A DNA stretch of 59,911 nt, counting the filler, from Catajapyx aquilonaris (Eukaryota), in the NCBI GenBank assembly GCA_000934665.2. It is 3 parts of 3 records of this genome, joined end to end, with 100 filler letters (N's around TTAATTAATTAA, not from the genome) between each part and the next. Parts side by side here need not be neighbours in the genome. Positions count along the whole stretch, not along the records: positions 39,997 to 59,911 come from JYFJ02006369.1; 2 more parts are not named here. One strand, given 5' to 3'. Positions 1 to 59,911 of this stretch are shown piece after piece. The translations under genes and the position numbers were made by a program. Every line of letters starts with the position of its first letter. The first letter of the stretch is position 1. Under the pieces are notes generated by a model. The model saw only the letters and a list, made by a program, of their open reading frames with translations, was not told where the DNA came from and did not search any database.

Positions 1-25
1 TCAGAACAGTTCCCGAATTATACTC

Positions 26-175
26 ATTGAAAGCAATGGAAAAAGAGCACCTTCCCGTGAAGGTTATTTTGGTACCCCTTGAAAGAAATATTAATATATC
101 GATAACTAAATTTAATCTCGTAAAACTGATTGCTCCATAAGGGTTCAATTGGATGTGGGTTTCACATATATATAT
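26..175. repeat. Fragment of an interspersed repeat (MITE-like), also present in reverse orientation at ~46147-46300
   Basis: attgaaagcaatggaaaaag...ggtacccctt...aaactgattgctccataag...caattggatg is the reverse complement of the stretch at 46147-46300. Confidence 0.7.
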
Positions 176-2908
176 ATATATATTTTAAATCCAAGTCCAT
201 GACTGGGCACCCTCCGTCTGGATTGAAATGGAACCAGCCTACTGTATTAGTAGTATTACCCCATGTATTGTGGAAAGACAGTATAAAATAAGGCCAGACA
301 GGGGGCTGGTATAAGTGGGACAAATTTCGTGGTTTCTCCTTTACTTGAAAATTATTATGAGATATTCTAATCACTATCAAATGTCCACAATAATACCTTG
401 CTTGGAGTGACAAAAGGACTCACAGGTTAAAATAAATATATGGTAATGTTTAAAAAAAAAATCAGACAGTGGAAAGGTCATATTTTGCCAAAAACTGTGA
501 AAATTAATAGTAATTTCATACTCTTCATGAAGGGCTTCCGATTGATGGAGGAAATTTAGTGAGCCTCTATTCCTCCTATTTTTCCTTTTCTTTATCCTCT
601 GAGACCCGAGAAGAATTGAGTAACGCAATGTCAGTTGCTATTGCAATTTCTGAACATTTTCCCAATAAGAAACGAAGAAAAAAATTATAATTCTAAAATA
701 TTGAAATAAATAATGACAAACAACCAATGAGAACATTAGGACTCAATACCTGCTACAAAAGCAGAACGGATAAATGTTGAAAAGTTAAATGCCACTTAAT
801 GGATCACTAACATAGTGCTCTATCCTCAAAACAATGTTTTTTACATTCATTTGTGGAATTCATGGTACCAAATCCTCTCAGAAGACAATTAAAGATAAAT
901 ATGAAATTATTTGAAAGGCCACCACTCCAGGCAGGGCCTTTCTCCTTCCCTTCTGACCTCCCAGCATGGTACCTCGCTATTCTAGATTTTAAAGCTGAAC
1001 TTTAGTGCAAAGCACACTTCCTTGTGGGTGTATAGGTACAGGCACTTAAAGAAAAGTCACAGCCCATTCAGCTAAAAAAACCTTCTTCGGATGTCCATTT
1101 AAATGGGCATTTGGTCTCAGGAAGAAAAGAAAATTACCAGTGCTCTACAGCAACCAAGATTGTCACAGACACATCTTTTCATATTTCCTAATGCACATTC
1201 CTTGTGAATCCCAGACATTCGCTGCATTGATGAATATCGCACTCTAAATATGAGTAAAAAAATAAAACTCATCAGATGAGCGCCTAGCTTCAGCAGCGGC
1301 ATCCGCCATTTTATCCGCGATTTAATTTTCGCGGCCCAAGTCAGATATTCGACACTAGGTGGCTACACCGATTGAGGCCAGATTGTAATCATGGGATACC
1401 AACAGATTACAGTTCTGTTGGCATCACTAGTTGGCGCCAAAAAAACTTTTCCAGATGTCCAATATATTGGATTCCGGGTCTCAGGAGGATATAGACATTA
1501 CGGTTTTCCCTTGATGCATCTTTCAGATGGAAAATGTAGACAAAGTCCTGCTCAGTCAGCATGACAGTATAACCACAATATATTGTGCATTTTCTCAGAT
1601 CAGGTATCCCTATTTTTACCAGCATGCCACAATATGTGAGGTAAAACACTAAAAAGAGTACTACTGCTGCTGCTGCTGCTACTTCTATTACAAATATTCC
1701 ATGTGGGAGGATATTGCAAAGCTGTTGTGGGGAGAAAACCCATGCAAGCATGGGGAGCAGCCAGAGCAAACTGCCATTGCCAATAAGGGAAGAAAACTCC
1801 GGATCTCTGAGAAGGTCTAACTGTGGCCTAACTGCACCACTCTGACACTCATTACTTTTGTATAGGGTAAGTTTGGGTAAGTGCGACAATGGGGCATGTG
1901 CAGAATTGCTTCTAATATGTAGCACAAGGTGGCAGGAGCTATCGAAAATCACGTAAACCTTCACGGCTACCTTTGCCCATTCTTCTAAAGTAGCACGATC
2001 TTCTTTCATTCGTCACACAGACAAAAAATGGCCCCCAAGCTCAAGGTGGTGTTTTAACTTTTCCGGCGAGTATGTATCTTTTGCAGAATTTCTGATGAGT
2101 CTTGAATCTCATGCTGCATAACCGCTCCAGCACTGTACGTAAGAGGTTAAGGGGTACTATCACTCTGTTATTGTTCCGTTTTGGTGGAATAATTAGGATG
2201 GTTTTTTAAAAGTGGGCCGCACTTGCTCCTAATTAGACATCGTCAAGGGCAAGTGCGTACCCAATTAATACGCATATATGGATCAAAATGCAATATTGGA
2301 GGATTATAAAGCTAGCAGTTGCCAAAAGAGGCGACCAGACATCCTTTTGTGGTCACCAATGGATATTTAGCGACTGGTGACAGGCTAATTTCGAATGTTG
2401 GTGTGAAAACACTTCCACATAATACATTTTGATCAGATAATGCCAGTACTGTTAGCCAACCTGTTGCGGAGCACTGAATAAAAGTTCGTCCTGTAAGAAC
2501 TTCTTGGAATATTTTTATTAGGGAAAAACCGACTGACAGAGTATGTTTGTATCTTTGTGGCACTAATCCTAAGCAACCAGAATAATGTTTATTACCCTGA
2601 GAAAATTCCACTTACCCCATATCGCGGGGCAAGTGCAGCACTGTGCACCACATGCATATTTTCATTATTTTTCGGTGCACCCACATAGATGAATGTTATG
2701 TAATAGGCCACTTTGAAAGCCAATAAGGTATGGTATATTGTCCAACACTTTTTTTCTCACTTGCTAATTACTGAGGAAATAGCAAGCCTTTAAACTGCAC
2801 CTAATCAAAATCCGGCTGTACTTGGCCCAACTTTCCCTATTTAATATTACTTTTAAGAACCAGAATCAGCCTTGTTTATGTGATGTCAAAGCTAAAAAGG
2901 CTTCCTAC

Positions 2909-3238
2909 CTTTTGCATGATGTGATCCGGATTGATCCCAAGCTCCTCCAGCAATGGTGGCTCATCCTCAAACCCATCACCCTGCGGGTTTTCTTCATAGG
3001 GGTTGGGAGGTGGAGGTGTGAAGAGTTGGCCAGCATAGAAATTTGGTTGGGGGGCATATGGGGAAGTAGGGTCAGGAGGTTGAGTGGAGGCTGGCTGATC
3101 ATACTCGAAGGACTGGAAGCTCTGGTCCTGCCCAAAGTCAGGGTTCACTTCATAGTAGTCTGGCTGGCCTGCCCCATCCTGGGCACCCCTGTACTGCGGT
3201 ACAGAGTAGAAGCCTTCATCACCAAAGTTGCCCGACAT
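2909..3238 (-). CDS. YIPF5: First coding exon of Yip1-domain protein YIPF5 (rest of gene not found in window)
   Basis: 110 codons MSGNFGD...[21 protein letters not shown], the signature of YIPF5/Yip1A N-terminus; tttacAG acceptor just upstream of ATG and GTagg donor after QK. Confidence 0.9.
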
Positions 3239-3967
3239 GTTTCTGTAAACACATAACAAAGTCACTCAAATATAATTTCCACTTGCACCACACTCCTAAA
3301 CCTAGTCCAAGTTGAAATGTGTTTCCTTTTCACATTATTTCTTTGTACAAAGAAGCAAGAAAATTCTCAGATATATTGCTCCCCACCCTCCTAACAGAAA
3401 CAAGTGTGGAAATGGAATCCACAAAAATTCCAGTCAGATATTAAATAGTATGTGAATCCCTGCTGCATTTATAAAGCCAAAATATGTCAATTTTTCTGGC
3501 AAACAAAGAAATACAACAGACTTTTTCCATAATACTAACTAAAAATCTACGGAAATTTTTCTAATTTTGGTTAAATCTGATTTAAAGCGGAATACAGTAT
3601 GCATAGTCGTTCATTTAAAAACCTGTGACAGCTCATTTTACGGTATCTAGGACCACTTTCAGATTATAATTATCCAATAATTATCAGTGTTTTCCGATTA
3701 TCTGGTGACATCCATGCAGCCATTAGCCCGGATAATTGGGAGTACAGTGTAGATGCAATGTTAAAGGATCCCTTCCAGAATGAATTTTACCATGTGCTAC
3801 GACAAATTTTAGTGGAAGTTGTGTGCTGTATCAGTACCAGACAGGTGGTCCGCCTGTGTCTTAAGAACTCCTGCTTGTGGTGAACATGCCATGGCCACAC
3901 CACAGGCACTACCCTATGCAGAGACCACTCTCTCTCTCTCTCCCTCCCATACTACCACTCTAATAAC

Positions 3968-4077
3968 CAGGGATGGAAAAAGAACAGCTTCTTGGAAGGA
4001 AGCGGTTCTTTTTTCCAACCCTGAACATGGAAAAAAGAACCGCTTCCTTCCAAGAAGCGGTTCTTTTTCCATCCCTG
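3968..4077. mobile_element. 110-bp palindromic hAT-type MITE
   Basis: TIR cagggatggaaaaag, 8-bp TSD ctaataac on both sides; second copy at 38702-38812. Confidence 0.85.
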
Positions 4078-4755
4078 CTAATAACTGTTCTCTCAGTCAG
4101 TCCCCAGAGCAGGCCCATATAACAAGGCAGTGCACATGGTGGCACAGTTGCACCGAATACTTGTAATATGAAACGAAAGGGTGAAACTCGGGTTTTAAAA
4201 TATCTGGTATCCAAGTAGTGAAAATCAGGGGTTGAAACTAGATAGTTTACCATTTTTTCTCATTTGAAATGGCCTGGTGGAATTTTAATTTCACTTTTTA
4301 AGACAATGGTAGATGATGGCCAATTTTTTAAGTCGCGTATTGTTCACTAAATCTTATATTTAATCTAATCAATGCTTACTCAACACTGGTGGCACAATGT
4401 GGGCAATGGCTGAAATGGGGCATTTACAATGGGGAATCATGCATATGCACATTTTAATGTTATCAGAATTATTGACAGTGAACAATAATGCAACTCGCAA
4501 AACATTTTGACCATCTGTTATTTTCATAATATTAAAGTTACATTTCTTCAAGGTTTTTACCACCTTCTGTGTCCATTTCACATGAAAAAAAAGCAAATGC
4601 TGACCATTCAAGCAGAGGTTTTCATTACTCAGAGAATAAATTGAAAAAGTTAGTTTTTCTGTGCAATATTATTACAAATAACTTTCACTTAAAATTATCG
4701 TGGTACACCTCAAAATCAATCCTAGAAGGGTTCCTTCATAAGCGATATGCCAGAG

Positions 4756-5334
4756 CAGGGTGGGCGAAAAGTCCCAGGACACCTGGCTTTTTTTTTTGCC
4801 TGCAAAACAAATGTGTGCATGGAAAATGTGTCGGAAATGCTGGTGTAACATCTTCTGGACACTGACGGAACTGTTTGATGAGGGGAGACATCTGAGGACC
4901 CCCAACAACACCCATAAAAAGCATTTAGCAAGGAAAGTGTCTTTCATGTTTCCCGTCTTTCACATTTCCCATGCTGAATGCTTTTTTCTCCCACTTGTTC
5001 AAGTTACTTCTTCTCGGTGGCACCTTACCAAAAGGAGCCCTGATACCCTGCATTATGTGCGTTATGTTCTTTCCCGTATGAGGCTTCCCGTGGACCCACA
5101 CAGTAGCCACAAGTCTCTCCTTCACAGTGAACCCGCTCGTATCTGCCATCTTGCACTGTTAACAGTGTTAACTTACTGTGGATGTTGTTGGGGGTCCCCA
5201 GATGTCTCCCCTCATCAAACAGTTCCGTCAGTGTCCAGAATATGTCACACCAGCATCCCCGGCACATTTTCCATGCACAGATTTGTTTTGCAGGCAAAAA
5301 AAGCCAGGTGTCCTGGGACTTTTCGCCCACCCTA
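4756..5334. mobile_element. Fold-back MITE, internally deleted copy of the element at 9572-10337
   Basis: Same termini cagggtgggcgaaaagtcccaggacacc; left arm lacks roughly 170 bp relative to the full copy. Confidence 0.85.
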
Positions 5335-5344
5335 CTTTAGTTAC

Positions 5345-5622
5345 TTTAGTAGGGGCTTAACGTCTGCATATTTCTGCAGCTAGGCTCAACACCTGCGCCA
5401 GGGTGTGGTCCTCCTCCTGGAAATTTGGCCCCTCTGGGGATCTTTAACATGCACTCGCGCAATGTCACAAGCACACGGGACCGACGGCTTTACTTCCCCT
5501 CCGAAGGAAGGCGTACTCCCACTTTTCTACCACCAGGAGAAAAGTCACCGACCTCGACCGGGTTCAAACCCACAACTTTGGGACTATAGGCGAGCGCGCT
5601 AACCACCAGACGACCAGCGCCA
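5345..5622 (-). mobile_element. tRNA-derived SINE
   Basis: Minus strand begins with A box/B box-like head (tggtggttagcgcg...ggtttgaacccgg) followed by conserved central block ccttcggaggggaagtaaagccgtcggtccc...gcatgttaaagatcccc. Confidence 0.65.
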
Positions 5623-6386
5623 GCCAGAGCCAAATACAGGGTGAAGGGAAACTCGCGGACAATCGCCAGGTAGACTGATAGTACTTGTATAACTCATATA
5701 GGGATGTGCAATTAGTTTTGGGCACCGTTGTATAGTTAATGCGTATGGCGCCTTTAAAGTTTCGTGACGTCATGTCCGTTCCGCCAGCTTCAAAAAAGAA
5801 TAAGCCAGCTCGAGGGCCTCCGAACAATCCAGTCTTGGGTCCGTAACACATCATCCATGTGCAATAGGTGATCAAATCCCATCAGAGTAAGAATCCAGGT
5901 GACACCTGTGCACTTTTGTCATTTTTACTTCATATTTTACCATCCTGCCCTCTACACTTTAAAGGCGCTGTACACATTAACTATACACTGGCGCACAAAA
6001 CTAATGGCACATCCCTATATTAGTTTTACGAGTACTATCAGTCTACCTGGCGATTGTCCACGAGTTTCCCTTCACACTGTATACAAAATCACACTGAACC
6101 TTCGGTTAACACAACCTGTATTACATCCTGACAAGGCTCCTGTGTACTGTTTGCACTGATCCTCGCTGTATGCCACATGGAGAAGGTCAAACATAAGATA
6201 AACTAAACTTGCATCATTATGGAGGTGGGGAATCCAAACACACTCCAGGTCCATAAAACGAACTGCATTAACAATATTACTGAATGGTATGGATTTGGAT
6301 GAACCCACTCTACCAAAGGAAGTTCCACAAGCAGCACATGGAATAAAAAAATGACATAATTATTTTACAAGTTGGCTAGCGATTAT

Positions 6387-7204
6387 CAGGGACGTCGGAA
6401 CCATGGGGGCGATGGGGGCGGTCGCCCCCACTACTTTTTGAGTGGGGGGGCAATGGTTACCATTTGCCCCCGCAGTTTGAAATGGTCACATACATAAATG
6501 TACCCCCATTTTCTTTATCTTCTAAAACTAAAAATTTGAAGAAGAAAAATCGACTCAACCGGATTTGTGAATGCACCATTAGCGACGGGCCTACTCTTGG
6601 GCCTACTATAGGAGAGAGGGGGCGAGCCGAGGGTTTGAAACGGGACTCTTTATTTTAGCTGAAGCTATACCGCCGGGCGTTGGCTACTTCTGTAGGCAGG
6701 GATGCCGCGAAGCTTGGATAGGAAGGAAGGCAGTACATGCTATAAAATCATCACGAATTCCGTTAAAAGGGGCCCAGCAGTTTTTGTGGAAAAATAAAGG
6801 AAATAGGCTACTTGAAAGACAAGTCTCTCTCTCAGTTTGGGTGTGAACTTGGGGCTCCTTGTATATCGTCGGTGTTCTTCCGTATTCCGTATTGGACATT
6901 TTGCATCTGATCGTCCCTAAACACCCCTTGCTCGTACTTCCCCCCCTCCCACTCCCGCCAGTCCTCTGTTGCCCCACGCCAGCCATGAATTATCATACTG
7001 GTATGTGTTGTGATGTGAAGTGCATAAGTGCCCAAGAACGAAGAGACAGCGAAATACGCTCTTCACCTACTTTGGAAAGAAACAGGTTGGCGATTTAGCC
7101 GTCCCCCGTAAAATTCCAAAGGCGATTGAAGGTCCGTATTGCATTGTTTTACAATGTTTTATCGCTTGCCACATTAGTACATTAAATCAACTTCAACTTT
7201 CGGA

Positions 7205-7259
<55 letters not shown>

Positions 7260-7788
7260 CAATTTTCTGCAGAAACAATAGGTTCATTCTTTTTGCTGTA
7301 TGTTGTTTATGTCGGAGTTTTGTAAAACACTGGAACAGTTTTCTGTATAATTTTAAAGTCAAAATGCAAGCGACAGACAAAAGAGAGGTCATTGTCACTA
7401 ATTAGTAACACCATTAGCTCTTGGTAACACTTACTGTAACATTCACCTAAGTTTGTGTGACCTTATACCCCAAAAAATTTTCGCCTGCGGCGGGCTGCTT
7501 CTTTGCCCTTCCATAATTCATGAGGGGGGTGCGTGCATCTATTCCCCGTCGGCCGGGGTGCCTAATTCCGCCTAATCCTCTTGCTACGCCCCTGCCGTGT
7601 GCTATCATTTCTTTCTCTGCAAAACATATGGACATCGTTCCAACTTTGATTTCTCACTTTTCCTCTTGGCGATGCACGGATAATCCGCAACACGGATCAG
7701 TGTATGTTCCTCCTTACCAGCNNNNNNNNNNNNNATTCTGAGTTCTGAGGTTCGCCCCCACAGTTAGAAATGACTTCCGACGTCCCTG
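6387..7788. mobile_element. Non-autonomous hAT-type DNA transposon
   Basis: TIR cagggacgtcggaa / ttccgacgtccctg with 8-bp TSD gcgattat on both sides. Confidence 0.85.
7209..7256. repeat. (GA)n microsatellite
   Basis: Direct reading. Confidence 0.95.
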
Positions 7789-8950
7789 GCGATTATGCAA
7801 TCCCGCAATGACCTGCCCAGTTTCGGATACCCTGCCAGCTTAGTTCTCAGGATAGTCAGAGAATGAAACCCCACCCCCATATGTCAAGGTTGAGATGCCA
7901 TGGAAGGATAGAGAAGCTTATTGTTTTCTTCTCATGATGGCACTGACTAGACACAGCATCTGCCAGCATAACATTAGAACAAATTTAATAAAAGGAATTT
8001 TAAAACGTATTTTAGACACTCCATCAAGATTTCTGCTATTTCTTTCGAAGCATGGTGCTCCTTAGCTAGACGTTTCTCACTTCCTCTAGCAGTGAATAGG
8101 CATGACTTGTAAGGCTCCGTATAATAATTGGTTTTTGCAAGAAATTATTATTCATGCACAATTTTAAATGATAAATAGTCTTAATAAAAATTCATGTATC
8201 ATATTCCATATTCATAATGTGGATCAGAATGTTCAGTGCTACTCATTTGGTACCAATTAAAAGTCGGTAAAAGAATGCAATACATAGGCTACAGTTGATT
8301 TAGAATCACTTCAGAGTGACGTGATTAGTACTTCAAATGGGCATGTTCCACCTCAACATTATTTATCAGTGTTTTAACATCTTTTAATTTGTACTACACA
8401 AGTAGCACAGTGAACATACCAATATAAAATACTTGAAAGAATAGGACATCATCTGTGAAACTGAGCCAATCATTATTATTGGATAATGCCTTCGGACCAA
8501 TCACTGCTTACAAAAATTGCTATTTAAATTTGGGCTCCACAATCTTTGCTGAACTCTAGCAACACAGGCATAATTTTTACAACAAAATGATACACGCTTT
8601 TTCAACTAAGTGTGGTGTCCTCTACCTCTGTTATCACACAGATTAATATTTTTCAAACACCTGTGTGCATCACAATTGAGCTCAATATCTGTATCAACAA
8701 GAATGCTACACATGCCCACAAGTCCTGTTGGCGCCCCGATGGGGGTGATGTGAGGGAGAGAGGGAGAATGGATTCTGTTTGTCAGATGTATAAGGGCTCA
8801 GGAGCAACTACTTGAAAAGGAGTATACGAGGGATTTTCCCAGACATACAGGAGAGCTCAATTCGGAAACATACCATATTTACGAAGTGCTGGTCATGTGG
8901 GGAAGTTTTCAACTAAAGCCATTCCATAGCCATTAAAGCAATTGAAGACA

Positions 8951-9140
8951 TCACTTGCCAAAGGGCCCAACTCCTAAAATTTTGAAAAACAGTTTTATTG
9001 CGGATTCCTACTCTTGGAGTCGGGCCTCACAGCCCTGGTGAAGATGAAGGGACAAAGTCAATCAGAAGTGTCTTAAAATTGAATATGATGATTTGCAGTC
9101 CATTGCCTACTACTGGAGTTGGGCCCTTTGGCAACTGACT
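8951..9140. mobile_element. Short MITE; related copy at ~11083-11300
   Basis: Inverted ends ttgccaaagggcccaactcc / ggagttgggccctttggcaa. Confidence 0.6.
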
Positions 9141-9390
9141 GGACGTAGATCAGATTGTTATTGATGTATCAATCACAGCATTTTCCCAAAATGGGGTTGC
9201 CAGCGATGACCAGGTACATTCACCTGGTCATCTTGTATGACCATTACAATGGATCCTCCAGTGACTGGTCAGGCCACGTAGATGGATAGGATGATAATAA
9301 AATAGATGACATGAACGTATACATACACTCAAAACATTCATACAATGGATTGTGTTAGATTGTGATTGATGTTAATAATAATTAATATTA

Positions 9391-10949
9391 GTCAGGACGT
9401 TAAGGGACTTACTGTACATTTGGTAAGGAGAGCATGAAGTTTGGTACAAATGTTCCTGAGACCATACTCTTTAAATTCAGATCTGGAGCCACGCCCGTTT
9501 TGGTCCCGGAGGCCCGTAATTGCGGGTTGGCTACCTTGAAGTGAGTGAAAAGCCTTTTTCTGAGCAAACTACAGGGTGGGCGAAAAGTCCCAGGACACCT
9601 GGCTTTTTTGCCTGCAAAACAAATCTGTGCATGGAAAATGTGTCAGAGATGCTGGTGTAACATCTTCTGGACACTGACGGAACTGTTTGATGAGGGGAGA
9701 CATCTGACGACCCCCAACAACACCCACAATAAATTAACAATGTTAACAGTGCAAGATGGCGGATACGAGCTGGTTCACTGTGGAGGAGAGACTTATGGCT
9801 ACTGTGTGGGTCCACGAGAGGCCTCATACGGGAAAGAACCTAGCGGACATCATGCAGGATATCAGGGCTCGTTTTGGTAAGGCGCCACTGAGAAGAAGTA
9901 ACTTGTTTAAGTGGGAGAAAAAAGCATTTAGCAAGGGAAGTGTCTTTCACTCTTCCCGTCTTTCACATTTCGCATGCTAAATGCTTTTTTCTCCCACTTA
10001 AACAAGTTACTTCTTCTCGGTGGCGCCTTACCAAAACGAGCCCTGATATCCTGCATGATGTGCGTTAGGTTCTTTCCCGTATGAGGCCTCTCGTGGACCC
10101 ACACAGTAGCCACAAGTCTCTCCTCCACAGTGAACCCGCTCGTATCCGCCATCTTGCACTGTTAACATTGTTAATTTATTGTGGGTGTTGTTGGGGGTCG
10201 TCAGATGTCTCCCCTCATCAAACAGTTCCGTCAGTGTCCAGAAGATGTTACACCAGCATCTCCGACACATTTTGCATGCACAGATTTGTTTTGCAGGCAA
10301 AAAAAGCCAGGTGTCCTGGGACTTTTCGCCCACCCTGTATACTTCTCAGGCTGATATGTACCAAACAAAGGTTGTAGAGAAACATGTATTCTACAGAAAA
10401 TTATAAAGTACCTTTTCCACGTACGGTCCATATTTTCAGAGCTACAGTGACTTGAAAAAGACTTTTCACTTGCTGAAGGGTAGCTAACCTGCAATTACGA
10501 GCCTCCAGGGCGAAAACAGGTGTGGCGCCATATCTGGATTTGAAGAGTATGGTCTCAGGGATATTCCTACCAAATTTCATGCTTTTATCACCAAAGTGCA
10601 CGGGTGACCCTTTTTTCGTCCCTTAATTCCATGGCTATGGTTTCAAGCCACTGCCGCTTTGAAAATAAGGACTCTACGTGGAAAAGGTACTCTATACGTT
10701 TTGTAGAATACATATTTCTCTACAACCTTTGTTCGGCACATATCCGCCTGAGAAGCATAGTTCGCTCAGAAAAAGACTTTTCACTCGCTTCAAGGTAGCC
10801 AACCCGCAATTACGGGCCTCCGGGGCCAAAACAGGCGTGGCGCCAGATCTGAATTTGAAGAGTATGGTCTCAGGGACATTTGTACCAAATTTCATGCTCT
10901 CCTCACCAAATGCACAGTTGACACATTATTCACCCCTTAACGTCCTGAC
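9391..10949. mobile_element. TIR element with internal ~200-bp repeated units, host of the nested fold-back MITE
   Basis: TIR gtcaggacgttaaggg / cccttaacgtcctgac; unit gagaccatactc...agatctgg...cgtaattgc occurs once forward and twice in reverse. Confidence 0.7.
9572..10337. mobile_element. 766-bp near-perfect fold-back MITE (Tc1/mariner-type, TA TSD)
   Basis: ta|cagggtgggcg...cgcccaccctg|ta; the two halves are reverse complements over ~370 bp each. Confidence 0.9.
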
Positions 10950-11326
10950 CATAGGATGGAAATAAAACTGGTCACACCTTTCTTTGTAGTACTACTTTAT
11001 GAATATGATGTGTTCAGATGGACAAGCATGACTACACCATTGCAATTTGCAACAGGAAATGTTGGTGCGGGCGTTCAGTTGAAAAAGGGCTCAACTCCAC
11101 TGATTTTCACCTTCAATAGACTCTGACCTATTGCTTTCTAGATGATGATGTCTATCCCACTAGGTGTGTATAATGGTGCCCTATTAGCATCATAAACCAC
11201 GAAACTCGGAATAGAGCACTTACGCATATAGGCCCTATGCAGTTTTTACTCTCTCCTGAAAAATTTCATCTCGTGGAGTTGGGCCCTTTGGCAAGTGACG
11301 TCATCAATTGGTTATGCAACAACTAA

Positions 11327-11510
11327 AGGCCGGTATCCACGTACGAGATTCTCGCATATGAGGAGCCGCGAGGAGCCAATTAACTGCGCATGCCCAGATA
11401 CGAGGAAAGGGGAAAAAGTTGTAAATTTTCAACTTTCTCGTATCTGGGCATGCGCAGTTGGCTCCTCGTGGCTCCTCGTATACGAGAATCTCGTACGTGG
11501 ATACCGGCCT
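11327..11510. mobile_element. PIF/Harbinger (Tourist-like) palindromic MITE
   Basis: taa|aggccggtatccacgtacgagattctcg...cgagaatctcgtacgtggataccggcct|taa, 3-bp TAA TSD. Confidence 0.8.
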
Positions 11511-13463
11511 TAAAGGGGAACCAAGAAAAGACTGCGGGGATTAGGTGGGTTTTGCCAACTTTTCAGCCCCCCTCCTCCCCTCCCAAGTCCCTATGTTTAC
11601 CATGAAGATAAGTAGAGTAGCCAGGCGGAGAATTTTCTTTTCAATGTGGATGTGGGGTATTCCTGGTTCCTTTTGCGTCTGGCAACTCTATGTCAAAATC
11701 CCAAAAAACCCATGCAGTATTTTCCTGGACGGCCTATACCTTGTTGGAATTTCCACTCATACCAACCATCCAAAGGTTCGCTTACAACCCTCCATGTGGC
11801 ATAGAGTTAGGCTCAGGGCCTGTAGTGTTCACTAAGCACAAGGTCATTTTCCCATGCGGTGCAACAGCACTGAGTCAAGTGAAATTTATCTGGTGCCTTT
11901 GTGATGACCTGTAACAATAATAAAAATGTTATTTGGATTACACTGCTCCATACATGTTTCCACAGCTCAACACGAAAAACCCAAATGAAAACATTCTACA
12001 CTTAAAAAGTAACAAGCGGTTAGAACAGGCATGTCTGATGTGCTACCTGGGGCTGTGTGCACTAAATCATGTTGATAACCCTGTTACATAAGCATCTTTT
12101 TAATAAATCTTGAGCTATTATGCAGCTTGTACCAAAGCAACATTTGTCTCTTTCCTTTACATATCAGTTGCATGTCAAAAAGGCTTGCGTAAAATCAAGA
12201 ATTTGCATCTTTATACACACCCTTTCTATCCTAGGCTCATGTGTGCTCCTGCATGGCACAAACATCCCTACTTAATGACACATAGTTGAGTTGATTTTTT
12301 GTTACTGGTAAGTAGCTACTGATAGACAGTGTGTATGTTTTCTCATGGGTTACCAGTACACCTGCTGCTGTTTTAGGGGGAAGGCCATAAAACCCATCCT
12401 GTGGCTAGAGTCCATGCAATGAGTCAGGGAATGTCACCAAACTGCTGCAATAGTCAGTCATATCAAATTCAGAAATATTAGGGTTTGTCCCTATCAACAA
12501 AGAATCGAGTTTAATGAAAAATTGCTAGCGACACATCTCTCTTAGTGCACAACTCTTGGTATACTGCTTGATTATACTTGACTTTTGAGGCAGTAGTTTG
12601 GTGACAACCGCCCTGACACCACAGCTATGACAGCTCAGATGTCTGGCCATGCCGGCTCCAGGCTCTGGTCCAGCATCAACCGGAGTTTCTCACCGGATTT
12701 CTCACCTTTTCACCGTTCAAGTAATCACCCGACCGAAAAGCAGAAGATTTGCCCACACGCCGTCGCCGCCGGAAAATTTCCTCGTGGCCGGAATTAACAG
12801 AGCGGCTTTACCTACAGATGCAGCCAGCCATTTCCAGTTCTTCAGTTCAGCTCTTGCATCAGCCGTCATTATCAAAATAATCAGATGTATTGTGGAAACA
12901 GCCTGTCCATTCAATGTGCGTACAAGGGCTTTGCTACGTATATTAGAGCGCGTGGCTAAAACCGCTAAAACAGAGGGAAAGCACTTTCGAGGGGACTTTT
13001 TCACATAAGCTGCTAATAATAACTGCTTTCGATCCACATGGAACGAGTGGAGCGGTCTCTCGCAATCACGCTCGGAATATAAACAACTAGCAGTAGGATA
13101 CCCGTCGTTGCTCGGGACCTCGGGTTATGAAATACTTTTCCATAGGAGTAACTCATTGATTTGGTAGTAACCTTTGAAATAATTTATTAAGGCTATACAA
13201 TGTTGGCATACCAGTAACATGGAGCATAATTAGTGCATGTGCATGAAGTCCAAACAACACATTGCTGCGGATGTCAGGTTGTAAGAAATTACACAATACA
13301 AATACACCTTAAAAATCCAGCAAAAGTATGTCATGCAAAATTGAAGGTTATGCAGTAAATGTGTGTAGAATAGCATTATTGAAAGACCGGCACCTCTCTT
13401 AGTCATTCCCCAACCTCAAAATGGCCAATCTGGCCTGGGTGACTGTTCCAGCAGGCAGCTATA

Positions 13464-14565
13464 CGAGGTGTGATCGAAAAGTTCCCGGACTGTGTTCATA
13501 AAAGCATTAATATTTATTTTAAGTCCTAATTTCCACTGCCACCTTCAAAGTAGTCACCTTGGGCACGTAAACAACAATTCCAGCTAATTTCCCATTTTTG
13601 GAAGCACCAAAAAAAATTGGGCAACATCAGTAGTGTGTTCAACACCTGCTGCGATTTTGCTTAGATCTCTTTAGTGGAGTCAAAATGCCTCCTTTTCTAC
13701 CCAAATTTCATTTTAGGGAAGAGGTAGAAATCACATGGTGCCAGGACAAACGAATATGCAGGGTGGGGAACAGTGGTCATGTTATTTTTTATCAGGAAGT
13801 CCCTGACTTACGCGTGAGGTGTGTGCAGGCGGCATTGTCATGGTGCAGCAACCAGTCTATGTTCTTCCACATCTCCGGCCATTTGAGCCTAAATCGTCTC
13901 AAACCATCCTAGCAATACTTGCCGTTGACAGTTTTACCAGGAGGGAGAAACTCCAAATGCGCAATTTATTATTCCTAAAATGTCAAATAAAATGACCAGC
14001 ATTGAGTTGATTTTGCTGCAAACTGGACGCGCCACCTTCGAAGCTGTTAACCCACTCATATGTTATTGCTTGTCTTACAACTTGCTCATCAAAAGCCTTG
14101 TTCAGCATTCGGTTGGTTGCATCCAAAGTTTTGTTGAGCTGGAAGCAAAATTTAATACAAATCTTTTGCTCCCTAACATCAGCCATTTCGAAAAATCGCA
14201 GAAGCACAAGACCAAGGTGTCAAGAAAACTGCCGAAACTCGGAAACATGTGCACCTATGAAAACGAAATTTTTCAGACTAAAGGCCCATTCACACAGGCC
14301 GTCGCGTCGACGGTTTTGGTTTTTGGTCTCGTCGACGCCGCGGACCAATCAGAACGGGCCCTCACGTAAACAACGTGTCATGGTTACCGTGAGGGCCCGC
14401 TCTGATTGGTCCAAAACCAAAACCAAAACCAAAACCGTCGACGGCCTGTGTGAATGGGCCTTAATAGATGAAAGGTGCACCTAGCGCCCCCTAACGTCAC
14501 AAGTTCGTACCTCCACTGGATTGCACGGTATATCGACAGTCCGGGAACTTTTTGATCACACCTCG
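13464..14565 (-). mobile_element. Defective mariner transposon nested in the Helitron
   Basis: TIR cgaggtgtgatcgaaaagttcccggactgt; HTH remnant [15 protein letters not shown]...YEWVNSFEGG; near-identical family copy at 24073-24979. Confidence 0.9.
14282..14461. mobile_element. PIF/Harbinger-type palindromic MITE nested in the mariner
   Basis: taa|aggcccattcacacaggccgtcg...cgacggcctgtgtgaatgggcct|taa; absent from the mariner copy at 24073-24979. Confidence 0.85.
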
Positions 14566-15757
14566 ATGGGGTCATTGGAGGACTCAAAGTCCACTACCAC
14601 GTCAAGGTGGAGATACCATGCACGACACTATTTTTCGCGTCTGTGAAATTTGAAAGTGATACCCATCCTCTGCATGCACACAGATAAGTGAATACTGAAG
14701 GGCGTCATATGATCTGTTGGTCTCGGAAATTCTCTGGAGACTGTTGTCGGAGACTTCAACGCAATATCCCACTTACCATGCTCCTGACCACTCATGATCA
14801 CAGCAATCTCATTGCAAGAAGGTTCATTGAATCGACCGATTGTGGTCGCTTGTCTGCATCGATGACCAAGTCAAATTCCAGAGAAGGAGGGCTCTCAAGT
14901 GCAAGTTTGAAGCTTTTGAAGTAAGTGTGAGTGGAATGGAATCAATGGATCATCTCCTGAAGTTGCAGTATGATGTCGATGCGTGTGCCGTTTAAGTAGG
15001 TGCAACGCGTCGGTGTCAAGCCAAAGGGGCGAATAGACCATTTCTGAGAAAATGGCGATTATCCATCCCCATGTGCATGTAGGTGAAGTGGAGTGTCATA
15101 TGCCAAAGAGGCGAAATCTTGCATAGAACACATCAACACGAGTTGACGAGACGAGCATCGGGCGAATATCGGGGGGGGGGGGGGGGATATCCAATCAGTG
15201 TTCCCATACGAATATTTTTATAATATTAGCATTGGTGATATCCTGTGTCATTGATTCCTTACCGGATTATCATCATATCATGTTGTACATACGGTACAGC
15301 TCAATTCAATTGCTCAGTGAGAGATGCTCTTGCAGAACCAGACGCAGAGGAAACATCGGATGAAGATATTTGAATTGTTCAATACCCACTGCCACAGTAG
15401 ACTAGTGTCGCTGTAATTGAAGCCTTTTTTGCAAAAACAACATATGTTAAATAATGTCACTTTTCAAGAGACACATAAAACATTCTCTGCTCTTCAAAAA
15501 AGGGCTTTCACAGAAATAAAAAATAGTGGCTTATATGTCACTGATGTGACATGACAATGTCTGCAATCAGTTATAGTGCTGGAAAAAATTCAAGGCGGAA
15601 ATTGACATATTATGCTGTTGTAAAATGTGGAATAATGACGCATAATTTTCCACTTATCTTTATAATTATTCTTAAAGGTTTATTATTCTAACTTTCAAAA
15701 AATTCACTCTATGATTTTTCTACACATCTTCACAGCCACTACTCTTATGATTTCTTC

Positions 15758-15819
15758 CGTCACACCCGTATACTCATCCATCACAGATATCTGTGATGGA
15801 TGAGTATACGGGTGTGACG
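15758..15819. repeat. 62-bp perfect spacerless palindrome
   Basis: cgtcacacccgtatactcatccatcacagat|atctgtgatggatgagtatacgggtgtgacg. Confidence 0.9.
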
Positions 15820-16447
15820 ACAGTCAGTAGGATGATGCAGTTACAAGTAGTCAAACAGCATTAACCAAGGAGTTAGCAACTCCCCAAAAAAGTGTACACC
15901 AGATCCTGGAACCGGAAGGTTCCACCCGGCTCCAGGCCGGTTTCACACGGTTCCAGGCCGGTTCCAAGCTGCATGGTTCCCCGCTGATTCCACCTGGTTC
16001 CTTGGCCAGTGTGTACAGCGGTTCCAGGGAGTTGCTAACCCCTTGGCATTATTATTAACAAAACATCATTGTAACCACGATTCTGACCCTCCCTGGCTGC
16101 TCCCTCATGGAAGACATAACATGGGACACCATAATGCTGTTCTTCTGTAAATACTATGCAGCTCAGAAACACTGATATCTGCTCATCGTGTGTAATGTGA
16201 ATTTTATTCTCAATTTTTTTCTCCCTTACAATATTGTCCTTTTGCATTGCTGTTGAACCATTATGAGCGCAAGGCTGGGAACTATGAGGTGGTGGACATG
16301 ACTCATTATCGAGCATTTTTGACATGTAAAACTTCTATAAGTCGAACTTCCCTAAGTCGAAGTTCTCTATAAGTCGAAGAAAATGATGAGCTTGGTTGGT
16401 CACAATCCCCCTATAATAATAGCCTTGTCTGGAACGCTCCAGATGTT

Positions 16448-16557
16448 GCTGCCTGAAGAAGTAGTGCCGTGACGAAAAAGGTGGCAGCACTCCCTTGGCG
16501 GCGGCCAAGGGAGTGCTGCCACCTTTTGGTCAGTACGGCACTAATTCTTCAGGCGGC
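16448..16557. repeat. ~110-bp imperfect hairpin, probable MITE remnant
   Basis: gctgcctgaagaa...aaaaggtggcagcactcccttggc / gccaagggagtgctgccacctttt...ttcttcaggcggc. Confidence 0.7.
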
Positions 16558-17109
16558 CACTTTCCCTTCCCGCCAAAAGTCCTAACCGCCACCTATTTCC
16601 TTTCCCGGCAATACAGGTCGGCCAACTGATTCAATCTGAGACTCAGAATATTCAGAAGCTGTCATATACGCTGCTACTTTCAGCCCCACTTTCTAACTAT
16701 GCCGCCATCTTGGATCCGGATCTAGCATCTTTTATGATTTTCAGCGGATAGCTTAGCTTAGAGTAAACCATTGCGACTTATTTGGCGGCGTAGCATGAAC
16801 CTCCCGGAGCAAGCAAACAAGATATCAGCGGTGGAATCAGCAGGGGATTGGAGGTTGGCAAAGCCACAATAACGTCCGTTGGCCTCCGCCGCCACAAGAG
16901 GGACAGTACCTGTAAATGTTGCGGATACGAAACCCACAATAATCGCCCAGCTCCGCTTCCTCTCCGCATTACCTAAAAATATCCTGCAGGGCGACGAACC
17001 CTGCCTGGCGGGGCCACAACAGATGACAGTGGAGATAATGGATACCCCGTGATAAGCCTCCTTCAGCTTTTAGGGGATCATCTTTTAATTGACCGACTTT
17101 AATCACTGC

Positions 17110-17295
17110 CTTTGCTGTGATGGATTTTGATTGTGAGAGGAAACGGGAGAACCCCCGAGAAAACCCACGCGAACACGGAGAGAACCCATCGAAACTATTT
17201 CCACATAAGCATATACTCTGTCCGATCCGGGGATCGAACTCGGGACCTTAGAGGTGAAAGGCTGCGGCGCTAACCACTCCACCACCGTGTCGCCC
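17110..17295 (-). mobile_element. tRNA-derived SINE
   Basis: Minus strand gggcgacacggtggtggagtggttagcg...gagttcgatcccc (A/B boxes) then gggttttctcgggggttctcccgtttcctc central domain. Confidence 0.7.
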
Positions 17296-17462
17296 AATAA
17301 CAGATGACAGTATCATAAAGCCATACAGCATTATTACATACACAAAGGGCAACTCCATTCCTCATGTTGCCCCGTCACTCAAATATGCCTGTATCAGCTA
17401 TTATCAGCTATTATTATTAGCCTTAATCATAGCCTGCTGGATCCGGATCCAAAAGTCTTATA

Positions 17463-18088
17463 CAGTAAAACATCTATAAGTCGAACTTCCCTTTGAAGTC
17501 GAAGATCTCTATAAGTCTAAGAAAATAGTTAGCTTGGTTGGTCACAATGTAAAATAATAGGAAATAAACTCCCCTAGCTTGAATTTCTACAACTCGAATT
17601 TCTCCATAACTCGAAGTGCAGGCACTGAAAAATTAATGCTGAAATGCTGAAAATGCATTGATATCCCATCGTAAGGCCCTTTACGATGGGATATCAATGC
17701 ATTTTCAGTCTCCCTAAGTCGAAGTTCATGTTGGCGAGTACGGAAAATTTTCTCATTTCCCAGCCGTACAAAAAGGCTCAATTTCCTGATCTCCACGTAC
17801 CGAAAGAAGTGTTTGACTCGATTGTGACAATTGAATCCTTGAATCTAAGAGTAGGCAAATGTCCATAACGGAGATTTCTTTACACCAAAACAACGAGGAA
17901 CAAGGTGGTCAAAACTCTCAACTAACAAAACTGTCACAGTTTTGTTAGTTGAGAGTTTTAAACACCTTTCGTCTCTGGATATAAAGATAGGCTTCCTTAT
18001 AGAGTTAGGTGCTTTAAAAATTCCAAACTTCTCTAACTCGAAGTTTTTTCCCGGTCCCATGGAGATTCGACTTATAGAAGTTTTACCG
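17463..18088. mobile_element. pogo/Tigger-like MITE
   Basis: ta|cagtaaaacatctataagtcgaa...ttcgacttatagaagttttaccg|ta; partial related end at ~16326-16410. Confidence 0.75.
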
Positions 18089-18275
18089 TATGTTGTTTTT
18101 GCAAAAAAAAAAAAAAAAAAAAAAAAAAAGGCTTCAATTACACTATGGAACACGATATTTGTCCTTGGAAATTTATTACTATTTCCATGTTATTTAGGTC
18201 GTTCGTAACTCATAATGAGTTATAATGACCATTCATTTTGTCTTAGATTTTGTTACATCAACATAAATATAGGCC

Positions 18276-18700
18276 TACATCAACTGAAAGAGAAACGCGA
18301 GTAGAATTCGCCTATGGAATTTGTTATTCTCGAATATACACTCAGAAAAACATGTGTGGCATTACATCAGTCACATCACATGTCCAAGAATTTGACTCCA
18401 ATAAAATATTAACGGTAATTCGGCAAACATATATATTATTTTCTCGCGAGCCAAACATGATCCAGGATTGAAACTGAACATATTAAATATTGTATGGGTC
18501 ACAACACTATACTCCTGTCACCAAATATGGCTGCACTTACGAAAATACATCACTAATATATTGTTGGGGTCTAAACACTTGAACATGTTACTGAGCATGT
18601 GACTGATGAAATGCCACACATATTTTTTCAGAGTGCATTTTCGAGAAAAGCAAATTCCATGGTCGCATTCTATACTCGCGTTTCTCTTTCATTTGATGTA
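18276..18700. mobile_element. Long-inverted-repeat MITE
   Basis: tacatcaactgaaagagaaacgcgagtagaat... mirrored by ...ctcgcgtttctctttcatttgatgta. Confidence 0.6.
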
Positions 18701-19678
18701 CAGTACCGGTTGATTGGATTTTGACCACTTCCTATAATCGAAAAAAATTATCCAAAAAAAGGCCCCATTTTCAAAATGTCGAGATTTTTTCCCTCCCCAC
18801 GGTATTTCGCAATTTGGCTGAAACTTGATACGGAGTGTTACGTCATAGGTGTGTACAGCTGTGATTAGTTTCAGGAAAATCCGAGATGGTCTAGCAACAT
18901 TAAGGCCCACTTGATTGGGAAAAACTGCTATATTTGAGGATTTTGGTTTTTTGACTGCCCCGAGGTCATAACAAATCAAAGACAAAATGAATGCCCATTA
19001 TGAGTTACTTGTGACTATTAAGGAACACGCACATGACGTTGAATTTCCATGGACAAAAAAAAGCAAATTTTGTTGCAGAGTGTTATTCAGAAATAAAGGT
19101 GAATAACTCCCTGTCAAGTTCCCATATTTTGATAAGGACAAAAGGTGAACATCCATTTGTTAATTTTTTCCTCATTATTGCAATGATGAGGCAAGTTATG
19201 TATATTGTATCAATGGAAGAGTGCCACCTTCACCTACATAGCGCCCACGTTTAAATTACATCAGAGTAAAATTAGATTTGTGGGGTCCATATGCACTCTT
19301 AAAATGGCCATCCTGTAAAGTTGTATCATAGGGCAATTCCATTTCACATCAGGCCAGATCCAGAAAAGTTGTCAGGGCTTGGTCTCCGATTATTGCGAAT
19401 AAATTACACGAAGTACCGCTGTCGAAATGAGGAAGAATGACACCAGTTGGCTATTTTTCAGAGTAATTTTTTATTTGCCCTGAAAAAAATCACAACCGCA
19501 GGGGTACAAATCTGCTATTTCTCGAAGTTCATTTTTTCTCAACTTTGGACACTTGTATATACCAATTTTCCCATAAGTTACACAAAAACCAAATTTGGAA
19601 TGAAGCAACTGCCTGCGTAGGTCTGAATTTTCAATATAAAATTTGCGATCATTGGGCAGAATATTAGTCGAGTTTCCT

Positions 19679-19790
19679 ACGTATGTGTCCGATGGTGCAC
19701 CCAGTCATTTTAAAAACAGATACCAAAAATATGAACTTGAGCAAAGTGAAATTCCTGAGAGGGAATGGGTCTTCACAGCTGCCGGGCATA
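19679..19790 (+). pseudogene. DDE transposase fragment (Sola2-like)
   Basis: YVSDGAPSHFKNR...WVFTAAGH resembles the SDGxxSQYKN...WxFFATSHGK pattern. Confidence 0.45.
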
Positions 19791-19887
19791 TTAGTCAAGA
19801 GGGTTCGCGACTGAAATTGGTCGAATCGTGCACTTTGTGATACCAGCATGCAACTTGGCACACACGTAGCTTATACTATTTAGAGTC

Positions 19888-19987
19888 NNNNNNNNNNNNN
19901 NNNNNNNNNNNNNNNNNNNNNNNNNNNNNNNTTAATTAATTAANNNNNNNNNNNNNNNNNNNNNNNNNNNNNNNNNNNNNNNNNNNN
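19888..19987. other. Artificial contig linker
   Basis: 44 N + TTAATTAATTAA (stops in all six frames) + 44 N. Confidence 0.95.
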
Positions 19988-20379
19988 GTGCCCGTCACAG
20001 CGAGAGGAAGAGGAGTCAAACTGGCGGGACGGACCTCGACCTGCTCCCAACTCGCTGGGAGGGGAAGGGTAGAGCGCGCTCTTAATTGCGCATAGATGCC
20101 AAAATAGGGTCTGCCAACTTTTCTGGTTTTGGCGGCCATGGCAACTACACGGCGAATCAAAGATGGCGGACCCTATTTTTGCCTGTACTCTATTATTGTA
20201 CCTCGTTGGCGCTGCCCACACTTCAAAATGGCCGCCAGCCTTATTGGCAACGCCCTAAACAGAGAGACGCGGAAATCGAATGTTTGCACCTCTTATGTAG
20301 TATATGCTCCCCTGGCATAACCCAGAAGATGAGTGCCAGAAAATAACGAGGGAATGATGATGATAATTATGTGCTTGTG

Positions 20380-20491
<112 letters not shown>

Positions 20492-20632
20492 GCTGGTGAT
20501 GGTAAATTCAAACCCAGGCATTTAATAACCGCAAAATTCATTATCATCGTACACTTGCAAAAATGTGAACTTGTTGCATTTTTTGGCCTCTTTAACGCTC
20601 TTTAAGGTGGAAATGAAGCTAGAGTCACTTAA

Positions 20633-21157
20633 CCTGTTGAGGGCCACGGAAGTCATATGATGTCCTACTGGTTTTTGAACTGGGAGCGTTAGAGTTTACA
20701 CAAAAATGGCGCAGTTTGAGGCTCAAACTGCTCCTACCACCTCGGGGAAGGGGGCTCAACCATCATGGCGTATGCTAATCAGTTTTCCCGCCTCCCAGTG
20801 GGAGCTAAGCATACCCCCTCCCGCCTGAAAGTTTTTGACAACATGCGATGACGTCTGGACTCATAGTAATTTCTCAAAGTACAGTGTTTTAGTAGTATTA
20901 TGTAACCACAGTAACAATTTTATAGTGACGTTAAAAATTTAAATAAATTTAATTACGTTTCAAGTTAATTGCACGTTAAAATTTTTTCTGGACCACCCTG
21001 TAGATGAATACTTTCGGCATTTTACAGTCAAAAGGACCACGAGTTGAAATGATAAATATTGGAGCATATTGTTTTTCATTAATATTACTCCTACTAGATT
21101 TTTTTTTTCATACAGAGACTAAAATAATGGCAAAAAAAAAACTCGGCCATCAAAGGG
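20633..21157. mobile_element. piggyBac-type MITE
   Basis: TTAA on both sides; imperfect TIR cctgttgagggcc / ggccatcaaaggg. Confidence 0.5.
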
Positions 21158-21963
21158 TTAATGAGAATTTTATGAAAAAAACATGTGTTACGCAGTTTTA
21201 TGTCCTCTTGTCAATGGTGCAAAGAAAAATACACGTCACCGTGCAAATTAGAGAACTGGAGGGCTCAGAAGTTCGCGATTTAACATGGGCCCTTATGGCA
21301 GAATTTTCAATAGTCCACAAAAAAATCATAAGTAAATGAGAATTTTAAAATTTAATGTGGAATATGTCGGGAATTATATACTGATCGCAACCGCAAAAAG
21401 AAAAACCTACCTCACCGTGCTCATTAAATTTGTATTGCTGAAAAACTATCCGAAAATGATCCAGTGACGTCACATTGCTCCACTCGAGTGAGGACGTGGC
21501 AACACAGCGTTGTTTACGGTAGCGAGATACGGTTGCATACGACCGCGAAATATGAGTGCAAGTTAGTATGATGGTTTTCACAATGGCTCACACAGGATTT
21601 TCGTTTGGCGGGGGTGTTTGTCAGACGTCAGAACCGTTATATTAGTTTACATAGTTATAATTATAATATAATAATCGAATGATTCGAATCCACCTGGCAA
21701 TGACGTCACATACTGCTACGCGATAATTGGCCCGGACCCTTGCTGCGTTGCCGCTTCTATCTGTCACACGCGTACCAACTGAACGTGTTCCAAATCCGAC
21801 ACAAATGAAGAGCTACAGGCTCCCCTTTCGGAACTAAACTTTTTAAAATGCCATGACAAATTGGGACCTCGTAATTACGACCGAATAAAATCGATTTCCA
21901 TCAAAAATAAAGAATATTAAGCACACCTCCAAATACCATGTTTAAGTTGGCAGTCGTGAAAAT

Positions 21964-22910
21964 TGCGCCTGCGCACAAAAACATCCAGCCGGTAATATGC
22001 CCTTATTAAATCGAGTTTAAAACGCAGATTCGAATGGAATGCATGGGATTGAACAGCATTTACTGCTGCATCGGTTGCGTATGTTTCCCTGATTTTAGCC
22101 CTTCTTGTTAACATTCCAATTCTAGACTCTCATTTGATTAGCAAGTCGCTTCATTTCCACCCGTTTCCACCTTAAGTACGGACCTTTGGTACGGACGTAG
22201 CATTTTGTTCCGCTGAAGGAGGGGTGAATCGATGGCATATTGGCAGGGGAGGAGCAGGCCTCGGGGCGAGATCCCTGCAGAATATGGATGCAAAAAGTGG
22301 GACTTCGCTGATGGGAGGGCGAGGTGTGGTCGGCGGCCCTGATGGCGTACAGCGGTGACCGCTTTTGGGCACTGTCAGTCTGTCACCCCCGCCCTCAGAC
22401 CCCTAGTTTGGCCGCAATTCATTCCCAGAGGTCATCACCCCGCAGTGACACTTTTTGCATCAATATATCTGCACCGGATCTCGCCCCGGGGCCTGCCCCA
22501 CCCCACCACCGATCCCCCTATCCCTCCGGGGGAACAATAATTCTGGTATGACGTATGACTACATCATCGAACGAACCATCGCTAATAGCCCAATAGCCAT
22601 AAAACGCCCCCTGGAATCACTGCCACAGATGATTATGCTTGGCAAACTCTTCTTCGAAAGTGGCGTTCGAAATGTTCGGAATTAGCCGTCTCGAAGAGCG
22701 AGAAAATTGAGAAATTAGGAAATTATTACCAATCATTAAGATGTTGGTGGGCACGCTCTTCATTTTATTCATTATCGCGGTCATAGTCGTAGCAGAAATC
22801 GCCATCCTGTGTGGTCGTGCGATGTTTCCCTTGCCTATATATCCTTTTTGAATCACACGCCTATGGACACCTGGCAACTCCCGGCCGGCATATGGGAACC
22901 CAAGATGGCG
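21964..22910. promoter_or_regulatory. CpG-rich promoter-like region upstream of AQR with NRF1-like (tgcgcctgcgca, 21964-21975) and YY1-like (caagatggcg, 22901-22910) motifs
   Basis: Motif match only; position 0.3-1.2 kb upstream of the AQR ATG. Confidence 0.35.
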
Positions 22911-23213
22911 TCTACCGCCTGGCCACACTGGGCTACTCAACGTGCTTCTTGCGTCGAGAGCGGTGATGTACTAACGTCGAGGGAGTTTACCTTTGCTTGA
23001 CATTTAGGCAGTAGTTGGAAGGGAGGTCCACTCTGCCTGGGTGTTGATATCACTTGTTGTCACTTTGGGGCATGTTTGTTTTTTCCTTTGTTTCATTCTT
23101 CGTCATGCCTCACTTACCGTCAAGTATGTTAGGGTGGGTCGCATGAAGTTGAACATAAGAGTTGATTAAAAGTTAGGTTAAATTGGGATTGGCTGGTGAC
23201 GTCATCTGTAGTG

Positions 23214-26200
23214 ATGAGTACGGAGCAGACCAAGTTTCTCCCCAAGGGGCCTGCGCCCACTGTGGAGCAGATAAATGCGGACAGGATTACCCAGGTATTT
23301 GCGGCAAACCTGAGCGTTAGACTTCAAACTTATCTGTGTTATGCTGTTGCAGCTTGCAAATCAATATTGGGTGCCATACACTGTTGCGGACCATCTGCCT
23401 TACAACGGATCTGTGATAGATGACATCTATTTGAAGGAAATTCGAGCATCAAAGTAATTGCAGCATGTTCAATGTAGATAGGTTGCATAAATTAGGGTAA
23501 TTAATGGATTGTACTGGTACTTGCAGCTTTGGGATTCGTCGAATCATGATGCTCGAATTTAGCCAGTATCTGGAGAGTTACCTGTGGCCAAATTATGATG
23601 CCGAGACTTCCTCACGGGAGCACATGATGAGCATTGTTGTGATGGTGAATGAGAAGTTTCGTGAGCGAGTTCCAGTGTGGGAAGTAAGTGCAGAGAATAT
23701 AATACAGTGGACTCTGGACATAACAGACTTGAAGGGACCGCAGAAGTCAGTCTGCTTTAACCCAGGTCTGTTATAGCCAAATACACAGGGCTTTATGGAA
23801 GTACAATTCACAGAATTCACAGAATTTTATTCACAGAATTCACATCAGTCTGAACCTTTTTGGATATCCATACGCCCGAAAGTAGTGCCCCCCCATGCCG
23901 GGGCCTACCGCTCCTCACAACAAAATGTGCAGTATGTGTAGCGCTGCAGCTACCGCATGGGCTGCCCATGATAATTAGGCATTCAAATTACATGTACCTG
24001 CACTGTTTTTTCGAGAAAGCCATAGATACCGGGGACTAATTTTGCAGCGGCTCACCCCCTTGGGCGTATGTACGAGGTGTGATCGAAAAGTTCCCGGACT
24101 GTGTTCATAAAAACATGAACATTTATTTTACGTCCTAATTTCCACTGCCACCTTCAAAGTAGTCACCTTGGGCACGTATACAACAATTCCAGCGAATTTC
24201 CCATTTTTGGAAGCACCAAAAAAAATTGGGCAACAGTAGTGTGTTCAACACCTGCTGCGATTTTGCTTAGATCTCATTAGTGGAGTCAAAATGCCTCCTT
24301 TTCTACCCAAATTTCATTTTAGGGAAGAGGTAGAAATCACATGGTGCCAGGACAAACGAATAGGCAGGGTGGGGAACAGTGGTCATGTTGTTTTTTGTCA
24401 GGAAGTCCCTGCCTACGCATGAGGTGTGTGCAGGCGGCATTGTCATGGTGCAGCAACCAGTCTCTGTTCTTCCATATCCCCGGCCAATTGAGCCTAAATC
24501 GTCTCAAACCATCGCAGTAAGACTTTCCGTTGACAGTTTTACTATGAGGGAGAAACTCCATATGCAAAATTCTTAAAATGTCAAAGCAAATGATCAGCAT
24601 TGAGTTGATTTTGCTGCAAACTTGATGCGCCACCTTCGAAGCTGTTAAACCACTCATATGTTATTGCTTGTCTTACAACTTGCTCATCAAAAGCCTTGTT
24701 CAGCATTCGGTTGGTTGCATCCGAAGTTTTGTTGAGCTGGAAGCAAAATTTAATACAAATCTTTTGCTCCCTAACATCAGCGATTTAGAAAAATCGCAGA
24801 AGCACGAGAACACGGTGTCACGAAAACTGCCGAAACTTGGAAACATGTGCACCTATGAAGACGAAATTTTTCAGACTTATAGCTGAAAGGTGCACCTAGC
24901 GCCCCCTAACGTCACAAGTTCGTACCTCCACTGGATTGCACGGTATATCGACAGTCCGGGAACTTTTTATCACACCTCGTATATCCAAAAGGTTCACTTT
25001 TATATGAATCAGAGAGTATGCCAGGACCAGCCTATCGAGTCTTCTAAAACCGAGGCTGTTATAGCCAGAGTCAAGTGTAATAAGAGTAATTTTTATTCCT
25101 GTGAGGTTAGAGTACCTCTTTAGGGGGCTCTCCAATTACAACAATAATAGTTTATCACATTTAAGAACATGGTTGTTATTTCAGTCATTCAAGAAGTGCC
25201 CACAACATTTTCGAGGCTTTTTCCATCGAGTCATGGAAGGTTGCCTAGACAACAATTCAGCATTAAGTGTCAAAGAACAGACACAGTTGCTTATCTTTTT
25301 GGATCACTGCGTCAATAGTATGGAGGTGGATCTGGTTCGGGAGCAAGTTCAGCGCTTGGTTTCACTTCCAATGTGGATGTGTGTGCAGGAGGTAAGTAAA
25401 TGTTCAGAAAGCTCATACAATAATAACCAAAAACCTTCATGTTTTATTCAGAAGGCACCTTCTTTCAAATGCTGGTCAGACCTCAAAAGGTTTTGTAAAT
25501 ACAAGGTCAAGGTTGAAAATCATGATAGAGAGACTATAAAGTGACATTTTCGCAGTAGAAAACATCCCTCCATTCCTAGAAACCCATTTGCATGCCAGCC
25601 ATTTCTTTCTAAATGATTATGGATTTTTACAGTAGCAGGTCAATAGTGCAATACCATAAGTGACTTAGAAAGGATGTCAGTTAACTGACCCTTCCTGGCA
25701 GTTTTTTCGCAAACCGTATTTAGAACGCTCTTGAGGCTCAACACTAAGCAGCTGCAAAGTCATATTTCTTGTAAATCAGTCAACTTTTGAATGAACATTA
25801 CAGGTATATTGGGAACAGTAACCATTGATTGTATGTGGCATCATTTGTATCATCACCAATTTTTTGCAGGGACGAAGAGAGCAAGAACTGAAACAGGTGC
25901 CCAAGTGGAGGAAGTTGTGGAAAGCCATACAGAAGAGGAATGCGAAAGAAGATCCGGAGGTGCTGGCAACACTGAAATTTGAACGATGTTTCTTGCAAAA
26001 TTTGATATTTCGATTCTTTACAATCACGGAAGCCATTTCTGAGAAAGGTATATTGCATGAAAGTTCTTATGTTTAATTGTAGATTTGATATATACTGATA
26101 TGACCATTTCCAGGTGATATTGCTCCCAATGTTGTACGCTACTGTGAGCGCTTCCTGGAACTCATGACTGACCTGGAGGCCCTACTTCCAACTCGACGTT

Positions 26201-29200
26201 TTTTCAATGTTGTCTTGGATGATAGTCACCTTGTAGTGAGATGCCAGATGTCTCCCTTATTGAAGCGACCTGAAGGGAAGTTGTTTTCTCAGGTTTGCAT
26301 CTATTTATCTACTGTATTTATATTGGAGCAAATGGACTAATTTGTATTATTTCAGCTGCTGGAAATGCTGAAGTTTTACTCACGGTTTGAAATTAGTGAT
26401 GAGTCTGGAGATCCATTGACAGAAAAGGATATGACTGAGCGACATTATAACAGAATTACATCACTTCAGGTAGTATTGGGTTTTGTGTTTGAAAGATATA
26501 ATAATGACAAGTTCATTGATTCATTTATAGAGAGCAGCATTTGCAAAGTTCCCAGACTTACGCAAGTTTTCACTAGCCAATGTGGCTTGCATGGACACAC
26601 GAAAAGCTCTCCTGCAACATTTCAAATTTCTCAAGTGAGTTTATTCATCTGATTTGGTGCAAAGCAGTAGTTTATGATTGGTTTGTTTCAGACAAAAGAC
26701 ACTACATGATATTGCAGCCTATTTGCACTTGGTCCCCTCACGTGATGAGGAAAGCCATCCTCATTGTCGTCTGGATAAGGACTTTCTTCTGGAGTTGTTG
26801 GTGAGTTGTTATTTCTGACTGAGATCAGGATTTTTTTATAACTAGATTACTTGCAGGTTTCACGACATGAGAGGAAATCATCCCAGCTGGATGCCTTGAA
26901 TGAGATGCCATTGTATCCAACTGAGGATACAATCTGGAATGAAAACATTGTACCCACCGAGTATTTCTCTGGTGAAGGCTGCCTGGCTCTTCCAAAACTC
27001 AACTTGCAGTTTTTGACTCTTCATGACTACCTTTTACGGAATTTCAACCTTTTCCGACTGGAATCTACATGTAAGAGTGGCGTAATTTGTATATGCTTTT
27101 TCAGGCATATGAACATATCGTTGGCAATAAGGAGAAAGGGTGAATAGACAATTTTTCAGGAAATGGCGAAAATGTGTATTTAAGGTGAATTCACCCACCG
27201 CAGCTTTTGGTGAAAGGACAAATGTGCACATGGAACAGTGTGCCTGTACGAGAAAGTGGTCATACAGTGATCCTGAAATTTGTAAGGACTATTATTATCA
27301 ACCTATTTTTACCTATCCTGTAAAATTTATAAAATGGTATATTCGCACTTTCTCCTTATTGCCGATGATATTTTCCTCCTTTAGGCTTATAAAGTTTATG
27401 GACAGGTGCAATTCTATGATTACAACTGACCTCACTTGTTAGGAAGGAAGCAGTTATTACAGGTCATCACTGCAATGAATATACCTATTAAAATCTGAAT
27501 GTCAACTTCACATGACCACTTGAACTGTTACAGTTTTGAAAGACTCCTGTACAACAATTGAAAATGCTTTCATTTCAGATGAAATACGGCAAGATATTCA
27601 GGATGCTGTGAGCAGGTTAAAACCATGGTATGTACATCTATCAAAATTTTTGTGCTTATATAAGTGGGAGGGGAGTGTGAGATAATTGTCATTCACATGT
27701 CTTAAACTGTATAACTTGTACATTACAGGAGAAGTGAAACTGGCAGTGTATACTTTGGTGGATGGGCCAGAATGGCACAACCTATTTCTAGTTTTGCTGT
27801 GGTGGAAGTCGCCAAACCCAATATTGGTAACATGGCTTTCAGTTTTCAACTTTTGACTGGACACTGCAGGCAAGTTGAGATTTAAAATTGTGCAAAAAAT
27901 CTTGATTCTGAAAGTGCAGTCTGTGTTTCTCAACATCAGAATGTAAATCTGGGGCATGAACATTCTAGCCTGGGTTCAATGGAGTGCAGTTGATAGAAGC
28001 TTGTTCTTAAGGATTGACAGGCTGTGTAGTCTATGGGCCAGCCTGCCCCTATACCAGTCCTCAATTAAATACACAATTGGTCTTGAACACTAGTCCACTA
28101 CAACCAGGTGGAGTCTACCCCTATGTACAGTTCTGGTCATATATTGAGGCAACCGCCAGCGACATTTTCCGAAGCGGCAGAAGAAGGAATCTTGCTCGCC
28201 CATGCTTGAAGTATGCTGATCTTCGATTCCTTCTTCTGCCGCTTCGGAAAATGTCGCTGGCGGTTGCCTCGATATATGACCAGAACTGTACTTCCTAGCA
28301 GTCTGAGTTCCTTTTATTGCTATCACCCACCTGCTTTACTTCTTTGCGAGGAATCATATGACCATTACATCCAAAGATCTTTCCACAAGTTTTCAAGTCA
28401 CAGTGCTACTGCTTAGCAGGTGACTTCCTTGACCTCATGCTCTGAGTTTACATTTCAATTCTGAGAAACATGGATTTTGCCATTGGGATCAAATATTTTT
28501 GCCCGGTTTTTAAAACCCAACTTGTAAGTCAACTGCAGTATCAGTTTAAGACCCTAGACTGGATTGTAGGGGTAACTATCATATAGGGTAACTTTCATTA
28601 GAAATGAAACCAACTTGCCCCATGAGATAGGTACTTAAGTATCCAGAGTAGGGACTGGATTCTCATGGACTTTGTGGGATCACAATAACTACAAAAACCC
28701 TTTGAATATGTAGTCATAATTCCACAACTGGGTGGTGTAAGTGTTATCACCACATCCTTCCACCTCTAAGATGCCAAGGTTGATCACCGAATTAGGCAGA
28801 GGATTTCTCAGGTGGATTATTATTATCAATATTATCATATTCTCCTGCAACTCCAAAAGCAATATTTATGCATCCTGAACCTATTGGGATTCCTGGAAGA
28901 AAAAGCCTGCTAAATTGTAGGTGGGGCTTCTGACCACATCAAAATTAGCTGTGGACACCAAACATAATGGGTATATTGGTGACTACTACATAGTCTCCAT
29001 CCACATCCTAGAGCCCACCCAAGGCATGTAACACTAACTCCTACTATTTTTGATCCTCTTCATGGGGTGAAATATTGCCAACTCCCACCAACACTCGGAA
29101 GATCTGGAGTGTGAGATGCAAATGAGTTGCTTAGTAGAAGCAAAGAAGGGAGTTGTGGTTGAGCATGGCAACGCCAGGACACAACCTATAGATCCAGCTT

Positions 29201-32200
29201 CCCTGCGAGAGGAAGGAAAGAAAGAGGCACACTTGATCTGTGTTCCAATATAATTACAATGTTTGTGGGATATGTAAATGTTATCATAATAGAGAGCCAT
29301 AGGGGCCAAAGTTATGTTCATCACTGGGAGTCCATGAGAATTCAGTCCTAGGGCCTTTAGTATAATCATAGACTAGGTGATGTAAACTTGCTGTGAAATA
29401 ATTCATTGCTTCTAGGTGAAAAGAAACCATCAAGAGTGCGGGCAGACATCACTGTTAATCTTAATGTTCGTGAAGCGATCAAGAGTGAATGGGAGGCCTT
29501 ACGGAAGCATGATGTTTGCTTTTTGATCACAGTCAGGCCTACTGCACCAATTGGCACACGCTATAACTACACTAAGCCGTTTATACCACAAGTTGGCCTC
29601 ACCTATGTACGTGGATGTGAGATTGAAGGAATGCTGGACCAAAATGGGCGTGTCATTGAAGAAGGTCCAGAGCCCAGACCTGAAATGCCTGGTGATTTAC
29701 GAACATTTCGTGCTTGGCTTGATGGAAACCAGTACATGATGGATATGGATAAGGCTTCACAAGGAGGAGAAGTATGTCACATGACCCATTTTGTAAAAGA
29801 CTGGAAAGTGCCCAGTTATTATTATTTTTTACAATACAGATGTCTCAATTAGAGACTGATACTAGTAATACTTAAGTGAATTGCTGATGCAGGGGTAACT
29901 GTACCTAAGAATACATTTCTGAACATAAAACTTGCCTTCTTAACTCATGTAGAATTTGTGACATCGTTCTAAAGTGGTAAGTTTTGGAAAATTGATAAGT
30001 GGCTGTGCTTTTTAATCTTAGGATGTGTATGAAACATTCAACATCATCATGCGACGGAAGCCAAAGGAAAATAACTTTAAGGCAGTTTTGGAGACTATTC
30101 GAGACTTGATGAACACCGAATGTGTAGTGCCACAGTGGCTTCACGACATCATTTTGGGTTATGGTGATCCAGGAACTGCACATTATTCAAGGATGCCCAA
30201 TGAGATTGCAACACTGGACTTTAATGATACATTTCTGGAATTTGATCACTTCACGGACTGCTTTTTGGCCCGCGACTATGAGGTTGGGCTGAAACCTGGG
30301 ATCAAAACAGACAAGCTTGTGCCTCCTTTCAGGTAAGTGTTGGATTCGTTTAGTAGGGATGTTGTGTGACATTGGCTTGGTTCTAGGTTGACGTTTGAAC
30401 ATGTGCTTCAGAAGAAGCAGTTGCCTGAAGGTGAGGAGTTGCCTGAGGAAGGTAAGCGTGTTTTGCTGGAACCCCATGTTCGTGTCAGCCGTGGACCATA
30501 CCCATTCAATGAGCCGAAGAAGAATGTCGTCTGCTTTACTCCAACCCAGTCAGAAGCTATTCAGGCTGGGATGCAACCAGGATTGACCATGGTTGTGGGG
30601 CCTCCTGGAACAGGAAAAACAGATGTTGCAGTGCAGATAATTTCAAATCTGTACCATAATTTTCCTGAACAGCGAACTCTGATTGTGACCCATTCAAATC
30701 AAGCTCTGAACCAACTGTTTGAAAAGATCATGGCTCTAGACATCGATGAGCGCCATCTTCTTCGATTGGGTCATGGCGAAGAAGCCTTGGAGACAGAGAA
30801 GGATTTCAGTCGATATGGGCGTGTCAATTATGTTCTGGCAAAACGCTTGGAATTGCTCCAGGAAGTTCAGAGACTACAGGAAAGCCTGCAGGTGCAAGGT
30901 GATGTTGCATACACATGTGAGACTGCAGGTCATTTTTACCTTCACCATGTATTGGCACGCTGGGAGAAATTCCTCAGCGAAGTGAAACAAGGAAAAAACA
31001 AAATTATTCCAATCCAATGCATTAAGGAGCTGTTTCCATTTCACAAGTTCTTTTCAAATGCACCCCAACCTTTGTTTCGAGAAATCACATATGAAGAGGA
31101 TATGTCCATTGCTGAAGGTTGCTTCAGGTATGGATTAACATTAACCTTCTCTATGTGTTACACTATTAGCATGTGACTCAATTGCAGATACATCAGGAAA
31201 ATGTTCACTCAGTTGGAAGAGTTCCGGGCTTTTGAATTACTTCGAAGTGGACTTGACAGATCGCAATATTTATTGGTTAAAGAAGCGAAGATTATTGCCA
31301 TGACTTGTACTCATGCAGCTCTTAAGAGGCGGGAATTGGTTGAAATTGGTATGTATGTGCAAACTTTTAATACAGCAAGAACTTGATAAGTGTGTCTTGA
31401 CTCACAGGGTTCAAGTACGACAACATACTGATGGAGGAAGCAGCCCAGATCCTGGAAATTGAGACCTTTATTCCACTCCTGCTGCAAAACCCACAAGATG
31501 GTTACAACCGCCTGAAACGCTGGATCATGATTGGAGATCACCACCAGTTGCCACCTGTGATCAAGAACATGGCATTCCAGAAGTACTCGAACATGGAGCA
31601 ATCACTCTTTACACGATTCGTGAGACTAGGAGTTCCAACTGTTGATTTGGATGCACAGGGCCGAGCAAGGCCAAGCATATGTGAGCTCTACAACTGGCGT
31701 TACAAGAAGCTGGGCAACTTGCCGCATGTTGAAACATGGGCAGAATATCGGTATGCTAATCCTGGATTTGGGTACGAGTACCAGCTTATCAATGTGGAAG
31801 ACTTCAGAAGTGTTGGTGAATCAGAACCAAGCCCCTACTTTTATCAGGTGAGTTGGATCATAATTAATGTGCTGATGACACTTGTATGGATTGTTGCTTT
31901 TCAGAATTTGGCAGAGGCTGAGTATGCAGTTGCTCTTTTTATGTACATGAGGTTGGTTGGTTACCCGGCTGAAAAAATATCAATCCTAACCACCTACAAT
32001 GGCCAGAAGCACCTCATCCGTGATGTGATCAACACACGGTGTGCCAACAATCCACTGATTGGACGACCGTATCGGGTATGTTTTGGGTTATTTTAAGCTT
32101 ATCAAGTGACTAATGGCCAGCATTTTAGGTGACAACTGTGGACAAGTATCAGGGCCAGCAAAATGACCACATCATCCTATCACTGGTCCGAACCAAGGCA

Positions 32201-34493
32201 GTGGGACACTTGCGGGATGTGCGGCGACTGGTTGTAGCAATGTCCCGAGCACGACTTGGCCTGTACATCTTTGCCCGTGTGTCCCTCTTTCGCAACTGCT
32301 TTGAACTGACACCTGCATTTAACCTGGTGAGATACAATTTCAGGCAAAATAAATGTATGGTAGATAGGTGGAATCAAAGAATGGAGACTTCCCCCATCTA
32401 TAGACCCCCTCCCCCAAACAAGTATGATTCCATGCCAGTGTAATGCTCATTACCAGAAAGAAAAGAAACGATTGATTTTTGAGGAAGCTCAAGTAATTTT
32501 TTTGTTACTATAAAAATGTTTTCTCTCTTCTTAAAAAGTAAATACAGAGATCATGCATCATCAACAGACTCTTGGATATACGTGGGTCATTTGATAATTA
32601 TTGGCAACACTGCTGTAATTTTCGTATCAGTATGGCTACACACATGAATATTTCACATTACCTAGGTGCAGTCCCCAGCTATTTTTTTGACATTTTTCCA
32701 TATCCATGAAAAGCTTCTAACGCCGTCAGCAGCGGTTTTTGTGGAGGCGTTACTCAGAGACTGCCCTAAGATATGCTTCCCTCTTACAGAAATGAAAGCC
32801 ATCTAAGGGTTCCTTCATTTATGTAGTTGATTGTAGTCACATGTACTATTAATTGTGAAAGTAATGTCGCACTGTTATGTGATGCCGTCGCGAACGGCAT
32901 CACACAACAGTGCGACATTACTTTTGCGGTTAATAGTACTCATGTCAGATGAATAGAGAGGATGTTCCAACTGCTCCCTTTCCCATTTCTGGAGAAAATT
33001 TCCGAACAGCAATGACTACATGACAGCAAGGGTTGTCATGGAAGACAATGGGTCCCCTCTGCAACAAAGCCTTCCAAGGCGAATTTATGGGCGGAGATGA
33101 TGTTGCAATTATGGTATTGATGCTGCTTTCCAATTTCCATTGCCAATTCCATGCAGGTCCATCGCCGGTCCATATCCAACAGAGTTGTCACAGTTTCGAC
33201 ATGGGTCGGGTCCATTGCAGTACGGGAGGGGGTCTTCTTTAAAAGCTTGTACAAACCTCACAATGGTACGATACGGGAGGCAGAGTCACCACACATCTGC
33301 ACAAGACCTTAATGGTGCTGTCTGGCAGATTTTCCACGTGAAACAGGGATCTTGATGAAGCAGGGCTGTCTTAGGGCGCTCACGTAAATGGCACTTTGAA
33401 CAGGTACTGTCAGCACATACTGCTGCAAATGCTTCACAAATGGTACCGTAGGGTTCCCCATGACTCTAAAAGTACCTATCCACAGTCAGTCCTGGCAGCC
33501 GGGGCTGCCGAGTGGTAACAGTGTTGCCAATAATTATCGGACAACCCACGTACATCCATGCATTATTTGATATGAAAATTTTGATGCTTATTATATGGCC
33601 AAGATATTTAAGTTTTCATTGTGGGCTTACATGCCTATTTCTATTTATACCCATCAGTATAGAGAGGAAAGCAGAAGAAAAAAGAGTCACATATAACCCA
33701 CCCAATGCATGAAACCAGTTGAAGGTCTTGCTGTCTTAATATAAATGTGTTCTAATAAACTAAGTGAATAATTTCAATATTGCTTGTTGATGTAAAAAAG
33801 ATGAGAATACAATACTTCATCAATAATGACAATCTGCACAAAAAATGCAAATACTTTGAAATGCAAACGAATGGACGAACGAATGTAATAAACCTTTATT
33901 TAAAACCTACAGCTTATGAAACGTCCATTGAACCTCCACCTGGTTCCGGGGGAGACTTTCAATGTAGGACGTTCAGTCCATACCCCTCCAGTGGAACCAA
34001 CCATCGTCATTAAGGACATGCCTCAGATGGCCTCATTTGTATATGAGATGTACATGAAGAAGGTGTCAGTCAGCATGGGTGTGCCAACTGTAAGTAGCCA
34101 GGGATAGAATTTTCATCCCACTGCTAGTTACTGCTAACTTAGCAGTACCATTGCTAACACTGGTACTGCTAAGTTAGCTGTGGGTCGAAAATTCCACCCC
34201 AGGTTTTGATCAGTTACAGCAATGAAAAACTATTGTCACAATTTCAGCAAAAGAGCTGGCCTGTAGCTGAGCAGAAGGTACCTGATCATTCAGTGCCACA
34301 ACACCCTGGTGCTGATCGAGACACTGATGAGGAGGATGAAGATGCTGAGGAAGAGGCAAAACAAGCTGAAGAGAAGGACAAACAAGCCAAGGAGAAGGAA
34401 AAACAAGCTGAGGAATTAAACAGTGAAGATTTAAATGACAAGGACACAGAGAAAGAAGAGAGCATGGATGTGAGACCACCTGGTGATGATTAG
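23214..34493 (+). CDS. AQR: RNA helicase aquarius (intron-binding spliceosomal SF1 helicase), 21 coding exons
   Basis: GT-AG exons read at 23214-23294, 23353-23453, 23527-23683, 25185-25391, 25870-26047, 26114-26292, 26356-26469, 26531-26634, 26692-26800, 26857-27070, 27579-27627, 27729-27826, 29416-29771, 30022-30332, 30387-31127, 31188-31348, 31408-31847, 31905-32074, 32129-32326, 33913-34089, 34248-34493. Motifs [83 protein letters not shown]. Confidence 0.96.
23705..25077. mobile_element. pogo/Tigger-like MITE in AQR intron 3, interrupted by a mariner
   Basis: ta|cagtggactctggacataacag ... ctgttatagccagagtcaagtg|ta. Confidence 0.6.
24073..24979 (-). mobile_element. Internally deleted mariner (same family as 13464-14565)
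   Basis: TA-flanked TIRs; remnants WLLHHDNA and [13 protein letters not shown] of a DD34D transposase. Confidence 0.92.
28128..28288. mobile_element. Palindromic TA-flanked MITE in AQR intron
   Basis: ta|cagttctggtcatat...atatgaccagaactg|ta with ~63-bp arms. Confidence 0.8.
32581..33550 (-). mobile_element. Degraded mariner of a second family, with a nested ~100-bp palindrome at ~32844-32939
   Basis: TIR cgtggg..gataattattggcaacactg, TA flanks; remnants [33 protein letters not shown]. Confidence 0.8.
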
Positions 34494-36960
34494 TGGACTA
34501 AGCATTAATTGAAGAGGACTGAGTATTGTGTCAGCACCATCAAGGTTTTGACAGAGTTCACTTATTGCAAATGTGATTTGTCTTGTTTCAAATCAGATTG
34601 GATCTTTTTGAATTAGTTTGCCCAAAAAATGATATCCAATGTCCATAACAGGAGTGTAATTCTTCCATGATCAAATGGTATGAGGTGGCACTTCATGTAG
34701 GAGGACAGTAGGCAAATCTGCTGTATGTAGGACAAAAGCTATCTGCAATGTGCAGTAAGGTCTAGTGTTGCTCATCTGCTTCCATTAGACTTCTTCATCT
34801 GTCATGAAATCCACCTGCAATAGTCTGACTGACCATATGCTGCATATTGCCGATACATCTCCTTTTGTAACCACTACAAAACTGTAACACCCTTGTACTT
34901 TTGATATGAACGCCTTTCCCAATGACCTAGCATTTAGTAGAACTGATATCACTCTAAGTCTGTTGCACAGCAAAATAGGGATATACAGTATTTCAGTTGC
35001 GGGAAGTACATTTCTGCTGAATTTTTTAAATGACTCATGTTCATTTTCATGGCATAATAAAAGTCATGGACGTTGTTTCATGCAAAATTACAACGTTGGG
35101 ATTTCATTATGCAGGTGAGGAATATGAGGAATGCTTGAGTTTTAATTTACACCCAAGCAAATGTCAAAGGGAAAATATTTTTACTTCAATAACATTAGGA
35201 TATCCATAATAGGGTTTCAGTTGCTTGGATGACTCACAGTCAGTAGTTAGGCATTGCAGTTTTGAAGTCCAGATACAAATTGGGGGGTGTCTTGATGGCG
35301 TGATATAATTGGGTAGATAAATTAGAATGATCTTCAGACTATTGATGATGACTACAAGTAGCTGAAAACCATCCCAATCCTGAGCATGCAGGATACATCT
35401 CAATCCCAAAACCTTGATGATGATGTGTTTGCAAGGAATGTTCTTCTCAAGCAGTGTTTCCAATTTGCTGAAACAAATGAAAATACAGTGAAACCTGCCC
35501 ATAACACCCTGGATATATCCCAAACCTATCCATTACAGAAAAACATCCGGGAACAGGCACATGCATAGGGCATGCAATGTATTTTTTACAAGGGAACCTG
35601 CCCAACAGGGGATTTTTGTCTCCCTTCAAAGAAAATCCCTGTTCATAACTGAAATCAAAAGGCTCACATTATCTCCTATGGGTCACAAAAATAGAAGCTA
35701 CAGCTGAGTTCCCTATCAGCCCTCCCAGGAGGCCTCTAAGTAACCCTTTTCGAACAGTTGGTGTGTATCATAATTGCTACTGGCCTATGGCCTTGAAGAT
35801 ATAGGATGAGGAAAGGGGCATGTTGTATTGATGCAATGCAGAAGAATCAGATTAGCTAAAAGCACTGCTCAAGCTCCATCGCTGGGAGCACCATAAAAAT
35901 GGCAATAAATTGTCCAGTTAAAAAAGGTTATCAAACTGATGGATCTGGAAAATTTATCCCCAGAAAAGAACCTCATAGAAACCCAAAGTTGGGATGCTGA
36001 CTTTTCACGTCTGTTTCAAACATGCAGAGGTACCGGATCAGGTCCAGAGGTATCTTTTTGTTCAACTTGGAAAAATAGCCTATAGACTAATAGAGCGATG
36101 CCATAGAGCAGAGCAGAGCGAAATACTGCAGCCCTGACACTTTGTGAGAAATTAACAGTTACTTTTTGAAGAGGTTTGTAAAATAAATGCTAGTAATATT
36201 AGCCAGTTCACGATTTTATCACTTCCTGTTTGGTTTCTCTAAAGACTAAATCGCTCTAGATCCGCAAAACCAAGTGTCGGAAATGGCGAATCCGAAGTCA
36301 GGATGTGTCCTAAGTCAAGCAGGTGGAAGTCCACGGCATGTGCGTGCACTACAGTGACAGTACAGCATTTACACATGGGCCCACTCGGTCTAATATCAGA
36401 AACTAATAATTTTGATAGCTACTAAAAGTAATTGCTTACAAATAAACGGATTAGTGCCAAAATCGTTTAAAATGGAATCTTAATTGGATCACCCTGTTCA
36501 GAACTCGATAGCACATGTGCCACATCAACTAAATAATGGATCCGTAAACCTATTTCCACCCATTTACCATATACACCTTACACGCGGTACGTGAAGCTAA
36601 TATTAGTAGCAACTTTAATTGTCATCCACTTTCAGACGTTACTGCTATTTTGCCATAAAGTGTCATGGCCGCCGATCGCATCTTTCGCCCAGCATAGCCA
36701 ACCTACTTTTACAAAATATATTTCAACTATAAATATATATATGTAAAGGTATTGTAAAGAGTAGCTTTTGAAAATATAAGCACATTAATACATTCCCCAT
36801 AACATTAAAAAACTTCTATAGAAGAAATTGACCTACCGACGCCCGCGATTCTCTTTAGGTCTGGCAACCACGAATCTTACAATACAGTGAATACACGGGA
36901 GATGTGGGGGCAGAAATAGTGGTTTATTGTAGTATTTTTAAATAGTGTTTTACCAGTTTT

Positions 36961-37085
36961 ATGGTCAGTATGAAGTCTATTGGCGATCTACAGTCAGAGC
37001 TGGAGGAAGCACGCGTCAGTCTACGTGGGGTAGATGACAACATCAAGCGCCTGATCGGACGAGACCCCAGCGATTTGCCAAACAG
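36961..37085 (+). CDS. PNN: First coding exon of pinin (not in the supplied ORF track)
   Basis: MVSMKSIGDLQSELEEARVSLRGVDDNIKRLIGRDPSDLPNR then AG|GT donor; matches the pinin N-terminal LxxxLExAKxSLKxVDENIRKLTGRDP pattern. Confidence 0.85.
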
Positions 37086-37535
37086 GTCAGGGTGTCATGG
37101 TTATCCTGTAGCATGGTTGTGGTGAAGGACTGCTTTTCTTAGGGAGGGCTTCACCCGTAACTAGTGCCATGCGGGGGTCTTTTTTTGACCGTAAGCTTAC
37201 GAGAATTAACAGTGTCAAGTTACTGGTTAATTAAAAGCCAAATGCCGTTGTGTATTCCTCAAACAATCTTTGATGTGTTAATATCTTTGAAAATGGCCGG
37301 GGGGGATTCAGGGCCCTCCAAAAAACAGCTATAATCATGGTGGGGTGCATCTGGGGTTAAAAAAAAAAAAAGACCGCATGACACTAGTTACGTGGCTCAG
37401 ACCATGACACTACTTCAGGCTTAATGTGTGTTCTCACAAAATAGGATCTCGATATTGTGACATGTGTTTCTATGCACGGTAAATCAGTTGTGGGCTGTGC
37501 ATGACAGAACAAAAATGATCAGTTATACTGTAAAT

Positions 37536-38526
37536 CAGTGGTTCTTAACCTTTTCCAGCCACGACCCATATATAATGTAACTTCCCCATTACCTTCGCGA
37601 CCCGAAGTACAAATTTCCCCCACTTAGCAATAACCATGATTCTAAAATAGTGCTAGAAATATATGATTACAATATTCTGTGTATTACGTGAGTTATCTTT
37701 GAAGTCGGTTGTATGCACTCTTCCAAATTACTAATGGGATTCTTGGGCTTGGCAACGCCTTGACCGGTCAGCAAAATGTGGCGATGTTTTCAAAAAGCTG
37801 CACCGTAAGTTATGTTCCGGTTCCAAACGTTTATTATGTTTGGTTTTCGTGATGACCAGGGCAGAAAACCCAGCTTCACACAAGGTTGTGGTGAAGAACG
37901 GCAGCAAAACTTTCATGGCCTCATTTCCAACAATATATCTTGGCTGTTCCTTCCGTAATAATTTAATTCAGAATCCACTAAGTAATTCAGTATGTTTTTG
38001 AAAATTGTGGAGCATGGTGTCATCATGTGGAATGTAAATAAACTGCTCTTCGAATCCAGTGATGATCACAATGCCATTCGGCAGTTCAGCAACATCAACC
38101 TAGAATGGCATACGAACCCATCTGTAGTTCCCACCATCTTATGGGATGTAGTGATCAAAGTCAAGGGACAGTTTGGTCAAATGTTCCAGGATATCCTCTT
38201 TCACATCACAAAATGCAGCACTTTCTTCTCTTCAAGAAACATGCTTTTGGCAGCAAAGTTTTCCTATATGCAGGAGACAACGACAAATTCTTACTCTGGG
38301 ATGTACTTGATTCACTCTGGTGGCAAATCCTTGATGTGCGCCTAATGCGGGAACCCCAAATACAAATGTAACCTCTGCTTCGCAACCCGAAAGGGGTAAA
38401 GGGCCAAAAATCGGGGTATGTTAAATATACAAGTGCAATGCATGATTTTTTGAATGTTATAATGCCCATCCAGAACCCAGCAACCCACCAAAGTGGACGT
38501 GGTGACCCATAGGTTAAGAACCACCG
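37536..38526 (-). mobile_element. Internally deleted hAT (Buster/Charlie-type) transposon
   Basis: TIR cagtggttcttaacct, 8-bp TSD ctgtaaat; C-terminal remnant LLPFFTTTLCEAGFSALVITKTKHNKRLEPEHNLRC. Confidence 0.9.
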
Positions 38527-38701
38527 CTGTAAATGAAAATGGCAGGCACCGGTATGCATAACATGGATTGTCTTATTATGCAAATACTTATTACAAATAC
38601 TTATTGGAGTAGGAAGAACACTAGATTGGAACCTACCACTGAGCATGAGGAGTGTGGCAAGTAAAATTTTATGGTGAAAAACCAGACGTGTGAATTTAGG
38701 C

Positions 38702-38812
38702 CAGGGATGGAAAAAGTACCGCTTCCTTCCAAGAAGCGCTTCTTTTTTCCATGTGCAGGGATAGAAAAAGAACCGCTTACCGCCCAAAGAAGCGGTTCTT
38801 TTTCCATCCCTG
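38702..38812. mobile_element. hAT-type palindromic MITE (family of 3968-4077)
   Basis: Same TIR; 8-bp TSD atttaggc. Confidence 0.85.
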
Positions 38813-39231
38813 ATTTAGGCAGATGAACTTCATTTCTTTCGGGTAGAGTAGGTCACCATATTTCCGTGCAAGCCAAGCCATGATGAATTATTAATGAATG
38901 CTATCATATCATGGTGGTACCGTACATTCTGCACACCATCATTGGAGTTGGGGGAGTACGGCAGGGGGGTACAGGGTGGCAGCAGGTTTCAGGAAATGAT
39001 GCATTCTCTCATGATATGGTCACGATAAGCTCACTTGAACATAAATTCTGCAGAGTAACTGGGTTTCTCCAGGCCATACCTGTTCTTTTTAAGAGATGTA
39101 CGTGACTTTTAAACATCTCACCCAAGATACCAGGTGGTGTTTGAAACTTTCTGGCTGTCATCACCAACAGGTACCATATAAATTTGTGGTAACTACATAT
39201 TAAAACTGCATTATTACTATCATATACCGGG

Positions 39232-39545
39232 GGTCAGGGGAGGCGGAGTGGTGCTGCGGTAACGTATGTGCCCACGGATGTTAAGGTCCTGGGTTCGATC
39301 CCAGCCCGGGGTCACCCCCTTCATCTCGTGCAGAGTTCATTGGGTCACCTCTGGCTTTGTCTCGGGTGGTATTTCCACAGACTAAACCCGGGGGAGTTCA
39401 CTAAAAATGGCCACCACGTCAGATGCACTGCACTTGCACATCCCCTCCTGTCATCCTGCCCGTGGGCCCGGGCGTTTCTCACACTATGTACGATCAAATA
39501 ATAAAGGTCCGTGCCGAACGCCGAAAGGTGAAGCACTACCCCCAC

Positions 39546-39603
<58 letters not shown>
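39232..39603 (+). mobile_element. tRNA-derived SINE with (TTA)n tail
   Basis: gtggtgctgcggtaa...gggttcgatccc A/B boxes; 3' simple-repeat tail 39546-39603. Confidence 0.65.
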
Positions 39604-39896
39604 GGGCAATTCCACGAAAAAGCGGACATGGGGTGCGGTTCTTATATCTTGACGCAGTTGGAATCTGAGTGACTAAAACCGAAGCATGTGGACCATGGTT
39701 TCCTTAGCCATGTTAGTTTGTGACAGTATCATTCCCAACAACCCAGTATTATTCCCAGAGTCTAAGCGTGCTCTCTGTGATATCCGCTCGGCTAATGCTC
39801 ATTACCAGCTGGTTATTCGCTGTACCGGATATGTGAAAGGAAGAGAGACAAACGTCTTCATATAATTCAAGGGCACAAAATGCAACATCGATCTGT

Positions 39897-39996
39897 NNNN
39901 NNNNNNNNNNNNNNNNNNNNNNNNNNNNNNNNNNNNNNNNTTAATTAATTAANNNNNNNNNNNNNNNNNNNNNNNNNNNNNNNNNNNNNNNNNNNN
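39897..39996. other. Artificial contig linker
   Basis: 44 N + TTAATTAATTAA + 44 N. Confidence 0.95.
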
Positions 39997-40634
39997 TAGG
40001 GCGATAGGGCACTACCGTAATGTGACGGTGGACCGCTCCAGGCCTCCCCTGCACTCCATTGCAAACATTTTAAATTTGTAAATTATTACACATATCTGTA
40101 CATTATTTTGTACATATTTATTTATTTATTTATGACTTGTACACATTTGTAAATTATTCGGCTTAAAAGGCGTGTGCTTATTATTGTGAATAAAAAAACA
40201 ATGTTATTTCAAGTATTTGTTGCGTAATTCCTGACACCCCCACGACCCGACAGAGCATACGTCACTGACGTCGACAGCGGCAATGTCGCCAACGTCCACG
40301 CGACCCGACACGAGACGACGCGTTGGTGTCGCGCTGGGGGGCGTTGGGGGGCCGATTGTGACGTCACACTGCACCTGCCAAAAACACAACCTTTGTTACC
40401 GACGACACGACACGACACGACGCATTGGTGTCGCGTTGTGGGGGCGTTGGGGCGTCAGCTGTGACGTCACACGACTTCCCACGGCGTCCACAGCGCATCA
40501 TTGACCCACATAGCATCCGACCAAGGTGTACAACAAAAGAGAGAGATACAGTTAATTTTTATTTTAATTGCATAAAATTACAAAATGGTATTGGACAGGC
40601 ACACCCTATGTTTCCCCCCTGCGCGCGACACGCA

Positions 40635-40880
40635 GGTGTTAACTGACAGGAAACCAAAGTGTTCCTTCCAACACCTGAGGCACATCCCTTTAAATTCCGA
40701 AAATGATTCTATGTCGCTGGAACAGTGGTCCTCGTATATTTTCCGCAGGTTTCGGTCGCATTGTTTGAATATGAACAGCATGGAAGCATTGTCTCTTATG
40801 AGGGCTGCTGGGACTCGGGTATAGGTCTGCGCCAGGTAGAAACAGCTCACGGCCCGATGGCGACCATGTGTAAAACATGT
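40635..40880 (-). pseudogene. Polinton/adintovirus A32-like packaging ATPase, C-terminal fragment
   Basis: HGRHRAVSCFYLAQTYTRVPAALIRDNASMLFIFKQ...FKGMCLRCWKEHFGFL. Confidence 0.85.
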
Positions 40881-40884
40881 GGGT

Positions 40885-41150
40885 AACGCAGGTCTGTTTG
40901 GGGTCTACATAGATAAATTCCTGAAGATGATGAAGCAGGAAGCCTCCGGATGGCCTGATTGGTGCAAGACATCTGATGACCATGAGAAGTATGTGGCAGA
41001 CTACATGGCTCGCGAGGGAGTGACTCTCGAATCAGGCAAGATCATCAAGAATTCTGGTCTGAGGACACTGGCAAAACTGCTGTTGGGCGATATGCAATGA
41101 ACCCGGCCAAACCACGCACTAAGGCTGTACATACAGCGGAGCAGTTGTGG
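40885..41150 (+). pseudogene. Polinton/adintovirus protein-primed family B DNA polymerase fragment
   Basis: LFGVYIDKFLKMMKQEASGWPDWC...EGVTLE...KNSGLRTLAKLLL, then frameshifted RYAMNP. Confidence 0.9.
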
Positions 41151-41689
41151 GGGGTCCTGCTACAAAGCTCTACGCCCGATATCTCGACTCACAATTTTCC
41201 ACGGAATGCTGGGACGATCATGTGAACTGTGCCGAGGAGCATGAAGCCCAGCGGCGGTGGCAGTGGAACCGGTCTATGGTCCAGGCCCTTACCGGGAAAA
41301 TTACCCCTCCATGTACAGTGGAACGGGTGGCATCTGTAGTCGGAGAAGAAGAGATGGAGGTGGAGGAGGGAGATGGTACGGCTGGTGTTGACGACGACGA
41401 TGATTTTTACGTAGGGGAATACCACCTCTATGTTGAAGGAGAAGAAGTAGACGAAGTTGAAGTGATATTAGAAGAAGAAGAAGGTGTTGGAGAAGGAAAA
41501 GTCGAAGAGTCAGCGGGTGGTTGTGAATTCCCCATCCCTCGCAGGAGCCATCCCACCCGAATTGAGGGGATACTTCGGGTGCCGACAGCGAGACCAGCCA
41601 TTCTCCCACCCTGGCCATCGGTAGACGATGACAGTCACATATTCTCACGCCTTCGTCGTCCTCGTCGTCGTCGACCGACATCTGAGTGA
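41147..41689 (+). CDS. Unknown acidic ORF with basic tail
   Basis: 180 codons, E/D-rich centre and RLRRPRRRR tail; no family recognised, no ATG start. Confidence 0.3.
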   Translation: MGGPATKLYARYLDSQFSTECWDDHVNCAEEHEAQRRWQWNRSMVQALTGKITPPCTVERVASVVGEEEMEVEEGDGTAGVDDDDDFYVGEYHLYVEGEEVDEVEVILEEEEGVGEGKVEESAGGCEFPIPRRSHPTRIEGILRVPTARPAILPPWPSVDDDSHIFSRLRRPRRRRPTSE

Positions 41690-42180
41690 AGACCCTGGTT
41701 TGACGAGATGTGGTAATAACCATAGGTGCATAGTTGATGTACAGGATCAAACATAAGCTGTTAATAAAGTTAGTAACATTGTTTTGAGCAGACATTTGAA
41801 ATATCGCTTGTTTTTTCCCTTACACATTAAATTTGGTTATTTGCAGATGTACGGATTGTAGGATTGGTTTGAATGTAAGGACGCTATCTAGTCGCGAAAA
41901 AAAATATGCTGGAGTTGCATGATACACCTTGACATTACATCTTAATGACCTTACAGCGTTGAATGGGTTTTTGGGTGATTCACTTTCAGATGGAGGGGTT
42001 TAGATAAATCCTCGAAAGAGTACAGCCTGAAAGGATATAGGTCTCCTAGGAGTTAATCTTTAGAGTATAACGCACACTGTTATACCACCTGATTATTCTG
42101 AGTTGAAAAGAAAGTCCGGTATATACGTGTATTAAATAATTAGAGGAGAGTACCTTCTGCTGATATTAGGTGTTAATAAA

Positions 42181-42489
42181 AATTGTATCACGGGCCATTA
42201 TTTGGTATACCACGATTATAGCGTGGTGTTGCAAACAGGCGACGGGCAAGAGCCAACCCCTAGGGGGAGTCTATCTTTGTAATCTGTGGTCACCCTCGGC
42301 GAGCGGCGTACGGTGGTACTAACCCGTGAAGATGGAAGAAAACTTCTAGTAGACCCCCTGCGACTCAGAACCGGCCATGGAACATGCATACTTGTGAAAC
42401 CTCCGACTCCTAGTAAGTGGTTTTTTGAGATCCCTAAAGACAATTTCTCCCCGGGTGTCGGTATTGTTTTGATATTTCAAAGAGTTTAA
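42181..42489 (+). pseudogene. Unknown protein family, copy A
   Basis: Protein-level homology to 48173-48466; in-frame stop at 42280-42282. Confidence 0.65.
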
Positions 42490-42784
42490 TATAATTGTGC
42501 ACATGAAAGTAAAATCGGATGTTTTTTTCCACCTTATATTCATTTTCAGGTGTAAGGATTTGATTGACTTAAGGATTAGGAGATTAAGGGTTTAAGGCTC
42601 TTGTCCGTCGTCTGTTTGGAATGTTGTCGTCTCACTACGTCACTGATTCTAGCTCTACTCTTGCTAAGTTGGATTTGTCAGAGCCAATGCTTGGAATGTT
42701 GACCCGCCCACTACGCCATGCAAATATGCGAATATGCTAATATACAGTCGTATGAAAAGCGTCAATTACAATGGTGTAATTCCT

Positions 42785-45700
42785 GGTGATTGCAGAATTT
42801 AAAGTCATTGCATGTGTGATGGGCATCCAGGGTGGATATGTTAAATACGAAATACCCGTGTTACCACTGCCTGTGGGATAGCCGGGCAGATGACCTACAT
42901 TTCAAGCAGCGAGACTGGCCTGACAGGACGGATTTCACCGAAGGGGAGTTCAACATCCAAAACTCACCGCTCGTCGAAGGATTACAAATCCTAATGTCCC
43001 CACTGCATTTAAAATTAGGATTGATGAAACAATTCGTGAAGGTGTTAGACCAAGATATGTTTCAGCTGAAACGAAAGTTACATTTTCAAGCTAGCTCGAA
43101 AATTTTAATACGACCGCATATTTAAATGATCCTAACTTGCGACATACCCTTTTTTGTTTACAGAGTAAAGAGCATTTAAATACCTGCAAACTCTCTTCCT
43201 TCGCCTATCTGACAAGCAAACCTCCTAGGTGTGGGGATCTACTTTTTGCTGAAACTTTCAGGAATGATTAAGACTAGCTTCAGGATCACTATGGCATAGT
43301 CCAAACCTCTGTAAAATTCCCAGAATCCTCAGAAATTAACTCCAAACCTAATAATTGTGGGAAGCTACTTTTTGCTGAAACTTTCAGGAATGATTAAGAC
43401 TAGCTTCAGGATCACTCTGGCATAGTCCAAACCGCTATAAAATTCCCAGGAGCCCCAAATATTTGGTCCGAATTTGCAACCTTTTTGTGTAGCGTCTTTC
43501 CCAATGCTTGATTTTCCGCCTGAAATATCGGGTTTTTCACGATTTAGAAAAGAAAATCTGGTTTTTGGAACAGTCGGGAGGGAAAGGATGAAAGCGATTC
43601 TATTAATAATAACCCCCCCTAGAGAAACACAGCTAGTCCCCCCTTTCTTTGCTGCACGTGTTCATCTCTGCATCCGCACCTGATCAGCCAGTTGGCCTCA
43701 CTGGCTGTCACTTGGCAGCTGCTTTCTTTGCCCTCTTCCTCGTAATTCTGTGACTCCAATTTGCTTCTTTTGTGTCCTTATCACACCCCTCCTGAACATG
43801 TCCGAAAATCCAGGATCAGCTTTGTTCAGTGACCAAACGGCCCTTATTAGCGCAATCGACCGATCCTGACCAGATCACGACCAGAAGCAAAGGCAGGACA
43901 CCACGCATCATAAACATTACCAAAGTTATTGCGTTGATCTGCCAGAAGCACCGTGTGTCGATGACCCGTCTCCAAGCGCTCATTAATGAAAACATCGATG
44001 TCAACCAGTACGAAGACCTAGAGGTTTTCCTGGACCAAATCCTATATCCAGGAATGGTCAAGATGGGTGTCACCAAGAGTCTCCTTCTCTGCGACTCTTG
44101 GAGTAGCAACAAAAATAGTGAACTCTTCCAGCGTGTCGCCACCAGGTATGATACACCCGCCAGCTCGAGGTGGAACGGCTGATCATTCCCGCTGGCACCA
44201 CCACCGGAATGATTCAGCCGCTGGACGTGTACTACTTTCGCCCATACAAGAGATTTGTACGGCACATAACTGATTCTATGGATATTGACGAGAAGGTCTG
44301 GCAGCGGGAGCGCTACATGAAGCTTCATGCTCTTGCACACTTCCAGTTCCAAGCGCCACGCTTCCAGAATATGGTCAAGTAAGCATTCTGGAAGTGTGGA
44401 TATACTCCCGAGCGACCTGAAGCCTTTGAAGAGACCCCGGTACAGTACTGTTTGGACTTTGACAGTCTTTGTGACTGCGCCGAAGATATCTGCACCGAGG
44501 TTTCCGAGTTCCGCTGTGCGCACTGTAAGAAATGCTTCTGCTTCCATCACTGTTTGTTGGAAAAGGTGCATGATGCAGCGAACTGTGGGACCTATTAAGT
44601 TGGGTAACTGACAGTTTTTGTATAATAATAAATTACCAACTTTGTCCACATAAACTTATGTTTAAAACAGCTCACAGTCAAACAAAGTAGAGTGCTTGCT
44701 GTTAGGCTGCACGGAGAGGGCATTTGGGTTCACCTTTTCATATAGGCGATTGCAAGTGTCAGTTTGGGCGGCAGACCCAATCGTACGCCCGGACTTTCGA
44801 CGCAATCTCGGGGGCTCCTGGGAATTTTATAGCGGTTTGGACTATGCCAGAGTGATCCTGAAGCTAGTCTTAATCATTCCTGAAAGTTTCAGCAAAAAGT
44901 AGCTTCCCACAATTATTAGGTTTGGAGTTAATTTCTGAGGATTCTGGGAATTTTACAGAGGTTTGGACTATGCCAGAGTGATCCTGAAGCTAGGCTTAAT
45001 CATTCCTGAAAGTTTCAGCAAAAAGTAGATCCCCACACCTAGGAGGTTTGCTTGTGAGGCACAAGTTAAAGGTGGGATCTTCATCTGCCCTCAAATAAAC
45101 ACAGCTCTAAAATCGGAGGAGTTTCTCAAAAAACTCAAACCAAAGGAGAAGAAAGCCTGGAGAAGTTTTGGAGACATTGTAGAAAACTTCCTTGGGAACA
45201 ACAAAGCGGACAACTACGAGAAGATTGTCAACGATTTAGTCCTCAACTACGGGGACATGGGCTGCTGAATCACACATCAGCAATTTTTTAACAATTTTGC
45301 ACAATTTTTTTTTTTTGAAAAATTCACCCCCTCCCACCCCACCCCCAATTTCGCGAGTCCTAAGGGATGAAATGAAAGGAACTACGGTCCAAATCAACCA
45401 AATGGGTCTAAGTAACAAGTGGGCAAAGTTGTTTGCTTTTATCACAAAATGCAGTTTTCTGTTGATATTTTCATCGTACCGCGGGGACTATATCATTTTG
45501 AGGGATATAAGAGAGTCTCAGCAAACACTCCCCCCCCCCTCCCCAAATGAAGTCAGAGAATAGGACACATGGTCGTAACAGCATTTAAGCCTGCGGGAAA
45601 CAAGCCTTTCTGGCACGAGTTATAATTAGGAAACAGTTCAGCAGAGGCGCAAAGGTCCAAACCGTTGACCCGAGAGACCACGATCTATGATTTCTTAGCG

Positions 45701-46534
45701 TGAGATGCAGTTGCTTGCGGACCTTATTGTATAGTACAGACCGTTGCCACAGGCGTGCTTTTTGATGTCGCCAAAATCGACTGTTGGTACCATCTTGGGA
45801 ACAATGACAAAAAATTTCTGATTTCGCTGCAGGGAAAGGCATGGAGAGATTAGTTCATAAAATTCGGAGGAGCAATTTTTTTTGCTACTTGCCCTTGAGC
45901 TTGTCGAGAATATATTTCGTCAGGATAATACTGTGAGTTCTGCTTGTCCTATTATTACGACTTTTTCTTTATTGATTCGCAGACGTACAACTTCTGGTAG
46001 TTATTGTTACTGTATGAGGATGTAGACATTTAAAATCAACTGCATATTAATATCGTATGATAGTACTGTAGGGTGGTTCCATTTCAGATCAGCCAGTGAG
46101 TGAAAAAAGGTGTCAGGTCCTAGTCATCGATTTTTTTGAAAAAAATATATGTGAAACCAACATCCAATTGAACTCTTATGGAGCAATCAGTTTTACTAGA
46201 TTAAATTTAGTTATCGAGATATTAATATTTCTTTGAAGGGGTACCAAAATCACAATCACGCGAAGACGCACTTTTTCCCGCTTTTTCCATTGCTTTCAAT
46301 TAGGAAAACTTCCTAGACGCCCACCTCGACATATGTAAGGACAATATGGGTGCCTACTCTGAGGAACATGGTGAGCGGTTCCATCAGGATATCAAGCAGT
46401 TCGAGTCACGATATCAAGGCCAGTACAGATTCAACATGCTCGGCGATTACATTTGGAACTTTAGGGAGAACTTTAGGGAGAGCGATCTCGAACACAAGAG
46501 GAAGTCCTCAAAAACTGCCCGTTTTGACGTGTGA
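42785..46534 (+). pseudogene. Chapaev (CMC)-type transposase split into pieces (42785-43050, 43163-43212, 45055-45266, 46306-46534)
   Basis: TKYPCYHCLWDSR, PLHLKLGLMKQFVK, LSEAQVKGGIFICPQI, ENFLGNNKADNY, GAYSEEHGERFHQDI. Confidence 0.85.
43213..45054 (+). mobile_element. Tc4/Tc5-like DNA transposon with ~245-bp TIRs and a degraded transposase (~43990-44600)
   Basis: TIR starts CAAG; TGA duplicated within a CTGAG target; LLLCDSWS, TTGMIQPLDVYYFRPYK and C-terminal Cys/His cluster. Confidence 0.85.
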
Positions 46535-47319
46535 ATGTTAAATAAACAGACAACTGTTGTTAAGACGTACCAAATGCACTCGAATTACTAAATTGTAAGC
46601 CCTGTACCTCCACACCACCCGTAAACGAAGGCTACCATCTTTCTTTAAGTGTTTGCAAAAGATCGTAAATTAATGTTCAACTCCAAGCAGCAGAAGGAGT
46701 CCAGAAAGGTTTGTATCCACATAACATATTTACCTGATGCTTATGTTCCTATACTTGTGGTAATCACAGAACAGGCCTAAATACAATGCAAGGTTCATTA
46801 ATCCTAGATCATGTCAAAATATTTTCTTATGTGTGCCCAACAACACGCACCATGTGTTAGTGAATGTGCTATCTTTCTTCTTGCTACATGCGTACTTCTC
46901 CGCATGTTGTGTAGTGTTGTTCTTAAGAATTCTTACTTTCATGCAATATGTCATTATATTTTCATCACGTCACTCTGCAATTCATTTTTGAATGAAGATC
47001 TGATATGCAACATGATACAAGGCACACTAGAACCAGAGTTCTTGCGAGAACAATTACCCTTTAGCATAATGTGGAGATCACTGAGTGAATTGATTTTAAG
47101 CAACTAAAGTATCTGACTTGGATCATCCTGTATCTCAGATGTTCATTCATTGTCGTGGAGCTTAACTGAATACCGAGTTCCAATGCAGTATGTAAGGCAC
47201 ATAAAGTGTAATGCAATAAGTGCACAGAACCTACTTATATTCAATGTAGGCCTCTCTCAGAGTCCTGGTAGGTTCCTGTCTTATCTTAATGTAGATTCTA
47301 CTATGTAGCGAAAATTGGC

Positions 47320-47810
47320 TCGCTGACATATTTGGAAAATGAGTGAAATTACGATGTCTTTGCAGGGGAAAACTATAACAACTTTCTCAGCCCAAGACAA
47401 AATAAAATCACATCACTGAAGACCAAAATTAATTTTTTTGATGGATTGTATTGAAGAAGAAACATTTGGTCTTTTGGATCAGTTTGTCAGAGAAGATGAA
47501 TTGCAAATCGGAGATGATGTTAAAAGAAAATATTTGTCAGCATTTGAAGCTACTCGAGCAATCTCTGTCAGAGTACTTCCCAGACACAAACCTGGATACT
47601 GACTGGGTACGAAACCCATTTGAAGTTCGTCAGAAACCTCCTTCGTTTTCTGTACCAGTGTATGAGAAGTTCATTGAACTTACATGCGATTCAAATTTAA
47701 AAGCCAAATTTGCGTCCATGTCACTGAATGAATTTTGGGTTGGATTGCTCTGAGTACCCAACCATACCCAAAAGAGCAGTTCTCACCCTTCTCCCTTTTG
47801 TAACGACCTA
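47320..47810 (+). pseudogene. hAT Buster-type transposase fragment
   Basis: LADIF..SLQGK, YFPD..WVRNPF, EFW..EYPTI..LLPFVTTY. Confidence 0.85.
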
Positions 47811-48172
47811 TAGATTGAAGGGAAACAATCGAGCCAGTCATGAGATGATGTGCAATATGTGTGGAATGAAGTTACTGAGTAAGAATGAAAGAAAAAATTA
47901 TTTATTTGAAGAAGTTAAGGGAGTCAGTTTGGCTCAGGTCTTACTGAGAGGATGTCAGAATGGGAAGTACCTAGTTTCGGCCAATTTCCTCCGAGCTTGG
48001 TCGGTCAAGATGATAGATGGACAGAAAGTCATTGATCAAATTCACAGCTGTTGGTTATGTAGCGGCTTAAGAGCATAACATTTTTCTGGTTATATGAAGA
48101 TTGGGGAGGTTTGGGATGAGGTATATTTCGATTACCATCTGAGCAAACACGCTAGATCCCCTGACGAAATAT

Positions 48173-48466
48173 CAGTTTAACTTTGTGTTGGCGAATCGAT
48201 TGTCTAACGGTCGGTATAGCATTGCACTGCATAAAGAGGTGAGTGCGAACGCTTCGGAGGCCTTTGCTATTGTCACCTTGGGGAGTCGACGCTCTGTAAT
48301 AATGACGTCAAAAGATGCTGTAAAATTTCACTTGGAGCCTCTGGTTATGAAATCAGCGATTGGTCATTGTATTATTGTGAAACCCCCTACTGCAACCTTA
48401 TGGTATCTCGAGGTGCCTGAAGACAGCTGTGGGGTTTCTATTGTATTAATTTTACAACAGGTGTAA
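48173..48466 (+). pseudogene. Unknown protein family, copy B (possibly extending upstream to ~47840 across a frameshift)
   Basis: Protein-level homology to 42181-42489. Confidence 0.65.
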
Positions 48467-49141
48467 TAAAATGCCCGTAGAAAAGAGTCACCAAAATTTG
48501 TATAATATTTCATACCGCACCTTATTTTTGTCATTTTTCAGAAATACAAACGTCACTTTCTGCATTTTCAACATTTTCTGCATTTTTCTGGGTTAGGAGT
48601 TGCTGGGTTACCTGCTGACCGGATACTGGATGGTGTAGATGGCTAGCTAAATCCGGAAGGGAAAGTGCATTCTCTAAGGATAAGTTCAAACGTAGATTTA
48701 TCTCCACTCAAACCACTTGCGCTTATTCGAGTTCAGGTTAAAGCATACACCCCCACCAGAACTATATAAACGCATTCCTGCGTTGCTTCGACCTTCATTC
48801 TCAGTTTGGTATCACGCAGTGGTAGCTTCTCATCCTCAGAAGCTGTTCCTTCGGTAAAAGTGAGTAACATCTTCCATACGATAATTTTCGTGCAGTGAAA
48901 ACATATACTCGCATCGCATGTCCTTAGATCTCAGTAAATATCTAGGTCCTGATCGCAAGGCGTTAGATAGGCGTATTCTAGTGTGCAGGAATATTTTGAA
49001 TGAGTAAAGATTTTTACACAAAGTGAAGAGTTCATAAGATATCAAGGTGTAAACATTTTCGTGATTTGCAGTGACTTTTTATTCCTCGCAATATAAAAGT
49101 AATATTGTATACGCTTTGATCACATTTCTTAGATGGGCCTT

Positions 49142-49399
49142 AGATAAAAGAATTGCAGGTGTAATTAGCCAAAGAGGCCTTACCACCTGTGGGCAACAAT
49201 CCAACAATGTCCGGCTCCCAGATCCATAGAGTCTGGGGCCGGGGCATACGAAACGTTCCAAGTCAATATTGTCCCAAGGATGAACCGGAGCCGAAGCCCC
49301 AGGCCCCCGGAACCAGCATTAGCCCAAGCCCCCCTGGGCCAGCGCCCAGGGGGACCAAACCTCCTACCCACGCACACCAACAGCCCAAGAAACAACCAC
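49142..49399 (+). repeat. Direct repeat, copy 1 (copy 2 at 59653-59911)
   Basis: ~258 bp with only a handful of differences. Confidence 0.95.
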
Positions 49400-49508
49400 G
49401 AATATTGTAACCAATAACAGAAAATAAAGAAAAGAGAACCCTCTCAGACCCCACAACCCCACAACTGCAAAAGACATACAACCCCCCCCCCCCCCAANCA
49501 ACCCTCCA

Positions 49509-50119
49509 ATGCTCTCCCGCCAACTCCAATCGCGGCCGACGACATCAATCATGGATCGAGAACAGAAACTTGTCAGCCGCCAAACAGAAACGACTAAGTG
49601 ACGCCCAGTGAAATTATTGTTCATTACTATGGGTAACAAATGATGCCTTCTCAAGACACCATTCTCCATACATGGGTATTGGGATGTAGACTCCTACTCA
49701 TGCAATGAGACAGAAATAGGGCATCTTGAGAACCTGCTCGAGAGTAATACGACCTTCATCAGAGACACCCAGTGATTTCCGCCAAGCGACATCTACGGAT
49801 GCTGCAACTTCCAAGCACATGAGTTTTGTTACCATCATAACAAAATGACCCCTCATGATTACATGAAGAAAATTGATGATATAAATCAACAATTTAACAA
49901 AGAAACATGGTACCCGTTCACATGGATCAAAAACAGGAACCAGTGTATAATTATACAATTATCCAACCAAAACAGACGTACCCCATCGGAAACACAACAC
50001 TGCAACTTCACTTCGTTGAATCCTGTCGAAGGGTTCCCCATTCCCATGAGAAGATATTCCAAGTCTCATCAGATGAAATGGGGGTCTTGGGTCTTCTTGG
50101 CTTTCGATTTTTGCGATGA
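49509..50119 (+). pseudogene. Disrupted unknown ORF directly upstream of the glycoprotein
   Basis: One reading frame broken only by three TGA codons (49599, 49641, 49773). Confidence 0.45.
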
Positions 50120-51963
50120 CTTTAACCGCCATCGATGGCTACCTATCCTTAGAAAAGTCTCAGATCTCAGTTGCCGACCTTTACAAATGCACAAAAAACA
50201 CAGAAAATCCGTACATCCACCCACTGTATAACTGCAGCGGAAAAATAGGATCAACAAGCCCTATTTTGCAGCAGCCATGGATGAAGTTGATTGGTGGATA
50301 CCAAGATCAATGGACATCCACGCTCAATACCTGTCAAGTACAGGTGGGTATCTGGTCTCTGGACACCTCTGCGTGGAACATAAACGTAACCTACTGTCAT
50401 GGTGTCGAGTACACCTCCAAGTATACCTATTGGTTTTTTGGGGGCGCAGACGGAGACCGTGAAGACAACCCCTGTGACGGTAGATGCAGTGTACTGTAAA
50501 AAAAATACATAAGGGAGCTAGATGAAAAGAGGGAAAATGGATACAAGGGGAACCAGATTGGAGAATTTGTTCATGCAAAACATGGCTGGACAGGAACATC
50601 AACAACAATCTCACGGATAATCATGATCTCCAATTTAACGGTAAGTATGGATCATTGGGATCTAAGCATAAAAACTCTGATCCCATTATCTGGACATTGT
50701 CTCTACAACCAAACTTATTGTTACACTGCGGATCATGGGGTCATGATATGGGAAACTATTCCAGATCCCAGTTGGAATAAAGACAAGTGCAATCACAAAC
50801 TAGATGACGTATTGACATGCCATGTGAGTCTCTCCAAGAATACCGTGGCCACTGTAATATGTCCCACCCATGACTCCATGTTTCGTGTAAATATGACAAG
50901 TGCACAGTTATTATGCAGTGTTTCTGACAAATCCATACAACAAAACCTCTGGACATCAATGGAGGGAAAAGTGATATCCTTTATTACCATGAAGGGTACT
51001 GGATGTTTTCTTTCTTCATTCAAGGTTCCAGTCAGCGAGACAGGCTGTTTTGACAAGAAGAAACTCAAGTATGAAGACCCGTTTGGGAATCTGGACCAAC
51101 AAAACTACGTGTACCTCAATATGGCAAAGGTGGATGGAAAGATGCTGGAGCTAATATATCAAACAATCATTATGGTGAGCAACAAGGCAAATCTGGATGC
51201 AAATTCAATAGATTCATCAGGAATTAAGGGACTGGAGATCAGCTGGTTCAACTCAACACATAGGATGTATAGCAAAAAGACATCTGGAACATTGATCCAA
51301 AGATTGTGTACACTGAGTTATGTGAAATGTCTAAAAATAAAAACGGGATTAGACAATGACAAATGTTTGAGGGCTGAGATAACGGATGGCACGATAGTGA
51401 GGTTTGATCCAACAAACATGATTATCGTGAATGAGGAATACGAGTGCCAGTCATATAAAGATTCTCTCCTCTTACTTAAAGACAACACGATTATGGACTT
51501 AACCACTGGGTCCACTGCAAACGGGGCTGTTTTGGCAAACCCTCATCTTCCTTCAATGGAGGTCAGCTCACACGCCTCCTTGACAGCATTAGACCTGGAT
51601 CGGATAAGTTCCCTATCTATGGTGTTCGACCAACTTAATGCACAGTCTCGGACCCTTATGGATGAGACAAACATGTTCCTCGAGCCGTCATTTGACAATG
51701 ACAAATACAAAACCTCTACAGACACCTCCTCAGGTCCATCATTAGAAGGTTGGAAGAACTGGTTATTAGGCCCACTGTGGTCCATATTTGCCTCCCTCAT
51801 CATAACTGTAATCATCATAATCATAACCATTGTCTTACTCAAGTTTGGGACCAAAATGATATTCTGTCCAAAAGACACCAGCTCAGAACATGAATACATT
51901 TATATGAAACCAAACCCACCCAGCAAGAAAGATTTGAACAGATCACACGATGCATTCAGATAA
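50078..51963 (+). pseudogene. Viral type I membrane glycoprotein (~630 aa reconstructed), class III / Mononegavirales-G-like
   Basis: Signal-peptide-like start (one frameshift), Cys-rich ectodomain with YTYWFFG and HGWTG loop-like motifs, several N-x-S/T sequons, C-terminal TM WSIFASLIITVIIIIITIVLL and short tail; compensating homopolymer frameshifts at ~50440 and ~50500; no introns. Confidence 0.75.
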
Positions 51964-52143
51964 TATAACATTTTTTTTAAAAAAAAAGTGTCTTGAGTGG
52001 AGTTGCTCAGGCGTTTGTACGTATGTTGTTTCTGAGTGCTTATAGATAAACTTTTTGAGTGTAATTGGTTAGGATAGTGTTGTTCAGACGGCACAAGTGT
52101 TAATAAAATTAGTCCAGCTTTCCTGAACTAATTTTATTATTTT

Positions 52144-53331
52144 AAGGGGGGAGAGTATGTGATGACCCTGGGTCATGACCTGATGATTAGTGTGCCCCCG
52201 GGTTAGTCCATATTATTCCTCAAAGTTTAATTGCTGCTTATCTTTTTCGTTGCTTCATCCCAACCTACATTCCTTTCCTTTTGCGCTGCTCCGGCTGATG
52301 TAAGGTATTTTGGGCAGCGCGAGGCAGATTGGAATGTTGACCTTTGTACTTGGTGCTGTCTAGTGAATTCTTTCTTTTGCTCTTCTCGGGGTCGCTCAGG
52401 AGCCAATCGGAGTTAGTAATGTAGAGATGTACTTGATGCGGTCATCTTTGGCCATCCGGGTTAATTTTGCGTTTAGTTTTTCTACCAATGATTTCATTCT
52501 GGTCACTCCGAAGCTTGAGCGAGACCGAGGAAAGAAGCCCCAACTTGGGGACAGTTGGCGGGCACCTATGTAGTGAGTAACATGTAATTTCTGACGGACG
52601 CTGTGGCCCAGCCCTTAGCGCGGGGTTGGTTGGGCACTGGGCAGTCGAAATGGGGGTCTTGGGTCTTCTTGGCGTCAATTAGGCGCGTTCCGGTTTTTTT
52701 CCGGACTTAAAACTTTTCTTGTTTGAACTAATGTGAGGCAACCGGCTTGAAATTGTGATAGCCAGGCGTGAGTGGAGTGATGTTTAGTGATCCCTCCAAA
52801 TTGTGCGGATTGAGAGAAAAAGTGACGTGCAACTGGAAGATGATGGCCGAAAAGGACGCTCTGGACAACCTGAGGGAGAAGAGTGGAGCGGGCCAGAAGT
52901 CTGGTCTCGTCTCTGATTGGTCGAGACGATTGGTCTGAAGCCCCCCGATGGTATCTTCACCTTATCGTGGTGGTGGGGTTTGCGTTTCTCCCGTGACCCC
53001 AAGAGCTATGTCGGCGCGGCGGTAGCTTCGTCTACTGGTAGGGCCACCCAAGCCGGACAGGTCTTTGGGATAGGAGACAGACTAAGAGAGATGCCAGTCT
53101 TTCCTCTCCGTTTCTCTCCATCGGTCACACCTTTGCTTCTTCTACAGCCAGATAGCCACAGTTGCTTCGGCTTCTTCCTAACAAACCAAACCAATCTGAA
53201 GCTGCGCTGTGATTGGTCAGTTATCCGAGACTGGCTCATGTAAACTCGGACTATCGCTTGGCCTTTGCCCTTATCAGCAGACCTCTGACCTCGACTAATT
53301 GTTGGCACGCGCCAGGGCTCGTGCCTCATCA
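52144..53331 (+). mobile_element. Polypurine tract (52144-52155) plus putative 3' LTR (52160-53331)
   Basis: aaggggggagag followed within a few nt by TGATGA...TCATCA inverted termini; only one copy in the window so not confirmed. Confidence 0.6.
52958..53090 (+). ncRNA. Structured RNA motif resembling the conserved 5' leader of RTE-clade retrotransposons
   Basis: caccttatcgtggtgg..gagctatgtcggc..ctggtagggccacccaagccggacaggtc..cagactaagag; internal complementarities tgtcggc/gccggaca, tttctcc/ggagac, ggtgg/ccacc. Confidence 0.5.
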
Positions 53332-53999
53332 GTAGAGCTCGGAAAAAACCGCAGCATCAGCAGGGGGGCCCCCACAGGACCTGTGACCACCCACTCCTCC
53401 CCCACCACCTACCTGGCCGCTCACCCGCCCAGGTGACACCCCGACTAAATAGGCCCGCACCTTTAGAGCATTGCAGCCAGCCATACGTCACCTGGACACC
53501 CGCACATGGTCCCACGTGACGCCCCCATCCCACCACACCTCCACCTCTTGAGCTAAAACAGGGGTTCCCGCTGACTGCTAGAACCGAGGGACTCTGGATT
53601 CAGAGTCCAGCGCCATAGCCCCTCGGCCAGCACCCCTTGGTTGGGGGAAGGTGTGTTGGACCCCGTATGCACATGCCTCGCTGTGACGTAGCACAGGAGG
53701 GGTGGGGCTGTTTGGAGGGGCGGGAGCCATTTTAGTTTTTGGCTGGCTGGCTGGGGCGTTGAATATTCACGCAATCTCTGCCTTGGCTTATCAGTCTTGA
53801 GATATAACAACTAGAGAGACTGGAGGTGAGAGGTCACCTAAAAATAACCCCCACCAACTCTATGTAACGGGGGGCATGGGGCAGAGGGGAGGAGGCGACG
53901 CCATGTTGACAAGGCAGCAGCCATTGTGTATCTTGGGCATCTTTTGCATCTTATGTGTGCACTCTGGGTCACCAGCTACTTATGCTGTTATCTTTCCAG

Positions 54000-54352
54000 A
54001 TCTCATTCAAGCAGTATTATAAAATAGCATATGATCTGCATGTCCGTGTCAGGAACCAGCCCATGCTTGTGGCCCAGGTGGGAGACGAGGATCTTCCGGG
54101 ACCATTATGTTTTGTATATATTGTCCCGGAGCTGTGCTGGCCAGTTAGCCATCAGACTGCAGTGGAATCCGGATTACCTAGGGTTATCATATACCCAGAC
54201 ACTGCAGACACTGAGGCTACTGGAGCAGGAGGGACATCTCCACACCCTTGGCAGTCCCCAGTATGTTGGTTAACAGACTTTCATATTCATAAACTCCTGC
54301 TTATTTGTTTTTTTCTCCCTAGGAAAGAGAGCAACAGCAAGACACAGCATAG
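54000..54352 (+). CDS. Isolated PIWI/Argonaute PAZ C-terminal fragment in a small spliced gene (54000-54260, 54323-54352)
   Basis: ISFKQYYKIAYDLHVRVRNQPMLV...VYIVPELC matches the PIWI PAZ pattern ISFxxYYxxxYxxxIxDxxQPML...LxPELC; acceptor tctttccAG, donor GTatgt, acceptor tctccctAG, then stop. Confidence 0.65.
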
Positions 54353-57300
54353 AAATGTGGTTATTTATTTATTTATTATTATTAAGGTTGTACAATATTA
54401 TTGTGAAATATATCAGATCAACTCTATAATAGTCTGGAACCTTGTCCCAGGTGTTTTTCTCCATAAGGACCCATTGTTTAGCCTTACATCGGGCGATTCA
54501 GCAGATATGTTATCACTGCACACCACATTATGGAAGAATAATGCAGATAACGCCGCTTCCTGGTCTGGTCCACTTCATCGTCGAACACCCACAAGTGGGG
54601 GTCCGTGACCCATTCCACATGACCCACATCATTGCCCTGCATGAAGGTACTACATAATTATATAGTGTAATAATTCAGACGCACACCAAAAGGTCAATGA
54701 ACACCACATCCTTCGCATTTTTCATGTCTTGTGGTGTGATTATCCTATCTGAGGGTTGAGGGAAAGATAGGAGCTGTTGGTTGCTGGGTGATATGGAAAT
54801 GAGCCAACATCCTCCAACTTTTTCCAATCATTCCGAGCCATGGTTGCGTGGCGATCACATCATAAACAGAGATTGACAATTGTGTAGCAGAGTGATGACA
54901 GTGAGGAAGATGAAGAGGTGCAAAGGAGACGGCCAGCCTTGCAGGATCAACTCCGGCGACAGAGAGTGAAACAACAACAACGTCGACGCACGTAATGGAG
55001 GTTCCAGTCTGCCGATGCCGGTGGACCCGGTAGCTATATCAGCGATAGAGCGGCGGGCTGGTGTCCTCTATTTGGGGGAAGCTCCATCGGAACATGGCTG
55101 CGAGTAGACATCTGGAAGGTCTTCAGCTTTGGCTGGAGGTGTGGTAGTGGACAATGGACCCGAAGGTGGATGTCAACCGGCCGGTTTATTTTCGTCCATG
55201 ATTATTCGCAGCATGTGCCCAACCTCTTCTCTGCTAGTGCTAAGCTTTGTATACATGGCTAACCTGGCGTTCATATTCGCCCAAACCTCCGTGGCCTGAA
55301 ACCAACCACATTTCTTCCAGACTGGCTGGGCCCCCCTCTTTTTCCGCCATATATGCCCAGTTTTGTTGGCACGATATGGTAATTGGCACGGTATTGGCAC
55401 GAGCTCGGTCTGTTACATTGTTTGTTGGCATCTGCGAGTTTTTTCCCTAAATGTACCTCTTTTGAAACATTGTGCGCTCCGGGGCTTCCAATTATCCGCG
55501 ATCGCTCTAACTGTTCGAACATTAATACACCGTCATCCTGCTGCTCTCGATGGAACTGTTTTTGTGGGAGAGCATGATATGCTGGCCGCGAGCCGATTGT
55601 AAGTAACGACACGTTCGGTCGAGTTGTTTGCATCAGGCGCAATTATATTTTCAGATTCCTGCGTAGTCGAGCGTTTATTTGGGGATGAGCTGCCCAACCT
55701 TTTTGATGAACAGGCCGAATTGGGATACTTGCTGGAGGTGTATAATTGCGAGGTGTGGGATGAGGAGGAGGGCGGTGGCGGGGTGGGATGGTATCGCATT
55801 GTCAGCGACGTTGTCGAGGCGGAATTTGACGGCGGTGAGTTCGTAAATTTATTTAACGAGAGGCCTCTCCCAAATCTCTACTTGGATTGGGCTCTGGGAG
55901 GCGGTCCTTGGCGCTATTACTGTGTCGACGATTTTTAGGAGGAGGATGATGAATGGGTGGGGGAGGCGCTGGTAAATTTATTCAACGAGGCTCCCCTGGA
56001 GGGCTATTATTTGGAATTTGTGGAGCCGGATGATCTGAGCGCGTCATACTGGGCTCATGTTCAGAGTCCGAGCCGGTTGATTGGCATCTTGCGCGACGAG
56101 TTGCCTTTTGCATGGAGCAAAGGATACTAGGAAGCTAATTCACGGTCGCAACCTCCCTCCTTCTTCCCCCCCTCCGATATATGGCACTCCGCACGCCCCG
56201 TCGTTTCACTCGAGCCATGTCAGTCCAAGTGGTTCTGTTTATTGGGGTCGAACCTCACACGTGTTTTAAACTGCGTCAGAGCGAGCAGGTGGTGGGGGTC
56301 TGGAAAGATGCCCACGAGGTTTTGGCGGATCCGGGGCTCATCCCGGCTGGCCTGGCTCACACCTACAGCTATTGCGTGTACCCCTCCTTCACTTGCACTT
56401 GTCGGGTGCAGAAGAAATTCCGTTTGGATATTAATAGCGGCGTCTCTTGGCTCTCTCACGCCTTGTGCCTGGAATGGTATAAGTGCGGGCGCGGGAGTCT
56501 TTCCCGGATATACTGAATCATTTTTCCCTTCCAGATGCTCGGCTACGAGAAGATGGTTCCTTGTCGAGCGGTGTACCACATGACCACGGAACTCTGTCAG
56601 CTGGCCGTTTTCTGCATGTCCGAATTGGACATGCAGAAAACGGCCAGCAATTGACATTCCTCCAAAGTAAACTTGCAGCCAACAACTAAATGGACCAGAA
56701 CCCAACTCTAAGGAACCAGAATTGAAGCAAACTCCAGCATGACGGAACATCAAAGTGCAATACCCAACATCTATGTAATTATTGAGCAAGACCATCTTCA
56801 TCCGTTGTGGAAAATAAAACGTTGCTCTTATGCCACACTCAGATCCATAATTAAGTCTTTTCATACCAAATGACCACTGCATTGGTTACAAAAGTTTCAT
56901 TTAAAAAAAATATATGCAAGTAGCAGCAATGGTCTCCGTAATTACGGTTGTAAGATGTGGTTATTAAAAAAGTATCTGTATCCGAATTTGATGCAGAAGC
57001 AGCGACATTTTGTAGTGATGTGACATCAACTTGCGATGCCTTGGGACACTGCGTGTCAAAACGATCAGTGTGACACAAAAGGTCAAATGTCAGTGACTGA
57101 ACCCAGTCATGTATATTTAGACATGACCGGCTTTATGAAAAATTGTCACATATATTTATGTGACAATTGTGAATTCGACATATATGAAGCTGCTGTCTAT
57201 TCCGGAGATTTGCAAAAAGGTTAGTTCTGTTGCCCAGAATGCGTCATGTTAAAGCTTCGTTTTTTACCTCCCGCATGGTTATTTTCAATGAAACGTTTGC

Positions 57301-57449
57301 TAGCACAAAAAGCTCTGTCGCGCCAAACAAATAAAACCATTACTGCATAAACGTGGAATGAAGCAATTTGCAGCCGCAGTGCTCAGGACATTGCCAGCGC
57401 ATTCTTAACATTTCTCATAGAAATTCGCGATCAGGACCGTGTGATCATA

Positions 57450-59200
57450 CGGCTCGAGAATGGCTCTTCCCAAAATATGACACCAAATCTCTCTACAACA
57501 AGGAAACAGATCAACGCGAGCTCAAGCACAGAGAAAAAATGGTAATGCAGACCATAGTCATAACAGGGAAAGACAAATGCTTCAAATACATGATGGACTT
57601 AATGAGATCATATGGGTCTTACATAAAACACGACGAAAGGTCTAAATTGACCAGGAGAGCCATAGCCTCCCCATCAATCATTCAGAGGATTTTCCTATAC
57701 ATCGTTGAGGACTTCCATTTGGAACTGGGAAAGGAACTTCCTGACTCAACAATCTCCATAGGCGGCGAAGAAGAAGAAAAAAAAGGCTAAAATCACAACC
57801 GAATTGACGGCGGGATCCAAGGAAGGAATTTTAATGCCAAAAACAGTCCAAGCAACTGAGGACGCAACAAAATGGAATGAATGCTTAAGCGTGGAGTGTT
57901 TCTCTCTCTTCCATGACACAATTTTGGGTGAAGAAGCAAGAAGTTTAACTGGTCTACCAAGACCTAATTCAAATGAAAGACTCTTCAACCAAATACTCCA
58001 AGCCTCACATTTCAACCTAGCAGTAAAGCGCATTTTCCTAAATGAAGGCCCCATCTGCATTCAAAAGTCTGAATATAAGCGAGTACCTTATTCCACCCAA
58101 AACATAAGCAGATTCAATGATAATACCAAAGAATGGGTTTCCCAAGCAGAAAAGCTATTCGATGACAACTACCTAACTGCTAGCCCTGGAATGCTCATGG
58201 GAATGCACAACGCACTGTCAACTACCATCAGGCTACTAGCCGAGAACTTCCTGTTGGACACCACCAAAAGCAATGTTACCACACTCAGGTCGAGTGACGA
58301 CTCCATGACTGTTTTTACAAGAATTGATGATGAATCAATGATAGAGGCCCTACACTCTAACGATTATTGCCTCAAACTCCTAGGAATCAACATCAGTGAC
58401 TCCAAATCTTGGCTGTGCAAGGAATCTTTTGGTGAGTTTACGTCATGGTACCAAGACGGTCAATTCATTGCCCAATTTGGGGTGGAAACCGCCAACATGA
58501 GAGCTGGTGGCCAAAACCCAACAGATGACTTCTTTCAAATAGCAAAGAGCACTGCAAGCTCTCTATCCCGCTTAGAGATGAACCACTGAGGAGCACATTG
58601 CAAGCTGCCAATCGGCATTGACAATGTAAGAAGGTTGTGGAGAATTGAACAAACCCTTCACAAAAGGCAAAATGTGTCTCCCAAAATCCTGGTTCTTGCT
58701 GACGGAGGCCATAGGACCCCACTAACGCTCATCTGGAAGAAACCAGCATTAAATCAATGTGGACAACAACCAAAGAAGAGAAGGAGTACCTATTTAAGAT
58801 AAGGAATCCTGAAAACCCTTTCTCTGCAGCTGCCGAGGAAGAAATAAGTTTTCCAAAGGAAACAAACAGCATTTGTTTGACGCTACTTGAAAATCCTAGG
58901 ACTGTCTTCAACTTCATGAAGAGAAGCAATAGAACTGGTTTGAATAGGGGCAAAGACAATCTAGAAAATGAGAAGTCCAACCTGCATGCTCTTCAAATCC
59001 CTAACCTTATTGATTGCTCAACACTTCTAAAGGTGCCTTCACAGACCTCCACTATTGCAAGTCATCTGACCGGGATGTTAGAGACATACGCGTCCATATT
59101 TAAACTTAGTGACAAAGAGCTTAAATTATTGGCAGACGCCCAAAATAGATTAAGGAATGTAGACACTGATGATGAGAGCCAAACTTTAGACTTTTGTTAG
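57450..59200 (+). pseudogene. PB1: Endogenous orthomyxovirus (quaranjavirus-like) PB1 RdRp, central and C-terminal part
   Basis: RRAIASP, TEDATKWNECL (motif A), SPGMLMGMHNALSTT (B), RSSDDS (C), LLGINIS..KS (D), EFTSWYQDG (E); frameshift ~57780, stop 58587-58589, lesion ~58710, native stop 59198-59200. Confidence 0.95.
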
Positions 59201-59222
59201 AGGACACACACAATGTGTAAAT

Positions 59223-59244
59223 TGAAAAGAGCCTTGTTTCTACT
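59223..59244 (+). promoter_or_regulatory. Orthomyxovirus segment terminus
   Basis: tgaaaagag then CCTTGTTTCTACT (59232-59244), the complement of the conserved influenza A 5' vRNA end AGUAGAAACAAGG, 31 nt after the PB1 stop. Confidence 0.85.
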
Positions 59245-59352
59245 GGCTGCCATCAACTCGGAACTGATTAGCGCAAACGAAATCATTTTGCGGTACTTGG
59301 TCCCAGGACATACATTCATGTCGGCAGACGGAATTCATGGGAAAATCGGTTC
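59245..59352 (+). pseudogene. DDE transposase fragment (Sola1-like)
   Basis: IILRYLVPGHTFMSADGIHGKI resembles the FLxxGHTxMxxDSxH motif. Confidence 0.55.
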
Positions 59353-59355
59353 CTA

Positions 59356-59589
59356 ATGGACGCAGTTCGGATGCCTAACGCTCCACAAATTCAGTTTTAC
59401 GGAAAATATTGGTTTGTGCAAGTTAAGCTATACAGTAACTCACCCTACATCCTCACAAGAGAATATGCCGACCTGGATTTGAATGGGGCAGGCAGCAAGT
59501 TGCNCCCCCCCCCCAAGTTAGTACCAAACTTGATAGGAGCATTGCAAGAGATCGAGTCAGATCTCCGAGGAAAAGGGTATACATTCTAA
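59356..59589 (+). CDS. Small PC4/Sub1-like ssDNA-binding-domain ORF
   Basis: GKYWFVQVKLYSNSPYILTREY...LIGALQEIESDL aligns by eye with PC4 [22 protein letters not shown]...LKEQISDIDDAV; AATAAA follows. Confidence 0.45.
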   Translation: MDAVRMPNAPQIQFYGKYWFVQVKLYSNSPYILTREYADLDLNGAGSKLXPPPKLVPNLIGALQEIESDLRGKGYTF

Positions 59590-59652
59590 TGTGATATCGT
59601 GTTTCTCTCGTAGTAATAAAAATAATTAGCCAATTCTCTCATAGTACCAGCA

Positions 59653-59911
59653 AGATAAAAGGAATTGCAGGTGTAATTAGCCAAAGAGGCCTTACCACCT
59701 GTGGGCAACAAACCAACAATGTCCGGCTCCCAGATCCATAGGGTCTGGGGCCGGGGCATACGAAACGTTCCAAGTCAATATTGTCCCAAGGAAGAACAGG
59801 AGCCGAAGCCCCAGGCCCCCGGAACCAGCATTAGCCCAAGCCCCCCTGGGCCAGCGCTCAGGGGGACCAAACCTCCTACCCACGCACACCAACAGCCCAA
59901 GAAAAAACCAC
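59653..59911 (+). repeat. Direct repeat, copy 2, running off the window end
   Basis: Near-identical to 49142-49399. Confidence 0.95.

Follow-up and report, generated by a model that had tools for sequence, protein, structure and literature searches.

A gene-poor mosaic of co-oriented transposon and viral fragments in Catajapyx aquilonaris as a candidate uni-strand piRNA source locus

The stretch of DNA analysed here (the window, 59,911 nucleotides from Catajapyx aquilonaris, GCA_000934665.2) consists of three ~20-kb pieces joined via artificial N spacers. One spacer (39897..39996, N44-TTAATTAATTAA-N44) is non-genomic sequence that joins piece 2 to piece 3, and an identical one lies at 19888-19987. 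The mosaic described below is the whole third piece (JYFJ02006369.1), of which 19.9 kb is visible; its right edge is cut by the window end and its left edge is artificial. Because position 39997 is the first base directly after a spacer, piece 2 need not be the left neighbour of piece 3. Stop-to-stop ORFs of 30 aa or more, 446 in total (208 on the plus strand, 238 on the minus strand), were searched against Pfam, which returned matches in only five ORFs and three families (Tc5, PAZ and Flu_PB1), all on the plus strand and all representing transposon, endogenous viral element (EVE) or gene-fragment content, in agreement with the original prediction that no intact host gene is present. About half of the 20 kb carries no annotation (45.3-46.3, 48.5-49.1, 52.0-54.0 and 54.2-57.5 kb). 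The 52-56 kb interval, with a negative AT skew and many minus-strand ORFs of 70-123 aa, could hide unrecognised minus-strand elements. The third piece is, with near certainty, a gene-poor graveyard that arose through one insertion after another, some of them nested. A mosaic of viral and transposon fragments, as predicted, does exist, but several of its named parts were found by no tool and are less secure.

A Tc5/pogo-like DNA transposon of 1.85 kb occupies 43209..45058 on the plus strand. Its 248-bp terminal inverted repeats (43209-43456 and 44811-45058) are 98.8% identical, each arm containing two subrepeats of ~121-126 bp (TRF period 126), and decayed transposase remnants at 43796-44595 end in the Tc5 transposase C-terminal domain (44383-44595, plus strand, PF04236, Pfam E 3.7e-11). 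The transposase domain together with the inverted ends places the element in Tc5/pogo and bears out the Tc5-like fragment first proposed. A TA target-site duplication is a feature of Tc5/pogo transposons, and no clear one is readable at the 43209 and 45058 flanks. This transposon is nested inside a second, transposase-like element on the same strand, whose pieces lie at 42820..43122 (placed by motif positions, with no Pfam match), at 45059..45265 (motif positions; also given from 45029), directly after the right end of the Tc5-like element, and at 46304..46531 (motif positions). The last two are separated by a ~1-kb insert without a family name (45266..46303), which holds a repeat (46145-46303) 85.5% identical, in inverted orientation, to window positions 23-171. 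The three pieces represent one event, because they lie in order on one strand and are split by the Tc5-like element and the ~1-kb insert. The interrupted element may be Chapaev-like, judging from its motifs. Thus, the transposase-like pieces predicted on the plus strand are present, but the name Chapaev was given by no tool, none of the pieces has a Pfam match, and the three count as one.

Further fragments, likewise on the plus strand, surround these elements. The ORF segment 40840-41097 gave 26 of 30 ESM Atlas matches in the DNA_pol_B_2 set, with scores of 0.95-0.97 and a recognition value of 1829, below the tool's mark of 2300; it is a lead for a protein-primed B-family DNA polymerase of the Polinton/Maverick type (40840..41222), broken by a frameshift, with the extension to 41222 read by eye. 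The predicted PolB fragment is thus a candidate from a language model, but it has no Pfam match, including PF03175. The Polinton ATPase that had been placed on the minus strand was not recovered: no frame offers a plausible Walker A context, and no minus-strand ORF has a Pfam or PHROGs match. Other Polinton companion genes (packaging ATPase, integrase, capsid) were likewise absent from the Pfam and PHROGs results on both strands.

Two copies of an AlkB-like (2OG-Fe(II) dioxygenase) fragment were found, the C-terminal 68 residues at 42283..42486 and a longer piece at 48143..48463, sharing 49% identity (BLASTP, E 1e-24). The second copy matches human ALKBH2 residues 96-187 (phmmer against PDB, E 0.0014; no Pfam family up to E 5), and the aligned position of the iron-binding H-x-D reads H-x-E. 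It follows a hAT-like C-terminal fragment in two frames (47442..48075), which ends near 48075; the abrupt junction is real, but the ORF beyond it, from 48143, previously called unknown, is the AlkB-like fragment just described as the longer of two copies. At the other end of the piece, an ORF unrelated to PB1 begins at 59201, directly after the PB1 stop codon (59198-59200), the second of the abrupt junctions that had been noted. This ORF contains a DDE-transposase-like fragment (59201..59353). By its motifs the fragment at 47442..48075 may be hAT-like, and that at 59201..59353 Sola-like; neither name was given by a tool, and Pfam and PDB searches returned no match for either. A direct repeat has copies at 49142..49399 and 59653..59911 on the plus strand, the latter cut by the window end (97.3% identity over 259 bp). 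Apart from this repeat, self-comparison showed no pair of the kind that the proposed LTR would require, Pfam detected no retrotransposon domain among the 446 ORFs on either strand, and nothing was found of a proposed PC4-like piece.

The best-supported viral component is an endogenous orthomyxovirus-like (quaranja-like) PB1 fossil at 57491..59200 on the plus strand. Flu_PB1 (PF00602) was matched in three plus-strand ORFs, 57362-57787, 57762-58586 (E 9.2e-31) and 58715-59197, with HMM scores of 107.2 and 50.3 bits against a curated cut-off of 26.4, and 74 relatives with E<=0.001 were found among 3400 candidates, the best having 47% identity over 98% of the query. The named relatives are insect and arthropod orthomyxo- and quaranja-like PB1 proteins. 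The fossil spans PB1 residues ~224-792 of ~797, so that its 5' part is missing while the 3' end is complete, and retains the TEDATKWNE and SSDDS motifs. It is interrupted by one in-frame stop (58587-58589) and by two homopolymer-associated frameshifts (57760-57846 and 58712-58721). On each side it directly borders an unrelated ORF, and the HMM match together with a disrupted frame in what is, as assembled, non-viral DNA identifies it as a non-retroviral EVE, confirming the PB1 fragment of the original prediction. Compared with insect quaranja-like PB1 (Dipteran, Phasmatodean and Raphidiopteran orthomyxo-related viruses OKIAV; Cotesiavirus orthomyxi), it is 41-47% identical over the polymerase core and keeps the SDD motif, whereas it lacks the first ~223 residues, is frame-broken and is embedded in non-viral DNA.

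An orphan gene fossil resembling a viral glycoprotein lies 5.5 kb away at 50073..51963, on the same strand. Its main frame covers 50077-51960, with a candidate ATG at 50073 in a different frame, and after one in-frame stop (50497-50499) it stays open for 487 codons. This ORF encodes 19 Cys, seven N-x-S/T sites and a type-I membrane layout, with a C-terminal hydrophobic anchor (residues 429-447 of 487) and a 40-residue tail. For 50500-51960, the top Atlas clusters are Monjiviricetes_fusion and rhabdovirus G (score 0.96; 203 of 256 features common; recognition 1893, below the tool's mark), and rabies virus G accounts for five of six phmmer matches against PDB, at E 0.1-0.25. These weak signals point to a rhabdo/Monjiviricetes-like G as a lead. 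In comparison with Monjiviricetes class III fusion glycoproteins (rhabdovirus G, chuvirus-like G), the type-I layout, Cys-richness and length are similar, but the orphan ORF has no Pfam match even at E 5 (PF24664 and PF00974 included). No sequence relative was found among 1.84 billion representative proteins, and a single-sequence AlphaFold2 model had a mean pLDDT of 38, unusable for fold. The viral G assignment is therefore upheld by the Atlas lead and by the rank of rabies G in PDB, but not by any HMM, and the E values stay at 0.1-0.25. An A9 run at 51979..51987 (plus strand), preceded by T8 and located 16 nt after the glycoprotein stop codon, may be what is left of an mRNA poly(A) tail or of a viral gene-end signal. 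An exact 27-bp direct repeat (E 6e-9) has one copy overlapping the start of the glycoprotein gene (50075-50101) and another at 52647..52673 on the plus strand. The two fossils derive from different virus groups and are both lightly decayed. Of the at least three virus groups that had been proposed as targets, the orthomyxovirus-like one is firmly established and the remainder is not firm.

The predicted PAZ fragment was also recovered, as a single exon-like piece of the PIWI clade at 54000..54145 on the plus strand. It falls in ORF 53910-54605 (ORF residues 30-82, Pfam E 1.1e-7), and its best PDB match is Drosophila Piwi 288-337 (E 0.005). Immediately before this piece come a polypyrimidine tract and AG (53985-53999). 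The similarity extends over ~50 residues and fades after a PELC motif. No N, MID or PIWI domain of a PIWI-clade Argonaute gene was found among the 208 plus-strand ORFs of at least 30 aa, and the exon is not shared by any protein in a collection of 5.8 billion sequences.

Each tool-recognised remnant is thus on the plus strand, as had been predicted, while the one minus-strand exception that had been named, the ATPase, was not found. Pfam is the only strand-symmetric test, and its result of three of three families on plus (two-sided ~0.25) is not significant alone. The seven tool-supported features (PolB, two AlkB-like, Tc5-like, glycoprotein, PAZ and PB1) are all on plus (two-sided binomial 0.016), but this value is affected by ascertainment bias: the four features beyond the Pfam set came from plus-strand ORFs named in the original prediction, as did the Atlas queries and most PDB queries. 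The count becomes ten of ten once the pieces named by motifs are included. On the minus strand, no signal was obtained by Pfam on the 238 ORFs of at least 30 aa, by PHROGs on ORFs of at least 70 aa or by PDB search of the three longest ORFs. The plus strand has 20 ORFs of 100 aa or more and the minus strand 12, both above locally shuffled sequence (5.5 per strand). With seven to ten independent events, an all-one-strand arrangement is expected by chance in ~0.2-1.6% of such windows, and this window was picked from hundreds. The shared orientation rests on few independent insertions, a small sample.

Dense, nested and fragmentary transposon content without intact host genes, as in a uni-strand cluster, was found here. 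Together with the two viral fossils and the plus orientation, the structural prerequisites for a TE-EVE uni-strand cluster plausibly hold. Our tentative reading, to which we give slightly less than an even chance, is that this DNA belongs to a uni-strand piRNA source locus. Minus-strand transcription from a promoter lying to the right of the window would yield a long precursor, and its processing would release piRNAs antisense to transposon and viral messages. Insertions in the productive orientation, both harmless and useful at such a site, would be retained, and recombination with mobile-element DNA may have brought in the viral fragments as by-products. If the function is real, this would be a further arthropod TE-EVE piRNA cluster, one dominated by DNA transposons unlike the fly and mosquito examples. 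A stronger version, namely an active cluster that archives a relative-less viral glycoprotein, carries a PIWI-type PAZ exon in its antisense precursor and has a DNA-transposon build, is hardly to be expected in all its parts jointly. If true, piRNAs directed via the PAZ exon against a paralogue of the pathway's own effector could form a feedback loop, and the build from DNA transposons rather than LTR elements, as in flies and mosquitoes, would indicate a different route of viral capture. Whatever the piRNA status, the PB1 fossil and the 487-codon glycoprotein ORF are markers of past infections in this lineage.

The same features could belong to an ordinary transposon-rich intergenic or heterochromatic stretch without small-RNA function, the shared orientation reflecting chance, nesting and the easier recognition of plus-strand frames in the original prediction. 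This is a serious possibility, although we hold it to be appreciably below an even chance. It is favoured by the small symmetric Pfam sample, by the reduction of the three Chapaev pieces to one event, by the excess of long ORFs over shuffled sequence on both strands, by the unannotated half of the sequence and by the selection of this window from 533 noted windows of the genome. However, the orientation is uniform across all seven tool-supported features and all ten with those named by motifs, nothing was recognised among the 238 minus-strand ORFs, and two unrelated viral fossils are co-oriented. In addition, the EVE hotspots of similar type described in the literature usually act as sources of piRNAs (PMC6580184; PMC7161354; bioRxiv 10.1101/127498).

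Three other explanations carry less weight. A host transcription unit on the minus strand may include this DNA in a long intron or an untranslated region, where antisense insertions are tolerated without piRNA production. It is for retroelements that selection on orientation within introns is best documented, whereas the third piece holds mainly DNA-transposon remnants, and the 238 minus-strand ORFs yielded no recognisable host exon. This makes such a host unit improbable, even though the genome has intron-rich genes with intronic transposons, among them the Aquarius gene in piece 2, which contains a mariner-like remnant on the strand opposite to its own. The PAZ piece may instead be a working exon belonging to a PIWI-family gene on the plus strand whose giant introns are filled with transposons, as suggested by its PIWI-clade match and by homology that begins exactly after the polypyrimidine tract and AG. 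The lack of any further Argonaute/PIWI domain among the 208 plus-strand ORFs, the absence of the exon from the 5.8-billion-sequence collection and the loss of similarity after PELC render this very unlikely, and sense-oriented transposons within a gene would be unusual. An assembly chimera, in which unrelated repeats and viral reads were joined by the assembler so that the mosaic is not one molecule, would account for the abrupt junctions, the single N bases at 49498 and 59504 and the homopolymer-associated frameshifts. However, neither end of the Tc5-like element is missing, the interrupted element continues at the very point where the Tc5-like one stops, and the disruptions in both viral fossils are typical of genomic decay; a chimera is accordingly the least probable of these explanations.

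The candidate piRNA source locus can be compared with three known systems. Drosophila flamenco is dominated by gypsy-type LTR elements and exceeds 100 kb, in contrast to the 19.9 kb visible here. Flamenco is a one-way array of nested transposon fragments, an arrangement for which the present locus is a candidate, and is thought to be transcribed antisense to its fragments from a single promoter (PMC7161354). In Aedes aegypti, a 143-kb flamenco-like cluster (EVE cluster 38) consists of TE-EVE hybrids that share one coding strand; one long antisense transcript runs through it, and this same arrangement makes antisense piRNAs (PMC7161354). Unidirectional EVE/TE loci are described in a second report (bioRxiv 10.1101/127498). 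The present locus resembles these in having viral fossils of different virus groups among transposon fragments, those recognised by a tool all on one coding strand, within a gene-free, repeat-rich region (PMC7161354; bioRxiv 10.1101/127498). The Aedes EVEs are flanked by Ty3/gypsy and Pao-Bel LTR fragments, whereas the recognisable neighbours in the 20 kb visible here are DNA-transposon remnants, and no LTR-retrotransposon coding remnant adjoins the viral fossils. For the Aedes cluster, measurements exist of the antisense transcript, of phased piRNAs and of PIWI loading (PMC7161354; bioRxiv 10.1101/127498). The Ixodes scapularis hotspot on scaffold DS826508 covers ~75 kb, is enriched in non-LTR retrotransposons and has small-RNA evidence (PMC6580184); in that tick, piRNA clusters are the preferred location of NIRVS, and 90.9% of the small RNAs derived from them are antisense. 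That hotspot brings together Orthomyxoviridae, Mononegavirales and Bunyavirales fossils (PMC6580184), and the closeness of an orthomyxovirus-like PB1 to a candidate mononegavirus-like fossil is what the present locus has in common with it. TE-EVE piRNA clusters as such are an established idea for mosquitoes and ticks.

The viral and transposon mosaic of the third piece of the window is real, and its anatomy, which can now be seen more clearly, departs in part from the first description. Spacers (N44-TTAATTAATTAA-N44) at 19888-19987 and 39897-39996 split the window into three pieces of ~19.9 kb, and because the window is a concatenation with spacers, features of different pieces are not to be taken as neighbours. 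The third piece spans exactly 39997-59911, its left edge being artificial and its right edge the window end. The second piece, which holds an intron-rich gene for the intron-binding helicase Aquarius at 23501-32440 (+), need not adjoin it in the genome. Between Aquarius exons, on the opposite strand, lies a mariner-type transposase remnant (24340-24660), and the repeat that bears it (24071-24877) has a 93.5% identical copy at 13462-14279 in the first piece. Long palindromic or inverted self-matches were also seen in the first two pieces, at 9570-10339, 4756-5333, 11326-11511, 18276-18700 and 28125-28291, with identities of 85-95% except for 18276-18700 (only 69%); these are likely foldback or MITE-type elements.

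All stop-to-stop ORFs of at least 30 aa in the third piece (n = 446; 208 on + and 238 on -) were each compared with Pfam. Matches were obtained in just 5 of the 446, from three families and all on +: the Tc5 transposase C-terminal domain (44383-44595, E 3.7e-11), PAZ (residues 30-82 of the ORF at 53910-54605, E 1.1e-7) and Flu_PB1, in three consecutive ORFs (57362-57787, 57762-58586 and 58715-59197; best E 9.2e-31). A relaxed Pfam search, with E allowed up to 5, yielded chance-level matches only for 28 candidate ORFs, none of the 97 ORFs reaching 70 aa matched PHROGs, and Rfam, tRNA and tandem-repeat scans found nothing apart from subrepeats of the Tc5-like element. In PDB, nothing meaningful was matched by the minus ORFs of 279, 221 and 172 aa, the three longest. 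The original prediction had placed a Polinton ATPase on the minus strand; two Walker A regex matches were found, neither in a plausible P-loop or ATPase context, and no minus ORF had a family match, so that this claim is not confirmed, nor are those of an LTR and a PC4-like piece, neither of which was found in the third piece. The longest minus frame, 279 aa at 43819-44655 (-), overlaps the Tc5-like transposase remnant in antisense; it matched no family and nothing in PDB, and it probably exists as a by-product of the Tc5-like sense frame.

The clearest viral remnant is that of the polymerase subunit PB1. Using its central ORF (275 residues) as the query, 74 proteins with E<=0.001 were found among 3400 candidates, the closest having 47% identity across 98% of the query; those that bear names are PB1 proteins of insect or arthropod orthomyxo-/quaranja-like viruses. 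A tblastn comparison with four viral PB1 relatives as queries placed PB1 residues ~224-792 (full length ~797) at 57491-59194, with the frame changing from 2 to 3 and back to 2, showing that the fossil is without the first ~223 residues and extends to the natural C-terminus. It is disrupted by two frameshifts (one within 57760-57846, the other within 58712-58721) and by one in-frame stop (58587-58589), and it retains the polymerase motifs TEDATKWNE and SSDDS. The PB1 stop codon (59198-59200) is not followed by a poly(A), and an unrelated ORF begins at 59201, straight after it. Both the PB1 remnant on + and the abrupt junction at its end thus stand as predicted. The DDE-like piece beyond the junction (59201-59353) is putatively Sola-like, judged from its motifs. 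Provided that the assembly is contiguous, the PB1 fossil is securely a non-retroviral endogenous viral element.

A second viral fossil is suggested by the largest ORF of the third piece, a glycoprotein-like ORF of 487 aa at 50500-51960 (+), which shares its frame with 50077-50496, the two being parted by one in-frame stop (50497-50499); the ATG at 50073, a candidate start, is in a different frame. The product has 19 Cys, seven N-x-S/T sites and one hydrophobic anchor near the C-terminus, followed by a 40-residue tail, and an A9 run, preceded by T8, lies 16 nt past the stop. No relatives were found in a word-seeded protein search, by phmmer among 1.84 billion representatives or in viral contigs, and no Pfam family matched, even at E 5; a single-sequence AlphaFold2 model was unusable (mean pLDDT 38). 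However, ESM Atlas placed the product among Monjiviricetes_fusion and rhabdovirus G clusters (score 0.96, 203/256 features), with a recognition value of 1893 that is below the tool's 2300 mark, and five of the six PDB phmmer matches are rabies virus G (residues ~107-177, E 0.1-0.25). These two signals are weak and independent and agree in direction. We interpret the ORF, the viral G of the original prediction, as the fossil, with light decay, of a class-III-type glycoprotein whose source would be an unsampled lineage of negative-strand viruses, the family being putative. An exact 27-bp direct repeat is also present, its first copy (50075-50101) overlapping the glycoprotein start and its second (52647-52673) sitting 660 bp past the A-run. 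It was considered as a LINE target-site duplication and rejected, since no poly(A) precedes the 3' copy.

The predicted PAZ fragment on + was recovered by Pfam and also matches the PIWI clade in PDB, with Drosophila Piwi residues 288-337 as the best hit (E 0.005), followed by the PAZ domain of Piwi-like protein 1. The homology begins exactly after a polypyrimidine tract and AG (53985-53999), and the piece resembles a copied exon that brought its intron flank along. Pfam detected no further Argonaute domain in the 208 + ORFs of at least 30 aa, and no protein sharing the piece, longer relatives included, was found in a large protein collection. It is best read as an isolated gene fragment rather than a working gene.

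Transposon remnants occupy 40.0-49.1 kb. In a self-comparison, a 248-bp inverted repeat, 98.8% identical (43209-43456 and 44811-45058), was found to bracket the Tc5 domain, each arm containing two ~121-126-bp subrepeats, and this domain is therefore part of a complete-ended 1.85-kb Tc5-like element, upholding the predicted + strand copy. Immediately flanking this element are two pieces of another transposase-like protein (42820-43122 and 45029-45265); a third, at 46304-46531, is preceded by a further ~1-kb insert with a repeat common to the first piece of the window. Since the three pieces are in order on one strand, they represent one element with two nested insertions, and not three separate co-oriented events. 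By its motifs the interrupted protein may be 'Chapaev', no tool having given the name, and the piece at 47442-48075 may be hAT-like on the same kind of basis. The ORF after the latter (48143-48463, +) is present as predicted but is not unknown, since it matches human ALKBH2 residues 96-187 (PDB, E 0.0014) contiguously, with no intron; its iron-binding H-x-D reads H-x-E. A second AlkB-like (2OG-Fe(II) dioxygenase) copy, 49% identical, lies at 42283-42486 (+), and these fragments may come from a gene that a mobile element carried or captured. The predicted PolB fragment (40840-41097, +, with a continuation to ~41222 in a different frame) is supported by ESM Atlas, where 26/30 matches belong to the DNA_pol_B_2 set (scores 0.95-0.97), but not by Pfam, and it had no match in viral contigs or PDB. 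The stretch just past it (41123-41819), acidic and of low complexity, carries a long open frame on either strand, 188 aa on + and 172 aa on -, with no family match.

A direct repeat, R (49142-49399 and 59653-59911; 97.3% identical, 10.5 kb apart), brackets the glycoprotein, the PAZ piece, PB1 and the DDE piece. As the window ends within its second copy, an LTR pair, copies of a repeat family and a tandem duplication are not distinguishable; the specific proposal of two LTRs of one retrotransposon was rejected, since the interval between the copies holds no gag/pol remnant and the second one is truncated. Both viral fossils carry few disruptions, and a rough estimate puts their neutral divergence since integration on the order of 1%. 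This is close to the divergence of the Tc5-like ends (1.2%) and of the R copies (2.7%), and therefore this part of the mosaic looks young. The CpG observed/expected ratio differs strongly along the third piece, from 0.43 (PB1 fossil) and 0.50 (R plus glycoprotein) to 0.93 at the PolB-bearing left end, a variation that may reflect different ages or source compositions.

The claim that all fragments lie on + holds for the features that tools support (PolB, two AlkB-like, Tc5-like, G, PAZ and PB1), 7/7 on + (two-sided binomial 0.016), or 10/10 (0.002) with the three features named by their motifs. However, the Atlas and most PDB queries were chosen among + ORFs already named in the original prediction, and the strand-symmetric Pfam scan alone gives 3/3 families on +, which is not significant (n = 3, ~0.25 two-sided). 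Furthermore, this 1-in-60 to 1-in-500 pattern is not decisive, because the window is one selected out of hundreds (533 in this genome were noted). About half of the third piece is without annotation; the 52-56 kb region has a negative AT skew and many minus ORFs of 70-123 aa. ORFs of at least 100 aa number 20 on + and 12 on -, compared with 5.5 per strand in locally shuffled sequence, so that long ORFs are in excess on both strands. A uni-strand piRNA cluster would be a reasonable, if tentative, reading of the third piece. That it is an ordinary repeat-rich stretch appears somewhat less probable, though still a serious contender, and three further rival readings receive smaller shares than the ordinary stretch.

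Unlike the published TE-EVE (transposon and endogenous viral element) loci, the third piece has no retrotransposon remnant beside its viral fossils. Among those loci, a 143-kb TE-EVE hybrid region of Aedes aegypti with one coding strand is transcribed in antisense into one long RNA and yields phased piRNAs (PMC7161354), and unidirectional EVE/TE loci make antisense piRNAs (bioRxiv 10.1101/127498). The account of Ixodes scapularis describes a hotspot with orthomyxo-, mononega- and bunya-like fossils, and non-retroviral viral fossils (NIRVS) preferentially in piRNA clusters, with 90.9% of NIRVS small RNAs antisense (PMC6580184); an EVE that restrains its cognate virus from replicating in the ovaries of Aedes is likewise reported (PMC7522710). 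These published clusters make the piRNA reading of the third piece plausible and not new.

Follow-up and report, generated by a model that had tools for sequence, protein, structure and literature searches.

A decayed glycoprotein frame of probable viral origin and an orthomyxovirus PB1 pseudogene in repeat-rich DNA of Catajapyx aquilonaris

A glycoprotein frame (G) and an orthomyxovirus PB1 pseudogene, which lie on the same strand and ~5.5 kb apart in the genome of Catajapyx aquilonaris (GCA_000934665.2), are probably two ordinary viral fossils in a repeat-rich stretch, with G being a decaying endogenous viral element (EVE) of non-retroviral type. As read here, both represent an ordinary kind of object, namely viral fossils in an arthropod-like genome. 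The window, i.e., the whole stretch of DNA that was analysed, has a length of 59,911 nt and consists of three records joined with N filler; adjacent parts need not be neighbours in the genome, and positions 39,997-59,911 derive from JYFJ02006369.1. The host gene aquarius is located 17 kb upstream of the glycoprotein frame in the joined window, and repeats surround the frame. Copy numbers were taken from read contigs of three DNA runs of one sample, in which unique sequence had a depth of ~15-22. Domains were sought with Pfam in 211 of the 213 window ORFs of at least 75 aa (the two with N runs were excluded) and in 32 smaller ORFs.

Table 1. Sequence features of the glycoprotein and PB1 region (window positions)
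Feature	Position	Strand	Remarks
Repeat copy 1, holding the proline-rich "unknown ORF" (49165-49410)	49142-49399		97% identical to 59653-59911
Upstream stretch with virus-like composition	49540-50072	+	mostly open, 3 stops, in the frame of ATG 50073
Glycoprotein (G-like) pseudogene	50073-51963	+	628 codons, type-I membrane layout
27-nt patch at the start of the G frame	50075-50101	+	identical to 52647-52673 within the supposed LTR
T8A9 tract	51971-51987	+	T8 51971-51978, A9 51979-51987; begins 8 nt past the G stop
Purine tract AAGGGGGGAGAG (supposed polypurine tract)	52144-52155	+	12 nt, 181 nt past the G stop
Supposed LTR	52160-53331		1172 bp; TGATGA 52160-52165, TCATCA 53326-53331
266-nt piece with highest-copy core	52927-53192		lacking where the surrounding repeat occurs elsewhere in the genome
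Orthomyxovirus PB1 pseudogene	57479-59200	+	residues ~219-792 of ~796; Flu_PB1 matches
PB1 segment terminus CCTTGTTTCTACT	59232-59244	+	32 nt past the PB1 stop; end of the PB1 insert
Repeat copy 2, cut by the window end	59653-59911		match to 49142-49399

The glycoprotein and PB1 pseudogenes

The G frame, read directly, comprises an ATG (50073-50075), a body in two parts (50077-50496 and 50500-51960) and a stop codon at 51961-51963. The glycoprotein frame is a pseudogene: an in-frame TAA at 50497-50499 interrupts the body, and the ATG is out of frame with it, the frame changing somewhere between 50076 and ~50115. Since an open stretch of 487 codons is far beyond chance, the frame is nevertheless real. 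Independently assembled contigs from the three runs of the one sample covered 49825-51924 with no difference from the window, broken frame included. The first-pass annotation had described an intronless glycoprotein of ~630 aa, and its 628-codon type-I frame could be recovered, but broken by a stop and with its ATG in another frame. The predicted protein contains 19 cysteines, 18 of them ahead of the membrane anchor, six N-x-S/T sequons in the ectodomain, an aromatic loop pair (YTYWFFGG at residues ~116-123 and HGWTG at ~169-173), and a single strong hydrophobic span (residues ~567-590) followed by a tail of ~38 residues; an N-terminal hydrophobic stretch appears only when the two frames are joined. 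The patch at the start of the frame matched its counterpart in the supposed long terminal repeat (LTR) at 27 of 27 positions (blastn, E 2.5e-7), or at 94% over 32 nt when extended, with unrelated sequence on both sides.

Language-model features of the 487-aa ORF placed all 30 nearest clusters listed in PF24664 (Monjiviricetes_fusion) or rhabdovirus G sets, with top scores of 0.96, 0.95 and 0.95; recognition was 1893 and thus below the tool's mark of 2300, so that this family evidence is weak. The only matches in a search of PDB sequences were five rabies-virus G chains (6lgw, 6lgx, 9kef, 9kep, 9kfb; E 0.1-0.23), where a region of 65 residues containing the GWTG loop (residues 162-226) aligned with the second fusion loop of rabies G at E = 0.1, and two further PDB searches with sub-regions of G gave nothing relevant. 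No Pfam family was matched by the whole frame or by three pieces of it, even at E up to 10, and this includes PF00974 (Rhabdo_glycop) and PF24664, the latter being assumed present in the Pfam copy used. Relatives of G numbered zero both in a word-index search and in an exhaustive phmmer search of 1.84 billion proteins, the N-terminal 140 aa searched alone returned noise only, and AlphaFold2 models calculated without an alignment were unusable (pLDDT 33.7 for 628 aa and 33.4 for 419 aa). These sequence comparisons weakly suggest that G is a class III fusogen of rhabdo/chu (Monjiviricetes) type. What persists of the earlier description as a Mononegavirales-like G is this weak signal from language-model features and the rabies G alignment, whereas neither Pfam nor the protein sequence searches provided a relative.

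In the DNA runs, G is about single-copy (contig depths of 22.4, 14.8 and 21.1 vs 15.3, 13.3 and 18.8 for the PB1 contig), and at least one further copy of ~80% identity is located elsewhere, as seen in diverged G contigs, which differ at 75 of 368, 51 of 278, 34 of 185 and 32 of 194 letters. The composition of the stretch upstream of G (A 0.342, G 0.172) resembles that of the G and PB1 frames; it had no Pfam match, and its part 49776-50072 had no relative among longer proteins. Read contigs of the diverged second copy also cover 49687-49736 within this stretch, an extension upstream of G that is compatible equally with a unit that was once mobile and with a segmental duplication.

The PB1 pseudogene is 5'-truncated, with ~218 N-terminal residues gone, and according to tblastn consists of three frame pieces (two frame changes) with a stop at 58587-58589. 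Its Pfam matches to Flu_PB1 (PF00602; E 1.5e-13, 9.2e-31 and 9.4e-5) are collinear over profile positions 191-717 of 732, with scores of 50.3 and 107.2 bits vs a cut-off of 26.4. The 74 relatives found (best E 1.6e-66, 35-48% identity) are mostly from insect orthomyxo/quaranja-like viruses and include a PB1-like protein, P0060, on a 62.8-Mb contig of Chilo suppressalis; to insect quaranja-like viruses the identity is 41-47%. The sequence carries DATKWNE, GMLMGMHNALST, SSDD and EFTSW, which we take to be polymerase motifs A, B, C and E. PB1 is contiguous with host DNA, being present in contigs of the DNA runs and sharing the joined window with the aquarius gene. Judged from the Flu_PB1 profile, the viral relatives and the DNA-run contigs, it is clearly a non-retroviral EVE; the Pfam ORF scan gave no further viral domain in the window.

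The 13 nt at the end of the PB1 insert are the sole exact match to CCTTGTTTCTACT in the window and are complementary to the conserved 5' terminus of orthomyxovirus segments; the vRNA 5' end of influenza A is 5'-AGUAGAAACAAGG, of which CCTTGTTTCTACT is the reverse complement (PMC5137447). That this terminus was retained past the A-run presumed to serve polyadenylation indicates that reverse transcription used the full-length replication strand as template and not polyadenylated mRNA. The exact terminus of PB1 thus bears on EVE formation, and in the available parts of the literature on orthomyxovirus-derived EVEs this point was not found addressed.

The supposed long terminal repeat and its surroundings

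The first-pass annotation had placed G in the env position of an LTR retroelement. The strings named there (the 628-codon frame, the T8A9 tract, the purine tract and the 1172-bp TGATGA...TCATCA segment) are all present when read directly. Purine runs of at least 12 nt, however, occur 68 times in the window (both strands), 30 of them with TG within 6 nt, and the tract at 52144 is therefore not distinctive. TGATGA and TCATCA occur 41 and 26 times, respectively, on the plus strand, and the tract as well as both segment ends are at chance frequency in the window. A purine tract and a TG...CA segment spotted by eye do not constitute LTR evidence in a repeat-rich genome. The T8A9 tract may be left over from the end of a viral mRNA or from poly(A). 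Base composition changes at this tract, the sequence past the A-run (51990-52159; A 0.247, C 0.106, T 0.382) being unlike the G frame and the upstream stretch.

Along 52160-53331, the summed contig depth in successive bins was 210, 2122 and 20106, and two zero-difference contigs (X2 and X3) with unique depth of ~12-13 span 53146-54015, i.e., across the supposed LTR end. Joints from 52924/52926 to 53193, which skip the piece with the highest-copy core, were seen in three runs. Two short parts, 52948-53001 and 53032-53103, match 14619-14567 (80%) and 13454-13381 (73%), the rest of the segment being absent there. The segment had no tRNA or Rfam match; a mosaic of interspersed repeats that differ in abundance is the better interpretation, and an LTR is not demonstrated.

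Neither reverse transcriptase, RNase H, integrase, gag nor protease was found by Pfam in the scanned window ORFs. BLASTN and a repeat search within the window revealed no second copy of 52160-53331, and the only long direct repeat in the window (49142/59653) is unrelated to the supposed LTR and belongs to a high-copy family. This repeat reached a summed contig depth of 3733 (bin 48984-49481) vs ~15-22 for unique sequence, and the loose contig ends at 49158 and at 59670/59734 indicate that its other genomic copies continue differently. The "unknown ORF" lies inside this 97% repeat and is, given the very high summed depth, repeat sequence and not a gene of an element. No target-site duplication was detected, as the flanks share one chance-level 8-mer and there are no clear insert edges, and no tRNA-related sequence was found, a primer-binding site needing a 5' LTR for placement. 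The viral gene in the neighbourhood is an RNA-virus polymerase (PB1), not gag-pol. An LTR retroelement env is thus not supported as annotation of G by the window, which has no reverse transcriptase, integrase or gag in the scanned ORFs, no paired LTR, chance-level signals and a segment of mosaic structure and uneven abundance. Elements with a chuvirus-like G as env had, moreover, been described before (PMC7642597, PMC13524379).

Origin of the glycoprotein and rival explanations

An unsampled negative-strand RNA virus would be the source of G, a portion of its RNA having been copied into DNA and fixed in an arthropod-like chromosome, and the viral block may extend from ~49540 to the A9 tract at 51987. 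Copying was presumably performed by a cellular or retroelement reverse transcriptase with template switching, which would explain both the repeat-derived 27-nt patch at the 5' edge and the abrupt composition change past the A-run. The element would now be inactive as protein, and the locus at most a putative small-RNA source. Against an EVE origin of G stands the series of a purine tract and a TG...CA repeat segment, which mimics the 3' end of an env-bearing LTR element. The missing target-site duplication and insert edges and the weak family assignment of G count against it as well.

It is unlikely that 49540-53331 is instead the 3' half (pol end or spacer, env, polypurine tract and 3' LTR) of a degraded env-bearing LTR retroelement, which would have lost gag-pol and the 5' LTR here and whose LTR would later have been invaded by other repeats. 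Such a remnant would account for the arrangement of G, A-run, 12-nt purine tract and repeated TG...CA segment in series on one strand, for the membership of 52160-53331 in repeat families with many genomic copies, and for the further G copy reaching upstream of the frame; the patch of the segment that recurs at the G start is what spliced or recombinant retroelement RNAs might give, and in several arthropod orders, BEL/Pao and gypsy elements are known that use a chuvirus-like G as env (PMC7642597, PMC13524379). It is contradicted by the scanned ORFs, which lack any retroelement domain, by 570 nt upstream of G without a relative, by the single LTR copy in the window with its chance-frequency tract and ends, and by the 100-fold depth spread along this "LTR", the core of which recurs by itself at another place in the window and the supposed end of which is crossed by unique contigs. 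The about single-copy state of G also differs from the multi-copy, near-identical elements described. The assumption of a non-viral G, i.e., the decayed remains of a lineage-specific host gene for a membrane glycoprotein, or of a retrocopy of such a gene, is highly improbable. It would agree with the absence of a significant match to any viral protein and with a viral assignment derived from one weak-flagged language-model search and one alignment at E = 0.1; however, no cellular match was obtained either among 1.84 billion representatives, two independent methods (language-model features and PDB search) agree on the viral superfamily, and G is intronless, resembles the PB1 fossil in its A-rich mRNA-sense composition, and is embedded in repeats with another viral fossil adjoining.

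Little probability is assigned to a common origin of G and PB1 from one orthomyxo-like (quaranja-like) virus, in which G would be an extremely diverged gp64-type protein and two segments were captured together. The two lie near each other on one strand, are similarly decayed (one stop and one frame change in G, one stop and two frame changes in PB1), are both at about single-copy depth, and have a near-identical composition (G vs PB1: A 0.326 vs 0.346, GC 0.421 vs 0.419, CpG o/e 0.46 vs 0.44), and the 16 nt past their A-runs agree at 9 of 16 positions, counted by eye. Moreover, the surface proteins of one quaranjavirus clade are reportedly undetectable by BLAST and recognizable as gp64 only by HHpred, and known gp64 sequences are far fewer than those of PB1 (PMC10653993). 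The conserved terminus that is perfect after PB1 is, however, absent after G even with three mismatches allowed, and the PDB search that gave rabies G yielded, up to E 10, neither a gp64 chain nor one of a Thogoto/Dhori glycoprotein. Likewise, G had no Baculo_gp64 match in Pfam, and none of the 30 listed language-model clusters was gp64. Orthomyxovirus untranslated regions comprise a few tens of nt, and the virus-like block, which reaches more than 500 nt beyond the G start on its upstream side, exceeds the length expected of an orthomyxovirus segment leader; in addition, G has a diverged second copy, and none was found for PB1 among the contigs listed. Also doubtful is a single unsampled segmented orthomyxo-like lineage that combined PB1 with a surface protein neither gp64 nor HA-like, namely a rhabdo/chu-type class III G with an upstream second frame, co-captured in one infection, which if true would represent a further exchange of envelope genes across orders of negative-strand viruses.

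As the favoured non-retroviral EVE, and being without a relative in 1.84 billion predicted proteins, G may be the only evidence to date of a virus lineage that has yet to be sampled; its sequence could act as bait for virus discovery. The presence of two unrelated RNA-virus fossils on the same strand, within 10 kb of repeat sequence, also corresponds to the layout of small-RNA-producing EVE clusters of mosquitoes.

Comparison with known systems

Glycoprotein EVEs of the Jingchuvirales (chuviruses) are widespread in arthropods, mostly beside fragmentary LTR elements or simple repeats (PMC10084718). G resembles them (Dezordi et al. 2020, PMC7642597; Dezordi et al. 2023, PMC10084718) in that only the glycoprotein of a negative-strand RNA virus is preserved as a fossil in an arthropod-like genome, in low copy number with diverged copies, flanked by repeats and possible retroelement debris, and damaged by a stop and a frame change. 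Unlike those EVEs, which were found by BLAST to chuvirus glycoproteins, G has no detectable relative and no PF24664 match, and is at most a candidate for membership of the Jingchuvirales specifically. A chuvirus-like G serves as env in the BEL/Pao element Anakin of mosquitoes and in gypsy elements of Coleoptera, Hymenoptera, Polyneoptera and Hexanauplia (PMC7642597, PMC13524379), and here, likewise, a G of putative class III type and RNA-virus ancestry is succeeded on the same strand by a purine tract and then by a repeated segment of TG...CA form. In those elements, gag-pol precedes env, the two LTRs are highly similar and near-identical copies are numerous, whereas this locus has neither gag-pol nor a paired LTR, about one copy of G plus at least one of 80% identity, and a heterogeneous "LTR".

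With rhabdovirus (rabies) G, the protein shares the type-I layout, the Cys-rich ectodomain and the aromatic loop pair, and strands and a Cys pair could be aligned; it differs in being ~100 residues longer, in lacking a Rhabdo_glycop match, and in an E value of just 0.1-0.23 over 65 residues. The class III fusogen of the virus group of PB1 is gp64, found in thogoto- and quaranjaviruses and in baculoviruses and in some cases undetectable by BLAST (PMC10653993); G has no link to it by Pfam, PDB or language model. Among orthomyxovirus EVEs of mosquitoes, NP (180) predominates over HP2 (23), GP (9), PB1 (6) and HP3 (5) (PMC10956553). The PB1 pseudogene is similar to insect orthomyxovirus EVEs in being truncated, frame-shifted and 35-48% identical to PB1 of insect orthomyxo/quaranja-like viruses, and is distinguished from them by the exact 13-nt terminus that it retains beyond the A-run.

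The glycoprotein frame and its affinity

The gene of the glycoprotein-like pseudogene (G) is broken at two places, since an in-frame stop codon interrupts it and its ATG is out of frame with the body (see table). Translated with X in place of the stop, it yields a product of 628 residues that is laid out like a viral type-I surface glycoprotein: an ectodomain with 18 cysteines and 6 N-glycosylation sequons ahead of the membrane span, one strong hydrophobic span (residues about 567–590), and about 38 tail residues. No other G-like pieces were found in the window.

Virus-like features of the third record, in window coordinates
Feature	Position	Strand	Remarks
G start ATG	50073	+	other frame than body
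G body frame	50077–50496 and 50500–51960	+	stop 51961–51963
In-frame TAA inside G	50497–50499	+	interrupts frame
T8A9 tract	51971–51987	+	3' of G stop
Orthomyxovirus PB1 pseudogene	57479–59200	+	same strand as G; Pfam Flu_PB1, relatives, tblastn
Terminus CCTTGTTTCTACT	ending 59244	+	32 nt past PB1 stop; sole exact occurrence in window

Pfam searches with the whole G frame and with pieces of it (E up to 10) returned no accepted family; a Baculo_F match over the stem and membrane anchor (E 0.019, 14 bits versus a cut-off of 24.1) was discounted as hydrophobic bias. Neither a word-index protein search nor an exhaustive phmmer search of 1.84 billion representatives, metagenomes included, yielded any match, and none of seven pattern matches in an IMG/VR scan was confirmed. 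When the unbroken 487-aa ORF of G was submitted to a language-model atlas, all 30 listed nearest clusters (19 + 3 + 1 + 3 + 4) carried PF24664 (Monjiviricetes_fusion) or rhabdovirus G families, with top scores of 0.96, 0.95, and 0.95 at a recognition value (1893) too low for the tool to rate a high score as strong. With the N-terminal 140 aa as sole query, the atlas listed kelch/RAG2-type matches at 0.87, which were regarded as noise. The sole matches among PDB sequences (E up to 10) were five rabies-virus G chains (E 0.1–0.23), to whose second fusion-loop site, following strands, and cysteine pair residues 162–226 of G, including HGWTG, could be aligned. The aromatic motif YTYWFFGG lies about 50 residues upstream of this region, presumably where the first loop of a rhabdovirus G would sit. 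No gp64 or thogotovirus glycoprotein chains were among these PDB matches, and PDB searches with residues 1–140 and 227–560 retrieved nothing relevant. AlphaFold2 without alignment reached pLDDT values of 33.7 and 33.4, too low for either model to be of use. The earlier assignment of G as Mononegavirales-like thus received weak, mutually concordant signals from the atlas and rabies virus G, whereas Pfam, the word index, phmmer, and IMG/VR were blank. Judged from these two signals, G is probably a Monjiviricetes-type class III glycoprotein.

The supposed LTR and the repeats around G

The first-pass annotation had placed G in the env position of a putative LTR retroelement. The strings it named are present, namely the G frame, the T8A9 tract, a 12-nt purine tract at 52144–52155, TGATGA at 52160, and TCATCA at 53326, but the frame is broken. 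Purine runs of 12 nt or more number 68 in the window, 30 of them with TG in the next 6 nt, and its plus strand carries TGATGA 41 times and TCATCA 26 times, so that the supposed polypurine tract and TG...CA ends are at chance level. The observation is real as a description, but the signals read as an LTR are not distinctive. The whole window has 213 stop-to-stop ORFs that reach 75 aa. Pfam was applied to 211 of them, leaving out two that contain N runs, and to 32 shorter ORFs near the G locus; none showed a domain of a reverse transcriptase, RNase H, integrase, protease, or gag. A second copy of the 1172-bp segment supposed to be the LTR (52160–53331) was absent from the window. The G block is flanked by a single shared 8-mer only, which is chance level for a target-site duplication, and the tRNA and Rfam scans of the window each gave zero hits.

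Contigs from three DNA runs of one sample were aligned to positions 45000–59911. Along the segment the summed contig depth rose from 210 to 2122 and 20106 in successive 500-nt bins, as compared with about 13–22 for unique contigs; this sum is a crude measure not to be taken as copy number, and what is robust is that the depth differs 100-fold and that the core also occurs independently. Other genomic copies of the surrounding repeat are without a 266-nt piece (joints 52924/52926 to 53193). Zero-difference contigs of two read runs (X2 and X3), with a unique depth of about 12–13, span 53146–54015 and thus cross the supposed LTR end at 53331. Finally, the high-copy core (52948–53103) was found again at 13381–14619 on the other strand, without the remaining segment. 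Because of this uneven depth, the 266-nt absence, the unique contigs running through the end, and the core recurring alone, 52160–53331 is better read as a repeat patchwork than as a terminal repeat.

The 'unknown ORF' of the first-pass annotation (49165–49410) sits inside a repeat (49142–49399) and thus drops out as a gene of an element. This repeat recurs at 59653–59911 with 97% identity and is part of a high-copy family, the other members of which run on into different sequence at either end. The virus-like block probably begins about 500 nt ahead of G, since 49540–50072 is a mostly open frame (three stops) in phase with the ATG, contains cysteines and sequons, resembles G in its A-rich, G-poor composition, and is covered at 49687–49736 by a diverged second copy. 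A search among longer proteins retrieved no relatives of 49776–50072. Past the A9 tract the composition shifts abruptly, and the block is taken to end there on its 3' side. At its very start the G frame shares 27 nt (50075–50101) without a mismatch with 52647–52673 inside the repeat mosaic; the flanks are unrelated, and these 27 nt may represent a template-switch patch.

The window is eukaryotic and carries many repeat remnants. The clear host gene nearest to G lies about 17 kb upstream along the joined window, on a separate record; it is the multi-exon gene of the intron-binding helicase aquarius (about 23500–32440, plus strand; Pfam Aquarius_N domains, AAA_11, AAA_12). Mariner-type remnants (HTH_48, E 7.7e-4; Transposase_1, E 6.6e-5) occur on the minus strand at 13381–14619 and at 24340–24660. 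The former interrupts a copy of the abundant repeat from which the core of the supposed LTR is also made. Terminal inverted repeats of 260 nt at 43209–45058, 97% complementary and each with a 126-nt tandem duplication, flank 1.3 kb with a 279-codon minus-strand open frame lacking a Pfam match and probably belong to a DNA transposon. Several collinear open-frame remnants at 46304–48078 (plus strand; e.g., …MGAYSEEHGERFHQDIKQFESRYQG…) lack a Pfam match but are reminiscent of hAT-type transposase-derived proteins. Very high-copy repeats in the DNA runs cover 45996–46493 and 55956–56951 (summed depth about 23000 and about 1000 versus 13–22 for unique sequence). Between the G and PB1 fossils, a 232-codon open frame (53910–54605, plus strand) with a short PAZ match (PF02170, E 1.1e-7, 32.3 bits) is a fragment of an Argonaute/Piwi-type gene; no other Piwi/Ago domains were detected in nearby ORFs. 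The record joints (19888–19987 and 39897–39996, almost exactly 20 kb apart) show identical-looking patterns of 44 N, 12 bases, and 44 N, and single Ns interrupt homopolymer C runs at 49498 and 59504; both probably reflect masking and assembly ambiguity, not biology.

The PB1 fossil and copy number

The PB1 pseudogene, derived from an orthomyxovirus polymerase, has three collinear Pfam Flu_PB1 matches (50.3, 107.2, and 21.2 bits) and 74 relatives (best E 1.6e-66, 35–48% identity), of which the named ones are nearly all insect orthomyxo- or quaranja-like viruses. By tblastn it covers residues about 219–792 (of about 796), which lie successively in frames 2/3/2 and are interrupted by an internal stop. 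ORF fragments flanking the insert (57351 to about 57475 and 59245–59356, plus strand) look as if a single frame had been split in two (…AQDIASAFLTFL… / …YLVPGHTFMSADGIHG…). Neither matches a Pfam family, and our impression is of a transposase-like family. Orthomyxovirus mRNAs are polyadenylated at a short A-run near the segment end. The 13-mer downstream of the PB1 stop, expected about 0.002 times by uniform-base arithmetic, is the reverse complement of 5'-AGUAGAAACAAGG, which PMC5137447 gives as the 5' terminus conserved in influenza A vRNA. The insert thus extends past the A-run to the physical end of the segment. This indicates that its template was a full-length strand and not a polyadenylated mRNA, the copy being truncated at the other end.

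A contig covering G (49825–51924) showed 0 differences and depths of 22.4, 14.8, and 21.1 in the three DNA runs, and one covering PB1 (57065–59514) had depths of 15.3, 13.3, and 18.8; each fossil is about single-copy. Among the matches listed, further contigs align to G at 80–84% identity (75/368, 51/278, 34/185, and 32/194 letters different; depth about 26–35), and therefore at least one older or independently acquired G copy exists elsewhere in the genome. The five runs listed included no RNA set, and run X5, a run of unstated kind, contained no G or PB1 contigs; neither has a bearing on expression.

Origin of the block and comparison with described systems

On balance, and with somewhat better than even confidence, we regard the locus as a pseudogenised non-retroviral endogenous viral element (EVE), a sequence-orphan, probably Monjiviricetes-type glycoprotein that has an independent orthomyxovirus PB1 EVE as its neighbour in a stretch full of repeats. 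A derivation of the G block from the 3' half of a now degraded env-bearing LTR element would accommodate the order of strings behind G, but is unlikely: no pol or gag domain turned up in the ORFs scanned, the window holds no second copy of the segment, the strings are at chance level, and the segment reads as a mosaic. Another unlikely reading, that G and PB1 stem from the same virus, stays in consideration because the class III proteins of arthropod orthomyxoviruses are of gp64 type, some of them recognisable by HHpred only (PMC10653993). Against such a common origin stand the long block upstream of G, the absence of a gp64 signal in Pfam, PDB, and the listed atlas matches, and the missing conserved terminus after G, where the 3'-side orthomyxovirus motif had no match within 3 mismatches. 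A 5'-side motif at 49926 with 2 mismatches was at chance level (9 found, 6.8 expected).

Fossils comparable to the two EVEs favoured here are on record. Orthomyxovirus EVEs in mosquito genomes include PB1 in 6 of 223 cases and GP in 9 (PMC10956553). Jingchuvirales fossils that consist of the glycoprotein alone are common across arthropods: 38 species hold 158 EVEs with 939 copies. Most of these adjoin simple repeats or fragments of Gypsy or BEL-Pao elements, and no more than two sit inside complete elements (PMC10084718). Complete env-bearing elements with a chuvirus-like G comprise Anakin in mosquitoes and, in a further four groups of arthropods, elements whose pol is of gypsy type (PMC7642597; PMC13524379). 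Even if the first-pass annotation were right, an env-bearing element with such a G would be of a kind already described.

Follow-up and report, generated by a model that had tools for sequence, protein, structure and literature searches.

Background

PIWI-clade Argonautes carry N, L1, L2, MID and PIWI domains besides PAZ, and a complete PAZ domain consists of a barrel and an insertion module, about 110-125 residues in all, with a pocket for the 3' end. PMC7015924 describes an RNA-binding PAZ construct of Piwi that spans residues 262-374, the whole domain having precipitated without a solubility tag. The same source gives micromolar Kd values for the binding of 2'-O-methylated RNA ends by isolated complete PAZ domains, and reports that mutation of Y327/Y328 in Piwi led to less association with mature piRNAs. 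Here we examined a PAZ-coding piece in the genome of Catajapyx aquilonaris (assembly GCA_000934665.2), in a stretch of 59,911 nucleotides that we refer to as the window. The piece resembles the C-terminal part of the PAZ domain in PIWI-clade proteins (Drosophila Piwi, 6KR6; Hiwi1, 3O7V, 3O3I and 3O6E; mouse Miwi, 2XFM; Bombyx Siwi, 5GUH), with which it has ISF-YY, NQP-L and PELC in common. Unlike these proteins, the window holds only about 40% of a PAZ domain and none of the other Argonaute domains in the frames scanned, and the piece cannot be a guide-loaded effector.

Three other kinds of described system invite comparison. Insect genomes contain partial, unprocessed duplicates of genes as well as pseudogene fragments that consist of an orphan exon, and the piece resembles these in its exon size, its intron-like flank, its place in repeat-rich DNA and the existence of a related copy elsewhere in the species (91% over 86 nt); the present case differs in that parent gene and break points are putative. 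Tombusvirus p19 is an example of a virus-encoded RNA-silencing suppressor that sequesters small RNAs. Suppressors of the p19 type are alike only in the function that an earlier note on this DNA had proposed for the piece, that of a decoy for small RNAs; they have no sequence or structural relation to it, and its binding domain is incomplete. Finally, the mouse pseudogene piRNAs (PMC4352877) and the mosquito nrEVE clusters (bioRxiv 10.1101/2022.08.22.504762) are comparable in that the piece is a host-gene fragment co-oriented with viral remnants and transposon debris, but the PAZ locus, unlike them, is known from DNA sequence alone.

Results

The earlier note had described about 50 residues from the C-terminal half of a PAZ domain and had suggested a search with the PAZ profile, and on both points it was borne out. 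The open frame that begins at 53910 on the plus strand matched Pfam PF02170 with an E-value of 1.1e-7 and a score of 32.3 bits, above the curated gathering cut-off of 28.8, and the match was still significant once the 614 scanned frames were allowed for. It covers residues 30-82 of the frame (approximately 53997-54155 of the window) and positions 61-106 of the 123 in the profile. Within it, the 49 codons of the PAZ piece (Table 1) contain neither stops nor frameshifts and keep the conserved residues ISF..YY...NQP.L...PELC. A phmmer search of solved structures returned 11 sequences at E ≤ 1, of which 10 were of the PIWI clade and aligned at the C-terminal part of PAZ; the remaining one, Trm112, was rejected as spurious, and neither AGO-clade nor Dicer chains were among the 11. 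The best match was Drosophila Piwi (6kr6_A, residues 289-337, E 0.002), with 18 identities in 48 aligned residues as counted from the alignment, and 19 identities were counted where positions 64-114 of the 124-residue Hiwi1 PAZ construct align to the piece. In the ESM Atlas, used as a lead only, the first match stood at 0.97 and PAZ clusters made up 20 of the 30 matches. The PAZ of the piece is closer to the PIWI clade than to the AGO clade, and by numbering offset its two tyrosines would be the equivalents of Piwi Y327/Y328.

The domain is truncated. The first 60 or so positions of the PAZ profile, RNA-contacting residues among them, are missing from the piece, and no upstream frame encoding this half was found among the frames of 28-59 aa scanned over 32.4-51.4 kb (plus strand) and 51.5-57.4 kb. 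The search with the 49 residues yielded no longer (full-length) protein relatives. An AlphaFold2 model of the 93-residue product that would run from ATG 53982 to 54260, made without an alignment, was uninformative (mean pLDDT 42, pTM 0.27).

Table 1. Position of the PAZ piece, its signals and its neighbours in the window
Feature	Position	Strand	Remarks
Tc5-type transposase C-terminus	44383-44595	+	From the open-frame scan
Viral-glycoprotein-like frame	50500-51960	+	Recognisable remnant
GC-rich upstream flank	53262..53724	.	Low-copy dispersed repeat; at least one other copy, about 90% alike, in the source genome
Stop-to-stop open frame	53910..54608	+	232 codons, holds the PAZ piece; in-frame ATG at 53982
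Pyrimidine-rich tract	53981..53999	+	Acceptor-like, ends in AG (53998-53999), adjoins the first PAZ codon (54000)
PAZ-coding piece	54000..54146	+	49 codons like the C-terminal part of PIWI-clade PAZ (Pfam, solved structures, ESM Atlas)
GTTAGC	54144..54149	+	Possible relic donor, read from the sequence, where protein homology stops
Frame continuation	54147..54260	+	No detectable relatives; no Pfam match past residue 82
62-nt GT..AG motif	54261..54322	+	Putative intron; GTATGT, T-rich tract, TAG; GT at 54261-62, AG at 54321-22
Nine codons and TAG	54323..54352	+	TAG at 54350-54352; end of the product if the 62-nt motif is spliced
Orthomyxo-like PB1 remnant	57491-59185	+	3.3 kb downstream of the PAZ piece, with a high-depth repeat between

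Across the window, 614 open frames were scanned, and no match to ArgoN, ArgoL1, ArgoL2, ArgoMid or Piwi was obtained in them. The scan took in 353 of the 357 frames of at least 60 aa (four with long runs of N were omitted), together with frames of 28-59 aa, 111 of them on both strands of 51.5-57.4 kb and 150 on the plus strand of 32.4-51.4 kb; its scope ended short of 15 frames of this size beyond 57.4 kb. The PAZ piece was the sole Argonaute-family match in these frames, in agreement with the earlier statement that neither MID nor PIWI lies nearby. Upstream, the plus strand is taken up by AQR (23.5-32.4 kb) and a Pinin-like exon. Since these genes lie there and the scanned frames hold no other Argonaute domain, the piece does not belong as an exon to any normal Piwi gene.

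We also considered the reading frame and the signals around it. Of the 5694 frames in the window only four are longer than the 232-codon frame, and when 53000-55500 was shuffled 2000 times by mononucleotide, 7 shuffles gave a frame of at least this length. Its ATG at 53982 lies inside the acceptor-like tract and has four other ATGs ahead of it in a span of 120 nt, a poor start context; those at 53862, 53876, 53903 and 53953 are either out of frame or open frames of 1 to 48 codons. In the parent gene the tract probably closed an intron, and AQR introns in the same window have comparable 3' ends (tttccag and atttcag). Donor-like sites follow the acceptor-like AG at 54078, 54144 and 54261. If GTTAGC, the second of these, had served as a donor, the homologous piece would amount to one 144-nt phase-0 exon; a GTTTGC donor is apparently used in the AQR gene. 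The sequence after the PAZ piece had been called unrelated, and this description stands, with no relatives of the whole 232-aa frame found among 1.84 billion representatives (HMMER, E ≤ 0.001), a result that says little because the homologous core is only 49 residues long. As to the 62-nt GT-AG intron and stop that had been claimed, the motif and the TAG are both present, and the motif has the usual intron size of the host (about 66 and 63 nt in AQR); splicing itself was not recovered, in that the 54260^54323 joint was in no contig of the sequencing runs examined, where missing joints prove nothing, and a look for runs recorded as RNA turned up none that contains the stretch.

Contigs from two samples were compared with the window. 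In another sample of the same organism, a 313-letter contig matches the window at 53997-54082 only, with 8 differences in 86 (91%); its remaining 226 letters do not resemble what precedes 53997 in the window. A related copy therefore exists, and the likeness begins at the putative exon edge; this copy would be a Piwi gene. Other contigs of the second sample are identical to the window at 54387-54642, 54734-55019 and 55583-55783 (these are no evidence of expression), and none is identical over 54000-54386, a kind of gap that proves nothing. Two contigs of the source sample lie over the piece (53146-54015 and 53995-55047), both identical to the window, at depths of 16.2 and 13.5. For 54096-54823 the summed depth was 13.5/14.7, equal to that of the PB1 remnant (12.9-15.3), with flanking repeats in the thousands. 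This low value is compatible with a low-copy stretch, summed depth not being a copy number. The other copy of the upstream flank corresponds to 53262-53418 and 53599-53724, with 15 and 14 differing letters respectively, and its middle part is replaced.

The earlier note had placed a lone PIWI-type PAZ in a virus and transposon setting, and virus-derived genes and transposon remnants do occur in the same stretch. Downstream of the host genes, in 43-60 kb, all four recognisable foreign or orphan coding remnants (the PAZ piece included) are on the plus strand, for which the chance is 1 in 8, and high-depth repeats are interspersed among them. The neighbouring viral remnants, broken in their turn, derive from RNA viruses of the negative-strand type; they are insertions separate from the PAZ piece. 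No LTR or TIR pair (direct or inverted repeats) was found around 53.4-55.9 kb. There is a single long direct repeat, with copies at 49142-49399 and 59653-59911 (97% alike, the second copy cut by the end of the window). It was tried as the boundary of an LTR element and rejected, both copies belonging to a family of very high depth and no RT, integrase or gag match lying between them; the two may instead be independent insertions. Capture of the Helitron type was likewise rejected, since the 22-nt perfect palindrome at 56600-56648 comes with no convincing element end. Rfam gave only sub-threshold, miRNA-like matches at this palindrome, and no tRNA genes were found.

Discussion

We consider it likely that the PAZ piece is inert, a partial copy that goes back to one exon of a host Piwi gene, and not a working mini-gene. 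This single exon, encoding the C-terminal 40% or so of PAZ, would have been duplicated together with the closing part of the intron before it, presumably at the DNA level, and the copy would have come to lie between genes, in DNA rich in repeats and EVEs. It may be young enough for its 49 codons to have stayed open with the conserved PAZ residues retained. Having neither a promoter-to-stop gene structure of its own nor partner domains, it would play no protein role. This reading is supported by the confinement of homology to 49 codons, the acceptor-like site at the 5' edge, the related copy whose likeness begins at that edge, the isolation of the piece, the absence of bounding repeats, the upstream ATGs and the low depth. 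Against it stand the intact codons with their conserved motifs, the unusually long frame and the well-formed 62-nt GT..AG motif. The outcome lies close to the case that the earlier note itself had named as contrary to its proposal, in which the piece is one duplicate, by now diverged, of an exon from a host piwi.

An alternative that we regard as unlikely is that the piece is carried along in a piRNA cluster with EVEs, that 43-60 kb is the precursor, and that small RNAs from 54000-54146 pair with the mRNA of a related Piwi paralogue and modulate it. The shared strand of the four remnants and the high-depth repeats among them would suit such a cluster, as would the EVE-rich piRNA clusters of mosquitoes and the mammalian pseudogene-derived piRNAs that act on parent genes, as described in the two sources cited above for nrEVE clusters and pseudogene piRNAs. 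However, four of four on one strand are too few to reach significance, and the homologous target is only about 150 nt. AQR and the Pinin-like exon share their strand with the remnants, so read-through from these upstream genes would yield sense rather than antisense small RNAs. A primate study (PMC6461890) also points the other way, in arguing for limited regulatory relevance of pseudogenes in piRNA clusters. A further form of the proposal, in which the PAZ fragment, co-oriented with two remnants of negative-strand RNA viruses, would yield piRNAs against a fast-evolving Piwi paralogue and so close an autoregulatory loop, is improbable.

It is also quite unlikely that the piece has been exonised, that is, that its intact acceptor allows splicing into a transcript (read-through, TE-driven or chimeric, whether coding or not) and makes it part of a young chimeric gene. 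The acceptor-like AG at 53998-99, the donor-like sites at 54078, 54144 and 54261, the host-typical size of the 62-nt intron motif and the unusual length of the open frame would fit this reading, and the dispersed element that forms the upstream flank is GC-rich and carries a CRE-like TGACGTAG. However, neither an exon nor a donor nor a coding partner was identified upstream, the rest of the frame is without a homologue among the 1.84 billion representatives, and the joint was in no contig of the runs examined.

Searches aimed at a viral origin were negative. Peptide patterns gave 13 matches in viral contigs and 428 in metagenome contigs, none of them confirmed, so that there was no confirmed relative in 2.9 million viral contigs, and a literature search for virus-encoded PAZ found no paper. 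The decoy proposed by the earlier note, a virus- or transposon-borne mini-protein that would be translated from ATG 53982, bind the 3' ends of small RNAs and suppress silencing, can draw on the open frame, the retained YY and PELC motifs and the micromolar affinity of complete isolated PAZ domains for 2'-O-methylated RNA ends (PMC7015924), but it is very improbable and we do not uphold it, given a match to profile positions 61-106 of 123 from which the RNA-contacting residues are gone, four ATGs ahead of the in-frame one, no terminal repeats or other virus or TE unit around the piece, a summed depth as low as that of other unique parts, no viral-contig relative, and adjacent remnants that are separate, broken RNA-virus insertions.

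If the piece is, as we think likely, an inert exon duplicate, it is of little weight as it stands. The turnover of gene families commonly leaves orphan exon fragments behind. It is a caution for annotation as well, because predictions of 60-100-residue 'PAZ domain-containing proteins' already cluster in protein atlases. Were it true that the fragment feeds piRNAs against a Piwi paralogue, it would be a rare case of a pathway regulating its own effector.

Identity and isolation of the PAZ piece

Judged by its sequence, the PAZ piece is a member of the PIWI-clade PAZ family. The profile comparison proposed in the earlier note matched the stop-to-stop frame at 53910-54605 (+) to Pfam PF02170 PAZ with 32.3 bits (E 1.1e-7; gathering score 28.8 bits), the alignment spanning frame residues 30-82 (window ~53997-54155) and profile positions 61-106 of 123. 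When 53997-54260 was compared with solved structures by phmmer, 11 sequences were retrieved at E<=1, ten of them PIWI-clade and each aligned at the C-terminal part of PAZ: these included Drosophila Piwi (6kr6_A, chain residues 289-337, E 0.002), Hiwi1/Miwi PAZ constructs (64-114 of 124), Siwi and sponge Piwi-A. The eleventh, Trm112, is spurious. Identity to Drosophila Piwi is 18 of 48 residues, counted by eye from the alignment, and the ISF-YY, NQP-L and PELC motifs are retained in the phmmer alignments. ESM Atlas placed 20 of 30 matches in PAZ clusters, the top one at 0.97, as a lead only. The piece is neither a complete PAZ domain nor a complete Argonaute. The earlier description of about 50 aa of the C-terminal half of PAZ, followed by unrelated sequence, holds: no homology is detectable in the open frame beyond ~54146. 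That note had also proposed a 62-nt GT-AG intron and a stop. The motif (GTATGT...T-rich...TAG, 54261-54322) and the TAG (54350-52) are both present; in a spliced product, the latter would be reached after nine codons.

The PAZ piece was the sole Argonaute-family match among 614 frames scanned, which agrees with the earlier statement that no MID/PIWI domain lies nearby. For frames of >=60 aa, the Pfam scan took in 353 of the window's 357, counting both strands (the other four hold long N runs). Shorter frames (28-59 aa) were scanned in two regions: 111 at 51.5-57.4 kb, where both strands were used, and 150 at 32.4-51.4 kb, where the + strand was used; 15 beyond 57.4 kb were left out. Because host introns are ~65 nt, the adjoining exons of a real Piwi gene would be expected within a few hundred bases, and none was found at that distance from the piece.

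A related copy and the exon boundaries

Public runs were queried with 53700-54700, and the contigs were then aligned to 49000-59911 at 85% likeness. Of the sampled words, 0.99 were present in four runs from a single sample, possibly the one behind the assembly, and 0.24 in X5, a run of unknown kind that comes from a different sample of this organism; no matching run is on record as RNA. Source-run contigs over 53146-54015 and 53995-55047 were identical to the window. A 313-letter X5 contig matched over 86 letters at 53997-54082 with 8 mismatched (91%), its other 226 letters differing from the window upstream. Since further X5 contigs (54387-54642, 54734-55019 and 55583-55783) match the window identically, this contig represents a related copy and not an allele of the locus.

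The first homologous codon, at 54000, is directly preceded by a pyrimidine-rich tract and AG (53998-99). As the likeness of the X5 contig starts at this AG|exon edge, the contig would be one of the Piwi paralogues, and 54000 would genuinely mark the edge of an exon in the parent. Given that boundary, the window's acceptor-like tract would point to copying at the DNA level, with the end of the upstream intron carried along. A GTTAGC at 54144 coincides with the end of protein homology and could be the relic donor of the parent exon, because the host gene AQR appears to use GTTTGC; the piece would then be one 144-nt, phase-0 exon. AQR supplies the host context for splice sites and intron size, two of its introns being read from the sequence as ~66 and ~63 nt.

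Capacity to work as a protein

It is unlikely that the PAZ piece works as a protein, as it holds only ~40% of the domain. In PMC7015924, the RNA-binding Piwi PAZ construct comprises residues 262-374 (Kd 4.0 uM for a 2'-O-methylated 8-mer), and this whole construct precipitated after removal of its SUMO tag. The 6kr6 chain has 810 residues; taking an offset of 33, which agrees with the Pfam coordinates, the piece would correspond to Piwi 322-370, with equivalents of Y327/Y328 kept and 262-321 missing. For the AePiwi4 PAZ (111 residues), PMC8657434 names Y40 and F55 as conserved residues hydrogen-bonding RNA, and the equivalents of both would fall in the missing half. The sole in-frame ATG (53982) lies within the acceptor-like tract, and four further ATGs come before it (53862, 53876, 53903 and 53953), each either in another frame or starting just a short one. 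AlphaFold2 modelled the product with low confidence (pLDDT 42), which says nothing for or against function.

Surroundings of the PAZ piece

The window is eukaryotic and insect-like, and repeat-rich from ~43 kb to its end.

Principal features of the window and the evidence for each
Feature	Position	Strand	Evidence
Mariner-type element, two copies	13462-14565, 24071-24979		Mos1 HTH_48 and partial DDE transposase matches
Intron-binding protein Aquarius (AQR) gene	~23.5-32.4 kb (23501-32440)	+	Many exons; Pfam Aquarius_N_1st/2nd/3rd, AAA_11, AAA_12
Pinin_SDK_N match, 59-aa open frame	36946-37122	+	E 4.6e-7, 30.6 bits, just below 31.1 cut-off
Likely young DNA transposon	43209-45058		248-nt terminal inverted repeats 43209-43456 / 44811-45058, 98.8% alike
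Glycoprotein-like 487-codon open frame	50500-51960	+	ESM Atlas features only
PAZ piece	54000-54146	+	49 codons like C-terminal part of PIWI-clade PAZ
Endogenous orthomyxo-like virus PB1 polymerase remnant	57491-59185	+	Flu_PB1 matches in three open frames

The earlier note had suggested capture of the PAZ by a DNA virus or transposon, and nothing in the surroundings supports this. No bounding direct or inverted repeat was found at 53.4-55.9 kb, and the viral-contig collection yielded no relative of the PAZ peptide. No paper on a virus-encoded PAZ was among the 15 that a literature search listed, which is not proof of absence. The viral neighbours are separate insertions derived from RNA viruses. 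The PB1 remnant (Flu_PB1 E-values 1.5e-13, 9.2e-31 and 9.4e-5) spans ~residues 224-792 of ~797, with the first ~225 missing, and is broken: it is split over two frames and is interrupted by an in-frame stop near 58587; its 275-aa frame is 41-47% identical to insect orthomyxo-like PB1 in the first 20 of 74 listed matches and 35-48% across all 74. The glycoprotein-like frame is rich in cysteines, contains N-x-S/T sites and has a hydrophobic anchor at its C-terminus; its start shows no evident signal peptide. It gave no Pfam match and no homologue in a 5.8-billion-protein search, its resemblance to Monjiviricetes/rhabdovirus-type fusion glycoproteins coming from ESM Atlas alone (0.96, 19/30) as a lead only; a second copy, ~86% alike, occurs in source-run contigs.

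A long direct repeat (49142-49399 / 59653-59911, 97% alike, the window ending within the second copy) has a summed contig depth in the thousands, and a scan of open frames found nothing retrotransposon-like between its copies. In the source runs, the repeats at 52640-53367, 49000-49727 and 59556-59911 likewise reached thousands (maximum 21,220, over 53004-53367) versus ~14 over unique parts. Over 54096-54823 the depth was 13.5 (X1) and 14.7 (X4), equal to that of the PB1 remnant (12.9-15.3); this is compatible with low copy, and only that, since depth is not a copy number.

The DNA transposon holds a Tc5 transposase C-terminal domain match (44383-44595 (+), E 3.7e-11) and, on the opposite strand, a 279-aa open frame without a Pfam match. 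A 22-nt palindrome without mismatches and with a loop of 5 nt (56600-56648) lies within a repeat of very high X1 summed depth (56280-56643); its Rfam miRNA-family matches are sub-threshold (40.5 vs 90 bits). The mariner-type copies, one just upstream of AQR, are 93.5% alike over 818 nt and 98% alike over a further 102 nt. The 771 nt at 9570-10339 form a long foldback, matching their own reverse complement at 95%, and probably belong with the related arms at 4754-5336 to a foldback or MITE-like repeat family. The Pinin_SDK_N match probably marks an exon of a host gene related to pinin. Pairs of 44-N runs at 19888-19987 and 39897-39996, ~20 kb apart with 12 bases inside each, appear to be gaps from masking or assembly rather than biological features.

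Interpretation

We consider it probable that the PAZ piece is an inert partial duplicate of a Piwi exon, and some probability is reserved for unforeseen readings. The piece could instead be a passenger in a piRNA source, which we regard as unlikely. All four recognisable remnants in 43-60 kb (the Tc5-type transposase piece, the glycoprotein-like frame, the PAZ piece and the PB1 remnant) are co-oriented, a layout that a one-strand piRNA cluster would show. However, such agreement would arise by chance 1 time in 8, and PMC6461890 argues that in primates the regulatory relevance of pseudogenes in piRNA clusters is limited.

All 49 PAZ codons are undamaged, and the 232-codon frame (53910-54608) ranks fifth in length among the window's 5694 frames; only 7 of 2000 mononucleotide shuffles of 53000-55500 gave one of at least 232 codons. 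Because the codons are intact, the frame unusually long and the 62-nt GT..AG motif of the host's usual intron size, exonisation or a young chimeric transcript stays in consideration, at quite low probability. The same observations fit a young copy and some chance. Of the 232 codons, 183 are without detectable relatives, and the frame's length is possibly chance. A translated small-RNA decoy is very improbable, with only part of the domain present, no bounding repeats and no viral-contig relative.

On the reading that we favor, the piece counts among partial gene duplicates, also called orphan-exon pseudogenes. If small RNAs arise from it, it would join the known class of pseudogene-derived piRNAs (PMC4352877) and of EVE-bearing clusters (bioRxiv 10.1101/2022.08.22.504762).
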